Shown piece after piece: positions 1-64,000 of a DNA stretch of 64,000 nucleotides (positions within the stretch are counted from its first letter, which is position 1; each line of letters opens with the position of its first letter). The notes beneath the pieces are model-generated. The model ran no database searches. It was not told the DNA's origin and saw nothing but the letters and a program-made list of their open reading frames with translations. A program made the position numbers and the translations under genes. Source of the stretch: Cyanidioschyzon merolae (Eukaryota); NCBI GenBank assembly GCA_000091205.1, contig AP006499.2; one strand, given 5' to 3'.

Positions 1-147
1 CGTGCGGTCTGCTTTCTGACGCCCTCAACAGCGTCGGCCACGCCAGCTAGAGGAAAGCCGACTCGAACTGCGCAATGTGAGACGCGCCCACAGCAGGACC
101 TTGGGACGACAGAGTTCGCGGATGAGCAGGAGATCTCGGTAGGAGGC

Positions 148-2391
148 TTGGTTGACTCAACGTCTTCACGTGCGCAGCGGACCTGTGACTCATCAGGAGC
201 GGTGTGTATTGAGCCCGTTTCAGAGTTCAGCGAGAGGCTTGTCGTGTCCACTGAAACGAACCCGCGTACCGAAGGTAACTGGTATTTTGAGCTTCCCTGG
301 CCAGATGGAGGACTTTGCTCCCAAGACCAGGGAGGCGCTTGTAGAAAAGCTCCAGATGTTCGTCTTCCGCGAGGCGCCGCCCAGGGTGGGGCAGCTGCTA
401 CGAGTGTACTGCTGAAGCACTCGGCTAGTCTTTCACGAGACTCGAGTTCTGCGAGGCGCCAGACGAAACCGGGCCCGTCCCAGACGGTTGCGTCTTTTCT
501 TTTTAGCGCTCAAAAAGTGGTTGACGCTCCCCGGAATTTCTTCGTATCAAGCTGCGGATATGTTGCGAACGAGCCTGATTCAGCGAAAAATCTCTCAAAT
601 TGCTGGCAGGTACCTCTCGAAGGTGCCTCAGACAAGCCTGCGGTCTGGAGGCAAGACGTTCAGGAAACTTCTCATGGTTATGAGTATTCTCTTGCGACAG
701 AGCGTGTTGCGTTTGAAACTGCATCCGATGTGCTTGCCGATGAGGAGCAGAAATTATTCAACCAACAAGAATCGAGCCATCCTACAGTGCGGGACAACAT
801 GTCGCCATCCTTCTCCACAAGCGGGGACTCTACGAACGAGGATCCTGAAAGGAACGAAATTACTCGTTTCACGCCACCAAGAGCTCCAGCTTCGAAGACA
901 TCGTATGAGCGCAGACTTGCTGAGAGCAGGAATCTGTTCCCCGTTTCAAATCTGAATGTTGCAGATGCAGACCTCAGATCTCCGTTACATAGAAGCGCTT
1001 CACAACATCGGAGCGATGGAAGCCTAGCACCTCAAGTAAGAGAAATCAGATCTACACGACAGCTGAATAAGATACTCAGCGCACTATACAAATCAGGTCG
1101 GGCAGCGGATGCACTCAGTTTGTGTAGAATTGTGGAGAGAGAGGGACATATTGAGATAGATGTAGCATCCTACTCTATCCTTATCTCGTGTCTTGGGAAA
1201 TGCGGCGCGTCGGCACAAGCAATCGAAATGTTTCACAAAATGATAAGAAATGGCGTAGCGCCCAATGCATTCACGTTTTCAGCGCTCTTCGGAGCGTTGA
1301 CTGACGGTGCCTTCTTCGATCAGGCAATGCGGCTCTTTCAGATGATCAGAGCAAGCTATCCCAATGAGCTTAATGTCGTAGTATACAATGCCGTTCTGAA
1401 ATACGTGGGCCGGGCGGGCAGAATCGACGCAGCGTTGGATCTACTGGGGCAGATGGAACAAAACCGGAACGTGCAACCAGACATCGTAACATACGGGACA
1501 ATACTCGATATTTGCGCAAAGAAGCAAGACGTCTCGCTGGCGTATGCGGTTCTCGATCGGATGCGAAAACGTGGCATGCGACCGAACAACTTCTGTTACG
1601 CGTCTCTCATTGACGCATGTGCACGTGCGGGTCTCCCGGACCAGGCCGAGTCTCTGTTCCGGCAACTACGAGCCGAAGGCCTGGAGTACGACTTGTTTAT
1701 CTGCAATGCCCTGCTTGGCGCTTTCGCCCGGGCAAAAATGGTGGAGCGAGCTTTTCAGGCCTTCGAGGAAATGCGCAGCGCGGGCGTGCGAGGAGATCGC
1801 ATCACCTTTAACACCTTGATCACCGCAGCGGCGCGTGCACGCGAGTTCGACAAAGCCTGGAAAGCTTTCGAGACGATGAAAAAGTCGAACATTTCTGCAG
1901 ACGCAACGACATACAATGCTCTGATTGATGCCTGTAGCAAGAGCGGCATGACTGAGCTGGCGTTTGCGCTTTTCAACGAAATGCGCCAAGCTCATCTGCA
2001 GCCGACGATCTTTACCTTCAATGCTCTCATTGGAGCATGCACGAAATTACAGGATATGCGCAGAGCCACGCAGGTTTTAATGCTCATGCATGGCTTTGGT
2101 GTGTATCCGGATACATTTACACTGAACATTCTTTTAACAGCATGTGCGCGGAACGAAGACTTTGACTATGCGATAAGTTTGGTTCGGGAGTTCGAAACGA
2201 ATTATCGCGTTCGCCTGGATCGCCTCGGTTCTAGCATTGTAACAAACCTTTGCATCAAAGCGTGCGACTCTCAATCAAGGGACCGTTGCTTGAGGCTTCT
2301 TGAGGCTGCAGTACTCGAAGGCTACGAAACATTACGAGAGGTTCGAGATCGAGCTCGTAGCGCTTTCGCAAACCCAATGACTGGCTCATGA
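148..2391 (+). CDS. Pentatricopeptide-repeat (PPR) protein; N-terminal ~300 aa low-complexity, probable organelle targeting region
   Basis: Tandem 35-aa PPR units are visible in the translation, e.g. 'TYNALIDACSKSGMTELAFALFNEMRQAHLQPTIFTFNALIGACTKLQDMRRATQVLMLMHGFGVYPDTFTLNILLTACAR'. There are at least 8 consecutive repeats between aa ~310 and 690. It is one 747-aa ORF. Confidence 0.8.
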   Translation: MVDSTSSRAQRTCDSSGAVCIEPVSEFSERLVVSTETNPRTEGNWYFELPWPDGGLCSQDQGGACRKAPDVRLPRGAAQGGAAATSVLLKHSASLSRDSSSARRQTKPGPSQTVASFLFSAQKVVDAPRNFFVSSCGYVANEPDSAKNLSNCWQVPLEGASDKPAVWRQDVQETSHGYEYSLATERVAFETASDVLADEEQKLFNQQESSHPTVRDNMSPSFSTSGDSTNEDPERNEITRFTPPRAPASKTSYERRLAESRNLFPVSNLNVADADLRSPLHRSASQHRSDGSLAPQVREIRSTRQLNKILSALYKSGRAADALSLCRIVEREGHIEIDVASYSILISCLGKCGASAQAIEMFHKMIRNGVAPNAFTFSALFGALTDGAFFDQAMRLFQMIRASYPNELNVVVYNAVLKYVGRAGRIDAALDLLGQMEQNRNVQPDIVTYGTILDICAKKQDVSLAYAVLDRMRKRGMRPNNFCYASLIDACARAGLPDQAESLFRQLRAEGLEYDLFICNALLGAFARAKMVERAFQAFEEMRSAGVRGDRITFNTLITAAARAREFDKAWKAFETMKKSNISADATTYNALIDACSKSGMTELAFALFNEMRQAHLQPTIFTFNALIGACTKLQDMRRATQVLMLMHGFGVYPDTFTLNILLTACARNEDFDYAISLVREFETNYRVRLDRLGSSIVTNLCIKACDSQSRDRCLRLLEAAVLEGYETLREVRDRARSAFANPMTGS

Positions 2392-2804
2392 TGAGCTGGA
2401 AAGCGACTTGATTTGACCAGGATCGTCGGACTTTGAATCGAACGGGATTCGCTTAACGTATTTGGGATATTTAGTCATTTTCATGGGACAGATACGTCGT
2501 TGCAGCCGCAACGGTTTGCGATGAGGCGTTGATACTGCTTTAGACTGATGCGCTCAAACCTAGCGAGCTGTCCTGCATAGCTATACGAGCGCACCGGCAT
2601 TCTTTAGAGTGAATACAACGTGTCGAGATTTGGAGGTACTCGCTTCACCGGCGCACAATATGCCGACGTCGCGATATGCAGCCGATCCCTGAGCTCCTGT
2701 ACAGAGGAGGCAATATCTCCCAGCGGGTAGCTTTTGGAAATTAATCCGTCGAAAATTATGGGAATCTGAACATGTACATATGATTGGTCACAATGAGGCT
2801 AAAG

Positions 2805-4039
2805 CACCCGCCGTAGCTCGGTTGCAAGGGACTCCACCCCCGCCCGGTCGACCGCTCGCCAATCGTCCGGCCGCATGCAGCGTCACTGGCGGACCCAAGT
2901 ACCAAACGCCCCGTGCGAAAGGCACAGCGCCATCGCCGATGGCCCGGGGGCCGCTGCGCCGGCGCACTGACACCCAAACAAGATGCGTCCCGCCTTTACG
3001 CTCCATGATTGATGAATCTAGCCTGACCTTCCCGGATGCGCGCATGCTCTGGCGAGCAACAGCGGTATACGCCGTCAGCTCCATCCGTGTGCCATCGCCA
3101 GCCGCAGCTTTCGCCGCTCGCGCGCGCACGCACGAGCATGGCTGCGGACGCACACGCACGCCATGCGCATCTCAGCTATCATAGGCACAGGGAATGAACG
3201 TCGCTGGTGCGGCCGCGCGCTACCATATCGTGCAGCCGCATTGCAAATCAAGTCGCACACGCATCACCCGATACATGCGACGTCTGGCGCCGCTGCACGC
3301 TGCCCACAAATCATCGCAACATGATCGGAACTTGCCAGCGCCGGTGAATCTGCATGCAGCGCGCCACAGTCCAGATATGAGTACGAAGCGGGACTTTCGC
3401 GCTCTGTATGGTCGATCCCAACTGTAGCGTACAGCACGTCAACTGGCGGTCCACAGAACGGCGCATCGATTCCGGCTTCGTTACTTTGCAAAACGCTACA
3501 AGCGTCTGCGCGGTTGAGTCGCTCCTGCTGCGCGGACGTTACTGCATATGCCCCTGTTGCGTCTTTCTGAGACTGCATAGTGTGTGCGTAGACGCACGCA
3601 GGCGCACATCGCGGGCGTTGTCCATCCGGTCGCTCTTCAGCATTGCATTTCAGTAGCATGTGCGCCGCACATCAAACATGAATCTATGCGTGCGCATCGA
3701 GCGCGGCTTCCTCGGAGCCCAGCTTCCGCTGCAACGGAACACGCCGCAGCTGTGGGCAGAGGCGCGCTCATCGCCAGTGATGAGCGTACATGTGTCGAGC
3801 TGTTATTCGAGCGCACACAAGGAGAACTTGCATGCCGAGAATTTTCGCTCAGGGTGCCCTGAGATGGTGCTCGTGTGGGGTCATCAGGCGGACCCAGCAG
3901 TTCCTCCGTTCCATCAAGAGCCGAGTGAATAGCGGAGACTACAAGCGCTACCGAGTGACCCATGAGGCATCGCATGCTCCAGGCGCAGACGCTAGCAGTC
4001 GGGGCGCGTGCAGCGCAAGTGTCATATCAGGAGAGATGG
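2805..4039. repeat. Left arm of 1.23-kb inverted repeat (IR-C); GC-rich, non-coding
   Basis: Its reverse complement matches 7806-9038. The ORF-track peptides are mirrored exactly, e.g. 3637..3975(-) equals 7868..8206(+). There are about 1-2 mismatches per 250 bp in the inner part, decaying toward the outer ends. All six frames give short overlapping ORFs, typical of GC-rich non-coding DNA. Confidence 0.9.
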
Positions 4040-4618
4040 TTTCGGCCCCGCTCAAAAACTCTGATTTGGGATCTCAGTGATATGGGACTGAGCGGGGAGC
4101 GCGCATGTTTGCATAAATCTGTTCCAGATCGCCTGTGAAGTTCCCTCTTTCCGAGCAGATGTACGAATGAGGAACCAAGTGCAATCTTCCCGGATTTTCA
4201 GGATATCTGCTCAGCATGATCCAGGGTGAATTGCGCGATCACTCTACATATTCCAAGTTGTCTTCCACAAAAAGCATGAAGAATTCGGGTCATTCAGAAA
4301 CCAAGAAGCAGTATGCTAGTGCAAAACGAAACCGTGCTCATCACGTGCCGAACTTTTTTAAGAGCGCGCACGATGCTCCTTGTTATGCTTGCAGACCAAT
4401 GCGTGGAGCAAAGTAGTGCCCGCTTACCTAAATGCGGAGAGCAATCGCGCATTGAAACGATCCCTGCTAAGACTAATTGAGTTCTAGCCATGAAAATCTA
4501 CATAAAAGATTACTACTGGCTCTAAGCACAGCATGCTCGACAGGAAAAAAGCTCATTTCACGAAAATTTCCGAACTGATTCTGATCCGGAATGAAAATAC
4601 TTGAAAAAGAGAAAGCGT

Positions 4619-6538
4619 CTAAAAAGCCGGCAAGAATGCCTTGTCGCGTGCCAGCGGATTTGCTCTGCCATCTTGGGGTCCATTTCTGAGCATCTGAAGA
4701 ATCAAGACGGATGATAAAATGAAACCGATGTGACGCACTCGGACGTGTGATGGCACTAATGATCGCACTTTCAGACGAGGACGATCGCGGTTTCTCAGAA
4801 ACACATTTTCACCAATGGTCACAAAACGATCGAGGAAAGAGATCCCGTTGGGAAGAATCAAATTACCCGCCGAATCCCGCGGACAAGACTCCGAGTTTTC
4901 GACTACACAGACAGGAATGAATATATCCCTTCGACCGGATACGCGATGTACTTCCTCTTGTGCAAGATGCATCCTTCTAGCAAGATTCTCTTCAAATGTG
5001 AGGCCCTCTGGAGGGAGCGCATACCCATGTGTGAAAACCAGTATGCATCGCTCCCATACTCCACCATCGAAGAGACTCTTCAGTTCCTCCAAAACTAGCC
5101 TGAAACAATGGGATCGGTACGAATCCAGTCGCTCTATAATGCAGACAATGTCGATTTCCAAACCGCGAAGCGCAGCTGCGACACTCTCGCATGTTCCAGC
5201 GCGGCTCCATTTCTTAGAATCCTCCCCAGCTTCATCGTAAAAATATTTTTCAGAGGAAGGGATCTCAATCAAACGCAGAGACATCCCTTCCTTTTCTACA
5301 GGATAAATCAGAACGTTTTCGTTCGGCGAAGGAACGAATTCAGTCTTGCGATTTGGATGCGCTCTTTGTTCCCTTTCACGTTCATACGATCGCTCTTCTA
5401 TTACTTCGAGCCCATGCTCTGGATCTCGTTCTAAAATCTCATCATCCGATAGTATGAGAGCCATGGTGTGGTTGGTTCGTGCGACAGGGCTTCCAAGAAT
5501 GCGGTTAATTGTGGCAGACTTTCCTGCACCGATCGTGCCAGCGAAAAGAATAGTGGCATCTCGAAATGGAGAATGCGCGCGAACGACGTCCACTAATTGA
5601 TTTACAGTGGCGCACCCTGGCCGCGAATCATTCCCAAAGCCGCGAATGATTTCCTCATAGTTCCTTCTTTGGAGACCGACTTGCTTCATGCAAGCTGTGA
5701 ATGCTTCCGAGTCCGTCTTTTCGGCGTAAGCACAAAGCACTTTGCACGCAAGGTGCAGATTTTTTCCTTCAATAACGTCTTCTGGCTCAAACAGTGCATT
5801 GGCATCGAGCCCCGCATTCCGTGCAGAATCCAGAAAGAGCTGAATGCACCGCCGCATGCTGTCCAAATTCCGTGCATCTCCAGAGCACGGAGCGTCTATT
5901 CCGGCAATATGCAAGAAAACGTTAGGGTCGCTGAGCACAGCCCGAAGCCCGTTTGAAGAAGATTCCGATGCGCCTGTTTTTCGTGCGATCCACAACAGGC
6001 AGAGCCTTTCCAAGGCTTTTTCAGTGGCATCTGGAATAGCTCCCCAAGGTTGCTCCCCACAGACCTCCGACAGCGAAGGCTTATCAGAAAGCGTAGGGCT
6101 GGGCCCCTGCTGCCAACTCGACCCAGACTCTTTGAGATCTTTGCTATATGGCGCTGGGCTTGTCACCACGAGTGCTGCGAGACGAGACAGGTTAAGCTCT
6201 TGCTTCACGTGTATACCCATGTTGTAAAGATGTCGCTCATCGGATATGAAGAATTCTCCGTCAGCTGCGTTTTCCGCTCCGTGTCCTTCAGATTCCGTGC
6301 CTTTTCGGGACTGGCTAAGCACCCCTGGAAGAAGATTACGCCGAAAGAGTTGGCGCCGACGTGACCGAGTTCGTCCTGTGGAAGGCCTCGAGCCTCTCGT
6401 GGTTTTATCCGAGTCGGCTGTGCGCCGGCCAGAGACGTCGCGCCTTTCAGCAGCATCATCACCGCGAGGCTCGACACGCTCTGCAAAATCCAGTCTGACT
6501 TGTTCTCTAGTCTGCGGAGAGGTAAAGCTCTCCGTCAT
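4619..6538 (-). CDS. AIG1/Toc34-type (TRAFAC, paraseptin-like) GTPase with ~370-aa N-terminal extension and C-terminal hydrophobic anchor
   Basis: P-loop 'ILFAGTIGAGKSATINRILG' resembles AIG1 'GKSATGNSI' and Toc34 'GKSSTVNSI'. The family-specific 'CILVFTHGYALPPEGLTFEE' resembles Toc34 'LTHAQFSPPDGL'. The C-terminal 'HIGFILSSVLILQML' is a likely TM helix. It is a 639-aa ORF. Confidence 0.6.
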   Translation of the reverse strand: MTESFTSPQTREQVRLDFAERVEPRGDDAAERRDVSGRRTADSDKTTRGSRPSTGRTRSRRRQLFRRNLLPGVLSQSRKGTESEGHGAENAADGEFFISDERHLYNMGIHVKQELNLSRLAALVVTSPAPYSKDLKESGSSWQQGPSPTLSDKPSLSEVCGEQPWGAIPDATEKALERLCLLWIARKTGASESSSNGLRAVLSDPNVFLHIAGIDAPCSGDARNLDSMRRCIQLFLDSARNAGLDANALFEPEDVIEGKNLHLACKVLCAYAEKTDSEAFTACMKQVGLQRRNYEEIIRGFGNDSRPGCATVNQLVDVVRAHSPFRDATILFAGTIGAGKSATINRILGSPVARTNHTMALILSDDEILERDPEHGLEVIEERSYEREREQRAHPNRKTEFVPSPNENVLIYPVEKEGMSLRLIEIPSSEKYFYDEAGEDSKKWSRAGTCESVAAALRGLEIDIVCIIERLDSYRSHCFRLVLEELKSLFDGGVWERCILVFTHGYALPPEGLTFEENLARRMHLAQEEVHRVSGRRDIFIPVCVVENSESCPRDSAGNLILPNGISFLDRFVTIGENVFLRNRDRPRLKVRSLVPSHVRVRHIGFILSSVLILQMLRNGPQDGRANPLARDKAFLPAF

Positions 6539-6824
6539 TTACGGTGCCCTGGAGGTGTCGAGTCCTGCAACTATGCACCTGAGACGCAGCTGAACGAAGC
6601 CCAAACGTTCTGCAGAATCTGAGTAAATTAATACCGGCGTGCAGACGCATACCAACTTTTTTTGACCGTCTCCATGCTATCGGTTTCAACTTGTCATTGT
6701 ACAGCTCGATCCTGAGAGGTTGCCCCACAAAGTTGACTCTTGTCAGCTCCTTGGGTCTCATTTTCAGCACCGCACATTTTCTGATATTGATGATGGCATG
6801 GAAGTCTCGGTTCACGAACTCCAT
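6507..6824 (-). mobile_element. Degenerate Tc1/mariner transposase N-terminal (paired-like HTH with GRPR-like linker) fragment
   Basis: Peptide 'IRKCAVLKMRPKELTRVNFVGQPLRIELYNDKLKPIAWRRSKK' aligns to Tc1 'KTGRPRVTSSRADRLLIRSSKQNP'-type HTH1-GRPR-HTH2. Paralogous copies lie at 48249-48524 and 63535-63954. No DDE domain follows it; the GTPase gene starts right there. Confidence 0.45.
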
Positions 6825-7275
6825 GCGTTTATTGCCTCTGGATCAACGCACTATTGCTAGAGTTCCTCGAACTCGTACCCACTGTCCCACTACAGTCTCG
6901 TCATCCTCCCGTTGGGCATACATCTTTTGCTCAGTTGGCTCCCCTATTTTTCTTCGTCTTCGTTATTTCCTCTTCTTCGCTGCATGGTTGGCGAGAACGA
7001 GATGTTCCGTTTATTACTGCAGTCATCGATGACGGCCCTCAAGGATTCGCAAATTCCAGATCCATAACATTCTCACAGATTTTTACTTTTGGAAAAGAAC
7101 GCACTTAGAACGTATTTACTGAAACCTGGGAAAAAGCATTTGCTTACGCTCATCTGCGGACGGAACACAGATGAGGTGCAAGCCTCGAAATGACGCGATC
7201 GCAAATTTGCACAGTCCATTCGGTTTGGAAAGTCTTGATTAGAAAGTCTTCTGCTCTACTAGAACGAATCCGGAT

Positions 7276-7509
7276 ATGCTTGGGAGGACGCTGAGTTTAT
7301 TAAAGTCAAAAGTGGCCAGAAGTGCCCCGTTTCTTCACGCGAAGCATGGACCGCAGAACTACTACAAAGGAAACCGCTGTCGTCGGCTGGGTCGACACAC
7401 GCGCAAGGGTGGGTACGTCGTAGACCACGCAAACAAGGTCCCTGACTTCAGAATACCGCAAATTCCAGAAGATTTTCCACTGAAACCATATGTTGCAGTT
7501 GGTTCGTAA
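7276..7509 (+). CDS. Mitochondrial ribosomal protein mL41 (MRPL41/yeast MRPL27 family), first exon
   Basis: 'NYYKGNRCRRLGRHTRKGGYVVDHANKVPDFRIPQIPEDFPLKPYV' matches the mL41 family signature (compare 'FVVPDLTGFKLKPYVS'). The ORF stops in ...GGTTCG|GTAAAG, a plausible 5' splice donor. This suggests a downstream exon. Confidence 0.55.
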   Translation: MLGRTLSLLKSKVARSAPFLHAKHGPQNYYKGNRCRRLGRHTRKGGYVVDHANKVPDFRIPQIPEDFPLKPYVAVGS

Positions 7510-7805
7510 AGGTTTCTGGGGCTACGTTTGGACACCTTTCGTCGTGGCGAGGGAAAAATCTGCAGGGAGTTTCAAATAACGCTGCAATATGGACGACTAT
7601 GATGAGAAGACGCTTCTTTCCCCAACTGAGGCGCAACGGTTTTTACACCACTGCCAATATGACGATTAAGGCAAGTACTTACCTCTGAGAGTCCTGATGC
7701 AACCCTGTCAAAAACATATAGCGCAAAAGCACGAATAAGGTCACGGTCCTTCTGTGAGTGGCAGTATTTCACAACGTTGAGTTTTACTCGAAGCAGCTGG
7801 AAACC

Positions 7806-9038
7806 CTCTCTCCTGATATGACACTTGCGCTGCACGCGCCCCGACTGCTAGCGTCTGCGCCTGGAGCATGCGATGCCTCATGGGTCACTCAGTAGCGCTT
7901 GTAGTCTCCGCTATTCACTCGGCTCTTGATGGAACGGAGGAACTGCTGGGTCCGCCTGATGACCCCACACGAGCACCATCTCAGGGCACCCTGAGCGAAA
8001 ATTCTCGGCATGCAAGTTCTCCTTGTGTGCGCTCGAATAACAGCTCGACACATGTACGCTCATCACTGGCGATGAGCGCGCCTCTGCCCACAGCTGCAGC
8101 GTGTTCCGTTGCAGCGGAAGCTGGGCTCCGAGGAAGCCGCGCTCGATGCGCACGCATAGATTCATGTTTGATGTGCGGCGCACATGCTACTGAAATGCAA
8201 TGCTGAAGAGCGACCGGATGGACAACGCCCGCGATGTGCGCCTGCGTGCGTCTACGCACACACTATGCAGTCTCAGAAAGACGCAACAGGGGCATATGCA
8301 GTAACGTCCGCGCAGCAGGAGCGACTCAACCGCGCAGACGCTTGTAGCGTTTTGTAAAGTAACGAAGCCGGTATCGATGCGCCGTTCTGTGGACCGCCAG
8401 TTGACGTGCTGTACGCTACAGTTGGGATCGACCATACAGAGCGCGAAAGTCCCGCTTCGTACTCATATCTGGACTGTGGCGCGCTGCATGCAGATTCACC
8501 GGCGCTGGCAAGTTCCGATCATGTTGCGATGATTTGTGGGCAGCGTGCAGCGGCGCCAGACGTCGCATGTATCGGGTGATGCGTGTGCGACTTGATTTGC
8601 AATGCGGCTGCACGATATGGTAGCGCGCGGCCGCACCAGCGACGTTCATTCCCTGTGCCTATGATAGCTGAGATGCGCATGGCGTGCGTGTGCGTCCGCA
8701 GCCATGCTCGTGCGTGCGCGCGCGAGCGGCGAAAGCTGCGGCTGGCGATGGCACACGGATGGAGCTGACGGCGTATACCGCTGTTGCTCGCCAGAGCATG
8801 CGCACATCCGGGAAGGTCACGCAAGATTCATCAATCATGGAGCGTAACGGCGGGACGCATCTTGTTTGGGTGTCAGTGCGCCGGCGCAGCGGCCCCCGGG
8901 CCATCGGCGATGGCGCTGTGCCTTTCGCACGGGGCGTTTGGTACTTGGGTCCGCCAGTGACGCTGCATGCGGCCGGACGATTGGCGAGCGGTCGACCGGG
9001 CGGGGGTGGAGTCCCTTGCAACCGAGCTACGGCGGGTG
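7806..9038. repeat. Right arm of inverted repeat IR-C
   Basis: It is the reverse complement of 2805-4039 (see the left arm). Confidence 0.9.
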
Positions 9039-9532
9039 TGCTGTATTTAGTTTTCATGGGTCGGAGGAGGTAACCTTCGCGATGCCGCTCCATGCGTCGC
9101 GACCGTATTGGAGAGAGCCACATTGTACCAATTGGCATGATGAACTGACCCGTTTGCGTAGATGCAACTAGCATTGAAAGAAATCGCAGCACGACTTCAT
9201 GAAGGATCCGAATCACGAAAATCGATACCACAGATTAATTGAACTTCCTCCAGTGCGCATTGGCCTTCTACACGGAGAATGGAGTATACTACACCGACGT
9301 CGAACTGCGCGACAATCTTCCATCTATTCGTCTTCATAGTCCAATCGGATAGATTACACCCGGGGTCCGAGAAAGATCCCTCAATTTTTGTGCGGGGCGT
9401 CGAGTCCACTGCGTCCAGTTCATTCTGTTCAGGGATCGTCTCCCTTTAGCTACGGCACGCATGTCCAACGCTTCGTGCATGATTGCGAAAAGGGTCTCAT
9501 GGAGGCTGAGCCCCCGATAGACGAGACCCCAA

Positions 9533-10075
9533 TCAGTTCCGGCCAAAATGGTCGCGAAGTATTGTTGCTACGCAGGTTGCCGCACCCTCTGGTGGGACGC
9601 CTACTGCCCGCCAGCGAACGCGAGCGCTCCTATCTAAAAAATAGACGTAAGCGCTAAAACGGTTTTCGATGTGTAAAAGGCTTAGAAACTCCGTGAAAAG
9701 TTTGTCCTTCCGTGAAGGTGTGTAAATCAGACTCCCAGCAGGCAGCAACTGTTTCTGAAAACCTACCAGAAGGCGATCAAGCAGCCTTTCATTTACTGTT
9801 AACTCATATATGGGAAGTCTTTTTTCTGCCTCAGTCAGAATTCCGCGCCATGTGTCTAGTGCCTGTTGAGAAAACGCACGAAAGCCCAAAAGAAGCCAGC
9901 TTTCCTGCTTCCCTCCACTGGTAAGGTATGCGCGAGAGTCCTTAACGACAGTGCTTTTCCCTGCAACTTCGAATGCGATTTCCGGAAAGAGCCGCGCTTC
10001 CTCCGTTCGGATAAGACTAGGCAACAAGAAACTGTCCTTTAGACCGCGGATAACCTTCGGCGACAACCTAGTCAT
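9533..10075 (-). CDS. Possible ATP10-like F1Fo-ATP synthase assembly factor (thioredoxin-like)
   Basis: The C-terminal 'SAYVYFLDRSARVRWRAVGVPPEGE' resembles the conserved 'YLVD..G.IRWAG.G' motif of the ATP10 family. It is a 180-aa ORF, recalled from memory only. Confidence 0.3.
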   Translation of the reverse strand: MTRLSPKVIRGLKDSFLLPSLIRTEEARLFPEIAFEVAGKSTVVKDSRAYLTSGGKQESWLLLGFRAFSQQALDTWRGILTEAEKRLPIYELTVNERLLDRLLVGFQKQLLPAGSLIYTPSRKDKLFTEFLSLLHIENRFSAYVYFLDRSARVRWRAVGVPPEGAATCVATILRDHFGRN

Positions 10076-10253
10076 GAAACCAGGACGCTACGAGGCGCAT
10101 ACAGACGATAGAAATTTTGCCCGCATTCTAGCCACACGCCGCTCGCTCGCCGAAATGCACTGCAGGCAGCTGCTAAATAGATGACAAACGCTTAAATGCG
10201 AAGCAAAACAGACGCTGCTACAATGATCCATCGACGGCTTCTCGGGGCATTCG

Positions 10254-12872
10254 TTATGGAAACTCATAGGCGACTTCCAAAAGAGCAAAATCACATCCCG
10301 GTGCCGCGCGATACAGAGCCAGCAGGCAAGCCATTGGTTTGTTACGAATAGCGGCGAGTCCCTTCTCACGTAGCGAGCCGCGCAAGCTTGCGCCGAAGCG
10401 ACCCAGAAATGCTGTGCGTTTGTTGTAAGTTTTGGCGATCCCTGACCCGAAAACAGTTCTTCCAGGGGTGATGACGACAGGGATCCAGCTATTGTTGTCA
10501 TTCAGAGCGCGAAGGTGCCCAATGTGAATCTCATCGAAGTAAACAGTAGCGAATGAGGATCCTGCTAGCCCTAAAGCCTTCGCTTCCTCGAGCTGAGCCT
10601 TCTCAGGTTTTGAGGTGGATCTGAAGCACGAAAGATATCCGTATACCAGAACCTCTCGTCTTTCTCGTAGAAAGATTTCCGACTGGACTGCTCTAAGTCG
10701 CTCAAACTCAATGCAAAGGTTTTCAATTTTCTCCTGGCCTCCATACAGTGCTGCTAATTGCTCTAGCGTGTCAGTGTATCGAAAGGTGCTATGCTGGATC
10801 CTTCCAAGTGCGAATGTTTGACGTATCTTGACAGATTTTTTCCCCTCCGAGGATTGAATCCATCGAGCTAATGCCAGTATACGACGAACAAGACGATCCT
10901 GCAGAATTACTTTCGGAATATTTTCAGGGAGGCTCGTGCCCTCCGTTCTTTTTTGCTGTTCTCTTACTCCATCTAGCAGGTACATTGAGGTCCATCGGGT
11001 CGAATGTACCTCCATGATGCTGACACCATCAAAAGGAGCATTGTACAGCTCTCGCTTTTCGAGGGATGTTAGCAGGATTGCCGCACCTGGAACGCAGATA
11101 GCATCAAATGCATCGCGTTGGGAGGTTTCATAAAGGCGAATGCAGACGTCTCGCGCTTCGGATCCATCGCGCGCCAAAATGATTCTATATTTCCTAAAAA
11201 TGTAGTAGTCATCTGATGCACTCAGTATTTGCGGTGCACTCGTCCGTTCTGCAGACCTGTACGTCCCGCGCTCTCGATACAGAGGTGACACATGTGTCAC
11301 AATGCATGCTAGAGAGAAATACGAGCGGTCGTCCCATGCATCCAGAGCGCTGGTAAGAATGCAGGGGTGGTAGAGTTCACCCGTTCGACCACCGCCAAGC
11401 TTTGCAATAGGTCCGAAATCAAGTAACTCCTCATAATTATCTGAAAGCTTCCGAATAATGCCCTGGGGCGATGATGCATTCAGGTGAATCTCGCCTCTGC
11501 GTACACGGTAATTCTCTATGATAAGGATGTCACCGAGTTGAATGTGATAAAAATATTTGGAACAAAGCGAATTCCACACGACAACAGTAGCAGAATCCGC
11601 ACCGTCACCTATCTCAAATTCGAATTTGAATGGCACTGACTGCCGCATGTCACTCTTTTTCGGCCATGGCATTAGGGACGTCTTTCTGAGGACGCGCCCG
11701 ATGATTGGTCGCTTCACGTCTCCCATCAGCGCCCTGGCGATGCGCACCGCTGCACTAGTGACTGATTTAATCGAAGCTGGGTCTTCGACACGCTCTACGT
11801 TGCTAGGGTCTCGCAATCTGGAATCGACAGGTAAGGCATCAAACGCTCCAGGACCAAGATAACTCTTTCTCGACGATGCCAAAGGGACATTTGCAGCAGT
11901 CTCAAGCGGGGTGGATGACGTTGTCCAAGCGCATGTCAGGGGAACGTCTATCCAAAAATCCTCGTGGGGTCGACGTAGTACGAGACAGTCATACACAACG
12001 ATTACTCGAGGCGGGTAGAGTCCGCGCAATTCGTTGAAACGAACTGACCATTTTCTTATTTCTAAAATGCTCCCTCGATCTAGGTCACCGGACTGGACGA
12101 TTGAATTCAAATGTGGGTGTAGGCAAAAGCGTGTTTTCGTCTGCTCAACCGGATTGCAGACGGTAATGTCATACGCATCTGCATCCATCTCAGGGATTTC
12201 ATCTTTTGTGCCGTTGACCGTAAACCAATAGGCTTGATCCCGGATATAATGCCGGACGCATAGAACTAGGAACACGATTGAACCGCGGCATTCTTCCCCA
12301 GGAGCACACTCGTGGAGCTTTTCCGTGCCAGCAGTCGTGAATATTTGGTCTCGTTCCTTTGGCTCTGAAGAGCCGCTCTGAACCAGGCTTGAAGAGGCTG
12401 AAACCTGACCTGTGTTGGACTTTGCAAGCTTTTGATTTGCGACTTTTAACGTGCCCTCCCTCGGCCGCTTGCGCTGGTTTCCACGGTTTCCAGTCTGTCG
12501 CTTGCTGCGTGAGTCCCGCGAGTCAGACCCTTCGACCTGTACTGTACGATTCTCTACAGCCTTCTGCAGCGGCTTTGCTCGACTCTTTTGCAGCTCTTCG
12601 TCTTGCCTCCTTTGGAAAATAGGTTTCACATAGTCATCAGCCTTGGTGTCGCCGAAGCGTCCACTTTTACGAGGCATTAACCGTTCTGTACGAGAACGTT
12701 TGTTGTTTTCTCGGATACACTCGCAATCAGAAATTTGCGCCACATTCAAATTGGGCGCGTGCTGGACAGATGGTGCATCATAAGCACAGGATGTATCCAG
12801 CTGCGCGCAGCTTCCGCCTATATCAGTCAAAGATAGAATAGACCCCGTGAGGAAAGTCGGACGTACTCGCAC
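10254..12872 (-). CDS. Hypothetical nuclear protein (872 aa): basic low-complexity N-terminus, central OB-fold-like segment
   Basis: Long uninterrupted ORF. The K/R-rich region is at aa 55-160. 'FKFEFEIGDGADSATVVVWNSLCSKYFYHIQLGDILIIENYRVRRGE' is OB-fold-like. No family was recognised. The first ~23 codons lie inside repeat DR-A, so the true start is probably a downstream Met. Confidence 0.5.
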   Translation of the reverse strand: MRVRPTFLTGSILSLTDIGGSCAQLDTSCAYDAPSVQHAPNLNVAQISDCECIRENNKRSRTERLMPRKSGRFGDTKADDYVKPIFQRRQDEELQKSRAKPLQKAVENRTVQVEGSDSRDSRSKRQTGNRGNQRKRPREGTLKVANQKLAKSNTGQVSASSSLVQSGSSEPKERDQIFTTAGTEKLHECAPGEECRGSIVFLVLCVRHYIRDQAYWFTVNGTKDEIPEMDADAYDITVCNPVEQTKTRFCLHPHLNSIVQSGDLDRGSILEIRKWSVRFNELRGLYPPRVIVVYDCLVLRRPHEDFWIDVPLTCAWTTSSTPLETAANVPLASSRKSYLGPGAFDALPVDSRLRDPSNVERVEDPASIKSVTSAAVRIARALMGDVKRPIIGRVLRKTSLMPWPKKSDMRQSVPFKFEFEIGDGADSATVVVWNSLCSKYFYHIQLGDILIIENYRVRRGEIHLNASSPQGIIRKLSDNYEELLDFGPIAKLGGGRTGELYHPCILTSALDAWDDRSYFSLACIVTHVSPLYRERGTYRSAERTSAPQILSASDDYYIFRKYRIILARDGSEARDVCIRLYETSQRDAFDAICVPGAAILLTSLEKRELYNAPFDGVSIMEVHSTRWTSMYLLDGVREQQKRTEGTSLPENIPKVILQDRLVRRILALARWIQSSEGKKSVKIRQTFALGRIQHSTFRYTDTLEQLAALYGGQEKIENLCIEFERLRAVQSEIFLRERREVLVYGYLSCFRSTSKPEKAQLEEAKALGLAGSSFATVYFDEIHIGHLRALNDNNSWIPVVITPGRTVFGSGIAKTYNKRTAFLGRFGASLRGSLREKGLAAIRNKPMACLLALYRAAPGCDFALLEVAYEFP

Positions 12873-15621
12873 TATATTCTGGACCTATTTTGCACGACCA
12901 TCAGCACAAGTCATTGCAGTTTGCACCGCGACCGCTTCCTTCTCCTTTCCCGTATCTCCGACTTTCAATACGCTGGCGTCTCCTAGCCCTCCAGCTTCGA
13001 TGTCAGCAGGCGAAGGATGCCGATGGCTGCGTTCATTCGAACCCAGAGTTTCCTGCTTCCAGCCCTCATCGACGTACTTCATGCAAAGGCGGAAGTTGTG
13101 ATCTGCGCTTCTTTTAGCATTTTCATCCTTTTTGTCCACAACTCCGGTGCACCCTTCGCAGCGAGGACACTTGCCCGTTGTCCGGTGCCGCCATACGTCC
13201 ATCGCACGTCTTGCTCCGAGTGCCGCCCTGTGGCGCATGCCTGCTTGCAGTGTCGCTCGGTACACGCCCTCGACGGGTGCAGAGCGCTCCGCTCCATGCG
13301 CTCTTCAGTTTCTGTGCCCAGCGCCATACCCTGCGATCACAGGCTCGGGCTGGGCGATCCCCGCGGCAAGCACCCTCACTGCTGGGCGCGTAAACGCTCG
13401 CTGCTCGATTCGAGTACTCGGAATCCGCTCCCTCGCACGCTCTTCGTTTTTCGCGTACGCTTCCCATCGAAGCTGCCGACGAGCATCACGCGACTCGAGG
13501 TGCCGTGCCAGCTCATGAGTATTGTGCGCGCAGGTTCCATCCACTTGCGACGATGCGGGTCAGCCATCTGCGACTCCCTTCGTCTCCGGTCGCTCGCTCG
13601 CTCGCTTGCGTGTTCTTCTATCCCCATACTCGTTCGCTTCCGCTTCAGCGAAGATGGCAGGCGCGGGAGGAGAAGTCACGACTGTGGGCGTAACTCGGAC
13701 GTTTCCGATCCCGTGCCCCGGGACGGGGTGTCGGTTTCCACATGGGCGTCGGGCTTCGCCTCGGGTCTCACGGAGGCGCTGGTGCAACGCTTCGCTCTCC
13801 TTGGGCTCCTGCCGTTGCTAAGTGCACTGGATTGCAGGTTCACGAGGCCACGCATCTGTACAGCTTGCTGCTCATCGTCGCCGTGTTTCCTGTTCTGAGC
13901 AGGGGTGCGTTGGAGCTCTGATGGGGCCTTGAGGCATGTAGGGCGCTCACGACTGATAGCGGTGGATGCTGCCAGGCCATCGGTCTCGAACGAGGACACC
14001 ACGCCTCCTCGACTTTATGTGAGCGTTCTGTTTCTATCTGTTCCCTGCCTGTCGCATCTCTCTTTAGCGTCGTTCGCTTTTCGTTCCCCCAGCGGTTCAT
14101 GAGTGTCTCCGAAGTTTCGGGCGAAATTTGCGTAGTACGCTTCATGTACTCTATGCTGTCGATGGATACCTCCTCTTCTTCGATGTGCTCCTTGGCCTCC
14201 ATAGGACGTTTCCATGCCCTAATCCCTCGTGCGTGGGCGCCCACTTCGCAGCGAGGCGAAAAAGCCGCGAACCGGGGCGCGCGTACGAGCGACCTATAAA
14301 TGCGTTTACAGCAAGGCGAAAATCCATTCCATTCAGGGGCTCTGGAACAGTTCCCGAGGTGCAGAGGCTGTTTCACTCGCTCGGGTAGGCACTCGCAGGC
14401 TGCAGGTCTATAGTCTCCTCGACATGTTCGTCTTCCAGGATACTCAACGGAGGCTCACGCGCTCTGTATATCCGCCCAGCATATTCAAGTCGGCGAAGCG
14501 CCCGTCATGAAGAGCTCGTCCATGCCGTCCAGGCTGGTATCTGAGTCGTCATCCGCACGTATCCACGTCATCGAATCCTTCACGCGCCATGGGAATGAAT
14601 GCTGGCATGATCCAGGGTCGCGCGGCGTAGTTTTCCGCCCATATACACCTTTGAGTTATCCAGGCTGATTTGGGTCGCGAAGCGAATGCTGGCCTCGAAA
14701 TGCGCAACGTCGTTCGGCTATGGAGCCAAAGTGCCCGCGACGTCGATGAAAGCACAGTGCAGGTGAGGTGTGTCCCGACTACGCTTCGAGACAGTGACGG
14801 CATGAAAGGCCATCGATGCCAACGGTGCATCTACGAAGTTGTTCGGTTTCTCAGGGACCCCGATGCACTGGACGTACACGGTCCTAGGCAGGAGGTAAGC
14901 GCGCCACTGACGCATGCTGCAAAGAAGCGCATGTTTGCGGACGCGGAATCTGATATCCGGCGGGTGCGGGTGCATTTCGAAGTATCCCTTGCCGACAGTG
15001 GTGCCGTAGAATACCTCATACAAACAGCGAAGGAGGGAGTTTCCGAGATCGTATCCCGTGAGATGTAGCGCACTGCTTATTTGGGATGTGGTTTCGTTGA
15101 TGGTTGGAAAGCGAGAATATTTTGTGTTTCAAACGGAATCGATTATATGAGGTGAGGATTTGAACATACTTTCGGTATGAGCTCTTGAAGAAGTATTCGC
15201 ACGAAAACTTCCAACTTTTGCGTCGTCAACCGAGCGTAGCGGCCTGGTGCGCCCACGAGTAGCCTTGAAACATGGAGATCGGAAGCGTGCAGAATGCCTG
15301 ACTTGAGCGTGCAACGCGTAACTAAAGGAAAAGAGTTCAGGCTTCCTTGTACGAATTGCATCATGATATCGGCTATTTTAGGCAACGGTATGTGAGGATA
15401 TCTCGAATCACCTTGATGCTGGTGATGTAACGAATCCCTTCGGTGCAAAGTCGAGGGAGCCACTTTGAAGAGTCGACCGAGAATCCTAGAACGATGCATG
15501 AGTCCTGAGGCCCTCATTGCTGGACTATGAATACTCGGGTCCTGCATCTGAAAATGAGTTCGGGTGAAAAATCGAAATCGAGGAACACAGGCAGCAGCTC
15601 CGTGTTCTACTTCACTCCGAC
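12858..15621 (+). repeat. DR-A copy 1: 2.76-kb GC-rich non-coding direct repeat (full length)
   Basis: Collinear with 28111-30874 at a constant offset of 15253, with about 10 substitutions. Its 5' 1.34 kb is collinear with 18615-19951 at offset 5757, with no differences seen. There are no long or conserved ORFs. It contains (CTCG)n at ~13588. Confidence 0.9.
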
Positions 15622-15858
15622 CCGGGTGCCGACTCCGGCGATGCATCGCTGTGACGGCCAGCGGGCCCGCTGAGCTGCTTGCCCGGCGGCGGCAAACGGA
15701 CACGCTGTTGAGTGCACTCGGGGCACACGTTGATCTCGCGCCGGCGTCTATGCGACGCGTTTGAATAGGAACAAACAACAGCAATTTGCTCAACGAACAT
15801 AGTTCTGTGCCAAAGCTTTCCTGGGGAAGGCAGCTATCGAATATGCACAACTTTTAAT

Positions 15859-17118
15859 ATGCCGCAGTACGGAGCTCAAAATTGTTTTCTTCTGCGGGAG
15901 CTTTTCAACCATGTGGGGGATGGAGGATCCTTTTGGCAAAGACAAGCTCTCGTGCTGGTATTCGTGTGCCTCGCGGCGTTTTTGAATTCCATCACAGTCA
16001 TACTTCATTTCGTTGGCCAGAACTGGATGGCTCGTTGCTTGCAGTTCCATCTCGCAAAACAGGTTGTGAGGGCTCAGAGGAGGGCCGCGCAAGACAGAGC
16101 TTTTCGCTTAGGCAGCACGGTTGGACACACCGGCACCGGGGGCACACCTGAGTTTCTGTGCGCTTGCAAAGGCTGTAGGAAACTGAGCTCTGTGCTGAAC
16201 CCACAACAACGGCAAGCACTTGAGGCGAGCAGAGTTGTTAGAGTGAGGAAGCTTCTCGGTCAGCAAGGACTGCACGCTGAGGCCGCGAACAGCTCACAAT
16301 GGTGCTCTGACCTAACAATCATGCGCTATCTTGACTCGTACGGCTCTTGCCCTGCTCTCGCGGCGAAATATTTAGCCGCTACCATTAAGTGGAGGATCCA
16401 AAATTCTGTCCATGAGCTTACTGTCACTGAGTTTACTGAGGAGCTCAGAAAAGGTGTCGTTTCTTTCGGTGGGTTTGATTCGCAGTCACGACCGGTTTTC
16501 ATCGTCCGGTTCGTACCTGGTTTCAGCTTGAGACTTTTAATTTTCATGCTTGAAGTTGGTGAAAGCATCATTCGTAACTCTATGGAGCCTGATGTGCTGC
16601 GCAAGGATGCGCCAAGCGCATCAGCCACTCCAGGTGTCTGGCAAAGGATATACCGTTCAATGTTTCGGGGTATGAAACGGGTAGAATCTGACCGCAAGGT
16701 GCAAAATCGGGATCGATGGGTCTGGATCGTGGAATGGGGGAGCGTTCAGAGAGAATGCACCCGGGAAGCTTGCACGCAATGCACCCCTTCCGAAGACAGC
16801 CCTGTCCCTACAAAATACGCCGGCGGTGTCTCCGCATCGGAGCTTATAGGCGCCTTCCGAATATGTAATGAGCACTACCCGAACCGCTTGCATGCTGCAT
16901 ACGTCCTTGGAGCACCGGAACCTATCGTATCGCTGTTCAGAATCTTGGCAAAGAAGTCTACGAAGCGGAAGGTGCGATTTGTGCGACTAAGAGACGGATG
17001 TGATAGGGGTTCGCTTAGCGAATACGGTCCAATATGGCGCCGGCCCTGGGCTGCTACGGATTTTATTCAGCTGATCAACTATATTGATGGATCACTTGCC
17101 GTACAGAAGAGCAAATAA
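15859..17118 (+). CDS. CRAL-TRIO / Sec14-like lipid-transfer protein
   Basis: The CRAL-TRIO N-domain is 'SDLTIMRYLDSYGSCPALAAKYLAATIKWRIQNSVHELTVTEF'. The C-lobe 'AYVLGAPEPIVSLFRILAKKSTKRKVRFV' resembles Sec14 'FIINAPWIFS...KIHVL'. The N-terminal ~100 aa are probably not coding. Confidence 0.55.
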   Translation: MPQYGAQNCFLLRELFNHVGDGGSFWQRQALVLVFVCLAAFLNSITVILHFVGQNWMARCLQFHLAKQVVRAQRRAAQDRAFRLGSTVGHTGTGGTPEFLCACKGCRKLSSVLNPQQRQALEASRVVRVRKLLGQQGLHAEAANSSQWCSDLTIMRYLDSYGSCPALAAKYLAATIKWRIQNSVHELTVTEFTEELRKGVVSFGGFDSQSRPVFIVRFVPGFSLRLLIFMLEVGESIIRNSMEPDVLRKDAPSASATPGVWQRIYRSMFRGMKRVESDRKVQNRDRWVWIVEWGSVQRECTREACTQCTPSEDSPVPTKYAGGVSASELIGAFRICNEHYPNRLHAAYVLGAPEPIVSLFRILAKKSTKRKVRFVRLRDGCDRGSLSEYGPIWRRPWAATDFIQLINYIDGSLAVQKSK

Positions 17119-17674
17119 GGCAGTCCATATACAATTTACAGCTCGAGTGCTTCGCCTAAGCATTCGATATCGCGAATTGATCAGAATTTCTTCTGTTAGT
17201 TATGATGCGGCGGTCGGCTTTGTGCGTGCAAAACCCAAACAATGGAACAATGGTGACTGTTTTCTACGCGTTGCAGCCATCCGTTCCCACGTGCGACTCG
17301 GTTTCAGGACCTTCGGATCAGTACCTGAGCTCGCCACTTATTCGAATACTTTTCATGCTATTGGACGAAGCAGATCACCTCCGCGAAAGTTGACACCGCA
17401 TGAGACTTATTTCGTGGACGCGATGTCCAGAAGGCATGCTTAAAGAGCGGCTTGGATGCCTTGACGAGGTGCAGTTCGCCATCTGGCATTTAGGAGAAAA
17501 TGGCCGTACGAGCAAGGGCAGCAGAATCTGCGAGCATTCTAAAGGAAGAATATATGAAGCATCATCTCGAAGATGGCATGGCAGAATTATCTCATCTTTT
17601 ACCACCGTCAAATACTATTCCCCAAGCTTCTAAAATCCTCCGAAGCGTACGTCTCTTACAGTCCCTTTGCCCCT

Positions 17675-18319
17675 TCACTGTAATGGTTGAAAGTTCGTTA
17701 TCTGCTCGAAAGGCATCTTCCCGTTCAAGAACTCACCATGGATGATGCCCGCAAAGCCGAGCATGGCAAGTCGCCCGTTATTCACTTCCCGATCCCGCAT
17801 GGCCTTGTCGTTCGGCAAGTTGAGGGGATTGAAGCCCAGCTCACCAGGCTTCCGCCCTTTCCATTCCATATCGGAATAGAGCACCTTGCCACGGTGGAGC
17901 AGGAACTCAAGAAACCCGATGAATGCTAAGATCTGAATCATGGCCCCAGACTTGACGAAATAGTCATGGGCTGGTCCAGCGAGTTTAGGAGCCCCCGCGA
18001 AGAACGGAAACTGGTAAAACTCGGTTACGAAGAAGTGCAGGCAAGCGAGCATTGCGACGCGCCCGTTCTTAATCTCGCCCTCTTGAAGCCAGTTAACGTC
18101 GAACGCATCAGAGAAGCGAAGCGGGTCAAAACCACGATATCCCGGCATATCAGGCGACAGGTTAGGCGGTTTCGAAAGGAACGGTAGCGCCGGCGACTGC
18201 TCCATTTTTAGAGTAGCATAACCCGAAGCATGTCTCGAACGGATAGCGCTGGTGCCAGTTGCCTTGGATACCGTATTGGCGCGCTGAACAAGTGGAGCGA
18301 AACTCACGAAAGCGTACAT
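17675..18319 (-). CDS. Light-harvesting complex protein, fucoxanthin-chlorophyll a/c (FCP/Lhc) family, last exon
   Basis: Helix 1 is 'EGEIKNGRVAMLACLHF'. Helix 3 is 'REVNNGRLAMLGFAGIIHGEF'. 'IAFIGFLE' is identical to diatom FCP. 'GFDPL' is present. The 'FVS|FAP' motif sits only 6 aa from the ORF Met. Confidence 0.85.
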   Translation of the reverse strand: MYAFVSFAPLVQRANTVSKATGTSAIRSRHASGYATLKMEQSPALPFLSKPPNLSPDMPGYRGFDPLRFSDAFDVNWLQEGEIKNGRVAMLACLHFFVTEFYQFPFFAGAPKLAGPAHDYFVKSGAMIQILAFIGFLEFLLHRGKVLYSDMEWKGRKPGELGFNPLNLPNDKAMRDREVNNGRLAMLGFAGIIHGEFLNGKMPFEQITNFQPLQ

Positions 18320-18614
18320 TATCCAACAGTTGCCTCTGTCGAGAAAGAACGATCACCACACAACCCGAGGGCTTCTAGCGAGAATCTCCGGGCATTTTAC
18401 AGCGCACATGGAGCTGTTGCCGATCGCGGGAGCTCTGCGCCTGCACGCCGCTGCTGTGAGCTCGACGCTCGAAAAGCGATCGTGCCTTCCGAGGCGTCGC
18501 GCGTCACCACAAAATCGGTGGGTGCGCTCGAGCCAGCAACCTCGCCGATGCTGCAGCGGGCGCGCAGCTTCCGCCTATATCAGTCAAAGATAGAATAGAC
18601 CCCGTGAGGAAAGT

Positions 18615-19951
18615 CGGACGTACTCGCACTATATTCTGGACCTATTTTGCACGACCATCAGCACAAGTCATTGCAGTTTGCACCGCGACCGCTTCCTTCT
18701 CCTTTCCCGTATCTCCGACTTTCAATACGCTGGCGTCTCCTAGCCCTCCAGCTTCGATGTCAGCAGGCGAAGGATGCCGATGGCTGCGTTCATTCGAACC
18801 CAGAGTTTCCTGCTTCCAGCCCTCATCGACGTACTTCATGCAAAGGCGGAAGTTGTGATCTGCGCTTCTTTTAGCATTTTCATCCTTTTTGTCCACAACT
18901 CCGGTGCACCCTTCGCAGCGAGGACACTTGCCCGTTGTCCGGTGCCGCCATACGTCCATCGCACGTCTTGCTCCGAGTGCCGCCCTGTGGCGCATGCCTG
19001 CTTGCAGTGTCGCTCGGTACACGCCCTCGACGGGTGCAGAGCGCTCCGCTCCATGCGCTCTTCAGTTTCTGTGCCCAGCGCCATACCCTGCGATCACAGG
19101 CTCGGGCTGGGCGATCCCCGCGGCAAGCACCCTCACTGCTGGGCGCGTAAACGCTCGCTGCTCGATTCGAGTACTCGGAATCCGCTCCCTCGCACGCTCT
19201 TCGTTTTTCGCGTACGCTTCCCATCGAAGCTGCCGACGAGCATCACGCGACTCGAGGTGCCGTGCCAGCTCATGAGTATTGTGCGCGCAGGTTCCATCCA
19301 CTTGCGACGATGCGGGTCAGCCATCTGCGACTCCCTTCGTCTCCGGTCGCTCGCTCGCTCGCTTGCGTGTTCTTCTATCCCCATACTCGTTCGCTTCCGC
19401 TTCAGCGAAGATGGCAGGCGCGGGAGGAGAAGTCACGACTGTGGGCGTAACTCGGACGTTTCCGATCCCGTGCCCCGGGACGGGGTGTCGGTTTCCACAT
19501 GGGCGTCGGGCTTCGCCTCGGGTCTCACGGAGGCGCTGGTGCAACGCTTCGCTCTCCTTGGGCTCCTGCCGTTGCTGAGTGCACTGGATTGCAGGTTCAC
19601 GAGGCCACGCATCTGTACAGCTTGCTGCTCATCGTCGCCGTGTTTCCTGTTCTGAGCAGGGGTGCGTTGGAGCTCTGATGGGGCCTTGAGGCATGTAGGG
19701 CGCTCACGACTGATAGCGGTGGATGCTGCCAGGCCATCGGTCTCGAACGAGGACACCACGCCTCCTCGACTTTATGTGAGCGTTCTGTTTCTATCTGTTC
19801 CCTGCCTGTCGCATCTCTCTTTAGCGTCGTTCGCTTTTCGTTCCCCCAGCGGTTCATGAGTGTCTCCGAAGTTTCGGGCGAAATTTGCGTAGTACGCTTC
19901 ATGTACTCTATGCTGTCGATGGATACCTCCTCTTCTTCGATGTGCTCCTTG
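18615..19951 (+). repeat. DR-A copy 2: 5' half-copy (1.34 kb), identical to copy 1
   Basis: All mirrored ORF peptides are identical to copy 1. An extra ~55 bp of upstream flank (18560-18614) also matches copy 1 (12803-12857) but not copy 3. The repeat ends abruptly at 19951, with 'ctccttg|ttctaacg' versus copy 1 'ctccttg|gcctcc'. Confidence 0.9.
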
Positions 19952-20155
19952 TTCTAACGCGGCCTCAAAACCTTTTTCTTGATCGCGGGACACCTACTTA
20001 GCTGGAACATTGTATGCAAAATCGCTCATGTTTGTTAATACAGAGACCCCGGAGGCACATTCACATGCACGTTCGGGCCCACATTCTCATTCGAAAAAAC
20101 TAACATACAAGTAAGTTCCACAATGCCAAATCTGGCGTGGTTTATGGCGGTACAA

Positions 20156-21922
20156 CTATTTTCTGCTATTCATAGGCTTGGGATCACGAAAAAGTTTCTC
20201 GTCGCTCAGACCATGTGAGTTGAGAAATGTCACTAGAAGTCGCACACGTTTTTCGATTTTTGTAGGCTCTGCCACAACTGAAGTATCCACAGATCGTTCC
20301 GCAGTAGGACACGTGTTTCGTAGCACTTGGCGGAGAGGAGAAAGAGCTTTTCTTCCATAAAAGGAGCAAAGTTCAATCAGAAGATGGCCGTAAAACTCGT
20401 TCGTCTTCTTTTCATTCAGATAACACTGGAGAATAGCTTCTAAAGCCTGATACAGCGAAGCGCTTCGTGAACTACGGCTTAGTAACTTGTAAATTCTTGA
20501 AGCGGCTTCTATGAAATTCACAGAGGAGGCCAAAATCTCAACAACTGATCTGCCAGTCGCGCTCCAGATACGATTCCTATCCAGTAAAGAAGAGATTCGA
20601 TCCTTGGATTCCAAGAGCTCAGTAGCTCCTGACGTACCCTTCGACGAAGCCCTTCTGGTGAGGCTAGAATTCTCCCAAAGGATCCCGCCATCAGTTACTA
20701 GGCTCTCCTTGCTCGCATCATCACAAACTTCGGGGCGTTTTGAAATAGTCGCGTTTGCTCTAATGCGTTTTTCGTAAACGAAAGATGATCCTAGTTTGGC
20801 ATGAACCCACAGTAAAGCTTCGGGCACAGGTTCCAGAGCGCTCTGAGCGCTCAGCTCTTGTGATCGACTTTCGCGTACGACGTCCGCAATAACTGTTTCT
20901 ATCATGTAAACTGTGCAGCCTTCATGAAACTCTCTGAAGTGGCTGCTTCTTTCGCATCCACACGAGGTAGTCTCATGCATGTTCCTACAGATACTTCTTA
21001 GTTGAGCCTCGAATGCCGCAAACTTTTCGGGAAAAGAATTACGAAGATGCAAACCACAGAGCTTCGTGACATGAAGCATACCAACGAGACCGACTGCGTT
21101 TCCGCTGTTGAGCACGGATGACTTGGCAAGTTCAAATACGACTTCCCATTCAATCATTCCGCCCAGAAACAGATGGCATAGCGGCGTTAAAGCATCAAGC
21201 AAATTTTGCAAGTCTAATCTTCCGGATGCTCCAACATTTTGGAGCCTCTCTGTGACTTTCACGAAAAAGCAGTTGACGAAACTAGCGTCGACGGTGCAGT
21301 GAAGATAAATCAGAACAGCACACAAAGCTGCACAGTTAAATGTTGATACGCCTTCATGCTGCCCTTTTGGGTTTTCCATAGCAACCGAATTTTCAAACGT
21401 GCGCCCCATGCGAGCAGAACAAAGAACTGTACAAAATATGTCTCTCAAATGGACGAACCCAAGGGGGTCATGACGAATCTCAGAAAAATACTTGTAAAGT
21501 TTGCTGCAAGTGAGGTCCAGATTCGTGTCCGAAACTCGGTTAAGAATGCTGCTCAGTTGCGAAACGAGACTATCAATCTCATTTTGGGTCCAGGTTTTTC
21601 CCTTTTCCCGCGCACTCGACAGCTTGGTAGCCGTCCCCTCTTGTGGGGCCACATCTTCGTCAACTGCATCTGCGGAAAGACTGGTCTCAGCACCAGACTT
21701 CATCGACTTAACCTTCTGGTTGTTGCTTTTTAAAAGCGGTCCTATGATCACGCCCAGAGAGTCTACGTCGTTTGAAAGAAACTCCGCAGCCTCCCACGTC
21801 TTCAAATCAGTTTGAGGAAAGGCGTACGGGCTCCCACGGCTCTTTCTCTTTCTTGAAAACTTCCGATCGAAGCCTTCAATCTTTCTCTTCAATCTGCTTT
21901 GCAGGCTCAGCTCCTCGTCCAT
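20156..21922 (-). CDS. Hypothetical alpha-helical protein (588 aa), possibly MIF4G-like
   Basis: Long ORF. The 'LVSQLSSILNRVSDTNLDLTCSKLYKYF' segment loosely resembles the start of a MIF4G domain. No firm family assignment. Confidence 0.4.
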   Translation of the reverse strand: MDEELSLQSRLKRKIEGFDRKFSRKRKSRGSPYAFPQTDLKTWEAAEFLSNDVDSLGVIIGPLLKSNNQKVKSMKSGAETSLSADAVDEDVAPQEGTATKLSSAREKGKTWTQNEIDSLVSQLSSILNRVSDTNLDLTCSKLYKYFSEIRHDPLGFVHLRDIFCTVLCSARMGRTFENSVAMENPKGQHEGVSTFNCAALCAVLIYLHCTVDASFVNCFFVKVTERLQNVGASGRLDLQNLLDALTPLCHLFLGGMIEWEVVFELAKSSVLNSGNAVGLVGMLHVTKLCGLHLRNSFPEKFAAFEAQLRSICRNMHETTSCGCERSSHFREFHEGCTVYMIETVIADVVRESRSQELSAQSALEPVPEALLWVHAKLGSSFVYEKRIRANATISKRPEVCDDASKESLVTDGGILWENSSLTRRASSKGTSGATELLESKDRISSLLDRNRIWSATGRSVVEILASSVNFIEAASRIYKLLSRSSRSASLYQALEAILQCYLNEKKTNEFYGHLLIELCSFYGRKALSPLRQVLRNTCPTAERSVDTSVVAEPTKIEKRVRLLVTFLNSHGLSDEKLFRDPKPMNSRK

Positions 21923-22033
21923 GGTCAGCTAAACCCGTCTCCAGTAAAGCAAGGGAAACCAGCTGTGCACGCACGCCTTTTATCGAGGGACTGCCGTTTT
22001 CGAAATCGCGTTGTATGGATCGCTAACTGCGCC

Positions 22034-23390
22034 CATGCAGGAGTGATTTGGAACTGGTCCCACGTAATTTACTCGGTCGAACACTCTAGTCTTTCAGCCT
22101 CTTCCGTCCGTCATTAACTTCAGCCTTTGCGAGCAGTTTCTGCGTATGTTTCCTTTCCTTTTCCCGTACCTCCGGCTTTAAGTGTGCCGGTACCTCACTT
22201 CCATCCAGCTCCGTTCGAAGCAGTCGAAGGATGGTAATAGTGGCCTTAGGGTCCCGAGTTCATTGCCTACGGTTGCTTTCTACGCATTTCATGCACAGAC
22301 GGTAGTTGCGGCCTGCGCGTCACTTCCCATTTTTATTTTCTATGCATACAGCCTACGTGTGCCCTTCGCTGCGGTGAGACTCGGCCCGGTTCAGTTGTTC
22401 ACATATTTCTACAATGTCCCGTCCTCCGCGGGCACCCCTGTGGCTCGAGGTAGCTTGCTATATCGCTCAGTATATGCCTTTGACCCGTACAGAGGTCTTG
22501 TATCGATGCCCTCCTCGGTTTTTCGCGCGCGGTGCCGTATCCTACGATCATGGGCTTCTTCTGGACGGTTTTCTCAGCGAACATGCTGAAGGCTGCATGC
22601 ACGTGCGAACCTTGTTCCATTTGATAAAAGATTTCTTGTATGCGTGAATGCCCTTGATGGTGCACGCACCGGTAGGTTAATCCCGCATGGAGAAGTCTAG
22701 AAATTCCGATCCGAGTGCGCTTCCTCTGTGGAGAGCGGTGACGCAGACGCCACAGGGAGCGATCGTTGTCATGACTGAAGACGGAGTCCAAAAACATTCT
22801 CCAAGCGAACAGACGACTCAAGAGCCACTCGGAGCGCATCCCTAGAAGGTACCATGCTCCTGCAGAGTCTTATTTAATCGACGGCCGCTAAAAGAGGTAG
22901 ACCAGTTCGTCGAACAAAATCGACTGTTGAACTTGGCAAGTTAGGTCAACTTTCTGAACGACTTTGTGAACATGTCGTTCATGGACGACGTAGAGCCTAT
23001 TTTCTCGTCAATTCATAGGCACGAATTACCGCGACAATGAGTTGCCTTGAAGCAGAGAGATCCGCAACATGAAGAACGCGGGATATGAAAATGTTACAAG
23101 AAAAGAAAGGAAAATACCATGGGTGTGGCAGTATTAATTGGAAACGGTGCCGGCCATTGTACGAACGCTCGTTCCACGGCACCGCGAATCATCCTGATTC
23201 CGGTGATGCGTTTAACTCCGGCAGCGAAACGTCGATGTAAACTTTCCGAAAATACGACCAAGCACCCTGAACTAAGAATGAAACAGTCAAGCCTTATTGC
23301 GACACCTGAGAGAGTCGAGGCTGAACGACTGAAAACCTGGGGGAAGATCATAGCACAAGTATAGAGCAAACCATTCAGTGGTGCACTTAA
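22034..23390. repeat. Left arm of 1.36-kb inverted repeat (IR-B)
   Basis: Its reverse complement matches 24859-26216. The ORF peptides are mirrored with 1-2 aa differences (SMFAEK/SIFAEK, SEHAEG/SENAEG). A degenerate extension runs to ~22011. Confidence 0.9.
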
Positions 23391-24858
23391 TGCTTGCGCA
23401 TATGGTTACTGTGCACGGGATAATAGTATGGAGAGATCTCTTCTATACATCATCAATATGCTGTGTGGGAGGAAGGAATTCATATTCCTACCGCGTAAAA
23501 ACTCGTGCATTTCTATTCGCGTTCGGACAGTAACGTCTTCTAGTCACTGTCTGCGTCACCTTCGAAGACAAAAAAGCTTTGCTCGCAAAACTGACATTTT
23601 TCCGGAATATTTTTACAACGCCCGCAAATAATCGCTAATCCTACTCTATAACCGAATTGTTTAAATAACGGGTACCGGGAAAGATCTGGTTGTTCTACAA
23701 ATTGTGCACTGAACGTTCTGCGCGTGATGCATTTTACTTCTATAGAAAATTGAATTTTCAACACCGAAACCGCTTATTGCGCGCAACCTAAATCGGCGCA
23801 GCGGATTGAGTTTTGATTTACTGCTTGGAAGCTAACTGTTCTATGCTGAATATTCTCTGCGATACGGCAATTCTTTGATCACTTAGTAGACGTCGTTCTA
23901 CTTTTAACATATTCTAACTCTTTTGGGGTTGGCGTGTTCAATTTCGCCTGGCCCGTTCTAGCTGGGGCTGTCTAAAAAGACCAGTTGTCTCTTGTCGTGC
24001 GTTCCATTGCTGCCCGAATGCCATTTCATATTTATTGGTTCAAACCCAAAAAAACTGTCTGACTCTGCTCCGTTGTATCAAGCGAGCCACTTCAATGGGT
24101 CAGAGGTTGTTGAGAACGTCGTATTCTTTCAACCATTAACACAGTTTCAGAAGACGACCGAAGGTTTGCTGGCTGGGACAAGATTTTGCGAAAATTTGCA
24201 GTGCAGCAAATCGGGGATCGATTATTCTTAACAAGTAGAAATGAGATCAAGCTCGAAGAATCAATGAAAATGTGTTTATTCTGCCGTAGGTCGCTCGTTT
24301 TCATCCTTCTGTGCACCCATTATTGTTGGATGTTGTTGCGCTTGAGATGAAGACCCTTTCATAGCTCTCCTAGAATAGAAGTTCATTAGAAATGAAAACT
24401 GCACGATTCAGAAATAAGCTACAGATTCAGGAGTATCTGTTTTGATTCATTCTATTCTCTTCAATTTTTGCTGCCCAAAAAATGCATGTCCAGAGCCCCG
24501 ACGATTCTAGCTAAGCCCTATCTTTCCAGTTTTGCGAACCAGAGTAGTTTTCGACACTAGACATCAAATATTCGGCGTAGAGCGAGGCCGTTTATGATTT
24601 TGTAGCAGAAGAGAGCAAAGCATTCAATTCACGCGTGGTATCTCAGATCAAATGCAGAGTCTCAATCATGACCGTGCCATTTCCATGGCTTCATTTTAGT
24701 GGTGTATCTTCAGGATGTTTTCTGCAGCCGCTGACCGCAGGAAACCACAGTTTCATCGTACACAGACGCTAATTCACCTTGATGAGAGGCTATGGCAGGC
24801 ATATTGCGATGCAGGCGGATGCTGCGACCACAGCACTTCTTTGTACTTCAGTGTCAGC

Positions 24859-26216
24859 TTTAAGTGCACCACTGAATGGTTTGCTCTATACTTGTGCTAT
24901 GATCTTCCCCCAGGTTTTCAGTCGTTCAGCCTCGACTCTCTCAGGTGTCGCAATAAGGCTTGACTGTTTCATTCTTAGTTCAGGGTGCTTGGTCGTATTT
25001 TCGGAAAGTTTACATCGACGTTTCGCTGCCGGAGTTAAACGCATCACCGGAATCAGGATGATTCGCGGTGCCGTGGAACGAGCGTTCGTACAATGGCCGG
25101 CACCGTTTCCAATTAATACTGCCACACCCATGGTATTTTCCTTTCTTTTCTTGTAACATTTTCATATCCCGCGTTCTTCATGTTGCGGATCTCTCTGCTT
25201 CAAGGCAACTCATTGTCGCGGTAATTCGTGCCTATGAATTGACGAGAAAATAGGCTCTACGTCGTCCATGAACGACATGTTCACAAAGTCGTTCAGAAAG
25301 TTGACCTAACTTGCCAAGTTCAACAGTCGATTTTGTTCGACGAACTGGTCTACCTCTTTTAGCGGCCGTCGATTAAATAAGACTCTGCAGGAGCATGGTA
25401 CCTTCTAGGGATGCGCTCCGAGTGGCTCTTGAGTCGTCTGTTCGCTTGGAGAATGTTTTTGGACTCCGTCTTCAGTCATGACAACGATCGCTCCCTGTGG
25501 CGTCTGCGTCACCGCTCTCCACAGAGGAAGCGCACTCGGATCGGAATTTCTAGACTTCTCCATGCGGGATTAACCTACCGGTGCGTGCACCATCAAGGGC
25601 ATTCACGCATACAAGAAATCTTTTATCAAATGGAACAAGGTTCGCACGTGCATGCAGCCTTCAGCATTTTCGCTGAGAAAACCGTCCAGAAGAAGCCCAT
25701 GATCGTAGGATACGGCACCGCGCGCGAAAAACCGAGGAGGGCATCGATACAAGACCTCTGTACGGGTCAAAGGCATATACTGAGCGATATAGCAAGCTAC
25801 CTCGAGCCACAGGGGTGCCCGCGGAGGACGGGACATTGTAGAAATATGTGAACAACTGAACCGGGCCGAGTCTCACCGCAGCGAAGGGCACACGTAGGCT
25901 GTATGCATAGAAAATAAAAATGGGAAGTGACGCGCAGGCCGCAACTACCGTCTGTGCATGAAATGCGTAGAAAGCAACCGTAGGCAATGAACTCGGGACC
26001 CTAAGGCCACTATTACCATCCTTCGACTGCTTCGAACGGAGCTGGATGGAAGTGAGGTACCGGCACACTTAAAGCCGGAGGTACGGGAAAAGGAAAGGAA
26101 ACATACGCAGAAACTGCTCGCAAAGGCTGAAGTTAATGACGGACGGAAGAGGCTGAAAGACTAGAGTGTTCGACCGAGTAAATTACGTGGGACCAGTTCC
26201 AAATCACTCCTGCATG
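24859..26216. repeat. Right arm of inverted repeat IR-B
   Basis: It is the reverse complement of 22034-23390. The inner junction is sharp, with 'ggtgcacttaa' shared and flanks diverging. Confidence 0.9.
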
Positions 26217-26886
26217 AGCGCATTCCATACAATGATCACCTCTGGCAAGCTCGAATCGCCCGAGAAACCTTGAAAGCATTCTATACTTTTTCAGAATTGG
26301 AGGGAAAATTGAAAGCTTTGCCTCAAAACGATTGATAACAAAAAAGGCTGCCTAACCCGAAACCCCGAACTCATACGTCCGTACGCTTGACTTAAAAACT
26401 CGTGCATGAAAACTATTCGAGATTGCCGTATACCAAAAAGTAGATCGATTCATCACATAAGTGCATATCTGCACCCTTTCGCTAATCTGAAACTTGTTCG
26501 TCTGTGGGTTCCAGGTCGCGTGAATAACTCTGCTTGAAGATACAAATCATGATAACGTGTGAAGTCTATGAATTACCACTGGATTGATGAAAAATTTCTC
26601 AGCATATGCGCATCACCTACTGTTTAAAAAGCTCTTGAGAATTTTTACAGAACATGCTCACAATTTCGAAATGCGCGGTTACTTGGTAAGCGACTCTCGT
26701 CTAGGCTGTACTGAACTCGGGGAGTATCTGATAATGAGATGCAGAAATATTGCAAGTATCTAGGCTCTCGAAAGCTTCTCATACCTTGCTAAGGATCACT
26801 GCCTGAAGCATGGCTGATCCTGGGAACATCGCTGTGGAAAATTCAGTTCCTCTAAATTAAGCGTTCTGTAAGTTTGTAGCCAGAAT

Positions 26887-27912
26887 ATGGTATTTGTTAG
26901 GGTACTAGCCAAACCTATTACCTTTCGCTATCTTTCCTTGATTTTAATTTTATACGGAAGTCTTTCTGCTTCTATTGTTGCTGAGAAAAATTGCGTAGTC
27001 TTGGCGGCAAATGTTTTCAACAACGTAGGAACGGTAGACCTGTTTCACACGCTCCTCTCTGACTTAGAGGGAATGCTACAAGCCGCTGGGTTTTCCACAG
27101 GCCTGTGCATCTACGAAGACAACTCGAGGGATGGTACCGACGTTCGAGTTTCCCAGTGGAATCAGTCCCGGCGAGGAACACCGTTCACGAGGATCCTTGC
27201 AGACAAGACACCCCCCACGGCAACGGAACGCGTGTCGAGAATAGCAGTTGTTCGCAGCCGTTTGCTGAATCTTATCCATGAGGTTCTGGCGGAAATGCAA
27301 AATTGTTCTGGACGGTATATATTATTTTTTAACGATGTTGTCTTCGAACCATCGGATGTTCATAAGATGGTGCTAGACGGAATCCGGCAGAACTTTGACA
27401 TGCTCTGCGCAGTGGACGTCTATCGAGGGTTTTATGACCGTTGGGTTACTCGGGATGCCTCTGGATTGATCCCATCGCGGTGGGCATCTGTCTTCTTCAC
27501 CGGGAAAACTGGTTCCAGAATACGCAATAAAGATGCAACTGAGTGGCGGACAGATTTTTGGCCTTCGAGAGCCTGCTGGAATGGAGCTGTTTTGGTTAAC
27601 GCAGAAAGTGCACCGCGCAGTTTCCGCAGTGCGAGGAATGACGAATGCTATGCTTCAGAATGCAAGCTTTTTGTTGACGATCTCTTGAAGGAACGTGGCG
27701 GCCAAGCGCGTGTTGCGGTGAGACTCGATACGCTTGTGGCGTACGACGTTATCCATCTCTTACTACATAAGTTTGTTATCAGGACATATGCCTCCCATAT
27801 TGCTGCTTTTCAAAGCCTCGGAGAACTCATTGTGAAAGCGAAGCATCGCTATCAGGCGGAGAGGGTTCTCCAATCAGACCCCTGTCCGAAATTACCAATG
27901 CTTTGTTGTTGA
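26887..27912 (+). CDS. Putative type II membrane GT-A-fold glycosyltransferase-like protein
   Basis: The N-terminal hydrophobic segment is 'YLSLILILYGSLSASIVA'. 'LCIYEDNSRDGTDV' resembles the GT2/GT-A 'DDGSTDGT' nucleotide-sugar motif. 'ILFFNDVVFEP' is a possible DxD equivalent. It is a 341-aa ORF. Confidence 0.35.
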   Translation: MVFVRVLAKPITFRYLSLILILYGSLSASIVAEKNCVVLAANVFNNVGTVDLFHTLLSDLEGMLQAAGFSTGLCIYEDNSRDGTDVRVSQWNQSRRGTPFTRILADKTPPTATERVSRIAVVRSRLLNLIHEVLAEMQNCSGRYILFFNDVVFEPSDVHKMVLDGIRQNFDMLCAVDVYRGFYDRWVTRDASGLIPSRWASVFFTGKTGSRIRNKDATEWRTDFWPSRACWNGAVLVNAESAPRSFRSARNDECYASECKLFVDDLLKERGGQARVAVRLDTLVAYDVIHLLLHKFVIRTYASHIAAFQSLGELIVKAKHRYQAERVLQSDPCPKLPMLCC

Positions 27913-28110
27913 TTGCTACGGAAATGTTTTGAACTGTTTCACGAATCATTGTTATTTATTTTCAAAAGTAACTCATGAAACTCTCGCAAAGAATTGAAGC
28001 GCATGTGGCCATCCTCCTGTAAGGCGCTTAGCCGTTTAAAAACCATTAATATGGCCCACGCAGATCGTCTTAGACCTATATTAATTTCAGATGGAGGAGA
28101 TCCTCGCACA

Positions 28111-30874
28111 CGGACGTACTCGCACTATATTCTGGACCTATTTTGCACGACCATCAGCACAAGTCATTGCAGTTTGCACCGCGACCGCTTCCTTCTCCTT
28201 TCCCGTATCTCCGACTTTCAATACGCTGGCGTCTCCTAGCCCTCCAGCTTCGATGTCAGCAGGCGAAGGATGCCGATGGCTGCGTTCATTCGAACCCAGA
28301 GTTTCCTGCTTCCAGCCCTCATCGACGTACTTCATGCAAAGGCGGAAGTTGTGATCTGCGCTTCTTTTAGCATTTTCATCCTTTTTGTCCACAACTCCGG
28401 TGCACCCTTCGCAGCGAGGACACTTGCCCGTTGTCCGGTGCCGCCATACGTCCATCGCACGTCTTGCTCCGAGTGCCGCCCTGTGGCGCATGCCTGCTTG
28501 CAGTGTCGCTCGGTACACGCCCTCGACGGGTGCAGAGCGCTCCGCTTCATGCGCTCTTCAGTTTCTGTGCCCAGCGCCATACCCTGCGATCACAGGCTCG
28601 GGCTGGGCGATCCCCGCGGCAAGCACCCTCACTGCTGGGCGCGTAAACGCTCGCTGCTCGATTCGAGTACTCGGAATCCGCTCCCTCGCACGCTCTTCGT
28701 TTTTCGCGTACGCTTCCCATCGAAGCTGCCGACGAGCATCACGCGACTCGAGGTGCCGTGCCAGCTCATGAGTATTGTGCGCGCAGGTTCCATCCACTTG
28801 CGACGATGCGGGTCAGCCATCTGCGACTCCCTTCGTCTCCGGTCGCTCGCTCGCTCGCTTGCGTGTTCTTCTATCCCCATACTCGTTCGCTTCCGCTTCA
28901 GCGAAGATGGCAGGCGCGGGAGGAGAAGTCACGACTGTGGGCGTAACTCGGACGTTTCCGATCCCGTGCCCCGGGACGGGGTGTCGGTTTCCACATGGGC
29001 GTCGGACTTCGCCTCGGGTCTCACGGAGGCGCTGGTGCAACGCTTCGCTCTCCTTGGGCTCCTGCCGTTGCTGAGTGCACTGGATTGCAGGTTCACGAGG
29101 CCACGCATCTGTACAGCTTGCTGCTCATCGTCGCCGTGTTTCCTGTTCTGAGCAGGGGTGCGTTGGAGCTCTGATGGGGCCTTGAGGCATGTAGGGCGCT
29201 CACGACTGATAGCGGTGGATGCTGCCAGGCCATCGGTCTCGAACGAGGACACCACGCCTCCTCGACTTTATGTGAGCGTTCTGTTTCTATCTGTTCCCTG
29301 CCTGTCGCATCTCTCTTTAGCGTCGTTCGCTTTTCGTTCCCCCAGCGGTTCATGAGTGTCTCCGAAGTTTCGGGCGAAATTTGGGTAGTACGCTTCATGT
29401 ACTCTATGCTGTCGATGGATACCTCCTCTTCTTCGATGTGCTCCTTGGCCTCCATAGGACGTTTCCATGCCCTAATCCCTCGTGCGTGGGCGCCCACTTC
29501 GCAGCGAGGCGAAAAAGCCGCGAACCGGGGCGCGCGTACGAGCGACCTATAAATGCGTTTACAGCAAGGCGAAAATCCATTCCATTCAGGGGCTCTGGAA
29601 CAGTTCCCGAGGTGCAGAGGCTGTTTCACTCGCTCGGGTAGGCACTCGCAGGCTGCAGGTCTATAGTCTCCTCGACATGTTCGTCTTCCAGGATACTCAA
29701 CGGAGGCTCACGCGCTCTGTATATCCGCCCAGCATATTCAAGTCGGCGAAGCGCCCGTCATGAAGAGCTCGTCCATGCCGTCCAGGCTGGTATCTGAGTC
29801 GTCATCCGCACGTATCCACGTCATCGAATCCTTCACGCGCCATGGGAATGAATGCTGGCATGATCCAGGGTCGCGCGGCGTAGTTTTCCGCCCATATACA
29901 CCTTTGAGTTATCCAGGCTGATTTGGGTCGCGAAGCGAATGCTGGCCTCGAAATGCGCAACGTCGTTCGGCTATGGAGCCAAAGTGCCCGCGACGTCGAT
30001 GAAAGCACAGTGCAGGTGAGGTGTGTCCCGACTACGCTTCGAGACAGTGACGGCATGAAAGGCCATCGATGCCAACGGTGCATCTACGAAGTTGTTCGGT
30101 TTCTCAGGGACCCCGATGCACTGGACGTACACGGTCCTAGGCAGGAGGTAAGCGCGCCACTGACGCATGCTGCAAAGAAGCGCATGTTTGCGGACGCGGA
30201 ATCTGATATCCGGCGGGTGCGGGTGCATTTCGAAGTATCCCTTGCCGACAGTGGTGCCGTAGAATACCTCATACAAACAGCGAAGGAGGGAGTTTCCGAG
30301 ATCGTATCCCGTGAGATGTAGCGCACTGCTTATTTGGGATGTGGTTTCGTTGATGGTTGGAAAGCGAGAATATTTTGTGTTTCAAACGGAATCGATTATA
30401 TGAGGTGAGGATTTGAACATACTTTCGGTATGAGCTCTTGAAGAAGTATTCGCACGAAAACTTCCAACTTTTGCGTCGTCAACCGAGCGTAGCGGCCTGG
30501 TGCGCCCACGAGTAGCCTTGAAACATGGAGATCGGAAGCGTGCAGAATGCCTGACTTGAGCGTGCAACGCGTAACTAAAGGAAAAGAGTTCAGGCTTCCT
30601 TGTACGAATTGCATCATGATATCGGCTATTTTAGGCAACGGTATGTGAGGATATCTCGAATCACCTTGATGCTGGTGATGTAACGAATCCCTTCGGTGCA
30701 AAGTCGAGGGAGCCACTTTGAAGAGTCGACCGAGAATCCTAGAACGATGCATGAGTCCTGAGGCCCTCATTGCTGGACTATGAATACTCGGGTCCTGCAT
30801 CTGAAAATGAGTTCGGGTGAAAAATCGAAATCGAGGAACACAGGCAGCAGCTCCGTGTTCTACTTCACTCCGAC
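28111..30874 (+). repeat. DR-A copy 3: full-length 2.76-kb direct repeat
   Basis: Collinear with copy 1 at offset 15253. About 10 substitutions are seen as single-aa changes in the mirrored ORFs. The flanks are unrelated to those of copy 1. Confidence 0.9.
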
Positions 30875-31797
30875 ATGAGTCCTGAGCGAGCCCAATAGGC
30901 GCAGGCTTCCATTAACTATGGAATCGGAGCTGTCGAGGTAACCATAAGCAAGAACTGCTAAACATTCCTGTATCTTCTCCATATTACGTGCGCAACCAAG
31001 TAGTAATGAGTCTCACAGGGTTTTGATTATGCTTATGTACCGCCTACGGTCGAAGCATTGTATTTTTATAGGGCATCCCGCTTCCTGGAGCTACTCGCTC
31101 AAAGGCTGGAAACTGTTCTGCAACCAGTTTTTATCCATGATACTGCTGGGGAATAGGTTTAAAAGCTTTCAGAGATTAAATTCCATTTTGTTAGAATGTT
31201 CGATGCCACTTTTGCGGGAACGTAAACCATATTTTTGTGGTTCTGAATTACTTTCCGCGTTCCGGATCCTCTGTTTGTTGGTGTACCTGCGCTTTGCTTG
31301 CATATAGAATTTCTGAAATCGCTGAAAGCCTGAAAGAGAATATTGAGCCCAAACACATAGAGGAAGACCCGCTGAACGAAGGCCGGTGCGCAGCATGAAG
31401 CGTCATAGCGTGCTCGAGCACCGAAGACAGGCGTCCCAGTGCAGAACAGTGGAAGCTGTTCTACGCCACTATTCTTTTGCATTTATCGTGGTATTCCGTA
31501 TGTCCAGAGAAAAATCAGAAGGTTCGAAATGGGTTCGCGACGTACTCCACCACAATCGTAGGGGCGATATTGTCTTCGAAGCGGACAGGGCTCCTGAACA
31601 TATTATACGGGCGAGAGAGAAAATTTGGTTTCGATCTAATGACCACATGCATCATATTTTTGGGCAGACTTGCCTCTCTTTAGTCTAGCATTTATGGCAT
31701 CAAAAAATAGGCACCATCGGATCCCTTAAAATTGCACATCGCTGGTGCAGTCCAAGGAAGCAACCAATGGTAGTGTGCCGCGCAAGTTTTCAGGGTT

Positions 31798-33177
31798 TCA
31801 GCTGCTACTGGGTGATACTCCTCCAGGCCTGGCCCTAACAAAATGCTCAAGGAACTCAGCTACTTCATCGGGATCTCGAAGCCGCCAAGTCGCTGCCGTT
31901 TCGCGTGAATCATCCTCCGTGACGATGATGCCAACGCCGCCGAAGTTTGTGACGAATCTCAAGGCGTCCTCGTCGGTGACGTCATCTCCAACGTAAACAG
32001 GCACATACTCACGCTTCTCACGGCATTGAATCATCTCAAGAAGCCACTTCGCTGCGCGCCCCTTGTCCCATTTGACTGCCGGTCGTAGTTCAAACACACA
32101 TTTTCCGCGGGTTTTTCGGAGACCGTACTTGTACGCAATAGAATCCACAATTTTCTCGATTGTTGGCACATGCGCTGGGTCGCAGCGTCGATAATGGATC
32201 GAAATCGAAAGAAGGTTATCCTCTATGCCGATGCCCCGAACAGCGTATCTCTCGGTAAGCAGCCGATCGACCTGACTCAGAAAACTTGGATCGAAAACAG
32301 GCGGTGACGACGGCTCTGGCTGAATCGGCAGCGGAGGCAGCAACATGCTCCCCGGTGCTCCACAGTCGTCAATGTTACTGCACGCCATCTGCTTTGGAGC
32401 CTGAACATTGGCGGTAACTGTTTCTTGTCCATCTACTCGCCGTTCGGGCTCAGGCAGATCCGATGCAGGCTCTTCGAGGCCGAAAATAGATCGCAAATGC
32501 CTCGCGGCTTCACGTAGAACCGGTATGACTTCTTCCGCTATATGATAGCGGAAATATGCATCCTCTGGATCTTTAGTCTGCATCGCATCTGCAAGGGCGC
32601 TGATCTCTCCATTCTCCAAAGAACTACCATTTGAAGGACGCGATTTTCGAAGAGGTACTTCTATGTCAAACCCATGCGAACCTGCATAGTATACGCCTTT
32701 GATTCCAACAAGTTGTATAATTTTCTCCCGCGATCTACCTGTGACGATGGCGACGGGATATAGTCGCGCTAGCTCTTGTAAAATGCCGCGAACGCGCTCG
32801 CCAAGCACAGCGCCATTTGGATCTTCTACGATGGCTGTTAACGTTCCATCATAGTCGAGGAGAAACGCGAACGTGTCTGCACGCTTTAAAAGACTATCCA
32901 TATGGTCTAGAGCACTTGGTAGGGACTCAGCGCGTCTGCTGATTCGGGGACTTGGTCGACCTCTGTCGAAGCTCCGGGTAGGCTCCATGTTATTGCCAGA
33001 GGAACACACAAGCGCCTGTCCAGAATCAGCGAATACCTTTCGCAGAAGCACACAATTGAAGTCCAAACGTGTAGCGATTCGAAATTGGCACGAAAGCTCC
33101 ACCAGTTTCACAGGGCGCGCACAGTTCAGACGGGTGCTAGACGTGTTCCCAAATGCAAACGACTCGATGCGAGGCAA
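31798..33177 (-). CDS. Trehalose-6-phosphate phosphatase (HAD superfamily)
   Basis: HAD motif I is 'FLLDYDGTLTAIVEDP'. Motif II is 'VAIVTGRSREK'. 'GIKGVYYAGSHGFDIE', 'KGRAAKWLLE' and 'VYVGDDVTDEDALRFV...GVGIIV' are typical TPP/TPS2 C-domain motifs. Confidence 0.85.
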   Translation of the reverse strand: MPRIESFAFGNTSSTRLNCARPVKLVELSCQFRIATRLDFNCVLLRKVFADSGQALVCSSGNNMEPTRSFDRGRPSPRISRRAESLPSALDHMDSLLKRADTFAFLLDYDGTLTAIVEDPNGAVLGERVRGILQELARLYPVAIVTGRSREKIIQLVGIKGVYYAGSHGFDIEVPLRKSRPSNGSSLENGEISALADAMQTKDPEDAYFRYHIAEEVIPVLREAARHLRSIFGLEEPASDLPEPERRVDGQETVTANVQAPKQMACSNIDDCGAPGSMLLPPLPIQPEPSSPPVFDPSFLSQVDRLLTERYAVRGIGIEDNLLSISIHYRRCDPAHVPTIEKIVDSIAYKYGLRKTRGKCVFELRPAVKWDKGRAAKWLLEMIQCREKREYVPVYVGDDVTDEDALRFVTNFGGVGIIVTEDDSRETAATWRLRDPDEVAEFLEHFVRARPGGVSPSSS

Positions 33178-34138
33178 CCGTTCTCAACGATGCCCCAGGT
33201 GTTCCTCACCGCGGATAGAGAAACAGAAGCACAGTTTGGAGACGGCTGCTCAAAAAATTGCTCTCTGACTCCGAACACCACGACGGTACGGCAGCGGGCA
33301 ATCGTAAAAACGTGCTTCCGGAACGTTCCCTTGCTTGCCGGAACTAAAATAGTGTAGCCCGCGGCACTGCGTACAGCGCAGCGTAGCGATCGTTGCGATG
33401 GCGAGCGGCTCGTCGATCTTGGTTGAAGCCGCGTTCCGCTCATTTTCGTGACTGCGACGGTGGCGGATGTTACGGCCATGGCCATAGCCATAGCCATAGT
33501 AAAAGAGCGCTCCACTCGTGCCAAATTACGCTGGAACACTAAAGTGCTTCCAGTTTTCCTGGGTCTCGAATTTTAGGCCCGCTTTTAAGTAAAAAGCGCC
33601 GAATTTCCGAGAACACCAACGAGATCTTACGGAGTCAAGCATAGCACTAGGAATCCCGGTCCTCGATTCAGCGTGGCTTCCTGGGTTTTGCCGCTGGAAT
33701 TCGTTGTATCACTGGACTCAAGATGCTTCACGACGCCCTCGAACTAGGGATGATTAACTTCCTGTTATCATTATCCTGTATATGAGTGCAAGCCTCCACA
33801 CGTTTCCTTACCATATGTCTAGCGTGCTCAAGTCATGCATTCTCCAGGATTTCCATATTTCTGGTTCGAGGGGATTCATAGGCGCAGCGATTTGAGCCAC
33901 TGGATTAAAGACGAAAAATACTTGAAGCTATTCGTTAAAACCCTGTTCATCATTCCATGCCGAAAGTTCAGAAAATGTGGCATATGGAAAGATCAGTACC
34001 ATTTGAAACACCTATCCGCCTCTCTTTGTGGTCATCCACGCAAAGTCATTCCATAGCAATACCTTAGCGCTCACGAGCTACGTTGCAAGAGGCTCCCGTC
34101 CCATTTGTTTACATGAAGAAGGGTCCTGGACTCGGGAT

Positions 34139-34771
34139 TCACGCATCGAATTGATCGCTTGTCTTCGTATATTCATAACAGATTTGCACGATGGAGGCGT
34201 AGACAAATCGAAATTGTCGACTTTTCTCCAGCCTGGTTTTTCCTTCCGGTAGGGTTTCGTCATCGACAACATCGCGTTCCCAGTCCTCTGTCAGGTGGAG
34301 CAGCGTGCGCTTGGGCGTGCCGCAGACAGAATATTCTCCGAGGGCATCGCTCGGGGCAAGCCCGAGCTCCCAGGGTACGGCGCCATACGCGGAAGCGGAC
34401 GGGAGTTTGGATCGCATTCTTCTCCGCCTCTCGGGGCCATGTTCGGCGACTTGAAGCAATTTTTCACGCCCCATATAGCGACGTCTGGAGGCGACGTTTT
34501 GGTTGACGTATGGGAAAATCTTTCCAGTGCAAAATTTTACCGTTGCGAAGTACGCATCGAGGATGTACATGAAGAATACGAAAATGCAGTTGAACTGTAG
34601 ATCTCCTAACCAATTGTGGATGAAATCTGGCCAAAATAGCCGAAATGAGCGAAATCGGATCTTGAACGCCACCGCCAGCATCCTTCGACTGCTGAGAACG
34701 GAGCCGGAAGGGCAGGAGAGACCGGAGTTTTCAAATCCCGAGACCAGAAAGAGGAAGAGAAACAGTTGCAC
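34139..34771 (-). CDS. Hypothetical small membrane protein
   Basis: It is a 210-aa ORF with two strongly hydrophobic N-terminal segments ('LFLFLFLVSGF', 'NCIFVFFMYILDAYFATV'). No family was recognised. Opposite-strand ORFs are shorter. Confidence 0.25.
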   Translation of the reverse strand: MQLFLFLFLVSGFENSGLSCPSGSVLSSRRMLAVAFKIRFRSFRLFWPDFIHNWLGDLQFNCIFVFFMYILDAYFATVKFCTGKIFPYVNQNVASRRRYMGREKLLQVAEHGPERRRRMRSKLPSASAYGAVPWELGLAPSDALGEYSVCGTPKRTLLHLTEDWERDVVDDETLPEGKTRLEKSRQFRFVYASIVQICYEYTKTSDQFDA

Positions 34772-36300
34772 AAAATCCCATTTATGCTGGAGTTAATGAT
34801 CGCACGAAGAGATCGACACTCAATAGTGCAAGGTAGAGTGAGATAGATGAATTCGTCGCATGTTAGTCTAGCATGGGTGTATAGGATGTTAATCCCCGCT
34901 ACACAAGTGAGTTGAGATACTCGGCAAGGCGTCAGCTCTCCTAGATGCAGACGCGAGACGTGCATTTGGTTCGGAGAAAAACCAGCTTTGCACGAATCTT
35001 GCTTGGTACGCTTCAGGGAGTCGAGTTTTGATGCGAAGAGGCTAGGTTATAGTCAACTGACCTCAACAGATTATTGCATACATCTAGAAAGGAGATCGAA
35101 TGCAAAAGGGTCCTAACATGTTGAAAAACCCCGCAAGCTAGCATGCATCAAGATCATTCGGAGATCCTCTCTAGGACGTCAGTGTGGGGCGGTGCAAACC
35201 GAATTGCTATTCCTGATTTTTCTTTGTTTCTGTGCATTTTCACGGACTGCAGTCGCGTTACCATCATGGGAAGGCTCTAAAATCCGCAAACGCGAAACAA
35301 GCGTGCTGGCATTAAATGCGAACCTGATCCACAGCTATTGCTCTCGCCCTTGTCCAGGATTCCACCATGGATTTCGCACTTAACATATGTGATGTCACCG
35401 CCTTTTCTATCTCCTACATCAAAAAGCGAACTATGTACATATTTTTCATAACATTGATCAATTATAAAAACTTTCGAAGTTAAAATCGGAATTATATGCA
35501 TTTTGAATGCGTAGTTACGTGATGTTTTCGGGCAAGACTCTTCTAATGCAGAGATTGCCTTCCGGAATGGATGCATTTTTGTGAAGCTCGCGCATCAGTC
35601 CTCCCACTCGAAGGACTCGTAAACGGAGCCTTGGTTGTTTGGTCTCGTCTTTTTAGACGAGATCGCGCTGCGTAGACGATATTCGAACAGCATTTTGCGT
35701 GAAAGATCTGGTTATCGCAAGTACTTGTATCAGAAAGAGTAGAACGAGAGCTCCCTTGAGACTCAATTTTACCGACTGATACGTGTGGACTTCGCAATTC
35801 TTCCCTAAACTTTGGAATTTCATGAGGGAGTTAGCTAGATTGACGGGTTCTTGAAGAATAACGCCATCTGACCTCGATATGTGCCTGCTCCTACGGAAAC
35901 TTTCCACGTGTTCGTTTGTTTTGCGCAGATGCCATCGCGGAAGTCCCTCACCGTGGACAAAATCTCTTCCATGGCCAACGTCTTTTCTAATATTTTCGAT
36001 GATCCGTTACCAGAAATGGTACTTGGTGGAAGCGAACTGGTACCGTTCTGCTTTTCGCCGGCGAATACGGTCAGGCGATGGCAAATACTTCGTTGTGAAA
36101 GAGATTCCTCTGGTTCTAAATAGGATGACACGTCGTGTTATCGATCAGCACAGCCTGAATGAGCATACAGAACACCCGCAAAAGCAACTCCGAACGCGGT
36201 CTGAGGATTCAAGGCATGGTTATTCTGGGCGAAAACCGACAGCAGCGCAATTCACGATGTGAGGTACCAGTATTATTTTCTGAACAGAACAACTCGAATA

Positions 36301-36861
36301 TTACTGGTGATGATCTGTACATATCCAAGCAACCTCCGAGTCCTGACTCGCGCTCCAGTGCGATGCATCAGTTGGCGACGAAGACACTGGCCTCGCAAGC
36401 TTGTACGAATCGTTGGATTCTCGCTTCCAATCGGGTCTCAGTTGCCACACGATGAAATTATCGAGCTTCTGTGGCAATCTCCGCAGAGCCCGGGCATTGA
36501 TCGCGGAGGAATAGCAAGTGCTTTGTGATGAGGACGTTTTGGGCGGACCAGTAGCAGCGTTATCCACGCGAATTCTATTACGCTGAGCTATTCCGTTCAG
36601 CACAGTCTCATTTTCCCTCTCGTCTACAGTTTCGAAAGGGCTATCAGACATGGTTCCAAAGCCAGACGGCAATACACCTCGCACGTTGTGCTTCTCCCCG
36701 CCGTGGTTCACCAAGAAAAGCTGTTCGTTACTCTCTTCCAGTTTCAAAAGCGTATCAATGGAAACGTCGTTGCCCTCTTCGCAGATAGCAGCAGCCAACT
36801 CGGAAGCTAGCATGCTCCCGCTTTCGGCCTCCGAGTAAACTAGAAGGAGCATTTCGCTCAT
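36301..36861 (-). CDS. Hypothetical acidic protein
   Basis: It is a 186-aa ORF with no recognisable domain. It is the longest ORF in its intergenic interval. Confidence 0.25.
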   Translation of the reverse strand: MSEMLLLVYSEAESGSMLASELAAAICEEGNDVSIDTLLKLEESNEQLFLVNHGGEKHNVRGVLPSGFGTMSDSPFETVDERENETVLNGIAQRNRIRVDNAATGPPKTSSSQSTCYSSAINARALRRLPQKLDNFIVWQLRPDWKRESNDSYKLARPVSSSPTDASHWSASQDSEVAWICTDHHQ

Positions 36862-39051
36862 AAATTCGCTGCATTTGGCGCATTCAAGAAATTATAGCTG
36901 TGCAGCTCGCTTTTCTTGACAGCCAGTCTTGCCTCTGCAACAGTTTACAGATGCTGAGAATATGGTAGCACGATCCCGATATGGCGATTGTGTTCGATGC
37001 GACTTCGCCCAAACGCACTTTTCGGGATTTGTGTCGATGGGAACTATGCATGCAGCGCTCGTCTGGAAAAGCGCCGCGTTTGTGCCCTCGCACCCAAGGC
37101 AACACAGATGACGGACAAAGCTTTTAAAGTTTGACAGAACGTTTACATTGACTATTGATTCCAGGTTGTGGGATGGATATTGGCATTCGGGAAAGAGCCC
37201 ACCATGCTGCGCCCTGCTTCGAAGTTGCATCACGCAGACTTATTCTTGGATATACTGGTCGTTTCATGAGCTCCATCGTTCGCCGAGCCTGCCCTAGTGG
37301 CCCACGGTAGCGCCCATAGCGTTTGCGCGGATGCATCGCCGAGACAGAGCGGCTTTGCCATACCGCTGGAGGCGTCGGCTTGAGGCGTGGATCATCCGAC
37401 ACGGGATCGGGATTCATCGTCATAACGTGAGCCTGCGAGCTGCGCAGAAAGACACACTGCCTGCCGGAGCGGAACGCGATATGCTACGAGTCCACCGCGA
37501 CCAGGGCGACGCCCAGACACAGTATACCCGCTCCTAGTCCCAGAATAAAGTGCGTTGCGGACGAGCTGCTCGGGTCTCGCCGCATCACGACTCGATGCAG
37601 AGGCGTATGGAGCGTCTACCAGACAGACTCGTTAGGCTCTAGGGACATTCCGCATAGAAGGTAAACTTTCGAAAATACGGAAAACTTTGCTCCTTCCAAC
37701 GTTTACAGTAGAGGGAGAAAGAAAATTTAAAAAGTTGCTATTTAATGGTTAGTTTCGCTTCCTTTATGGGCGACGCTTTGTCGTCCATCATGCAGGATCG
37801 GTATATCGCACCAAACTCGCTAGGGGTGCACGGAGGCTGGCAATGCTCCAAGCAAGGATCGAGATCTCTCACGTTGTTATTCCTAGTGATACGACATACA
37901 TGACTCTAGGGAGTCTTGCTGGAACGCACCGACGATGTGCGGAATCTGTATATGGACTGAGTGCTCCTGCAAAGATCTCTCGTGACGCAGGATCGATGCG
38001 CTTAACCAGACGCGCCGAAAGTGTCGATGCTGACAGTTGCCGGGCCATGGAATCTACTCTCTATCGGCATTATTGCAGTTCCTAGTTCAAGAATATCCTC
38101 ATAATCAGCACCGGTATCGCCCGAGTCCTGTTTTTGTGTTGATTGTGATCCTCGAATGATAGAGAACAGGGCAGCCTCGTAAATTCTCGTGGCAGTACTT
38201 GGAACGATAATGGGGACATACGCTCGTGCGGGGATCACTGTACTGTAAGCTGGAGCCGAGTCGACCATCGGCATTCACATCGCTGTGTGTTTCGAACACA
38301 GCAGTCGGCAAACACCACGTCAGTGCACTTATATAAGTATCATTGTAAACTGTTATGACCAGTCGGCAGCTTCCAGATTTCGCAATTCGAACGCTGTCGG
38401 CACTCGAGCTTCAATTGAGCAGATGAACACGGAAAGCAGTTTCAGAGTTCACGCACGATACAGTTTAGAATCTGCACTCACAGAGGTTTCAGATTTTTGT
38501 AAATGGTACATTATGTGGATATTTCAGGTACCATTGAGCGGATGCGCATTCGAAACTGACCGAAGCAAGGCCTACTTGCAGCGAATCGCTGAATCTGACA
38601 CAAACGCACGCGGAGAACGAGCGTTGAAACTTAATCATCCGCAGATCACGTGCTTAACTGCCCCGAAAAAGCCCGAAACGTGGTCTGCTCCAGCAATGCC
38701 TGACCGAGAGTGTGCGGTCAGGCATATGCCAGGGTTCGATTAGAGCGAATCGATGGCATACAGAATTGTATCGAGTCGACGAGATTATATTCTATCCAGA
38801 AGAGCAAATAGGATTATAGACGCTTTAGCAACGAGTGATACCGGTCATCACCAGCTCCTATCTTTGAAATGAGGGTTCATTGTACTGAAAAAGAGGCAAA
38901 ACTCTACCCGCGGCTCTCGAACTGCGAGTGAAACATTTTCCAACGCTGTAGTCCGACATCGAAATAGTTGACCAGCATCGCGTTGCCGGCACTGCGTTCG
39001 CTTGCTGTGCACAGCTTATGAGTAGACGACAGCTACCGGTTTTGCACAGAA

Positions 39052-42000
39052 TTGGTAGGTCGATACTGCATGAGTGATCCGTTCCGAAACAAGCCAAATG
39101 CAAGAGCAACTGTTGAACAAGACGATTTGAAAGCAGTGAACGCTTTCTTCCGTACGCTTGGTCACGTCTCGTGCGATCCGAGTGCGATCGTTGACATCGG
39201 ACATTCGTTACTCTCTCTTCTAGAGAGTTCCCTGACAGACGTGGATTTAGAAAGTGACCTTTTCGATCTCATAGGGAATCCAGAGGTTGCCGCGGAGCTC
39301 CTCAAACTACGTCCAAGCGTTCAAAGGCACAGTAGCTCCATAAGAGCAGAACTAACTGGCAGCTATGGACGAGAACGAACAAAAAAGACGAAGCAGCAGA
39401 GTCCGGAGAAGTTTCTACCCAGTTCGAGTCTGAGCGGCTTACAATATTCTTCTCCCTTCGAAGCAAAAGGCAGAACTCGCACGGATAGTGCCACCCATGG
39501 CGGGGCGTTCAGGCAACGAGCTCCTTTTTTATCCGGCTCGGTTACCTCAACCACGTCCGCGACTGCAGACTCCATCCAAGAGCTCTCGCCAGACTTTCCC
39601 GGCAGCGACAATCCTTTCGTTGCTAAGCCTACATATCCCGCACCGAAATCAAGCAACATCGAGTTCCGGTCAGAGGAGCTTTATAAGGAAATCTTTGTAC
39701 CGCCACCGCAGCCTTGCTCTGCGGCCCAGCAGCGGTTGAAGGTTGCGGAATGTTTGGACCCTCCGTTGCGAAGAATTTTCGAGCACACAGAGCATTTCAA
39801 CCCTGTACAGAGCACCGTGTTTTCTGCGGTCTACCACACGAGCGAGAACCTGCTCATCTGTGCGCCAACCGGAGCTGGCAAGACAAATATCGCACTTCTG
39901 GCTATTGGGAGGGAGATTCTCCACCGAATGCATGAGCGTGCATGGCGTTGCGTGTATATCGCACCCATGCGTGCTCTGGCCTCGGAGATCGTGCGGAAGC
40001 TTGCGAACTCGCTGAGATCGCTATCCGTCGAAGTGTTGGAATACACCGGGGATACGAATCCGACGCTTCCTAGCTTGAGACGAAGTCAGGTGTTAGTGAC
40101 CACTCCCGAGAAATGGGACGTTCTCTCACGAAATAGTGCGCATTGGCAATCGGGGCTCGCTGCTTCGATTCGTTTGCTCGTCATTGATGAGATCCACCTT
40201 CTACACGATAATCGAGGTCCGGTACTCGAAGCTGTGGTTGCAAGAACGTTACGCTTAGCGGAAATTCAGCAAACGAGAGTTCGCATCGTCGGATTGTCAG
40301 CAACGCTGCCGAATTATGTGGATATCTCGGCGTTCCTCCGGGTGACTCCCGAAAAAGGGCTTTTTTACTTCGACGCTAGCTATCGACCTGTCCCCTTGGG
40401 TCAACGCCTCATTGGAATGCGAAAAAGGCGAGATCGAGGTTCCGAGTCTGCCCTTATCGAGGTCTGTTACGAAAAAGCTCGCTCATTCGTTACATGTGGG
40501 CACCAGGTCATCATCTTTGTCCACTCACGAAAGAAGACCAAACTCCTTGCCGAGGACCTGCTGAAGATGGCACGGGAGCGGAACGAGGCGTCTCTTTTCG
40601 TACAGTCAGAGCGCAGCCAAGATCAATTGCCTAGAACGATTCGATCAGCGGACCTGCGGATGCTCTTAATGCATGGCGTTGGTATTCACCACGCTGGTCT
40701 CGCTCGTTCAGATCGCATCGCGACCGAGACGCACTTCCGAGATGGGTCGATCACTTTGTTGGTAAGCACAGCCACTCTCGCATGGGGTGTCAATCTGCCT
40801 GCCAGGGCCGTCATCATCTACGGCACGAAAATCTATGATGCAAGTCGCGGGGGTTTTGTTGACATTGGCGTCCTCGATATTTTACAGATTTTCGGAAGAG
40901 CAGGTCGGCCGGAATACGACAGCTATGGAGAAGGAATCATACTGACGGAAGAGCAACGTCTTCCGTTTTTCTACCGACTCCTCAGCGTCCAGATGCCGAT
41001 CGAGAGTCAGATGTTGAACGGGTTCGCTCTTGTTGATCATCTGAATGCCGAAATCGCCACGGGGCACGTCACGTCGGAGCACGAAGCCCTGGCGTGGCTG
41101 GCATGTCTGTACCTTTCGGTACGCCTTGCCAAGAATCCACTTCATTATGGTATTGCTTGGGAAGACGTGCAGCGAGATCCAACGCTCTCAGCTTTTAAAT
41201 ATCAGCTGCTGAAGAAATCGATTGATGCTCTTGTTATAGCGGGCCTCGTTTCTGTTGATAGCGAGCTGTCGCAGCTGGAACCAACAGACTGGGGCATCGT
41301 AGCGAGTAGATTTTACGTATCGCACCAAACGATGCAGATCTTCAAAGAGAATCTGAGACAGGATGCGTCTGCGAGTCAAGTGATTCGATGCATCAGCTCG
41401 TCATCAGAATTCGAAAATTTGGCCTTACGAGAAGAAGAAATCCCTGAACTGGAAACCCTCTATGCTGACGCCTGCCCATATGAATATCCGCGGCATGCAA
41501 ACATCGCGATTAGATCCAAATTAGAGGATGAGTCGGAATATTTCTTGAATGGCTACACAGGCAAGGTATACATTCTTCTTCAGTCATATATATCACGAGC
41601 TACTGTGCATGATTTTGCATTGCTTTCAGACATGCGATATATCGAGGAGTCAGCAACAAGACTCTTCGGTGCAGTATTTGAGATTGCTCTCCGTCAAGGC
41701 TGGCCTGAACTTGCTCGAAACGCCAGTGAGTTGGCGCGAGCCGTTGAGCGACGTCTCTGGCCTTTTGAACATCCCCTTACACAAATGCAGAACGTTCAAG
41801 CCTCTGTTGTGGACCTTATCAAGAACAGGAATATACCGCATGATATTCAGATTTTGCGAAGACTATCGAACGAGCAATGGACGGATTTACTTGGTTCACC
41901 TTCTCACGTGCAAATCATGGCAGAAATAGTGTCGGAGTTTCCGTACTTAGAGGTATCTGGTCACCTGTCCGCGCTGGCGGAGCAGCTCTTTCGTATCCAA

Positions 42001-44646
42001 ATAAGCTGCACACCGTGCTGGAAGTGGGGATCCCGGCTACACAGTACACGCACGAGCGAAGCTGCACGGTACACGCTCATGATCAACGATGTGGATGCGG
42101 GTGTAATGGTCTATTCTCAGAGTGTCACATTCTCGAAGAAGCAAGTTCAAGAGCGCGAGACATCATTTTTCGAAATTTATCTGAGCCATGGCGGTCAATG
42201 GCCACAAACATTTGAAGCGGTGTTCCTGTCGGAGGAGTGGCTCGGGGCAGACCAGAAATACGTCCTCCAAACAGATGCCCCTGGTCCGCCACAGAGCCAG
42301 CTAATACGGACGCCACTTCTGAACCTGCGCCTGCTGGGCCGGGAGGCACTCGGATTCGGCCTCGGTGCAGCGTGCGACACATTATTTCCAGGTCTGTCGC
42401 ATCTCAACCCGATCCAGACGCAAATTTGCCACAGCGTTTTGCACTCGGACGCGAGCTTGTTCATTGGGATGCCACCGAACGCTGGGAAGGATCTTGTGCT
42501 GTTACTGTGCATCCTGCGTCAACTACGCGCCAAGCGCAGTGCCCACTGCCGAGTGCTCTACCTCAGTCTTGCTTCGAATAATATGGATGACATGGACGCA
42601 TGTCTCCGCAGGTGGCTCTCCGTGTTGGATGTTCGCCTGCTTGACCTGAGCGATGGCTGCAAGGCAGGGATTCATGACCCAATGGTCGTCTGTTGCGTGA
42701 CGCCCAAGCAGCTGCTCGACTGGCTCCTCGATAAAACAGAGTCAGCGATTGCGTTCTTTGACAGTGTGGATCTTGTGCTGGTCGACAACATGCACCACTT
42801 GAACGAGGACAATGGTGTACTCGCTGAGAGTGCTCTAGTTGCCGTGCGTGCCGTTACTCGAAGATCGACGCGACTGGTTGCCTTTGGGAATCTCATTGGT
42901 AACGCAATGGATCTGGCTTCATGGCTATCTACAAGTCGTATGTACAATTTCGCACTGGAGCATAGCCCTACGCCGATAGCGTTTAGTGTGATCCCTTTCC
43001 GAGAGCGGAACATCGCAGAACGTTTTGCGCGAATGGATCAAACCATTCGTAAGATCGTTCAACATCACAACGCGGAGCAAGTTATTGTGTTGGTGCAGTC
43101 GGATAGGGAATGCATCGAGACCGCTCGTCGGCTGCTGCACGTGGCTGCAGCTGACGGGACATCCCATAGAGCGGGCATAGAAGGACATCTACTAGATGTT
43201 TCTGTTCTGAATGCGGATATTGGCCAGTTCCTTGCTTTCGGGATCGGTGTTCTGGTAGGTGAAATGAATAACGTGCTTCAGAGCCTCATGCAAGATCTTT
43301 TCTCAGCCCGGAAACTTTCATGGTTAGCCGTAGCTTTTCCACTTCTAGATGAGCTGCGATGCAGTGCACCAGTTGTTGTTGTGAAAGGCACGGAGTGGCA
43401 CCTTACAGCTGGCGGAACATGGAAGCATTTGAGTCCAAGCGTACTATTGAAAATCCTGCAACGCTGCGGTTGCCAGGAAATACAACGCGGTTCATTTTAC
43501 CTCCTCGCTTCAGAATCGCGCAAGGCATACTTTCAGAAGCTACTAGAATGTGAAGTTCCCGTCGAGGCAGGCATTCGCACTGAGGAAGACCTTGGCTTGT
43601 TTCTGTGTCAGATGGTTGCAGGCGATCTTGTGTCGGAGCCAGAGGAGAGCTTTCAGCTGACGCGGGAAACGTATCTTTCGCGGCGTCTGGCCCAGAATCC
43701 GAGCTGGTATCCCTGGGTAACCGCGAACGACAATGAAATGCGAACAGTTGTGGAAACGTCTCTCTTGAGGATGGCCAGCATTGGTCTCCTTAGAATCCAA
43801 GCGAGTAGCTCAGCGGTGCTAACCCTCGAACCAACCACGCTTGGTAAGCTGGCTTGTTTCTTCTCTCTGAGACCAATTTTTTTCGAACGCATTAACAATT
43901 TACTGAGTGAGATGAATCAAGAAAAACGCGAGCAGAAAGCCCATGATTTGGCGCATGAAGACCATGCTTGTATGCCCGATTCTTGCAAAGTGGAGGATTC
44001 GATTCCAGACGCTGCAAAGGAAAGCGACAATGGCCCGGCGACCCAAGTGATTCCATATAATGTCGTCCGCTTCGAGACGGCCGCCAGAGAACTGCTCTAC
44101 ATAGGTCTGCGCGAGATAGCACCGCACTGCTCGAGCATGGAGCTGGCGGTGGCGGCGGCAGTCGTAGCGGCTGAAAAGGGTTTTGATCCAGCCGTGTCCC
44201 CCTTGCTAAGATTCGCTAAGGTAGAACGGAAGGAGCACAGGCGAAGCTCCCATGCGCGCCCAACCCCTCGAATTGCGCTGAACGTTAGCAGCGTTGAACG
44301 TGTTCAGCTGAACTGGATCCAGGTGAGTCTTTGCTTTCGGAAAATCGAGCTGGAAGGCATCAACAGGACTCAGCCCGAACGCATATACGCATCGGCACTA
44401 CCTGCTTCCTGCCCGGTTACCAAATTGGTCTGCTTCGCATTTTCTGCTGTGACTGAAGAACTCTTGGGATATGGGATTTCGGAAGAAACTGTTCTCCACG
44501 TAGATCTTGAACTACGGCGACATATTCCCGCTGGTGGCAAACTCAAGCTGAAGCTTTTCTGTTTTCCGGTGGAGCTGACGCATGAAATAGGTGTGAGCTT
44601 GAGCGACGAGCAAATGAGCGCGTCGTCTTCCACCAGAAAGCAGTAA
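39052..44646 (+). CDS. Brr2/ASCC3(Slh1)-family Ski2-like DExH helicase with two helicase-Sec63 cassettes, the second highly degenerate
   Basis: Cassette 1 has '[15 protein letters not shown]', '[27 protein letters not shown]' and '[16 protein letters not shown]', which closely match Brr2/ASCC3. Cassette 2 has 'NPIQTQ' but a Walker A of '[12 protein letters not shown]' and a DEVH replaced by 'VDNMHH'. It is 1864 aa in a single ORF. Confidence 0.85.
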   Translation: [1864 protein letters not shown]

Positions 44647-45283
44647 GGCTACCATAAACCGCGCAAGGCACCCTACGGTGAGATCATCTGTTGGTGCACC
44701 TGTGCATGACTGCTGGTCCACGTCGAGTTGAGACTCTGATTCCGCGTAATTACGAAGAATCTCTCGGGCTGACGACGAGCATGGAAAGCAAAGCGTTCAA
44801 CTGCAGACGCTCCCAAACTCTGTGGATGCTCCCGGGTACATGCCAAGAGGTCACTCAGAAGTACTTGAGGTCGCAATTACTCTGCATACGAGACTCAAAG
44901 CCGACAATGGGAAGCAATCGCAAACTTGTCAGGGGACATGGCGATCATGAATGTAAAAGCACGCAGGTGCGGGAGAAAACTCTCGAGCGTGCCGAAATAA
45001 TTTTCTAGCATGCAAGAGATCCGAAATGCGGTATCCCTCACCGCAGGCTGCAGCAGGTACCAGCATCAAGCCAAGGGCATTTGGCATCCCTAATGACTAA
45101 TTTTCCTCGAGACGAATGCGTTGACGAAAACCCTGCGAATGCGAGTCATCTAGCGATTTGAACCGCATTCACTGCGCTGGTAAATGTGCGCATGCTCACT
45201 AGTCCCCACAGCGAAGTGCATTTTGTATACGGCTGCTATGGGCAAGTCTGCAATGACTCCGACTCCGGCCGAACGTCGCACTT

Positions 45284-46219
45284 TCAGACACTGGAACGCG
45301 CGCCAGCTTTCCGGTCATGTCCATGGCAATCTGCCGGAGAGTCCATGAAGCAATGAATATCCGGCGGAAACGAGGCATCTGGCCACTGATCATCGCCACC
45401 ATGGAGCCACTGATCTCGTTTCTCCGCGATGAGCGCGAAATACTTCCGATCCTCATCGGGAACATGCAGAATCTCTGCGAGCTTTAACCAGACGAGTTCG
45501 TCTTGAGGCCGCAATGGGTTTCGTGAGCTCGTCGATAATCCAGGAATGTTGGCGCCGCTTGAAGTATTCGTGTCTATGGGTCCACGGTGCACTCCATCGA
45601 GCAACGTTGCTGCGACGTCGTCAGGGCTGCATACCTGCTCAACCTCGGAGTCCGACGACCACGAATCAATGACGGATGTCGACCCTTCGGAATCAGTGAT
45701 GGTGGCGTCCTGGTCCGCCGAAGAAACGCTTAGAGCGAGCTGCGCAGCAGCGACAAACTCGACAGCCTCTACGGGCTGCGAGCGCTCCTCGGTACTCGTC
45801 TCCGGTTCCTCTATTCGAGTTGAGGCACTCGTTACACAGGTTAGTAAACCCTCAACTCTCGGTTCGAAATCATCGGAAGTTGCACCCTGAGCATATGAAG
45901 CTCTACCCTCTCGAAGGATGCTGAGCTCGCTAACCAGCCGGTTCCGCAACGTCACTGCGGACACATAATCTCCCTTTAAAGACTCTGACTCTTGCGCGAC
46001 TTCAACGCTCCCCTTGACTGATTTTTGGAACAGAAGCAGCCTGCCAAGCGGGCGATAAATGGATCCCGAACCAAAGGATCCCATTTCTAGACAGCACACT
46101 GCTTCGGTCTGATGCTGATAGGAACCGAAAGAAACAAGTCGGTAATGGACTTCGATGTGGAGGCTGTTAACGCGCACGTTAGGGACGAGCGGCCGATCGG
46201 ATGCTGTCGTTCGGTGCAA
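45284..46219 (-). CDS. Hypothetical Ser/Asp-rich protein
   Basis: It is a 311-aa ORF. The opposite strand only has a 114-aa ORF. No family was recognised. Confidence 0.3.
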   Translation of the reverse strand: MHRTTASDRPLVPNVRVNSLHIEVHYRLVSFGSYQHQTEAVCCLEMGSFGSGSIYRPLGRLLLFQKSVKGSVEVAQESESLKGDYVSAVTLRNRLVSELSILREGRASYAQGATSDDFEPRVEGLLTCVTSASTRIEEPETSTEERSQPVEAVEFVAAAQLALSVSSADQDATITDSEGSTSVIDSWSSDSEVEQVCSPDDVAATLLDGVHRGPIDTNTSSGANIPGLSTSSRNPLRPQDELVWLKLAEILHVPDEDRKYFALIAEKRDQWLHGGDDQWPDASFPPDIHCFMDSPADCHGHDRKAGARSSV

Positions 46220-46276
46220 GGCACGCGGACGTCCGAAACTTGAACGTTAAAGCGAATATCGCTGAGCGTTTCGCTC

Positions 46277-46831
46277 TTGGAGGTTTCTGACTCGTTTCGA
46301 GCAGAGCACTGCACCTCTGTGGATCTTGTGATAGAATATGGGGAAATGACACTTGAGAAAAAAGAGTACGGTGCGCCTGGTTTCTGGCCTGGGTCGATGA
46401 TAGGCAGGGTGCACGCGTTCGAAACGCCGGCCCCGCTGACGAGAGCACAGCTCGACCGGCTTCGCGACGAGTTCTTTGAGACCCGTACAGAAGGCCACCT
46501 GGAAATTTGGACTGCTATAAGGGCTGCTTCTCATGCACAAGAAGCGGGCGACGATGAGTTGGCATACGCAATTATCACGGCTGTTGGGATCCTGCCTGCG
46601 GAGGTGGGTCCTGCCGGTGAAGGGCTTGGCGAACGTATCCCCTTTGCTGAACAGCCTCTGGACCGTCTACTCGGGATGATATGCGGTTGTTGTTTTCCGG
46701 CTTTTACGCGTTACCGGACGTTGGAACGTGTATATGACCAGCGTGGTTTTCTGTACGAAACGCCGAAAGAGTGCATTGCGACACCGTCGAACGTGCTGCC
46801 AGATGAAAGCACTGAAGCCTCAGCACGCTAG
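46277..46831 (+). CDS. UBTD (ubiquitin-domain-containing protein) N-terminal DC-UbP domain protein
   Basis: 'LTRAQLDRLRDEFFETRTEGHLEIWTAIRAASHAQEAGDDELAYAIITAVGI' matches human UBTD1/2 '[31 protein letters not shown]...DHELAQAIIDGANI'. No ubiquitin-like domain is seen in this ORF. Confidence 0.6.
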   Translation: MEVSDSFRAEHCTSVDLVIEYGEMTLEKKEYGAPGFWPGSMIGRVHAFETPAPLTRAQLDRLRDEFFETRTEGHLEIWTAIRAASHAQEAGDDELAYAIITAVGILPAEVGPAGEGLGERIPFAEQPLDRLLGMICGCCFPAFTRYRTLERVYDQRGFLYETPKECIATPSNVLPDESTEASAR

Positions 46832-47489
46832 AAAGCAAAATGGATGGCGGTCTCCTGCAAGGCAATATCGAGAGGCAGGTAGCCTGCTAAGTCGCGCGCC
46901 GTTTGCGCGGCGCGTTGCTTTCGCAGCGCATACGAGGCTCTTCACCGAGGCTATTTGTTAGTTGATCCGTCGCCTGCGAGCTTGCGCAGTTCTGAGGTTA
47001 CGGGCGAAACGCCTCCGACAGCATGATGGATACGAAAAGATTTTGCAGACGCTACTTTGAGAGCGAGATTGTTGCTCATGGCTCTTAGCAGAAACCGTGA
47101 AAATGTTCCTTGGCGCCGTTCGTTGCACCGATGTCAGACGATAGTCTTTCAGTTGAATTTTGTTTCAACCTCAATGCAGTGTATAGCAGTAGATCGAAAT
47201 TACTGTGCAATGTACCCTATAGATCGTGTACGATTTGTCTGTAGGATATATTCTTTATTAAACAGTGCAAGCAGATCTGCATTCCTCATTCAGCTCTATC
47301 ATACAACGGTGTTCAGAATGTTGAGGAACACCGAAAGGAAGAGTTATATGCGCTCCGCGCCGAAAACCGATCTGCCCAGAGCGTGCCTCCGGTCAAATGT
47401 AGAAAACGATCCTTTGATTACCTTTTACGGAAGGCAAAATCAACGACAGTAACAGCTGCGGGTGTCTCTGTTGCTCTACAGCTTGTTTT

Positions 47490-48048
47490 TTGGTTCTGAA
47501 ACCCCCGCGATACAGCCGCGAAAAAAGCGCCCTAGTTCATTCACGGCCAACTTGCACAGAAATCGCAATAACGGAATTCCTGGAACGTCGCGATCGATAT
47601 GGAGCACATCTACGTCGGTTTGATTTTTCAGTCGATGAGACTGCCTTCGGAAGAAGCTGTCGGAGCGGTTATGTGTATTTTCGGAGCGGAGCGCCTGTTG
47701 TATGTACGATCGAACTCGAAGAGAATGACGACATCATCATTTGTTCTAGCCGCCGTGGATTCATTAGGCGGCCTCAGTTTCGCTCGTAGAGAAGGCTCGT
47801 CCAACAGCGACCACCGCCTGGAGTCATTGAAAGCATTTCCCCTGACGTCTGGCGAAATACTTCTACTGGACCACGTTGCATTCAACTATCCCCAATGCGT
47901 CCGAGCCTTTGGTAAATCTATCGAAGTACAGCTGCTTTTCGTTCCCTCTTTCTCTCCGGGGTTCAACACCATCGAAGGGGAGATTTCAATCGTGAAACGT
48001 AATAATCGCTCCACTGGACGAATCGGTGGAGCCTTCAGCACACGGTGA
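47490..48048 (+). mobile_element. Frameshifted Tc1/mariner (IS630-Tc1) DDE transposase remnant
   Basis: Two overlapping ORFs in different frames carry the DDE_3 motifs in order. 'FSVDETAFGRSCRSGYVYFRSG' matches Tc1 'LFSDESTFTLQGSQGRLYVWRRKGE'. 'ILLLDHVAF...VQLLFVPSFSPGFNTIEGEISIVKR' matches Tc1 'FQQDNDPKH...[24 protein letters not shown]'. Confidence 0.6.
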
Positions 48049-48248
48049 CACGTCGGGACACATGTCGTCATGCTTCCGCGAGTCCTTCTCCCTCCGGGAA
48101 GGTCCTCACCAAAGGACATAAATAAGTGCATTCATTTTCTAAAATAAATTACCTAAAGAAAAAGCATGGATATGGAAGTTGAGGATCCTTGGGGGTCGTC
48201 ATCGGTGGCTGCCGGTAAAAAACGAAGAAAGTCACTTTTTCCCGATCA

Positions 48249-48524
48249 TTGAGCACAGAAGAGAAAGTGAAGAACAAAAAGAAGAGGGCAGATAGGCGAG
48301 AAGAGGTATTTGCAGGACAGGACGACGACGAGACCCTGGTGACACGGAGGGCACAATTTCTAGCAATCCTTGCAATGATGAGTTCAACCAGCGGCAACTC
48401 ACGCAAGGAGTTTGTGAGCCGAGATTTCAATGTCGCCATCATTATCAGACGTTGTGTCGTGCTGAAGACGAGACCCGACGAGCTGCAGCGATCCTACTTC
48501 GCGAGGCAGCCTCTCAGGCTCTAA
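48249..48524 (+). mobile_element. Tc1/mariner N-terminal HTH fragment (paralogue of 6507-6824 and 63535-63954)
   Basis: 'EFVSRDFNVAIIIRRCVVLKTRPDELQRSYFARQPLRL' aligns with the other two copies, and 'MMSST' is shared with the 63.5-kb copy. It is truncated by a stop right after the GRPR-like motif. Confidence 0.45.
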
Positions 48525-50456
48525 GTGTGCTGTGCAGAACTGAAGCCGAGAGCAGGTGGCCGGTCGAAAATGGCGGGGAGGCGTCTGTGAATGAGTATAT
48601 ATATACAGTTTTTGGCCGTGAGAAGTTTTTGCTTTACATGAAAATGTAAGATGAAATACTCGCTATGTTCCTATTTTGCGTTATTTTCGAACTGTTTGAT
48701 TAAATGCACAGTCTCGACATTCGAATTGCACCAGTAAATGCTTACGGATTCATAGGCAATTTTGGGATCCTCCGTCTCCCTTCCGGAGGATGTTCTTTGA
48801 CGCTTCGCAGCTGGAACTCTTGACGATCTCGGAATCGAGATGATTTGCGATGCACTCGAACAAGCAATCGTAAAATAGCTGATATGGTTATCCATTTCAT
48901 ACGTGCAAGCATATAGTCTTCTCCGTTCCGTATGTGCAGCAAGCTTACATCACGCATGTTTAAAGATTTTCTTGCTTCTATTTCAACGCAATTTGCTGGC
49001 GCAGCAATTTGCGTCGTTACATTGACGCAGAAAAATCATGATGTAGTTCCTTAACGACTTCTGCATTGGCTTACATAGAAAGTTTAATGAAACCATCACG
49101 AAATATAATCGCATCCGTTCGAACGAGAAATCCTCCTTTCATGGTGGCCATCGACGAGACGTCTTTCGATATTAGCGAAATACCTTTCACGGGAAATGTT
49201 TTCAGAGACGTCGGTGCTTTCTGTTTGCGCGGAAACTGATTTTGAGCTCGCGCTCCAGTCAGAGCAATGATCGATTTCAGTGGAGAGATTGTCAGTGCTT
49301 CACACAAATGGAACGTAGACAAATCGAAAAGTCTCGATATTCCCACCGATAATTTTTTCATCAAGGACAACGCACCGTTCGACAAATCGTCTATTATACG
49401 GAACAGCATGCACTTGCACATGCAGCCGAAGGAGTACTTGCTAGCGGATCGCCAAGCTCAAGCCGATGATCGAACGGAAGGAGATAGGGCTCGCTAACGG
49501 AAAAGGTCACTCATGCTAGCCGCTTGTACCCGTCCAAAACATGGAGTGAACAATGAAGCATGCGTTTATGCGCGTCATGGTGGCTCTCGGAGGAGGTTTG
49601 GTGGATACACACGTAAACCTGAATAAAGCCATGTGTACCCGTAGAGAATGTCGCCACAAGGCTGGATACATGGATGCTGAAAATGACACGAGATGTGCAG
49701 ATCGCAGATACAATATGGCTGTGAAATGCATGAACAAGAGCCGGAAATTGCGAAATCAAGACAAACGCGCTGCCATCGACATCCTTCGATTGCTGACAAC
49801 GGAGCTGGAGGGGTACGAGAGACCACGAGTTTTTATAGCCAGAGATAGTAAAGTGGAAATGGAACAGTCACCGGAAAGCCCTCAAAAGCTGGTTTTCATG
49901 AGAGTTGGTAGACGCTCAACCTTAAGAGTATACTCCCGAGATAGCTGGGTGGACCAGTTCCATTTTAGTCTGCCATCGGTGCGAGGCCGAGTCAGGTGCA
50001 CTCAGATCTTACGAGTTTAAAGCTCCATCCAAAGAGGCAAATATCGGAAATGTTTCTGTTGTTTTCACTGTAAAACCAAGCTGAAAGCAGAAAATCTGAT
50101 CATTCCAGACACGATTCAGCATTTGAGGAGACGTACGTGATACGTGACGTGAACACTGGGCCTCGGACGGCAGGTCTACCGTTGTTAAAAATCGCGGACG
50201 AGTATCCGTGGGTCAGTTGCCAGCAGCAGCTTTCCCAGGTAAATACTCAGATCCATGAACACGATGTGTTACAGCTGGAGATTCGCTCAGAGCAGCTATG
50301 GATCATGGTCGTTGAAACGCAGTACAACTCTGCCTTCTGTTGCGTTGTCCGCGACGGCCCACCCAGTAGTTTCTAGAGGATTTTAGAAACTTACATTTCT
50401 CTATGTTGGATGTCAATGGTACCGCACAAGGTCTCCTGGGTCCAGAGGCTGTCTTT

Positions 50457-51302
50457 TCAGGGTGTCTTGGATACGTTTGGGTGTGACTCCTTTGCGGGTA
50501 ATGCCATGGGTGTCTTCCTGCGCAAAAGTCTCGAGAAATGCGCTGTACCACCTAGTCGTCCCACTGCAGCAGCTAGCGTCGATGCACCAAAGCGCTTCAT
50601 GGTTCTGTATGTTGGCGCTCGATCCGGTGGAAGGCGATGTGCGGCGATGAATGTTTTTAGCTCGACAAGGGTACGCCTCTTGTCATTCCAGTATCCATTG
50701 GGTCTCCGATGAGCTTTCAGTCCGAGTTGCTCAGCTACCTTGGGAAATCCCCCGTGTTTGCGGATCGCACGGATGAGATCTGAGCGATGATGAGCCGCCA
50801 GCTGCCCAGCTGTAGGCATCGTGTCCTTTGCCTCGAGATGTTCGGCGATGAAGCTTTGTAGTTCCTTGGCGAGATTATCAAAGTCTTTCCAGTAGTTGTG
50901 TGGCATCATGCGTCCACGCCGCAGATCGACCGCAAAAGTCACATATAAACTTCTTGGTTGAGAGACGCACGCAGGTTTCAGGTTCAGCTTCGCTGCTACG
51001 GCCTGCCAACCGCCGTGCAGTCGAATAGGGTAAAGTAGATCTGGTCGGGGAAAGCTTGCGGATATAAACTGTTGCTCGCTAGGTAGCTGGTTCAAATTAT
51101 CCCAACCGTTCAGGCGAAGAAACTCGCGGACTTCTTTCTCGAGGTTTGCAGCATCTTTCCAGTAACCCCGTGGTTTCCGTTTCCTCGTACCAGTCTCATT
51201 CTGCTCCCGTTGACTTTGAGGCGGTGTCAGTTCGCACTTGACCCCACACTTCAAGCGAGACGAAATCCTTGTGTGCGAGAGGTTCACGCTTGCTAACCAC
51301 AT
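50457..51302 (-). CDS. Hypothetical protein built from three tandem ~65-aa repeats (HTH/Myb-like?)
   Basis: The repeats are 'GYWKDAANLEKEVREFL...IRLHGGWQAVAAKLNLK', 'NYWKDFDNLAKELQSFI...IRKHGGFPKVAEQLGLK' and 'GYWNDKRRTLVELKTFI...VGRLGGTAHFSRLL'. It is a 281-aa ORF. Confidence 0.45.
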   Translation of the reverse strand: MWLASVNLSHTRISSRLKCGVKCELTPPQSQREQNETGTRKRKPRGYWKDAANLEKEVREFLRLNGWDNLNQLPSEQQFISASFPRPDLLYPIRLHGGWQAVAAKLNLKPACVSQPRSLYVTFAVDLRRGRMMPHNYWKDFDNLAKELQSFIAEHLEAKDTMPTAGQLAAHHRSDLIRAIRKHGGFPKVAEQLGLKAHRRPNGYWNDKRRTLVELKTFIAAHRLPPDRAPTYRTMKRFGASTLAAAVGRLGGTAHFSRLLRRKTPMALPAKESHPNVSKTP

Positions 51303-52810
51303 GAGAGCTTAGTCGGTCGCTTGTGACGTGGGATAAAATCCCGTACGAAAACGACGACTGGAGCGAATGGCTCTCGAGCCGACGCCCTCAACCGTGCGGC
51401 AATGCCATTCGGTCGCGGTGATGCATCCACACGGGAGCTACTGGCGCTATCGCGGGCGATCACTGTCGGCACTCGGGGCACGATGGAATGTATGAAGCGA
51501 CCAGTATATCCGAGAAGAAGTATGAGTTACGGAACTTGGAAGCAGGGAGTTTGATGGATGCTTCACTGCGCGCTGATATCAAGCACACTGTCGGGGAACG
51601 CATGCCTGTGTAGACGTTTTGCCCATTGTAAAAAACCTGTGCGAGGTTCCAAAGTCTACCATATGCGATGCCGCATTTATACTTCTTCCCAGCCTCGCTC
51701 GGTTGCGCTGGTGCGGCAGCAATTCTGCGTAGACATCGAGCACTAGTGTGCTATCTTTCCATCCTCACACGATCCGTGTGTGTGACCAAACTCCCAGGGA
51801 TCCGCGGATGCTGCCGGGAATCTTGGTATGGATCGGGCGCTCTTAGGGGATTTCTTCTAAAACTTAGGATTTGTACATATGACCAGACCTGCTTGGATGC
51901 GCACCTATCGATGACAACTTTGTCGTGGATCGAGCGCTCCATTGCGGGCAGGTCACGTACAGGCCATTGAACGAATCGATCCAAGGCGTTTCATACAAAA
52001 ATACGTTGAACTCGCCTGGATAGTTGCACAGTCGCCAAAATCATAACACAGAAATGCGCAGCCGCGAAGATTTTCTGGCGGTGTACAATCGGAGCAAGTC
52101 TGTCCATTATTGTAACGGCTGCGACTTCACGCGTACAGTTCATCCACATGGGTTCCAACCGTGTCGCGAGTCGCTGTCCTGGAGCGGAGCAGCAAAGCGG
52201 AACAGGAAATGCAACATGTACCGGCGAACAAGCAGTGCAGATTGCCTCGCGCAACACGATGATAGTGGTGAGGCTTTCGAGTCGTCCGGATTCGGAAAGG
52301 TGACGTCCCCCTCCCAGCAACTTCAGAGAATTTGCTCGCTGCTTGATCCAGCCGGCGATCATTTAGGAAAACGCGCATTCCGGATCCAGACCACTGGAAA
52401 TATAGCAAAAGGGACTGAGTTCAAGCTCTTCCACCACAAGACCGGCGGTTCACTCGAGCATAATCAAGCTAGATATGCTATTCGACAGAGAGCTCCATCA
52501 TTTTTAGGACTCAGGGAGACCAGCTGGAGGCTGCCTCTCTCTGGAAAAGCACCAGCACGCAGGACTGGTTCAAAAGCTACCCATGTCAAAATTCGCGTTA
52601 TGAAACTGAGCTGAAAATCAGCTCATCTGAACGAAGGTTTCCACGCTCAATTGGCCCATTCAGCAAGCCGCTCTGAGCAACCAGCTAACATTAAAGTCAA
52701 AAGTTGTACCATTTTCGTTGTAAACGCACACACGCCGCGAAAGCGAGTTCGTCACATGCGCCATTCGAGTGCTCACACACCGCGTCTCCTCCAGAACTGC
52801 AGTTGGCCCC

Positions 52811-54529
52811 TTAGTGCAACTTCTTGTCGAAATCATCCAAAAGCTCCTGGTTTTGCTCGATTAAACTCTTTGCCGTTGTGTACGTTATATCCTCTGCTTG
52901 GATCTTCCTCAGATTGGAGCGCAAATAGCGAGCGCTCTCCAGCTTACGAAGTACATTCGGGTCCCGCTTCTGTAAAAGCTGATACCAGGCCTTTCGGGCA
53001 CGATTTCGCCGCTGAATGCGCTCATTCTCTTTCCGCTGGCGATACCACCTTACAGCAGGAATGATCAGAAAAGCGAGCGCATAGGCCAAGAGCGGAGGGT
53101 ACAACCACTTCAGAAACGGAAGCGGTACTGCTCTCAGCTGAGCCATATACTCCCCAAGCGTCACTGCACCGAGCAGATTTAGAACTCCAAGACCTGCTGC
53201 CCCCAGAATCTGGCCAGATGAGGCCTTGGAAAACACATATTCCTGCTCCTCGATGTAGCCCTTGTCGTAGTGGCTCTGCTCACTTGACGCTGAACCGGAC
53301 GTGGAGCCACTTCCCGATACGGTATTCAGCAAATCAGGAAAAACGTACACAATATCGCCGTCGTCGGTTACTTCGGGTCTACCGCCGAACCTCTCAAGCA
53401 CTGGCAGCATGAAAGATTCGTCAACATAAACAGCGCCTCGCGACTCGGGCGGTTCAGGGACATCGAGCAACGGTGCGATTTGCTCTGCGGTGACGGCACC
53501 GCCCAGCCGACGAATCGTTTCTCCGATCCTCCTCCAGCGGTAGGTTTCCAGATCGGCGTTCGGGTTCCCGTCGCCGAACAGGAAAGAGAAGATGCTTTCG
53601 AGAAATGACATGCCCCCTTCGCGCCTGCGTCCCGAATATCCATGATTTGCGTAGAAGATAAGGTCAAATGGACTGGGGCCCATCCAGACGTAGAGACTAC
53701 CCCCACCGTAGCTGCGATTATAGCTCGAGCGGCGGTCATCCTCGCGACTTTGGACAGAGCTCGATATCGCAACAATACTGGTGTAGATAATGAAGATGGA
53801 CGCAATGAGTAAAATGCCAAACGATATGCGCACGAGATAGTTCAGGAACGGTGAGATCTTTTCCCAACGATTGCGCAGCGCAAAAATGATACTCTCTTGA
53901 AGAAGCACACGGCGAACGTTGGACGGAAATGCGTATACGAGCTCGCCATCACGCGATACTTCTAGGTGCCCACCAGCGACGTTTGCAAGCGCGACAAGGC
54001 AGCGCTGTGCGGTCGGGAGGCCTAACCCAGTGCGAGCCGCCACGTCTGCGACGGTGACCCTGCCTCCTAGCGACTCCACAGCTCCGAGAACACGATCATC
54101 AACGGCGTTCAGACCGAAGCTTTTTGATTCTTCACTCTGTTCATAGACACAGCGCAAGGCATGAGCAGAAGCTGCTGCTCCTGCTGCCACCGGAAACGAC
54201 ACACTGCGCCGCTCCGGTCGTCGTACTCTGTTCAAGACGAGCTCCCCGGGTGCGCACAGCCTGCGTAAACCCCGTGCCACCGAAGCGGATTCTGTACACC
54301 GCCCCAGAACTGTTACGCATCTCGTGCACGTACGAACGGTAGTGCGATCGTGTCCACCGGGTACCAAACAAAGCCACATGGGCAGTTTACCCCTGGTGCT
54401 CACAGAAACCAGCTCGAAGTCGTCCAGGTACAACGATGTGAAGTGGCCGGATGTGGGCGTTGCCCCTGGTCGACCGGCCATGATCTGAAGCATCGCGCAA
54501 ACGTCGCTGCCGCAACTAGCATCAAACAT
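52811..54529 (-). CDS. Cyanobacterial/plastid-type membrane protein with two N-terminal winged-helix-like repeats and C-terminal TM segments
   Basis: The tandem units are 'LGAVESLGGRVTVADVAARTGLGLPTAQRCLVALANVAGGHLEVSRDGELVYAFP' and 'LGGAVTAEQIAPLLDVPEPPESRGAVYVDESFMLPVLERFGGRPEVTDDGDIVYVFP'. They are followed by hydrophobic helices ('ILLIASIFIIYTSIVAI', 'ILGAAGLGVLNLLGAVTLG', 'LLAYALAFLIIPAV'). It is a 572-aa ORF. Confidence 0.5.
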   Translation of the reverse strand: MFDASCGSDVCAMLQIMAGRPGATPTSGHFTSLYLDDFELVSVSTRGKLPMWLCLVPGGHDRTTVRTCTRCVTVLGRCTESASVARGLRRLCAPGELVLNRVRRPERRSVSFPVAAGAAASAHALRCVYEQSEESKSFGLNAVDDRVLGAVESLGGRVTVADVAARTGLGLPTAQRCLVALANVAGGHLEVSRDGELVYAFPSNVRRVLLQESIIFALRNRWEKISPFLNYLVRISFGILLIASIFIIYTSIVAISSSVQSREDDRRSSYNRSYGGGSLYVWMGPSPFDLIFYANHGYSGRRREGGMSFLESIFSFLFGDGNPNADLETYRWRRIGETIRRLGGAVTAEQIAPLLDVPEPPESRGAVYVDESFMLPVLERFGGRPEVTDDGDIVYVFPDLLNTVSGSGSTSGSASSEQSHYDKGYIEEQEYVFSKASSGQILGAAGLGVLNLLGAVTLGEYMAQLRAVPLPFLKWLYPPLLAYALAFLIIPAVRWYRQRKENERIQRRNRARKAWYQLLQKRDPNVLRKLESARYLRSNLRKIQAEDITYTTAKSLIEQNQELLDDFDKKLH

Positions 54530-54534
54530 GCGTT

Positions 54535-55827
54535 ATGAATGAGGCAACTGCTATCGTGCCGATACAGGAGAACTCGGACTTTACACTTTATAACCTTCCG
54601 TTCGGTGTTTTTCGAAAGAAAGGGGAAGCTTCACGTGAAGCGCGAGTTGCTGTCGCCGTCGGACGAAATGTGCTCGATCTATGTGCGCTTGCTGAGACGG
54701 ACCTCTTCGAGGCTTGCAGTCCGGACACGCCGTTACGTGGCGCTGCGGCAGACGTTTTCGGACAGGAATCGTTGAATCGATTTATAAAACTTGGAGAGCA
54801 ATGTTGTTCGGAGACCAGACGTCTCGTTCAGCGCGCACTCTCAAGGGACAGCGGTCTCTGTCCGCAGCTGGAGCGAGCGTTGGAGAACTCGCGCGCAGAC
54901 GCTTTTCTCACCGCTCAAGACGTAGTAGACGTGCTACTGCCTGTAGAGATTGGTGATTACACGGATTTTTACGCGTCGAAAGAGCATGCATCCCACCTAG
55001 GCCAGATGATGCGCGGTCCTGGACATGAACTGACCCCGAATTATGTGCACTTACCGATTGGGTATCATGGACGAGCCTCTTCTGTAGTGGTTTCAGGAAC
55101 GCCGATCACTCGGCCTTGTGGGCAAATCAAACCTGAGGGGTCGGATTGTCCTGTGTTTAAGCCAACGGAACGCCTCGACTTCGAACTAGAGCTTGGCGCT
55201 ATCATCGGAAGGGATAGCATATTGGGCGAACGAATTCCCGTAGAGCATAGTCGACAGTACATCTTTGGATACGTGCTCGTTAATGATTGGAGTGCTCGCG
55301 ATATTCAACGCTGGGAGTATCAGCCTCTTGGCCCGTTCAACTCGAAGAATTTTGCAACGACGATTTCACCCTGGGTCGTGACACGCGAGGCTCTGGAGCC
55401 ATACCGCGTAGCGGCACCGCATCAGGATCCTCCTGTTTTGCAGTATCTGAATGAAGATGCGGGCCGAACGAACCTGGATCTGAATCTTAGCGTGATGCTG
55501 AATGGTATCACCATTAGCCAGTGCAATTTTCGGGGCATGTACTGGACCTTCGAACAAATGGTCGCGCACCACACCTCCACTGGCTGCAACTTGCGCTGCG
55601 GAGATCTCCTGGCGAGCGGCACAGTTTCTGGTGCAGAACCGAACACCTACGGCTCAATGATAGAACTGACCTGGGGTGGCAGACATCCGCTGAAACTGCC
55701 AAACGGAAAACAACGCACGTTCCTCGAAGACGGCGATGAAGTTGAGCTGCATGGGTATGCGGGAGCGGGCTCCCGCCGCGTCGGATTCGGACGCTGTCAC
55801 GGATGCATCCTACCTGCCGTCGTGTGA
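54535..55827 (+). CDS. FAH: Fumarylacetoacetase (fumarylacetoacetate hydrolase, tyrosine catabolism)
   Basis: The N-terminal 'IVPIQENSDFTLYNLPFGVF' matches the FAH N-domain. 'DFYASKEHASHLGQMMRG', 'LPIGYHGRASSVVVSGTPI', 'FELELGAIIGR' and 'VNDWSARDIQRWEYQPLGPFNSKNF' are signature FAH active-site motifs. Confidence 0.9.
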   Translation: MNEATAIVPIQENSDFTLYNLPFGVFRKKGEASREARVAVAVGRNVLDLCALAETDLFEACSPDTPLRGAAADVFGQESLNRFIKLGEQCCSETRRLVQRALSRDSGLCPQLERALENSRADAFLTAQDVVDVLLPVEIGDYTDFYASKEHASHLGQMMRGPGHELTPNYVHLPIGYHGRASSVVVSGTPITRPCGQIKPEGSDCPVFKPTERLDFELELGAIIGRDSILGERIPVEHSRQYIFGYVLVNDWSARDIQRWEYQPLGPFNSKNFATTISPWVVTREALEPYRVAAPHQDPPVLQYLNEDAGRTNLDLNLSVMLNGITISQCNFRGMYWTFEQMVAHHTSTGCNLRCGDLLASGTVSGAEPNTYGSMIELTWGGRHPLKLPNGKQRTFLEDGDEVELHGYAGAGSRRVGFGRCHGCILPAVV

Positions 55828-56089
55828 AACCCTGCAGCATGATGTCAAGACTGAGGATACGGAGTAGCAGCTCGGCGCAGGCCAGGTATGCTGCTAGGCA
55901 GTGCGGCTATGGTGATGCACTCGAGTCTGACGAGATCTAGTTTGCATTTCAGCTGCGGAAGCCGTATGGTGCTCGAAAATGGTACTCAGGCGCTCTGGAC
56001 TAGGCGGACTCGTAGCGGCCGATCTGGAGCTCTTTCGGGAATAAAGGGTCTTCGTTTCTAGCTCGCACGTCAGTTTCAGGTGGTCGTTG

Positions 56090-57610
56090 TCACACACTAA
56101 GCAGCGATAAGTATCCTCTCGTATCTGTGAGGGCGATCATGCTGAGTGCAAGGTGAAGATCTCCTTTGGCAAGCGTGGGGGAGCCCGGTATAAATGCATC
56201 CGGAGACGGCTCCGACTGGTGTTCACATCGGAAAGGATGCATGTGCCAGTCAGGGGCGAGTGTTGCCGTCTTCTCATCATAGCTCCACATAACCGCAGTC
56301 GGACTTCCAAAAGAGATGAATTGATGAGGTCCAACCGAACGAATATCGCCTACGGAAGCGAATGGGCTCTCTCTATAACGTCCAATTTCCCGGAACGTTC
56401 GGAAATCCAGTATGGACAAGAGACCGTCCGCATAGCCGAGCAAAACAACTGGTGCGTCACCTGCTTCATGATCATGAGCAAAGAGGCCGTCCCGTTTCGT
56501 CTCTAGTACGCAGATTGCCGCCTGCCAAGTTGGCATGCGCATGTCAACCAGGTAGAGCGCACCGTCATCGGTTGTTACCGTGCATGTCTCCTTGGATGAG
56601 CTATTCGTACACGTCGGGCGGACACTGCTCGTTGGGCGACCAATAGATACGCGACCGATCTCGGCACCATTAGAGACGGTGTCTGCGCTTGCCAGTGGCG
56701 CGCCAGATGCTTCGGCAAACAGCCTCTCAATCGAGGTCAGGAGTACTTGACCATCATGACTGATTGTGAACATGCAGTCATTTCCGTCTGTAAGAACTAT
56801 TTCACGGATGGCATCCCTGTGCAAGCGTGTCGTCCGCGGCGGCATATCTGGACCGAGCCCGAGGCTTTCCGCAGTCGTGTGCAGGGCAGCTACGTGCCCT
56901 GTGGAAAGCCCCAGCAGCACGGTATTCCTTCGTGCGTAGACCAAATCCTGCACGGGGTTGTTGAGGGCGCAGGCCCACCACTGGTATGTCTCATTGGCGC
57001 CTTGTCCGCAGGAACCCTGCTGGCCGCCGCCAGATGCGGCATCCATCGGGAGGGATTGTGAGCTCGGATCAGGCTGTAAACTCACATGAATGAGGCGATT
57101 GCCTTGGCTGTTCGACGAATCTGGTTCCGTGATCCCGAATACAACTGCATCCGCATCTGGTGACAGCGCCGGACGCGATAGTGCAGAACACCTGAACGGA
57201 TCGAGATTGCCTGTTCGCTGCCCAATGCGTGCAGCATGGATAACCAAACGGGGCGCCCGGCTTGGGGATATGGCGCAGAGATCACAGAGGCCATCCGGAT
57301 GATCCATGCGAAGCTCAATGTGTTCCTGGAAAGTCGATGAATGCAGGACGCCGCTGCAACTTGATGATTGCGCACAATGGGCATCATTGTCAGTGGTGCA
57401 GATCCCAATCTCAGGCATCGTTTCAAGCAAAGAAGCGCAGAAGATCTGGTCTAGACTTGGGTCGTTGTCAAAACGGTATCGTGAACGCACCCCAAACGAA
57501 GCGTGCTCAACTGCCGCTCTAGTTTGCGAGAGATCAGTGCATCTACTGTTGTTGCCTGCGGCATAAAGTGCGCCCGTGTGATTCTCAGAGTGTTTGTGAC
57601 TTTGCTCCAT
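56090..57610 (-). CDS. Hypothetical WD40-like beta-propeller protein
   Basis: It is a 506-aa ORF with several blade-like segments ('FTISHDGQVLLTSI', 'DGALYLVDMRMP', 'GYADGLLSILDFRT', 'DTRGYLSLLSV'). The canonical WD dipeptides are weak. Confidence 0.4.
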   Translation of the reverse strand: MEQSHKHSENHTGALYAAGNNSRCTDLSQTRAAVEHASFGVRSRYRFDNDPSLDQIFCASLLETMPEIGICTTDNDAHCAQSSSCSGVLHSSTFQEHIELRMDHPDGLCDLCAISPSRAPRLVIHAARIGQRTGNLDPFRCSALSRPALSPDADAVVFGITEPDSSNSQGNRLIHVSLQPDPSSQSLPMDAASGGGQQGSCGQGANETYQWWACALNNPVQDLVYARRNTVLLGLSTGHVAALHTTAESLGLGPDMPPRTTRLHRDAIREIVLTDGNDCMFTISHDGQVLLTSIERLFAEASGAPLASADTVSNGAEIGRVSIGRPTSSVRPTCTNSSSKETCTVTTDDGALYLVDMRMPTWQAAICVLETKRDGLFAHDHEAGDAPVVLLGYADGLLSILDFRTFREIGRYRESPFASVGDIRSVGPHQFISFGSPTAVMWSYDEKTATLAPDWHMHPFRCEHQSEPSPDAFIPGSPTLAKGDLHLALSMIALTDTRGYLSLLSV

Positions 57611-59149
57611 AACACAACCTGTTGTGCTCGCTGTCTATTCTCGTTCTCCAGTCGAACTGAATGAAAGCTAAAAGGCATCGCGGATGACAGTCGGACAGGA
57701 AACGCTCGACAATGAACCCTACCGGCTGACCGCAGCGATGCGAAGCGGCGCATCAGCGTACAGGCGCGATCGATCCCCTGAGCGCCGCGCGCGGCAGCGA
57801 AGGGTTCATGCGCCGCTGCTCGCCGCGATGCTCGCATCCGATCCGTTCAGAACTGTGGATAGAAAGCATGATCTAGTTTGTGAATATATGTCTATTAATT
57901 GCATATTATGTACTGATTCTGGTTGATAAGTGGTTTTTTCGATGACAAAAAAATTCGTTTCCATTGGCTATGGATCCCTGGTTGCGCGATGGATAATGGT
58001 ATTTGAAAAAGCGTCGATGATGAAGCACCTATGCTCAAGTTCCATTACCCACACTTCCTCTCGGATATACTGGTCGTTTTTTACATGCTACCATGTGCTG
58101 AATGCCTGCCGTGAAAACCCTCCGTGGTGCTTACACCCCTGGAGCAGAGCCATCACGGAGACAGAACGGCGTTGCCATCCGACTAAAGGGCGTCGTCTGG
58201 AATTGTCGTTCACCCGACATATGGTCGGGATTCGGGATCATTCTGTGAGCCTGCATGCTGTGCAGACAGACGTACTGCCCGAGGCAGCGCGAAGCGATAT
58301 ATAAATAGCTCACTGCGACCAGGGCGATGTCCTCAGTCGGATGGCGCAGCTGTTCTGTCTCCGTGATGCTTCTGCTTTAGCGGTATGAGCGCTACGGCAG
58401 GTGCTCACGGCAGGTACTCGGCGCAAGATAGCATGTACAAAACGGACAGTATATCCGAGAGGAAGTATGGGTAATGGAACTTAAAGGTAGGTGCTTCATC
58501 ATGGACGCTTTCCCCAAGGGCATTATACATATGCCGAATTCTGGGAAGCATGTTCAATGTAAAAGTTTTGTCATCGAAAAATCAATCGGCGGCATATTCT
58601 AGCAAAACTGATTATCATGCACGCACACTTTTCATGGTCAAAATAGGCTCGCAGAGACTCGTTGGGGAATAAGAAGAGGACTCTCGATGAGTTCGTGGGA
58701 CCAACGGGCCATCGTTTCGGTATCTTTCTCGCCGGCAATGATGAGCTTACTATATCAACAGGTTGAAAAATCTCAGCGCAACGCGCTTCGTTTGCCGGTA
58801 TTCGAATCGGCCACGCAACCGCCGTCCTTAACTTTGCGTCCAAATTTCTAATCTTTTTCAGGTATCGCTATTCTGTTGAAATTTAGTTTCAGCGAACCTC
58901 TGCACTGTGAAGTCATCGGTGGTCGTGCAGGAAGCCCGGTGTATATAGGCTTGAATGTGAGGAAAGAGGTCGTTCTGGGATCAGCACCCAACGTGCACGA
59001 ACTATTCCGTGCGAGGCGCTTTTTGCTGCCGACGAGTGTTGTCGCACTCTTGCAGTGTAGCTGACAGACGGCTTTCGTGCCTAATTTTTTGAAACTTACT
59101 AAAGTGAGTCATCATCGACTTCAGAAAGCCTTAGTTTTCAGGAAAATCA

Positions 59150-61546
59150 GTGAGCATAGGCCGAAGAAGACGCGCTCCAGGGCGAAAAGCGCCCCACAAA
59201 ATTGATATGGTGCGCCGCAAAGACTGGAAACAGCGCAAACAAAGCAGCATACCTTCTCTTTACCGGGATGTCTTCGAGAGGGCCGAAAGGGAGTTTGCGA
59301 ATGAGCAGCGAGAATATGTGTTAGCGTTGGTCGCCGAAAACCGAGCACGGTTACAACGCGAGAGATCTGGGACGCCACTGCCTGTGGCCTCCGCAGAGAA
59401 CGAAATCCTTCGACGCAGAATCGACCAGTCACCAACCAGTCGCGACGATAATGGAAAGCTACGACTCCAGAGATGCCGGAAAATTGTTTTTCCGCATGTC
59501 GACCCTCTTCCGGACTCAACAGCGTATATTCCAATTAGAAGAAATTTCGCGGCATCGGACATTGTCACGAGCAACCTTTTCTTGCCCTATCTCGGGGACA
59601 CAAAGAGGAATATCGAGTCTGCATACCAAATTATTTCTGCGGTAGATGAAATTCGTCGACTGCAAGAAAACCAGCACGACGGGAGTGGTGATGAGATAGA
59701 CACCGGGTCGCTGGCTGCCTGGAGACGAGGATTTTCCCATGGAATACCAGTGCCGCAAAACTTGGGGCCAGTGTTAGAGTGCGGCTCGCTGTCCATAATG
59801 GAAGAGCGAGATTCTGTTGCGTTGTGGACCTGGATGCAGTCGCAGAAAATGGCGCTCTACTTGCTTCGAAAGACTGCGAGCCAATTCGGTGAAGTCCAGG
59901 AAGCGCTGCAGTATTTAAGCACATACACTTCAACTAGCCTCACGGATCTGAAGTCAGTGCTTGCCGAGCAAGAGATTCAGAACAGAGAACAAGTTGCACC
60001 AGTCCATGGTCGGTCGCCAAATCAACATTGTTCAAATGTATGTCTTGCCGAAGACAGCACGGATTCCCTGCTGGGTATCTGCGAGTCCGACACGATGCGC
60101 AGCTTGTTTTGTAGGCGATGCTATATGTACGACTGTGCAATGCACGGCTCACATCACCCACTGCCAAGAGTGAGAAGACCACGTTTAGGATTGTTCGAAT
60201 TCCCAAGTGCAGAGGTCACATTTTGTAGTGGTCGCTGCTTTCGACGACTCTGGCCGAACGGTATCGGTAGTATCGAAGGTGAGCTGCGCTCAGATGCCAC
60301 CCGAAGATCGGAGACACCAGAAAAAGCGGATCGTATCGATTTTGATCTCAATCAAGTGGTGTGTGCCGCATACGAGTTGCCCTTGCTCCAGACGGGTCAG
60401 GAAATATTTGATAATGATTTTTGTCGTATCCGGCAAGTTTGCCTTCCATGGCGATCATGCGTGGAATGTGCGATGCTCGCGATGAAATATTATCGTGAGG
60501 GCGGCATGCAGAAAAAGCCCTCTGGACAAGTGAAAAGCAACGACATGGTGCAGACTAACCATGAAGACGCTGCCTCTCACCAGACGATGAGTGCCGCTTC
60601 CGAACTGAGACCTAATGCAGTTCGGCACGTTACCAGTACTGCAGCGCCCGACCACAGGAATGACGCCAGCTCCAGTGGCCTTGTCAGCGATGTTAGCCAC
60701 TTCGCACTCGCAAACGGAAGTGTCGACCGCCTCCACGGACAGCAGAGACGCTCCTGTGATATTCGGCTGTGCAGGGCTTCGCGTCCTATGAACCAATTAT
60801 CTGCAGGACGCTCGTTCGTGTATCGCCCATGCGATCACGAGGGCGCTTGCTCGAAGGAAACCTGTGAGTGTGTCATCAAGGGGCGGTTCTGTGAAAAATA
60901 CTGTTGCTGTGCATCGGTTGTGATGGGTGAATCGTGTCCCAGGGCCTTTAAAGGCTGCAAATGTCGAACGAAATGTAACAACAAGAAATGTCCCTGCTTT
61001 GCGGCGGACCGCGAATGCGACCCGGACTCTTGCACCGGCTGTGGTGCTCGCGACCCGGAGGATAAGCACAGGACTTGTGAAAACATGAACTTACAGCTGG
61101 GCATCCAGAAACGACTTTTACTCGGTCGCTCAGATGTCCACGGATGGGGTATCTTTGCCAGTGCGGTCATTCCCAAAGGTGCCTTTATTGGAGAGTACTG
61201 TGGCGAAATTGTGAGCCAGCTCGAGGCGGAATGGCGAGGCCGGATTCATGATCATACAACTGGCGTATCATACCTTTTCGATCTCAACGACGAGCAATGC
61301 ATCGATGCCCATCGGGCCGGCAAGCGCACAAAGTTTATCAATCATAGCCGGATTCCGCCTCGAAAGAATTGCGTGGTGCGTTATCGGATTGTGAACGGGG
61401 ATATTCGAGTTGCGCTCTATGCAGATCGTCAGATCGAAGCAGGCGAGGAGCTATTCTTCGATTACGGCTATGAATCGGGTACGAACGCGCCATTGTGGGC
61501 GCGCGCTGAGGGCGGAAGCTCTAGCACGCTAGCGAAAGCCTCTTAG
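59150..61546 (+). CDS. E(z)/EZH2-type histone H3K27 methyltransferase (PRC2 catalytic subunit): CXC + SET
   Basis: The CXC region 'CDHEGACSKETCECVIKGRFCEKYCCCASVVMGESCPRAFKGCKCRTKCNNKKCPCFAADRECDPDSCTGCG' matches E(z). The SET region 'LLLGRSDVHGWGIFASAVIPKGAFIGEYCGEIVSQLEAEWRG...KFINHSRIPPRKNCVV...GEELFFDYGY' matches EZH2 'LLLAPSDVAGWGIFIKD...GEELFFDYRY'. Confidence 0.9.
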   Translation: MSIGRRRRAPGRKAPHKIDMVRRKDWKQRKQSSIPSLYRDVFERAEREFANEQREYVLALVAENRARLQRERSGTPLPVASAENEILRRRIDQSPTSRDDNGKLRLQRCRKIVFPHVDPLPDSTAYIPIRRNFAASDIVTSNLFLPYLGDTKRNIESAYQIISAVDEIRRLQENQHDGSGDEIDTGSLAAWRRGFSHGIPVPQNLGPVLECGSLSIMEERDSVALWTWMQSQKMALYLLRKTASQFGEVQEALQYLSTYTSTSLTDLKSVLAEQEIQNREQVAPVHGRSPNQHCSNVCLAEDSTDSLLGICESDTMRSLFCRRCYMYDCAMHGSHHPLPRVRRPRLGLFEFPSAEVTFCSGRCFRRLWPNGIGSIEGELRSDATRRSETPEKADRIDFDLNQVVCAAYELPLLQTGQEIFDNDFCRIRQVCLPWRSCVECAMLAMKYYREGGMQKKPSGQVKSNDMVQTNHEDAASHQTMSAASELRPNAVRHVTSTAAPDHRNDASSSGLVSDVSHFALANGSVDRLHGQQRRSCDIRLCRASRPMNQLSAGRSFVYRPCDHEGACSKETCECVIKGRFCEKYCCCASVVMGESCPRAFKGCKCRTKCNNKKCPCFAADRECDPDSCTGCGARDPEDKHRTCENMNLQLGIQKRLLLGRSDVHGWGIFASAVIPKGAFIGEYCGEIVSQLEAEWRGRIHDHTTGVSYLFDLNDEQCIDAHRAGKRTKFINHSRIPPRKNCVVRYRIVNGDIRVALYADRQIEAGEELFFDYGYESGTNAPLWARAEGGSSSTLAKAS

Positions 61547-63534
61547 CAAGATCCGTGAAGAGAGACGCTACATTCCGGTATGGTTGGAGAGATACAATAG
61601 GATTTTGCTGGGAGCCGAGATGCCTGCAAAGGCGCCGCAAAGCTGCTCTGCGTCCATGTGAGAACTGCAACTGCAACGCATTCACCGTTGTAGCGAGCGC
61701 CCTGCGGAAGGCTCGACCCCCGACTGGGTCACTATACAAGTCTCAGATAAAAATGGAGCATTGAACTGCTAGCACTGTTGCTAGCGTTCAATTTTTAGCC
61801 CAATCATTTCTTAGATGCGCATCCTCCGCACTCAAACTAAAATAATAAAAGTTTACAGGTTCACTCGTGGTTTTTTTAGATTCTCGTTCGTTTTTCCGTG
61901 GTAGCTTGTTCGACTCTTTGTTGCTGGAATGCGTTTCTTTGTCGAAATCATAATGATTCACGACGCCATTGAACAAGGGTTCGTAAAGTACCCGATTATA
62001 TTATCCAGTTGATACGTCCAAGATTCCATTTTTCTCCTTTCTTTGCGTCTAGTACGATGAAACAGCGCATTCTTCAAGTGTTTGACCTTTCTGCTTCAAG
62101 ACAGCTGGAGCGCGTAGCAACTTGCACCGCTGGATTGACGACGACGAAGAAAATTCGACATCGTCCCTTGAATAGCGTTTCGTAAACGCACGCCAAACGC
62201 TCACTGAACCAATCACAGCAAGTAATCGATGCGGTTCGAAAAGCAAGTCCTTCCCTCTTGATCGCCATCGACGAAACGGGATTCCGCCGCAATTATAAGC
62301 TATCTCTCACGGGACACGCTCCCAGAGGCACCCATCTCATTTTCCGCGCGGAAAAGGTTCTTGGACTAGAACTAGAGTCGTCGCTGCGATCGCTTCCACT
62401 CGGGATTCCGTCACCGCTTTGAGCCTGGGGGCGTACACGGATCGAGATCTCTCGAGCGCTTTCACAACCTGGAGCTTCCTTCTGGTACTTGTTTCAGCAT
62501 GGTCAACATAGCGTTCCGTGAATCCTCTATCGAATAGAACAGCGAGCACTCGGGCGCGCAGCAGACATAGTACTCGCCAAGTAGTCACCCAGCTCAAGCA
62601 CGTCATCGTAGAGTTCGCCGTCGGACCCGGAAACGGAGGAGCGAACGGACAGGACCCTTTTCTGGCTGTCAAATTGGCATGTGCCGAACGATGAAGAAAG
62701 GGTTCATGATCTGCAGGGCGACCCTTTGAGGAACAGTTTTCGGGTATATCGGGGAACACTTGACCACAATCAGATGTCATCGCCGCGATGAGCGCACCGC
62801 GACTTTACGCGAGGAAGACGCAAATGGCAAGCAAAGCGTAGATCGCCTCTCCCGTTCGAGCATTAAATGCGTGAGCAGCAGCCGGAAGCAGTGAAATGGT
62901 GGCTTTGACACTGCCATGAACATCCTTCTACTTCTGAAAACGGAGCTAGAGGGACAAGAGAATTCTGCGTTGCTACAGGCGCATATGAGAGAGACAAGGG
63001 AAGTAGTCAAACATCATGCCCACCAAGACTGGTATTGACGAAAGTGAGAAGCGACCCAAAGCCTAGTCTTTTCTCCCGAGTTAGAGGGTCGGTCCTCGTT
63101 TGTTCAGAAGTGAGTGTAGATCTGCCTCCACGTTGGGGGCCTATTAATGAAATGATTCATAATCCGCGTCCTCCTGCTGGCAAACCTGCTCTTTCTACTT
63201 ATGGTCTATCACCTCAATTTAGTTCCAATCTCAGGTGAGCGTCATCGAATGCTTTTTCGCAGTTTTCAGCAGGAGCATTGGAGTGCATTCATTTTGAAGG
63301 AATGAATAATCCAAGGTGAAGCCATGGATATGCAGGACAGAGATCCTGTTGTCCCAGTGTTGCCGTATACGACCAATAAAACGAAAAATCTATTTCACGC
63401 GAACCATCGAGCGAAAAGAGCATAGAACGAACAAGAAATAGAACTGGGGAGATGGGCGATAAAAGGTGTTTGCTGGACTGGACGATGCCGAGACTGAACT
63501 TGCACTGAATACACGAGTTCGATGAGTCCCTGCA

Positions 63535-63954
63535 TTGATGAGTTCAACCTGGTTCAATCAATACAAGAGGTTCACGCAGCGTGACTGCAACGCTGCTAGC
63601 AGTATCAGACGATATTCGATGCTCAAGACGGGACGCGAGGAGCTGACACGATCCACACTTGTTGGACAGCCTCTCAGGATTGAAGTCTATGGCGAGATGC
63701 TGCAATTGATAGCATACGGCAAGTCGATATGGGCTGAGATGCATCTCTCGGGTGGATGCTCATTGACCCTCTATGGTCGCGGAACGTTTGCGATGCATTG
63801 TGCATCCTGGGGATCGCTTGGCGTCTCGCTCGAGGAAACTTCGCCTAGCCTCCTTCGCATTGATGCAACTCGTCAGGCAACTATTTCCAGTCTCGAACGC
63901 GGGGTTGCGAGCGGTCCACATTCCCCTGAAATTTTTTTTACCAAACCTTCGTGA
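63535..63954 (+). mobile_element. Tc1/mariner N-terminal HTH fragment (third paralogue), runs toward the window edge
   Basis: 'IRRYSMLKTGREELTRSTLVGQPLRIEVYGEMLQLIAYGKS' aligns with the 6.5-kb and 48.3-kb copies at about 70% nt identity. Any DDE part would lie beyond position 64000. Confidence 0.4.
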
Positions 63955-64000
63955 GACACGACAACTAATTTTGGGATAAAGTATGGGATCCGGCTTGATC

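Follow-up and report, generated by a model that had tools for sequence, protein, structure and literature searches.

Within the 64,000-nucleotide stretch of Cyanidioschyzon merolae DNA that was analysed (the window) lies a 4.2-kb inverted repeat, here called IR-B. The question is whether IR-B is a palindrome with a role of its own, for instance as a hairpin, or whether its arms are simply two copies of a sequence that is found elsewhere.

Geometry and location of the inverted repeat

The locus is on chromosome 17 of C. merolae 10D. The two arms are 1367 nt each, are separated by 1461 nt and differ at only three positions (22033, 22582 and 23391), giving 99.8% identity. An earlier sequence-only reading had given arms of 1357 and 1358 bp, about 99.8% identical, around a spacer of 1468 bp. 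This description was confirmed, its arm limits (22034-23390 and 24859-26216) marking a core with a single mismatch. The outer limits which it gave for the whole structure, 22011-26233, reflect a short degenerate extension, and the profile search pairs 22009/22011 with 26232/26234. No significant alignment was found that extends the palindrome past the arms or that reveals symmetry inside the spacer. The outer side of the arms shows only a 9-nt match after an 8-nt indel, and short matches lie just past a mismatch at both arm ends.

IR-B takes up the intergenic gap that separates the divergent genes CMQ144C and CMQ146C. This gap is 4964 nt long with a GC content of 0.469 and is the longest gene-free interval of the window. 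The 5' end of the left arm is 105 nt from the start codon of CMQ144C, while that of the right arm faces the start codon of CMQ146C at a distance of 664 nt.

CMQ144C: 20156-21922, minus strand; MA3/MI-domain protein, left neighbour, transcribed away from the repeat.
Left arm: 22028-23394, plus strand; complete unit of dispersed repeat family 1 (see below), from the inverted repeat and nhmmer family matches.
Spacer: 23395-24855, unstranded; unique, low-GC (0.43), without a gene and not itself palindromic.
Right arm: 24856-26222, minus strand; second complete family 1 unit, tail-to-tail with respect to the left arm.
Unique DNA from the right arm to the CMQ146C start: 26223-26886, unstranded; GC 0.416.
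CMQ146C: 26887-27912, plus strand; CAP59-type mannosyltransferase, right neighbour, transcribed away from the repeat.

The spacer had been called strikingly AT-rich. It is indeed the lowest 1.5-kb stretch of the window (GC 0.430 versus 0.515 for the window as a whole) but the adverb is too strong, the adjacent unique DNA being lower at 0.416. Other intergenic stretches of the window have a GC content of 0.45-0.50. The spacer contains no gene, as had been stated, and gave no Pfam, Rfam or tRNA matches, but its longest open reading frames (ORFs) are 74-82 aa and so slightly exceed the ceiling of 80 aa that had been claimed. Searching with nhmmer found no other copy of it within the window.

A longer spacer lowers the instability of an inverted repeat, and the unique spacer of 1.46 kb would make cruciform extrusion unlikely. 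IR-B is not a true palindrome, and the expectation that it should be unstable is not supported.

Presence of IR-B in independent assemblies

The junction between the left flank and its arm was reproduced in environmental contigs L017-L019, L011 and L012, and that between the right flank and its arm in L001, L007-L010, L026 and L033. Both arm-spacer junctions were reproduced in L011-L013 and L026. The junctions match at 99.7-100% identity, in contigs drawn from metagenome, Logan and ENA assemblies, several of them and all independent. Chance can be rejected, as can an error in the reference assembly, since all four junctions recur in independent environmental assemblies. IR-B is thus present in independent natural populations, and the young arm sequence was found only in contexts of the IR-B locus among the contigs examined.

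The strains sharing IR-B are 0-0.2% diverged and the arms differ at one interior site. At the paired site 22971/25279, strain 10D differs from some of the environmental contigs, the base being the same in left-anchored and right-anchored arms. The spacer is present in both orientations among the contigs (L011 and L012 versus L026). An inference of flip-flop inversion from the metagenome contigs was rejected: both orientations are seen for IR-B and for the inverted repeat IR-A, but the arms exceed the reach of short reads, so that 1.37-kb arms cannot be phased, and the alleles are mosaic. The mosaic allele patterns of the IR-A contigs are also expected from collapsed assembly.

The arms as complete units of a dispersed repeat

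Word-based repeat searches, including blastn with a word size of 11, found the two arms only. The relatives surfaced when nhmmer was used; the arms had looked orphan because relatives of ~56% identity are invisible to word-based repeat finders. With the arm as query, full-length relatives were obtained at 61752-63084, 48707-49981 and 33535-34878 (E values 8e-91 to 6e-75), together with both ends of every DR-A copy (E values 6e-39 and 1e-21). Twenty dinucleotide shuffles of the arm gave no matches and the reciprocal query returned the same set of copies. A hidden Markov model (HMM) of the family located complete units outside the window on contigs L046 and L047 plus two in L045. The count is eight copies in the window, four units on the three outside contigs and 17 ORF clusters elsewhere. 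Each arm is therefore a complete unit of a dispersed repeat of ~1.37 kb, named here family 1. The sequence-only reading had itself named the occurrence of the arm elsewhere as single copies as a finding that would speak against it, and this is essentially what was found, at the places listed here and on the outside contigs.

DR-A1: 12803-15621, plus strand; family 1 unit split by a GC-rich central insert of 1.6 kb into a 5' part (12814-13413) and a 3' part (15018-15636).
DR-A2: 18560-20004, plus strand; 3'-truncated copy of the DR-A variant.
DR-A3: 28056-30874, plus strand; copy of the DR-A variant.
C3: 33524-34881, minus strand; old, solitary, full-length family 1 copy, sharing ~55% identity with the arm; the family frame holds an ORF of 210 aa.
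C2: 48681-49983, minus strand; old, solitary, full-length family 1 copy.
C1: 61745-63104, minus strand; old, solitary, full-length family 1 copy.

IR-B lies between two DR-A copies, as had been noted from the sequence. The five family 1 lineages are roughly equidistant at 53-60% identity, and the solitary copies are ~56% identical to the arms. The only young pairs are arm with arm (99.8%) and DR-A with DR-A (99.9%), and all of the young copies are within 18 kb of one another.

The old copies define the ends of the unit independently of the arms. Between the arm limits their mean identity is 0.5-0.74, and beyond them it drops on either side to 0.31-0.46. In HMM coordinates the unit ends are at 55-62 and 1428-1437, while near-identity of the arms stops at ~61 and ~1425. 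The two sets of ends thus agree to within ~6 nt (5') and ~12 nt (3'). In DR-A3, near-identity to DR-A1 begins 48 nt inside the unit and stops at the unit's 3' end.

All of the old copies are full length and show few indels at ~56% identity, a hint of constraint that a dead repeat does not explain.

Coding and RNA content of the unit

The family 1 unit carries only a degenerate orphan ORF. Seventeen orphan ORF clusters from other contigs match one strand and one region in all copies, and the family ORF frame contains three in-frame stops in the arm. Outside contigs L046 and L047 carry one and the same ORF, P0065. No homologue was found for a 146-aa ORF in the arm, and the 293-aa ORF of DR-A has no homologues beyond its own cluster; as a marker for a high-copy family this ORF was discarded, only its own cluster being recovered. 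The copies show tblastx similarity to each other in all frames, with a synonymous fraction of 0.07-0.22 in all six frames. Protein-coding arms were rejected on the absence of Pfam matches and of any codon-position GC signal. Searches for structured RNA and tRNA found none. Nor were terminal inverted repeats or target-site duplications detected for the unit, or any known domain of a transposase or reverse transcriptase. The statement that the arms encode nothing recognisable is accordingly true for known protein and RNA families, though it missed their kinship with DR-A.

Origin of the inverted pair

The preferred interpretation, with a probability of roughly 0.75, is that IR-B consists of two complete, near-identical family 1 copies lying tail-to-tail 1.46 kb apart and has no hairpin or cruciform function. 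Of the candidates put forward in the sequence-only reading, it is the inverted duplication which is supported, as a young (or homogenised) one in an interval that is rearranged and dense in repeats. Related genera have the two neighbouring genes side by side in tandem and lack the inverted repeat; in Cyanidiococcus the genes are 1.8 kb apart. Gene order and orientation differ, and IR-B sits at a rearrangement breakpoint relative to that genus. Neither blastn, tblastx nor HMM searches detected similarity between the arm or spacer and the Cyanidiococcus loci. The next relatives available, with orthologues that share 49% protein identity, lack IR-B.

The second copy would have arisen by recent copying of the whole unit, either in a transposition-like manner or templated by a repeat, as the CAP59-MA3 gene pair was being moved and reoriented by rearrangements. 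The near-identity of the arms would be due to youth, perhaps with arm-to-arm gene conversion in addition, homologous recombination being reported as efficient in C. merolae (PMC12636532). Instead of a hairpin or cruciform function, passive effects seem likely: the pair may serve as a substrate for inversion of the spacer and may break short-read assemblies.

A bolder reading takes the 1.37-kb unit for a mobile element that is still active and falls in no recognised class. Its newest local insertions would be IR-B and the DR-A copies, and recombination between them would be reshaping the neighbourhood, including inversion of the spacer, which does occur in both orientations among the environmental contigs. 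This is possible but tentative, and mobility is suggested only because the young copies are bounded by unit ends. If it is true, an active element with a short orphan ORF but without terminal inverted repeats, a target-site duplication or a known enzyme domain exists in a genome that has the reputation of harbouring almost no active transposons. The location of all the young copies within 18 kb also fits local duplication by recombination.

A generic inverted segmental duplication, made by replication template switching or fold-back repair at a breakpoint and matching the unit ends by accident, is unlikely. The rearrangement breakpoint, the short matches past a mismatch at both arm ends and the lack of a visible target-site duplication would all suit such an event. 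Within the same 30 kb there are also the large inverted repeat IR-A and three direct copies, with identities of 99.3-99.9% throughout. However, the near-identical segment begins and stops within ~6 and 12 nt of unit ends that were defined independently, and the DR-A copies are bounded by unit ends too, which would be unlikely for arbitrary breakpoints.

It is rather improbable that IR-B is a maintained functional palindrome, its arms kept identical by conversion, as in the palindromes of primate sex chromosomes, and serving both divergent genes as a common upstream module or working as an invertible switch. Both arms do have their 5' ends towards start codons, and two of the three arm mismatches are no more than 6 nt from arm ends, a similar edge enrichment of mismatches being found in the arms of a Cyanidiococcus inverted repeat. 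The site 22971/25279, at which 10D differs from some contigs and yet agrees between its arms, and the two spacer orientations point the same way. Against this, short reads cannot phase the arms, the IR-A mosaics would also result from collapsed assembly, a single interior difference is the expectation for a young duplication at 0-0.2% strain divergence, and nothing in the arms is conserved in related genera.

Finally, it is very improbable that chromosome 17 has its centromere in the low-GC spacer, alone or together with the unique DNA beside it, and that the repeat units flank this centromere. The interval is the longest gene-free one of the window and contains its lowest-GC stretch, and so fits the published type, described in bioRxiv 10.1101/096016 as single, 2-3 kb, gene-free and 48.4% GC versus 55% genome-wide. 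But gene-free DNA of 2-3 kb near 48% GC is nonspecific, with similar stretches and several other 2.5-kb stretches below 48% in the window, and a window of 64 kb on a chromosome of 1.23 Mb gives a prior of ~5%. The published centromeres are described as nonrepetitive and patternless whereas the arms here are repeat units, even though the spacer itself is unique.

Significance

In sum, IR-B is a young pair of repeat units in inverted orientation, an ordinary arrangement and no device for forming hairpins. The importance of this is limited: one candidate for a mysterious palindrome is removed. For a genome described as poor in transposons to the point of being nearly transposon-free, there are five young unit-length copies in 18 kb. 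The inverted copies adjoin two promoters, and gene targeting in C. merolae makes use of its efficient homologous recombination. Mis-assembly, or two apparent orientations, should be expected at this locus in short-read data.

Comparison with known systems

Foldback transposons and hairpin small-RNA loci resemble IR-B in having long inverted arms round a central region. The foldback-type element proposed from the sequence was not borne out: the arms lack tandem subrepeats (in each, TRF detects nothing beyond a 12-nt unit present 1.9 times), the 4.2-kb structure is not bordered by a direct repeat at 22027/26223, the spacer is unique in the window and other copies of the unit are solitary. A class II or composite transposon was rejected as there is no transposase, no ORF above 82 aa and no Pfam match between the inverted ends. 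A role as hairpin RNA, or in siRNA production, is implausible because Cyanidiophyceae are reported to have lost Dicer (DCL) and Argonaute (AGO) (PMC12770821, PMC9812998).

The centromeres of Schizosaccharomyces pombe and Candida tropicalis also have a low-GC gene-free core between near-identical inverted repeats. Those of C. merolae, in contrast, are reported to be nonrepetitive. Inverted pairs of transposable elements or segmental duplications that mediate inversions by non-allelic homologous recombination are alike in their near-identical inverted units, unique spacer and a gene order unlike that of relatives. They differ in that the IR-B spacer holds no gene, so that its inversion would have no obvious consequence.

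A further likeness lies within C. merolae itself. A 'novel interspersed repetitive element' with 253 copies averaging 3.2 kb, which is transcribed and spread over all chromosomes, was described by Nozaki et al. 2007 (PMC1955436) and has a truncated ORF weakly similar to WSV486 of WSSV. It shares with family 1 the genome, the dispersed distribution, the lack of a protein annotation and an orphan ORF that is truncated or degenerate. The DR-A variant, at 2.8 kb, is close to it in length whereas the arm-type unit of 1.37 kb differs. The gene numbering skips CMQ143, at DR-A2, and CMQ145, inside IR-B, as would fit non-CDS features annotated at these places. Family 1 is probably the published interspersed repetitive element with its truncated ORF.

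Structure and setting of IR-B

A repeat search between 20 and 28.5 kb returned a single inverted pair, IR-B, with 1461 nt separating its arms. The arms and adjoining genes are as follows.

22028-23394, left arm, 1367 nt (inverted-repeat search)
24856-26222, right arm, 1367 nt (inverted-repeat search)
20156-21922 (-), CMQ144C, MA3 domain, exact match to a C. merolae 10D protein
26887-27912 (+), CMQ146C, CAP59-type mannosyltransferase, exact match to a C. merolae 10D protein

Direct comparison of the arms gave three mismatches (22033, 22582 and 23391) and similarity that stops sharply at both sides; no extended or eroded palindrome was detectable outside them. An inverted repeat is thus confirmed where the sequence-only reading placed one, although the arm coordinates of that reading are those of the core bounded by the two terminal mismatches and the full arms extend further. 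The spacer had been called strikingly AT-rich and free of any recognisable gene. It is the lowest-GC 1.5-kb stretch of the window (0.430 against 0.515 overall) but is only modestly AT-rich, because the unique DNA beyond the right arm (26223-26886) has a GC content of 0.416 and other intergenic stretches 0.45-0.50. The second statement was borne out, as Pfam, Rfam and tRNA searches of the spacer were all empty; it has no ORF above 82 aa, and no internal symmetry was found in it.

CMQ144C and CMQ146C lie on chromosome 17 (a 1,232,258-nt record) and point away from each other, so that IR-B fills a divergent intergenic region, of 4964 nt. Protein accessions in the neighbourhood are consecutive, BAM82044 to BAM82050, and IR-B carries no annotated protein gene. 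Given that Lhcr1 is CMQ142C (PMC13306765) and is found at 17675-18319, the gene numbering suggests that two non-protein features are present, CMQ143 at DR-A2 and CMQ145 within IR-B. Elsewhere in the window, a 180-aa ORF at 9533-10075 (-) shares 54% identity with a Cyanidiococcus ORF in syntenic position, has a weak ATP-synt_10 match and occurs on many metagenome contigs; it lacks an NCBI accession and may be a gene absent from the 10D protein annotation.

The arms as units of a dispersed family

Word-based searches gave only the two arm copies. Relaxed-scoring blastn (word size 7) matched the direct repeat DR-A to the arm, the first hint of kinship. Members of the family (family 1) were located with nhmmer using the arm and, on three contigs with no overlap with the window (L045-L047), with a family HMM.

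61752-63084 (-), full-length copy C1, E 8e-91
48707-49981 (-), full-length copy C2, E 2.5e-81
33535-34878 (-), full-length copy C3, E 6e-75
12853-13413, 18610-19170 and 28110-28666, 5' parts of DR-A, matching arm 42-597
15017-15609 and 30270-30862, 3' parts of DR-A, matching arm 775-1358
L046 9728-11102, complete unit (HMM)
L047 400-1775, complete unit (HMM)
L045 9767-11156 (+) and 14354-15707 (-), two complete units (HMM)

Twenty dinucleotide shuffles of the arm gave no match at E<=10, and the same set came back when the 61.7-kb copy served as reciprocal query. The five lineages (arm, DR-A, C1, C2 and C3) are roughly equidistant, at 53-60% identity. Since nhmmer aligns the arm to the ends of DR-A, the latter is a family 1 unit interrupted at its centre by a 1.6-kb GC-rich insert. 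Nothing else in the window is related to this insert (13414-15017 and 28667-30269, partial at 19171-20004; GC ~0.6), and its 293-aa ORF has no homologue outside its own cluster.

The mean identity of the old copies is 0.5-0.74 inside the arm coordinates and at background (0.31-0.46) just outside on both sides. In HMM coordinates the L045-L047 units start at 55-62 and end at 1428-1437, and arm identity runs from ~61 to ~1425. This coincidence of limits indicates that each IR-B arm is one whole unit and not an arbitrary segment. All nine independent lineages, old and young, in the window and on L045-L047, have kept their full length (1.33-1.39 kb) and show few indels at ~56% identity, which is unusual for decaying, non-functional repeats. 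The two diverged units on L045 are likewise tail-to-tail, with a Miro-like GTPase gene between them, and an inverted arrangement may not be unique to IR-B.

Two further diverged families were observed. Copies of one lie at 6588-7205 (+), 48121-48631 (-) and 63185-63804 (-) (E 1e-50 to 1e-55), the last two adjoining C2 and C1, each from a different side, a hint of an older arrangement, composite or tandem. The other (37118-37516, 51361-51663 and 57932-58600) includes a local 196-nt inverted repeat, 57989-58184 / 58335-58530, 80% complementary.

Independent assemblies and arm identity

Exact-protein look-ups and one DNA scan brought up contigs of JGI, ENA and Logan origin, from many independent assemblies, that match the window at 99.7-100% identity. 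The left flank-arm junction is present in L017-L019, L011 and L012, the right one in L001, L007-L010, L026 and L033, and both arm-spacer junctions are spanned in L011, L012, L013 and L026. This recurrence rules out an assembly artefact. Many contigs end ~80-150 nt into an arm, as is usual where a repeat has collapsed. No other record carries the left-arm allele at 22582, which is thus private to the reference; in environmental contigs reaching the flanks, the arm interiors appear identical.

Of the three mismatches, two are no more than 6 nt from an arm end, and an inverted repeat in Cyanidiococcus has a divergence of 3.4% over its outer 320 nt and of 0.4% in its interior. At site 22971/25279, 10D differs from some environmental contigs, but the arm anchored on the left (L011) and the one anchored on the right (L001) agree. 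These patterns are consistent with arm-to-arm gene conversion, which is plausible because homologous recombination is efficient in C. merolae (PMC12636532); a young duplication with collapsed assemblies accounts for them as well.

The spacer is joined to CMQ144C in the reverse of the reference orientation in L011 and L012; the orientation in L026 is that of the reference. At IR-A, a two-copy inverted repeat (2805-4043 / 7800-9038, 99.3% identical) that flanks an AIG1/Toc34-like gene and the mL41 gene, both orientations also occur (L035-L037 against L038), and the allele patterns at nine marker sites are mosaics. Contigs of both orientations were discounted as proof of flip-flop inversion, because the arms exceed short-read reach and the IR-A alleles are mosaic. 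Real recombination and conversion between arms would give this picture, and so would the paths that assemblers choose where repeats have collapsed.

Relatives and origin

Among the relatives available for comparison, Cyanidiococcus yangmingshanensis (L027) and a second lineage (L028-L031) are nearest, with orthologues ~49% identical to the C. merolae proteins. Their gene order is AIG1(-) CAP59(+) MA3(+) mL41(+), CAP59 and MA3 being adjacent and in tandem with 1.8 kb of low-GC DNA between them, and no inverted repeat was found in this gap in either lineage. In C. merolae the pair has moved out of the AIG1-mL41 block and is divergent around IR-B. This relocation and reorientation relative to L027-L031 places IR-B at a rearrangement breakpoint. 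DR-A2 and DR-A3 lie on either side of the pair, so the earlier statement that IR-B lies between DR-A copies holds.

In L027 a 1.9-kb inverted repeat (4220-6122 / 15685-17586, 97-99% identical), unrelated to IR-A, brackets the syntenic block at equivalent intergenic positions. No inverted repeat is present in a third lineage, L028, whose block is inverted relative to RADX. The block could be a long-lived, conversion-maintained invertible one, or such repeats could have formed recurrently.

Five young unit-length copies lie within 18 kb (three DR-A at 99.9% and two arms at 99.8% identity). As their limits are unit ends, they would have been produced by transposition-like copying, unit by unit. 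Neither terminal inverted repeats, a target-site duplication nor an enzyme domain was found for family 1, and for this reason local repeat-templated duplication is a possible alternative source. IR-B has an ordinary explanation, as a young inverted pair of complete dispersed-repeat units at a rearrangement breakpoint.

Proposed functions

That the interval is the chromosome 17 centromere is very improbable. C. merolae centromeres are described as single, gene-free and low-GC, 2-3 kb long (bioRxiv 10.1101/096016), nonrepetitive and otherwise patternless; the interval matches in size and GC, but these are non-specific, other stretches of the window being similar. A hairpin-RNA or siRNA locus is countered by the absence of Dicer and Argonaute from Cyanidiophyceae (PMC12770821, PMC9812998).

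The defining features of a foldback element are absent from IR-B, and a cruciform is argued against by the 1.46-kb spacer, across which extrusion from duplex DNA is very unlikely.

Coding content and relation to a published element

Among the window copies of family 1, tblastx similarity occurs in all frames, all six frames give synonymous fractions of 0.07-0.22, and Pfam has no match; no clear coding signal was found by these three approaches. A full HMMER search with a 210-aa ORF of C3 returned 17 orphan ORF clusters (127-291 aa) from metagenome, Logan and ENA contigs, none of them in NCBI annotation. All match one strand and region in every window copy, both arms included; none has a Pfam match, and no column is invariant in their alignment. 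In the arms the orphan-ORF frame is interrupted by three stops. The earlier view that the arms encode nothing recognisable holds as far as known families of protein and RNA are concerned but overlooks the kinship of the arms with DR-A. The element falls into no recognisable class, which is mildly odd, as is the full length of the old copies. Family 1 fits the interspersed repetitive element described by Nozaki et al. (PMC1955436), whose truncated ORF has a weak likeness to WSV486 of WSSV, although the sizes differ, and at the family level it has probably already been described.

What the first reader, a model, noticed from the sequence alone, without database searches (positions are those of the whole stretch)
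39052..44646. Brr2/ASCC3-family helicase with an unusually eroded second cassette and short N-terminus
Cassette 1 is textbook Brr2/ASCC3 (DEIH, 'SATLPNYVDISAFLRV'). Cassette 2 keeps the 'NPIQTQ' Q-motif but has Walker A 'GMPPNAGKD' (lysine kept, Thr to Asp) and 'DNMH' instead of DEVH. That is more degenerate than the already inactive C-cassette of spliceosomal Brr2, while ASCC3/Slh1 needs both cassettes active. At 1864 aa with only about 260 aa before the first RecA domain, it lacks most of the Brr2 N-terminal plug region. It may be a divergent lineage-specific paralogue rather than the core spliceosomal Brr2.
Basis: partly seen in the sequence, partly recalled or inferred. Interest (0 to 1): 0.5.

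Follow-up and report, generated by a model that had tools for sequence, protein, structure and literature searches.

The report
ASCC3/Slh1 helicase with dead second cassette
This gene of the red alga Cyanidioschyzon merolae is its copy of the ribosome-rescue helicase ASCC3/Slh1, not the splicing helicase Brr2, and its second motor unit has lost every catalytic motif but is still conserved, although yeast and human need both units active.

Summary
Window 39070-44646 (+) is an intronless 1858-aa gene, identical to C. merolae 10D BAM82053.1, annotated only as "RNA helicase".

- **Cassette 1** has every helicase motif intact.
- **Cassette 2** has lost motifs I, Ia, Ib, II, III, IV, V and VI. Only the Q motif and the P-loop Gly-Lys remain.

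The interpretation needs correcting. Cassette 1 is ASCC3/Slh1-type, not Brr2-type:
- all 120 best database hits are ASCC3/DExH14;
- it scores about 70 bits more on an ASCC3 profile than on a Brr2 profile;
- at 18 diagnostic positions it has the ASCC3 residue at 8 and the Brr2 residue at 1.

The N-terminal region is about as long as that of yeast Slh1, and no exon is missing.

Cassette 2 is a conserved pseudo-helicase. Its open reading frame and its degenerate motifs are shared by three genera that are only about 50% identical overall. It still models as a Ski2-like cassette. Cyanidium caldarium shows an intermediate state.

Most likely this is a single-engine version of the ribosome-collision helicase, with cassette 2 kept as a scaffold. 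That role is inferred, not shown.

I could not obtain the sequence or accession of C. merolae's published Brr2. A small chance therefore remains that this gene is that protein.

The parts
39070..44646 (+). Complete intronless coding sequence, 1858 aa plus stop. It equals C. merolae 10D BAM82053.1 / XP_005538089.1 / UniProt M1VKK8, 'RNA helicase'.
   Evidence: zero differences from P0134. In-frame stop at 39019-39021.
39070..39774 (+). N-terminal region, aa 1-235. Poorly conserved (27-34% identity among the three genera). No Pfam domain, no Brr2 plug.
39247..39312 (+). Motif LESDLFDLIGNPEVAAELLKLR (aa 60-81). This is an ASCC3-flavoured remnant of the PWI-like N-terminal domain.
   Evidence: A regular expression written after seeing the motif hits 13 of 23 ASCC3-type proteins including 4 Cyanidiophyceae, and 0 of 26 Brr2-type proteins. 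In Nematostella ASCC3 the motif lies inside PF18149.
39775..40989 (+). Cassette 1, RecA1-RecA2 (aa 236-640), with all motifs intact: Q FNPVQS, I CAPTGAGKTN, Ib TTPEKWD, II DEIH, III SAT, IV FVHSRKKT, V TLAWGVNLPA, VI QIFGRAGRP. Presumed to be the only ATP-driven motor.
   Evidence: Identity among the three genera is 71-81%. ASCC3-type.
40990..42279 (+). Cassette 1 winged helix (aa 641-735) and Sec63 unit (aa 736-1070).
   Evidence: Pfam SNRNP200_wHTH 45.5 bits and Sec63 187.6 bits. Identity 54-76%.
42280..42369 (+). Linker between the cassettes (aa 1071-1100).
42370..42969 (+). Cassette 2 pseudo-RecA1 (aa 1101-1300). Q motif LNPIQTQ is kept. Walker A is GMPPNAGKD. Motif Ib is VTPKQLLD. Motif II is DNMH. 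Motif III is FGNLIGNA.
   Evidence: PPNAGK and the DN of motif II are invariant in the three genera; identity 39-56%.
42970..43539 (+). Cassette 2 pseudo-RecA2 (aa 1301-1490). Motif IV is VLVQSDREC, IVa GIGVLVGEM, V LRCSAP, VI QRCGCQE, so both arginines of motif VI are lost. This is the best-conserved part of cassette 2.
   Evidence: Identity 49-64%. The model has an alpha/beta fold here, with 10-residue block mean pLDDT mostly 55-85.
43540..43869 (+). Cassette 2 winged helix and start of the helical region (aa 1491-1600).
43870..44643 (+). Cassette 2 tail (aa 1601-1858). A shrunken Sec63-like unit: a low-confidence segment, a short helical bundle and a C-terminal beta-sandwich. Weakly conserved (21-34% identity).
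   Evidence: No Pfam Sec63 hit here.

Best explanation
The gene is the Cyanidioschyzon merolae orthologue of the pan-eukaryotic tandem Ski2-like helicase ASCC3 (yeast Slh1/Rqt2, plant DExH14). In yeast and human this is the ATPase of the RQT/ASC-1 complex, which pulls stalled, collided ribosomes apart.

Shown here:
- The N-terminal cassette is of the ASCC3/Slh1 type and is fully intact.
- The C-terminal cassette has lost all catalytic and nucleic-acid-binding helicase motifs, so it cannot be a conventional ATPase or translocase.
- That cassette is still kept as an open, purifying-selected, cassette-shaped domain in at least three genera of the Cyanidioschyzon group.
- A less eroded state survives in Cyanidium caldarium.

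Inferred:
- The protein works as a single-engine helicase. The N-terminal cassette supplies all ATP-driven 3'-to-5' translocation.
- The C-terminal cassette survives as a pseudo-enzyme scaffold. In yeast Slh1 this cassette packs through RecA2 against the N-terminal cassette, holds Cue3 and Rqt4, and touches RACK1 on the 40S head.
- The architecture has therefore converged on that of the sister paralogue Brr2 (active N cassette, inert C cassette).
- The cellular role is most likely still ribosome-associated quality control, or another ASCC3-type task. This was not tested.
For: Identity: no differences from BAM82053.1.

Family, from whole-protein searches:
- PDB phmmer ranks human ASCC3 at 1008 bits, yeast Slh1 at 911, human Brr2 at 899 and yeast Brr2 at about 745.
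- The best 120 of 7334 database hits are the Cyanidiales orthologues followed only by ASCC3/DExH14 proteins. IMG names near-identical metagenome copies 'activating signal cointegrator complex subunit 3'.

Family, from cassette 1 (reference sets: 24 Brr2 and 37 ASCC3 N-cassettes taken from metagenome loci and named proteins):
- It scores 602-622 bits on the ASCC3 N-cassette profile and 534-547 on the Brr2 profile. The margin of +68 to +79 equals that of left-out divergent ASCC3 members, for example the red alga Compsopogon at +79.5.
- At 18 discriminating columns it has 8 ASCC3 residues, 1 Brr2 residue and 9 neither, like divergent ASCC3 controls and unlike divergent Brr2 controls.
- In the NJ tree Brr2 is monophyletic without the Cyanidiophyceae in 185 of 200 bootstraps. 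Brr2 plus Cyanidiophyceae group together in 3 of 200.
- The N-terminal motif is ASCC3-flavoured.

Cassette 2 is dead: all motifs are lost in the alignment with canonical ASCC3 C-cassettes.

Cassette 2 is retained:
- Identity among the three genera is 39-64% in its RecA domains, against 27-34% in the N-terminal region.
- PPNAGK and the DN of motif II are invariant.
- The ORF is intact in five further full-length alleles from other assemblies, apart from the reference.
- The AF2 model (pLDDT 65, pTM 0.57) has RecA1-RecA2-WH-helical-beta-sandwich order and matches Brr2 helicase structures at E = 1e-31.
- It scores 196-230 bits on C-cassette profiles against 97-135 on N-cassette profiles, so it descends from a C-cassette.

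Origin of cassette 2:
- The Cyanidium orthologue groups with the three proteins in 97 of 100 bootstraps and shares a 5-residue deletion.
- It keeps APPGSGKS and GRAGR, has DDLH in place of DExH, and its C-cassette is ASCC3-type by +60 bits.
- In the exhaustive search with cassette 2, 23 of the best 30 representatives are ASCC3-type. No other lineage shares the variant.

Scaffold roles of the Slh1 C-cassette are described in PMC9938168.
Against: - No functional evidence of any kind was available for this protein.
- In yeast, single Walker mutations in either Slh1 cassette abolish RQT activity, and the C-cassette is proposed as the mRNA-pulling motor. [quoted passage not shown] A version without C-cassette activity may therefore not perform the canonical reaction.
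- Support for an exact ASCC3-plus-Cyanidiophyceae clade is modest (68 of 200). The group sits at the base of the ASCC3 clade, as long branches tend to.
- The C. merolae C-cassette itself scores about equally on Brr2-type and ASCC3-type C-cassette profiles.
- I did not check whether C. merolae has Hel2/ZNF598, Cue3/ASCC2 or Rqt4/TRIP4.
- The published 'Cm Brr2' is described as about 300 residues shorter at the N-terminus and lacking plug and PWI. That description would also fit this protein, and I could not obtain its accession.
Confidence: 0.6

Rival explanations
1. It is the spliceosomal Brr2 of C. merolae. Either it is a very divergent true Brr2, or it is an ASCC3-derived paralogue that took over U4/U6 unwinding in this reduced spliceosome. 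Its active-N, inert-C layout is the Brr2 layout.
For: - The architecture is Brr2-like in function: one live and one dead cassette.
- Black et al. 2023 describe Cm Brr2 as about 300 residues shorter at the N-terminus, without plug and PWI. This protein is 278 aa shorter than human Brr2 and 305 aa shorter than yeast Brr2.
- The C-cassette scores as well on a Brr2 C-cassette profile (196-230 bits) as on the ASCC3 one.
- I found no Cyanidiales Brr2 among the Brr2-type representatives I could check.
Against: - Cassette 1 is ASCC3-type by every test.
- Reciprocal best hits go to ASCC3 and Slh1. From my knowledge of the method rather than a tool result, this would fail the criterion normally used to call Brr2.
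- Brr2 is reported present in at least 36 of the 40 eukaryotic lineages surveyed. SNRNP200 is scored present in C. merolae by an independent survey.
- The Cyanidium orthologue has an ASCC3-type C-cassette.
- My failure to find a Cyanidiales Brr2 is uninformative, because no tool could rank or reach it.
Confidence: 0.08
2. It is an ASCC3-derived helicase that has left ribosome quality control and been repurposed. Possible new roles are another RNA or DNA remodelling task that needs one motor, such as ASCC3-like DNA unwinding for repair or mRNP or rRNA remodelling. Cassette 2 would serve as a new interaction platform.
For: - Loss of an activity that yeast RQT requires.
- Strong divergence from canonical ASCC3: 34% identity overall, and neither the Cyanidium nor the C. 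merolae protein appears in the other's best 120 hits.
- The first roughly 200 residues of animal ASCC3, which bind ASCC2 (abstract of PMC7608686), have no counterpart here.
- Human ASCC3 is already multifunctional.
Against: - Cassette 1, its winged helix and its Sec63 unit are well conserved (54-81% identity). In yeast these are the parts that clamp the 40S mRNA entry site.
- The N-terminal region of yeast Slh1 is similarly short.
- Nothing in the sequence points to a specific new function.
Confidence: 0.22
3. Cassette 2 is simply decaying, or the gene model is wrong: a dying domain or gene, a sequencing error, or missing N-terminal exons.
For: - The tail (aa 1601-1858) and the N-terminal region are weakly conserved, at 21-34% identity.
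- The Cyanidium orthologue has lost the second Sec63 unit altogether.
Against: - A 770-residue reading frame is kept open in three genera that are about 50% identical overall, and in every full-length allele sampled.
- The RecA2 part is 49-64% identical, with invariant degenerate motifs.
- Between strains there are 9 synonymous and 8 non-synonymous differences. That is roughly dN/dS 0.3 on very few sites.
- There is an in-frame stop upstream and the orthologue N-termini are co-linear.
- C. merolae has only a few dozen introns.
Confidence: 0.05

Closest known systems
Human ASCC3 (ASC-1 complex helicase; PDB 8alz)
   Same: Best PDB sequence match at 1008 bits. Tandem Ski2-like cassettes. ASCC3-type N-cassette. 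The ASCC3-flavoured N-terminal LF-D/E-L-x-G motif is present.
   Different: [quoted passage not shown] Here cassette 2 lacks every catalytic motif. ASCC3 has a roughly 400-residue N-terminal region whose first 207 residues bind ASCC2. Here that region is about 235 residues, with no counterpart of the first part. The second Sec63 unit is shrunken.
Yeast Slh1/Rqt2 (RQT complex; PDB 7zpq)
   Same: Second-best PDB match at 911 bits, well above yeast Brr2 at about 745. The N-terminal region is of similar length (query 205 aligns with Slh1 248). Same domain order.
   Different: Slh1 needs the Walker motifs of both cassettes, and its C-cassette is proposed to pull the mRNA. Here only the N-cassette can hydrolyse ATP.
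Brr2 / SNRNP200 (U5 snRNP helicase)
   Same: Same superfamily and domain order. Same functional layout: an active N-cassette followed by a catalytically inert, structurally retained C-cassette. The cassette 2 model superposes on Brr2 structures.
   Different: Cassette 1 is not Brr2-type. There is no plug domain. The Brr2 C-cassette keeps GxGKT and DExH and binds nucleotide (abstract of PMC8220420, and the alignment). Here these are PPNAGKD and DNMH.
Cyanidium caldarium orthologue KAK4536865.1 (P0140)
   Same: Groups with the C. merolae protein in 97 of 100 NJ bootstraps. Shares a 5-residue deletion and local signatures such as WRC-V/I-Y-I/V-APM. Its cassette 2 is also degenerating.
   Different: It keeps Walker A APPGSGKS and motif VI GRAGR, has DDLH, and lacks the second Sec63 unit. 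It is 1681 aa, and a second strain is 1690 aa. This is an intermediate or parallel stage.
Plant DExH14 and the red-algal Compsopogon ASCC3 (P0004)
   Same: After the two Cyanidiales orthologues P0002 and P0003, the next-best hit is Compsopogon P0004 at 1075 bits, followed by plant DExH14 (Populus P0005) at 1060 bits.
   Different: Both cassettes are canonical (GAPTGSGKT, DEVH, GRAGRPQ in cassette 2). The erosion is therefore not a general red-algal trait.

Membership tests
ASCC3 / Slh1 (RQT helicase) orthologous group | N-terminal cassette groups by sequence with ASCC3/Slh1 and not with Brr2 | tested here: met
   Profile log-odds +68 to +79 bits. Signature residues 8 ASCC3 against 1 Brr2. Brr2 is monophyletic without it in 185 of 200 bootstraps. 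All best database and PDB hits are ASCC3 or Slh1.
ASCC3 / Slh1 (RQT helicase) orthologous group | Two tandem Ski2-like cassettes, each RecA1-RecA2-WH-Sec63 | tested here: met
   Cassette 1 is complete by Pfam. Cassette 2 is recognisable by sequence up to the winged helix and by model and Foldseek. Its Sec63 unit is reduced and not detected by Pfam.
ASCC3 / Slh1 (RQT helicase) orthologous group | Both cassettes carry intact ATPase and helicase motifs. This is a functional hallmark that separates the group from Brr2. | tested here: not met
   Motifs I, Ia, Ib, II, III, IV, V and VI of cassette 2 are all lost. For this reason I file it as a variant by descent, not as a typical member.
ASCC3 / Slh1 (RQT helicase) orthologous group | ASCC3-type N-terminal region | tested here: inconclusive
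   An ASCC3-flavoured motif at aa 60-81 is absent from 26 Brr2-type proteins, but the regular expression was written after seeing the motif. There is no Pfam or PDB match to the N-terminal region. The ASCC2-binding first part is missing.
ASCC3 / Slh1 (RQT helicase) orthologous group | Complex with Cue3/ASCC2 and Rqt4/TRIP4, and splitting of ubiquitinated collided ribosomes | not testable with these tools
   Requires the whole C. merolae proteome and experiments.
Brr2 / SNRNP200 | Brr2-type N-terminal cassette | tested here: not met
   It is 45% identical to the human Brr2 N-cassette fragment, against 58-79% for Brr2 orthologues from diverse eukaryotes.
Brr2 / SNRNP200 | N-terminal plug and PWI-like domains | tested here: not met
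   No PF21188 or PF18149 hit even at E = 1. Only a short ASCC3-flavoured PWI-like remnant is present.
Brr2 / SNRNP200 | Inactive but nucleotide-binding C-cassette that retains GxGKT and DExH | tested here: not met
   The inactive part is met. The motifs are PPNAGKD and DNMH. Nucleotide binding is not testable here.
Brr2 / SNRNP200 | Stable component of the U5 snRNP, bound by the Prp8 Jab1 domain | not testable with these tools
   The accession of the AP-MS-validated 'Cm Brr2' was not available in the held texts.
HFM1 / Mer3 | Single Ski2-like cassette with one Sec63 unit | tested here: not met
   Two cassettes are present. No HFM1 or Mer3 protein appears among the best hits.

The most novel reading that the evidence does not exclude
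C. merolae and its closest relatives have no separate Brr2. On this reading, this ASCC3-derived helicase has converged on the Brr2 layout (live N-cassette, inert C-cassette, short N-terminus without plug). It would then be the 'Cm Brr2' that co-purifies with U4/U6 and U5 components. That would be a paralogue replacement of an essential spliceosomal motor in a drastically reduced spliceosome.
Probability: 0.06. Interest if true: 0.85.

Novelty: new variant of a known kind. Interest (0 to 1): 0.45.

Why it matters
Which cassette of Slh1/ASCC3 does the mechanical work in splitting collided ribosomes is an open question. Best et al. 2023 propose the C-cassette but state that the roles need clarification. 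Jia et al. 2023 leave open whether one or both cassettes translocate.

A lineage whose orthologue keeps a pristine N-cassette and has dismantled every catalytic motif of the C-cassette, while still conserving that cassette as a domain, is a natural single-engine mutant. There are two outcomes:
- If it still rescues stalled ribosomes, the N-cassette can be sufficient and the C-cassette's essential role is architectural.
- If it does not, the lineage has rewired or lost RQT.

It also shows the same outcome arising in both paralogues of an ancient duplication, since Brr2 lost C-cassette activity long ago. Cyanidium gives an intermediate state that could order the steps of pseudo-enzyme formation.

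There is a practical point as well. This protein is easy to mistake for Brr2 in inventories of the reduced C. merolae spliceosome.

Tried and rejected
**1. Finding a second Brr2-family gene of C. merolae.**
- Literature: the accession of 'Cm Brr2' is not in the held text of Black 2023, Reimer 2017 or Hudson 2015.
- Stark 2015 is not held.
- The tree file of Qiu 2018 is truncated before the C. merolae label.
- Accession and locus-tag searches found nothing.

**2. Metagenome scan.** I scanned with a family-wide pattern (W-G-[VI]-N-[LF]-P-A, 30 residues, G-R-A-G-R-P). I reused the loci as Brr2 and ASCC3 reference sets.

**3. Brr2-type representatives from the exhaustive search.** I checked them for a short N-terminus or a C. 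merolae-like composition. They were yeasts, Rosa, Porphyridium, Piptocephalis, a cercozoan and unnamed compact protists. One has a plug domain and one has a myosin neighbour. Each feature speaks against the published Cm Brr2: it is described as lacking the plug, and C. merolae lacks myosin (my knowledge).

**4. Unused search.** I left the last large protein search unused. No available query could place a divergent Cyanidiales Brr2 among the best 120 of several thousand conserved Brr2 clusters.

**5. N-terminal region against PDB.** A profile of this region matched only the residues just before cassette 1, so it was uninformative.

**6. dN/dS between strains.** There are only 17 nucleotide differences, too few to analyse by region.

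**7. Discriminating columns at an 85% threshold.** These gave only 3 columns. I relaxed the threshold to 60-70% and added controls.

**8. HFM1/Mer3 and Hel308-type helicases.** Rejected, because the protein has two cassettes.
Full report
**What is there.** The ORF caller lists 39052..44646 (+) from a TTG. The first ATG is at 39070, which gives 1858 residues. An in-frame stop lies 17 codons upstream, at 39019-39021. The translation is identical to P0134, which is BAM82053.1 / XP_005538089.1 / UniProt M1VKK8, 'RNA helicase', of Cyanidioschyzon merolae 10D, on a record of 1,232,258 bp. At the five sites where the Logan allele P0001 differs, the window carries the 10D residues. The window is therefore nuclear DNA of an almost intron-free red alga. 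The neighbours are ordinary nuclear genes: a PPR protein, an RPA/RADX-like protein, a trehalose-phosphatase and an E(z)-type SET protein.

**The observation.**
- Pfam finds DEAD twice, but Helicase_C, the winged helix and Sec63 only once, all in cassette 1.
- I aligned cassette 2 with canonical ASCC3 C-cassettes from a red alga, a plant, animals and an amoebozoan. The Q motif is kept. Motif I is GMPPNAGKD, Ib VTPKQLLD, II DNMH, III FGNLIGNA, IV VLVQSDREC, V LRCSAP and VI QRCGCQE. Nothing needed for Mg-ATP hydrolysis, for the arginine fingers or for strand binding remains.

**No exon is missing.** The two closest relatives are P0002 (an unnamed species of the same group, 53% identical, 1844 aa) and Cyanidiococcus yangmingshanensis P0003 (49%, 1845 aa). 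They start at the same place and are co-linear throughout. Together with the upstream stop, and the few dozen introns in the whole genome, this makes the N-terminus complete.

**Which family.**
- Against PDB sequences the order is human ASCC3 at 1008 bits, yeast Slh1 at 911, human Brr2 at 899 and yeast Brr2 at about 745.
- Against 5.8 billion proteins, the best 120 hits after the Cyanidiales orthologues are all ASCC3 or plant DExH14.
- IMG names near-identical metagenome copies 'activating signal cointegrator complex subunit 3'.

To test this properly I needed Brr2 and ASCC3 sets from many eukaryotes. A metagenome scan with a family-wide motif pattern gave 120 loci. Their long ORFs separate cleanly by identity to a 470-residue human Brr2 N-cassette fragment:
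- Brr2 orthologues are 58-79% identical.
- ASCC3 N-cassettes are 45-56%.
- ASCC3 C-cassettes are 36-40%.
- The C. merolae N-cassette is 45% identical.

Results with these sets:
- Profiles built from 24 Brr2 and 37 ASCC3 N-cassettes score the three Cyanidiales N-cassettes at 534-547 and 602-622 bits respectively. The margin of +68 to +79 bits equals that of left-out divergent ASCC3 members (+64 to +93; Compsopogon +79.5). It is opposite in sign to left-out Brr2 members.
- At 18 columns that discriminate the two families, C. merolae has the ASCC3 residue at 8, the Brr2 residue at 1 and neither at 9. Divergent ASCC3 controls behave the same way (8/3/8 and 8/2/9). Divergent Brr2 controls give 1/10/7 to 1/14/3.
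- In NJ trees rooted with C-cassettes, Brr2 is monophyletic without the Cyanidiophyceae in 185 of 200 bootstraps. Brr2 plus Cyanidiophyceae occurs in 3 of 200. The exact ASCC3-plus-Cyanidiophyceae clade is recovered in 68 of 200, with the group at the base of the ASCC3 clade.
- The N-terminal region has the motif LESDLFDLIGNPEVAAELLKLR. A regular expression for it, written after the fact, hits 13 of 23 ASCC3-type proteins including 4 Cyanidiophyceae, and 0 of 26 Brr2-type proteins. In Nematostella ASCC3 the motif lies inside the PWI-like domain PF18149.
- The N-terminal region is about as long as that of yeast Slh1 (query 205 aligns with Slh1 248), so its shortness is unremarkable on this side of the family.

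**Cassette 2 is a retained pseudo-helicase.**

Identity among the three genera:

| Region | Identity |
|---|---|
| RecA domains of cassette 1 | 71-81% |
| Sec63-1 | 54-64% |
| Pseudo-RecA1 | 39-56% |
| Pseudo-RecA2 | 49-64% |
| C-terminal tail | 21-34% |
| N-terminal region | 27-34% |

- The degenerate motifs are themselves conserved. PPNAGK and the DN of motif II are invariant.
- Five further full-length alleles from other assemblies keep the frame open. Amino-acid polymorphisms cluster in the N-terminal region and the tail.
- Between strains there are 9 synonymous and 8 non-synonymous changes, too few to analyse by region.
- An AlphaFold2 model built on an eight-sequence alignment has moderate confidence (mean pLDDT 65, pTM 0.57). 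It shows two alpha/beta domains, a winged helix, a short helical bundle and a C-terminal beta-sandwich. Foldseek matches it to Brr2 helicase structures at E about 1e-31.
- On profiles, cassette 2 scores 196-230 bits with C-cassette models and 97-135 with N-cassette models. It therefore descends from a C-cassette. It no longer discriminates between Brr2-type and ASCC3-type C-cassettes.

**Distribution and history.**
- An exhaustive search of 1.84 billion cluster representatives with cassette 2 found one close cluster (representative P0002) and a fragment. After those come only canonical proteins at 27% identity or less. Of the best 30, 23 are ASCC3-type, matched in their C-cassette.
- One of them is Cyanidium caldarium KAK4536865.1. 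Its N-cassette groups with the three proteins in 97 of 100 bootstraps and shares a 5-residue deletion.
- Its cassette 2 is intermediate. Walker A is APPGSGKS, motif VI GRAGR is kept, DDLH replaces DExH, and motifs Ib, III and V are lost. There is no second Sec63 unit. The protein is 1681 aa, and 1690 aa in a second strain. Its C-cassette is ASCC3-type by 60 bits.
- The red alga Compsopogon has two canonical cassettes.
- The erosion therefore happened within Cyanidiophyceae. I did not obtain a Galdieria sequence.

**How it most likely works.**
- In yeast, Walker mutations in either Slh1 cassette abolish ribosome splitting.
- The N-cassette clamps the 40S subunit at the mRNA entry site.
- The C-cassette packs through RecA2 on the N-cassette, holds Cue3 and Rqt4, touches RACK1, and is proposed to pull the mRNA (PMC9938168).
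- Human ASCC3 uses both cassettes as ATPases (PMC10076317).

The C. merolae protein cannot use cassette 2 as a motor. The part of cassette 2 it conserves best is RecA2, which in yeast forms the inter-cassette and Cue3 interface. My best reading is a single-engine ASCC3/Slh1. The N-cassette would translocate, and cassette 2 would persist as a scaffold, a layout convergent with Brr2. The family assignment and the catalytic death are shown. The scaffold role and the cellular pathway are inferred.

**What remains open.** C. merolae is reported to have a Brr2 that co-purifies with snRNPs and whose N-terminal region is about 300 residues shorter, without plug and PWI. SNRNP200 is scored present in an independent survey. 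I could not obtain that protein's accession or find a Cyanidiales Brr2 with the tools (details are under 'tried and rejected'). Brr2 is nearly universal and this protein is ASCC3-type, so I put the chance that this gene is the only family member, acting as Brr2, at about 6-8%.

**Verdict.** This is a real and correctly observed feature. Its interpretation should change from 'odd Brr2-like paralogue' to 'ASCC3/Slh1 orthologue with a conserved pseudo-helicase C-cassette'. I found no description of it in the searchable literature. It is a new variant of a known kind and of moderate interest. It bears directly on the unresolved division of labour between the two Slh1/ASCC3 cassettes.

Noticed in passing
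window 12803-15500, 18560-19951, 28056-30753: Three copies of a dispersed repeat, 99.8-99.9% identical over 1.4-2.6 kb. The segments are GC-rich with strongly negative AT skew. Each copy carries the same 293-aa ORF (13017-13898, 18774-19655, 28270-29151), which has no Pfam hit and a low-complexity translation, so it is probably not a real protein.
   Followed up: partly
P0140 (Cyanidium caldarium KAK4536865.1) and P0307; not in the window: The Cyanidium orthologue has an intermediate C-cassette: the P-loop and motif VI are kept, DDLH replaces DExH, and motifs Ib, III and V are lost. It lacks the second Sec63 unit in two strains. Neither this protein nor the C. merolae protein appears in the other's best 120 hits, so the two have diverged greatly.
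   Followed up: partly
window 40732-40734 (codon 555): The 10D reference has His at residue 555 (ETHFRDG). All five other full-length alleles have Leu, and the related species have Met or Leu. This is either a strain-specific substitution in cassette 1 or an error in the reference.
   Followed up: no
window 59150-61546 (+): An E(z)-type histone methyltransferase gene (SET, preSET_CXC and Ezh2_MCSS domains). Other neighbours include a PPR protein (148-2391) and a RADX/RPA-like protein (10254-12872).
   Followed up: no
P0291 and P0219 (Porphyridium purpureum Brr2); not in the window: Porphyridium has two annotated U5 200-kDa helicase entries, of 2536 and 2001 aa, in one 90% cluster. Its Brr2 N-cassette is only 53% identical to the human one, below the 58-79% seen for other Brr2 orthologues.
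   Followed up: no
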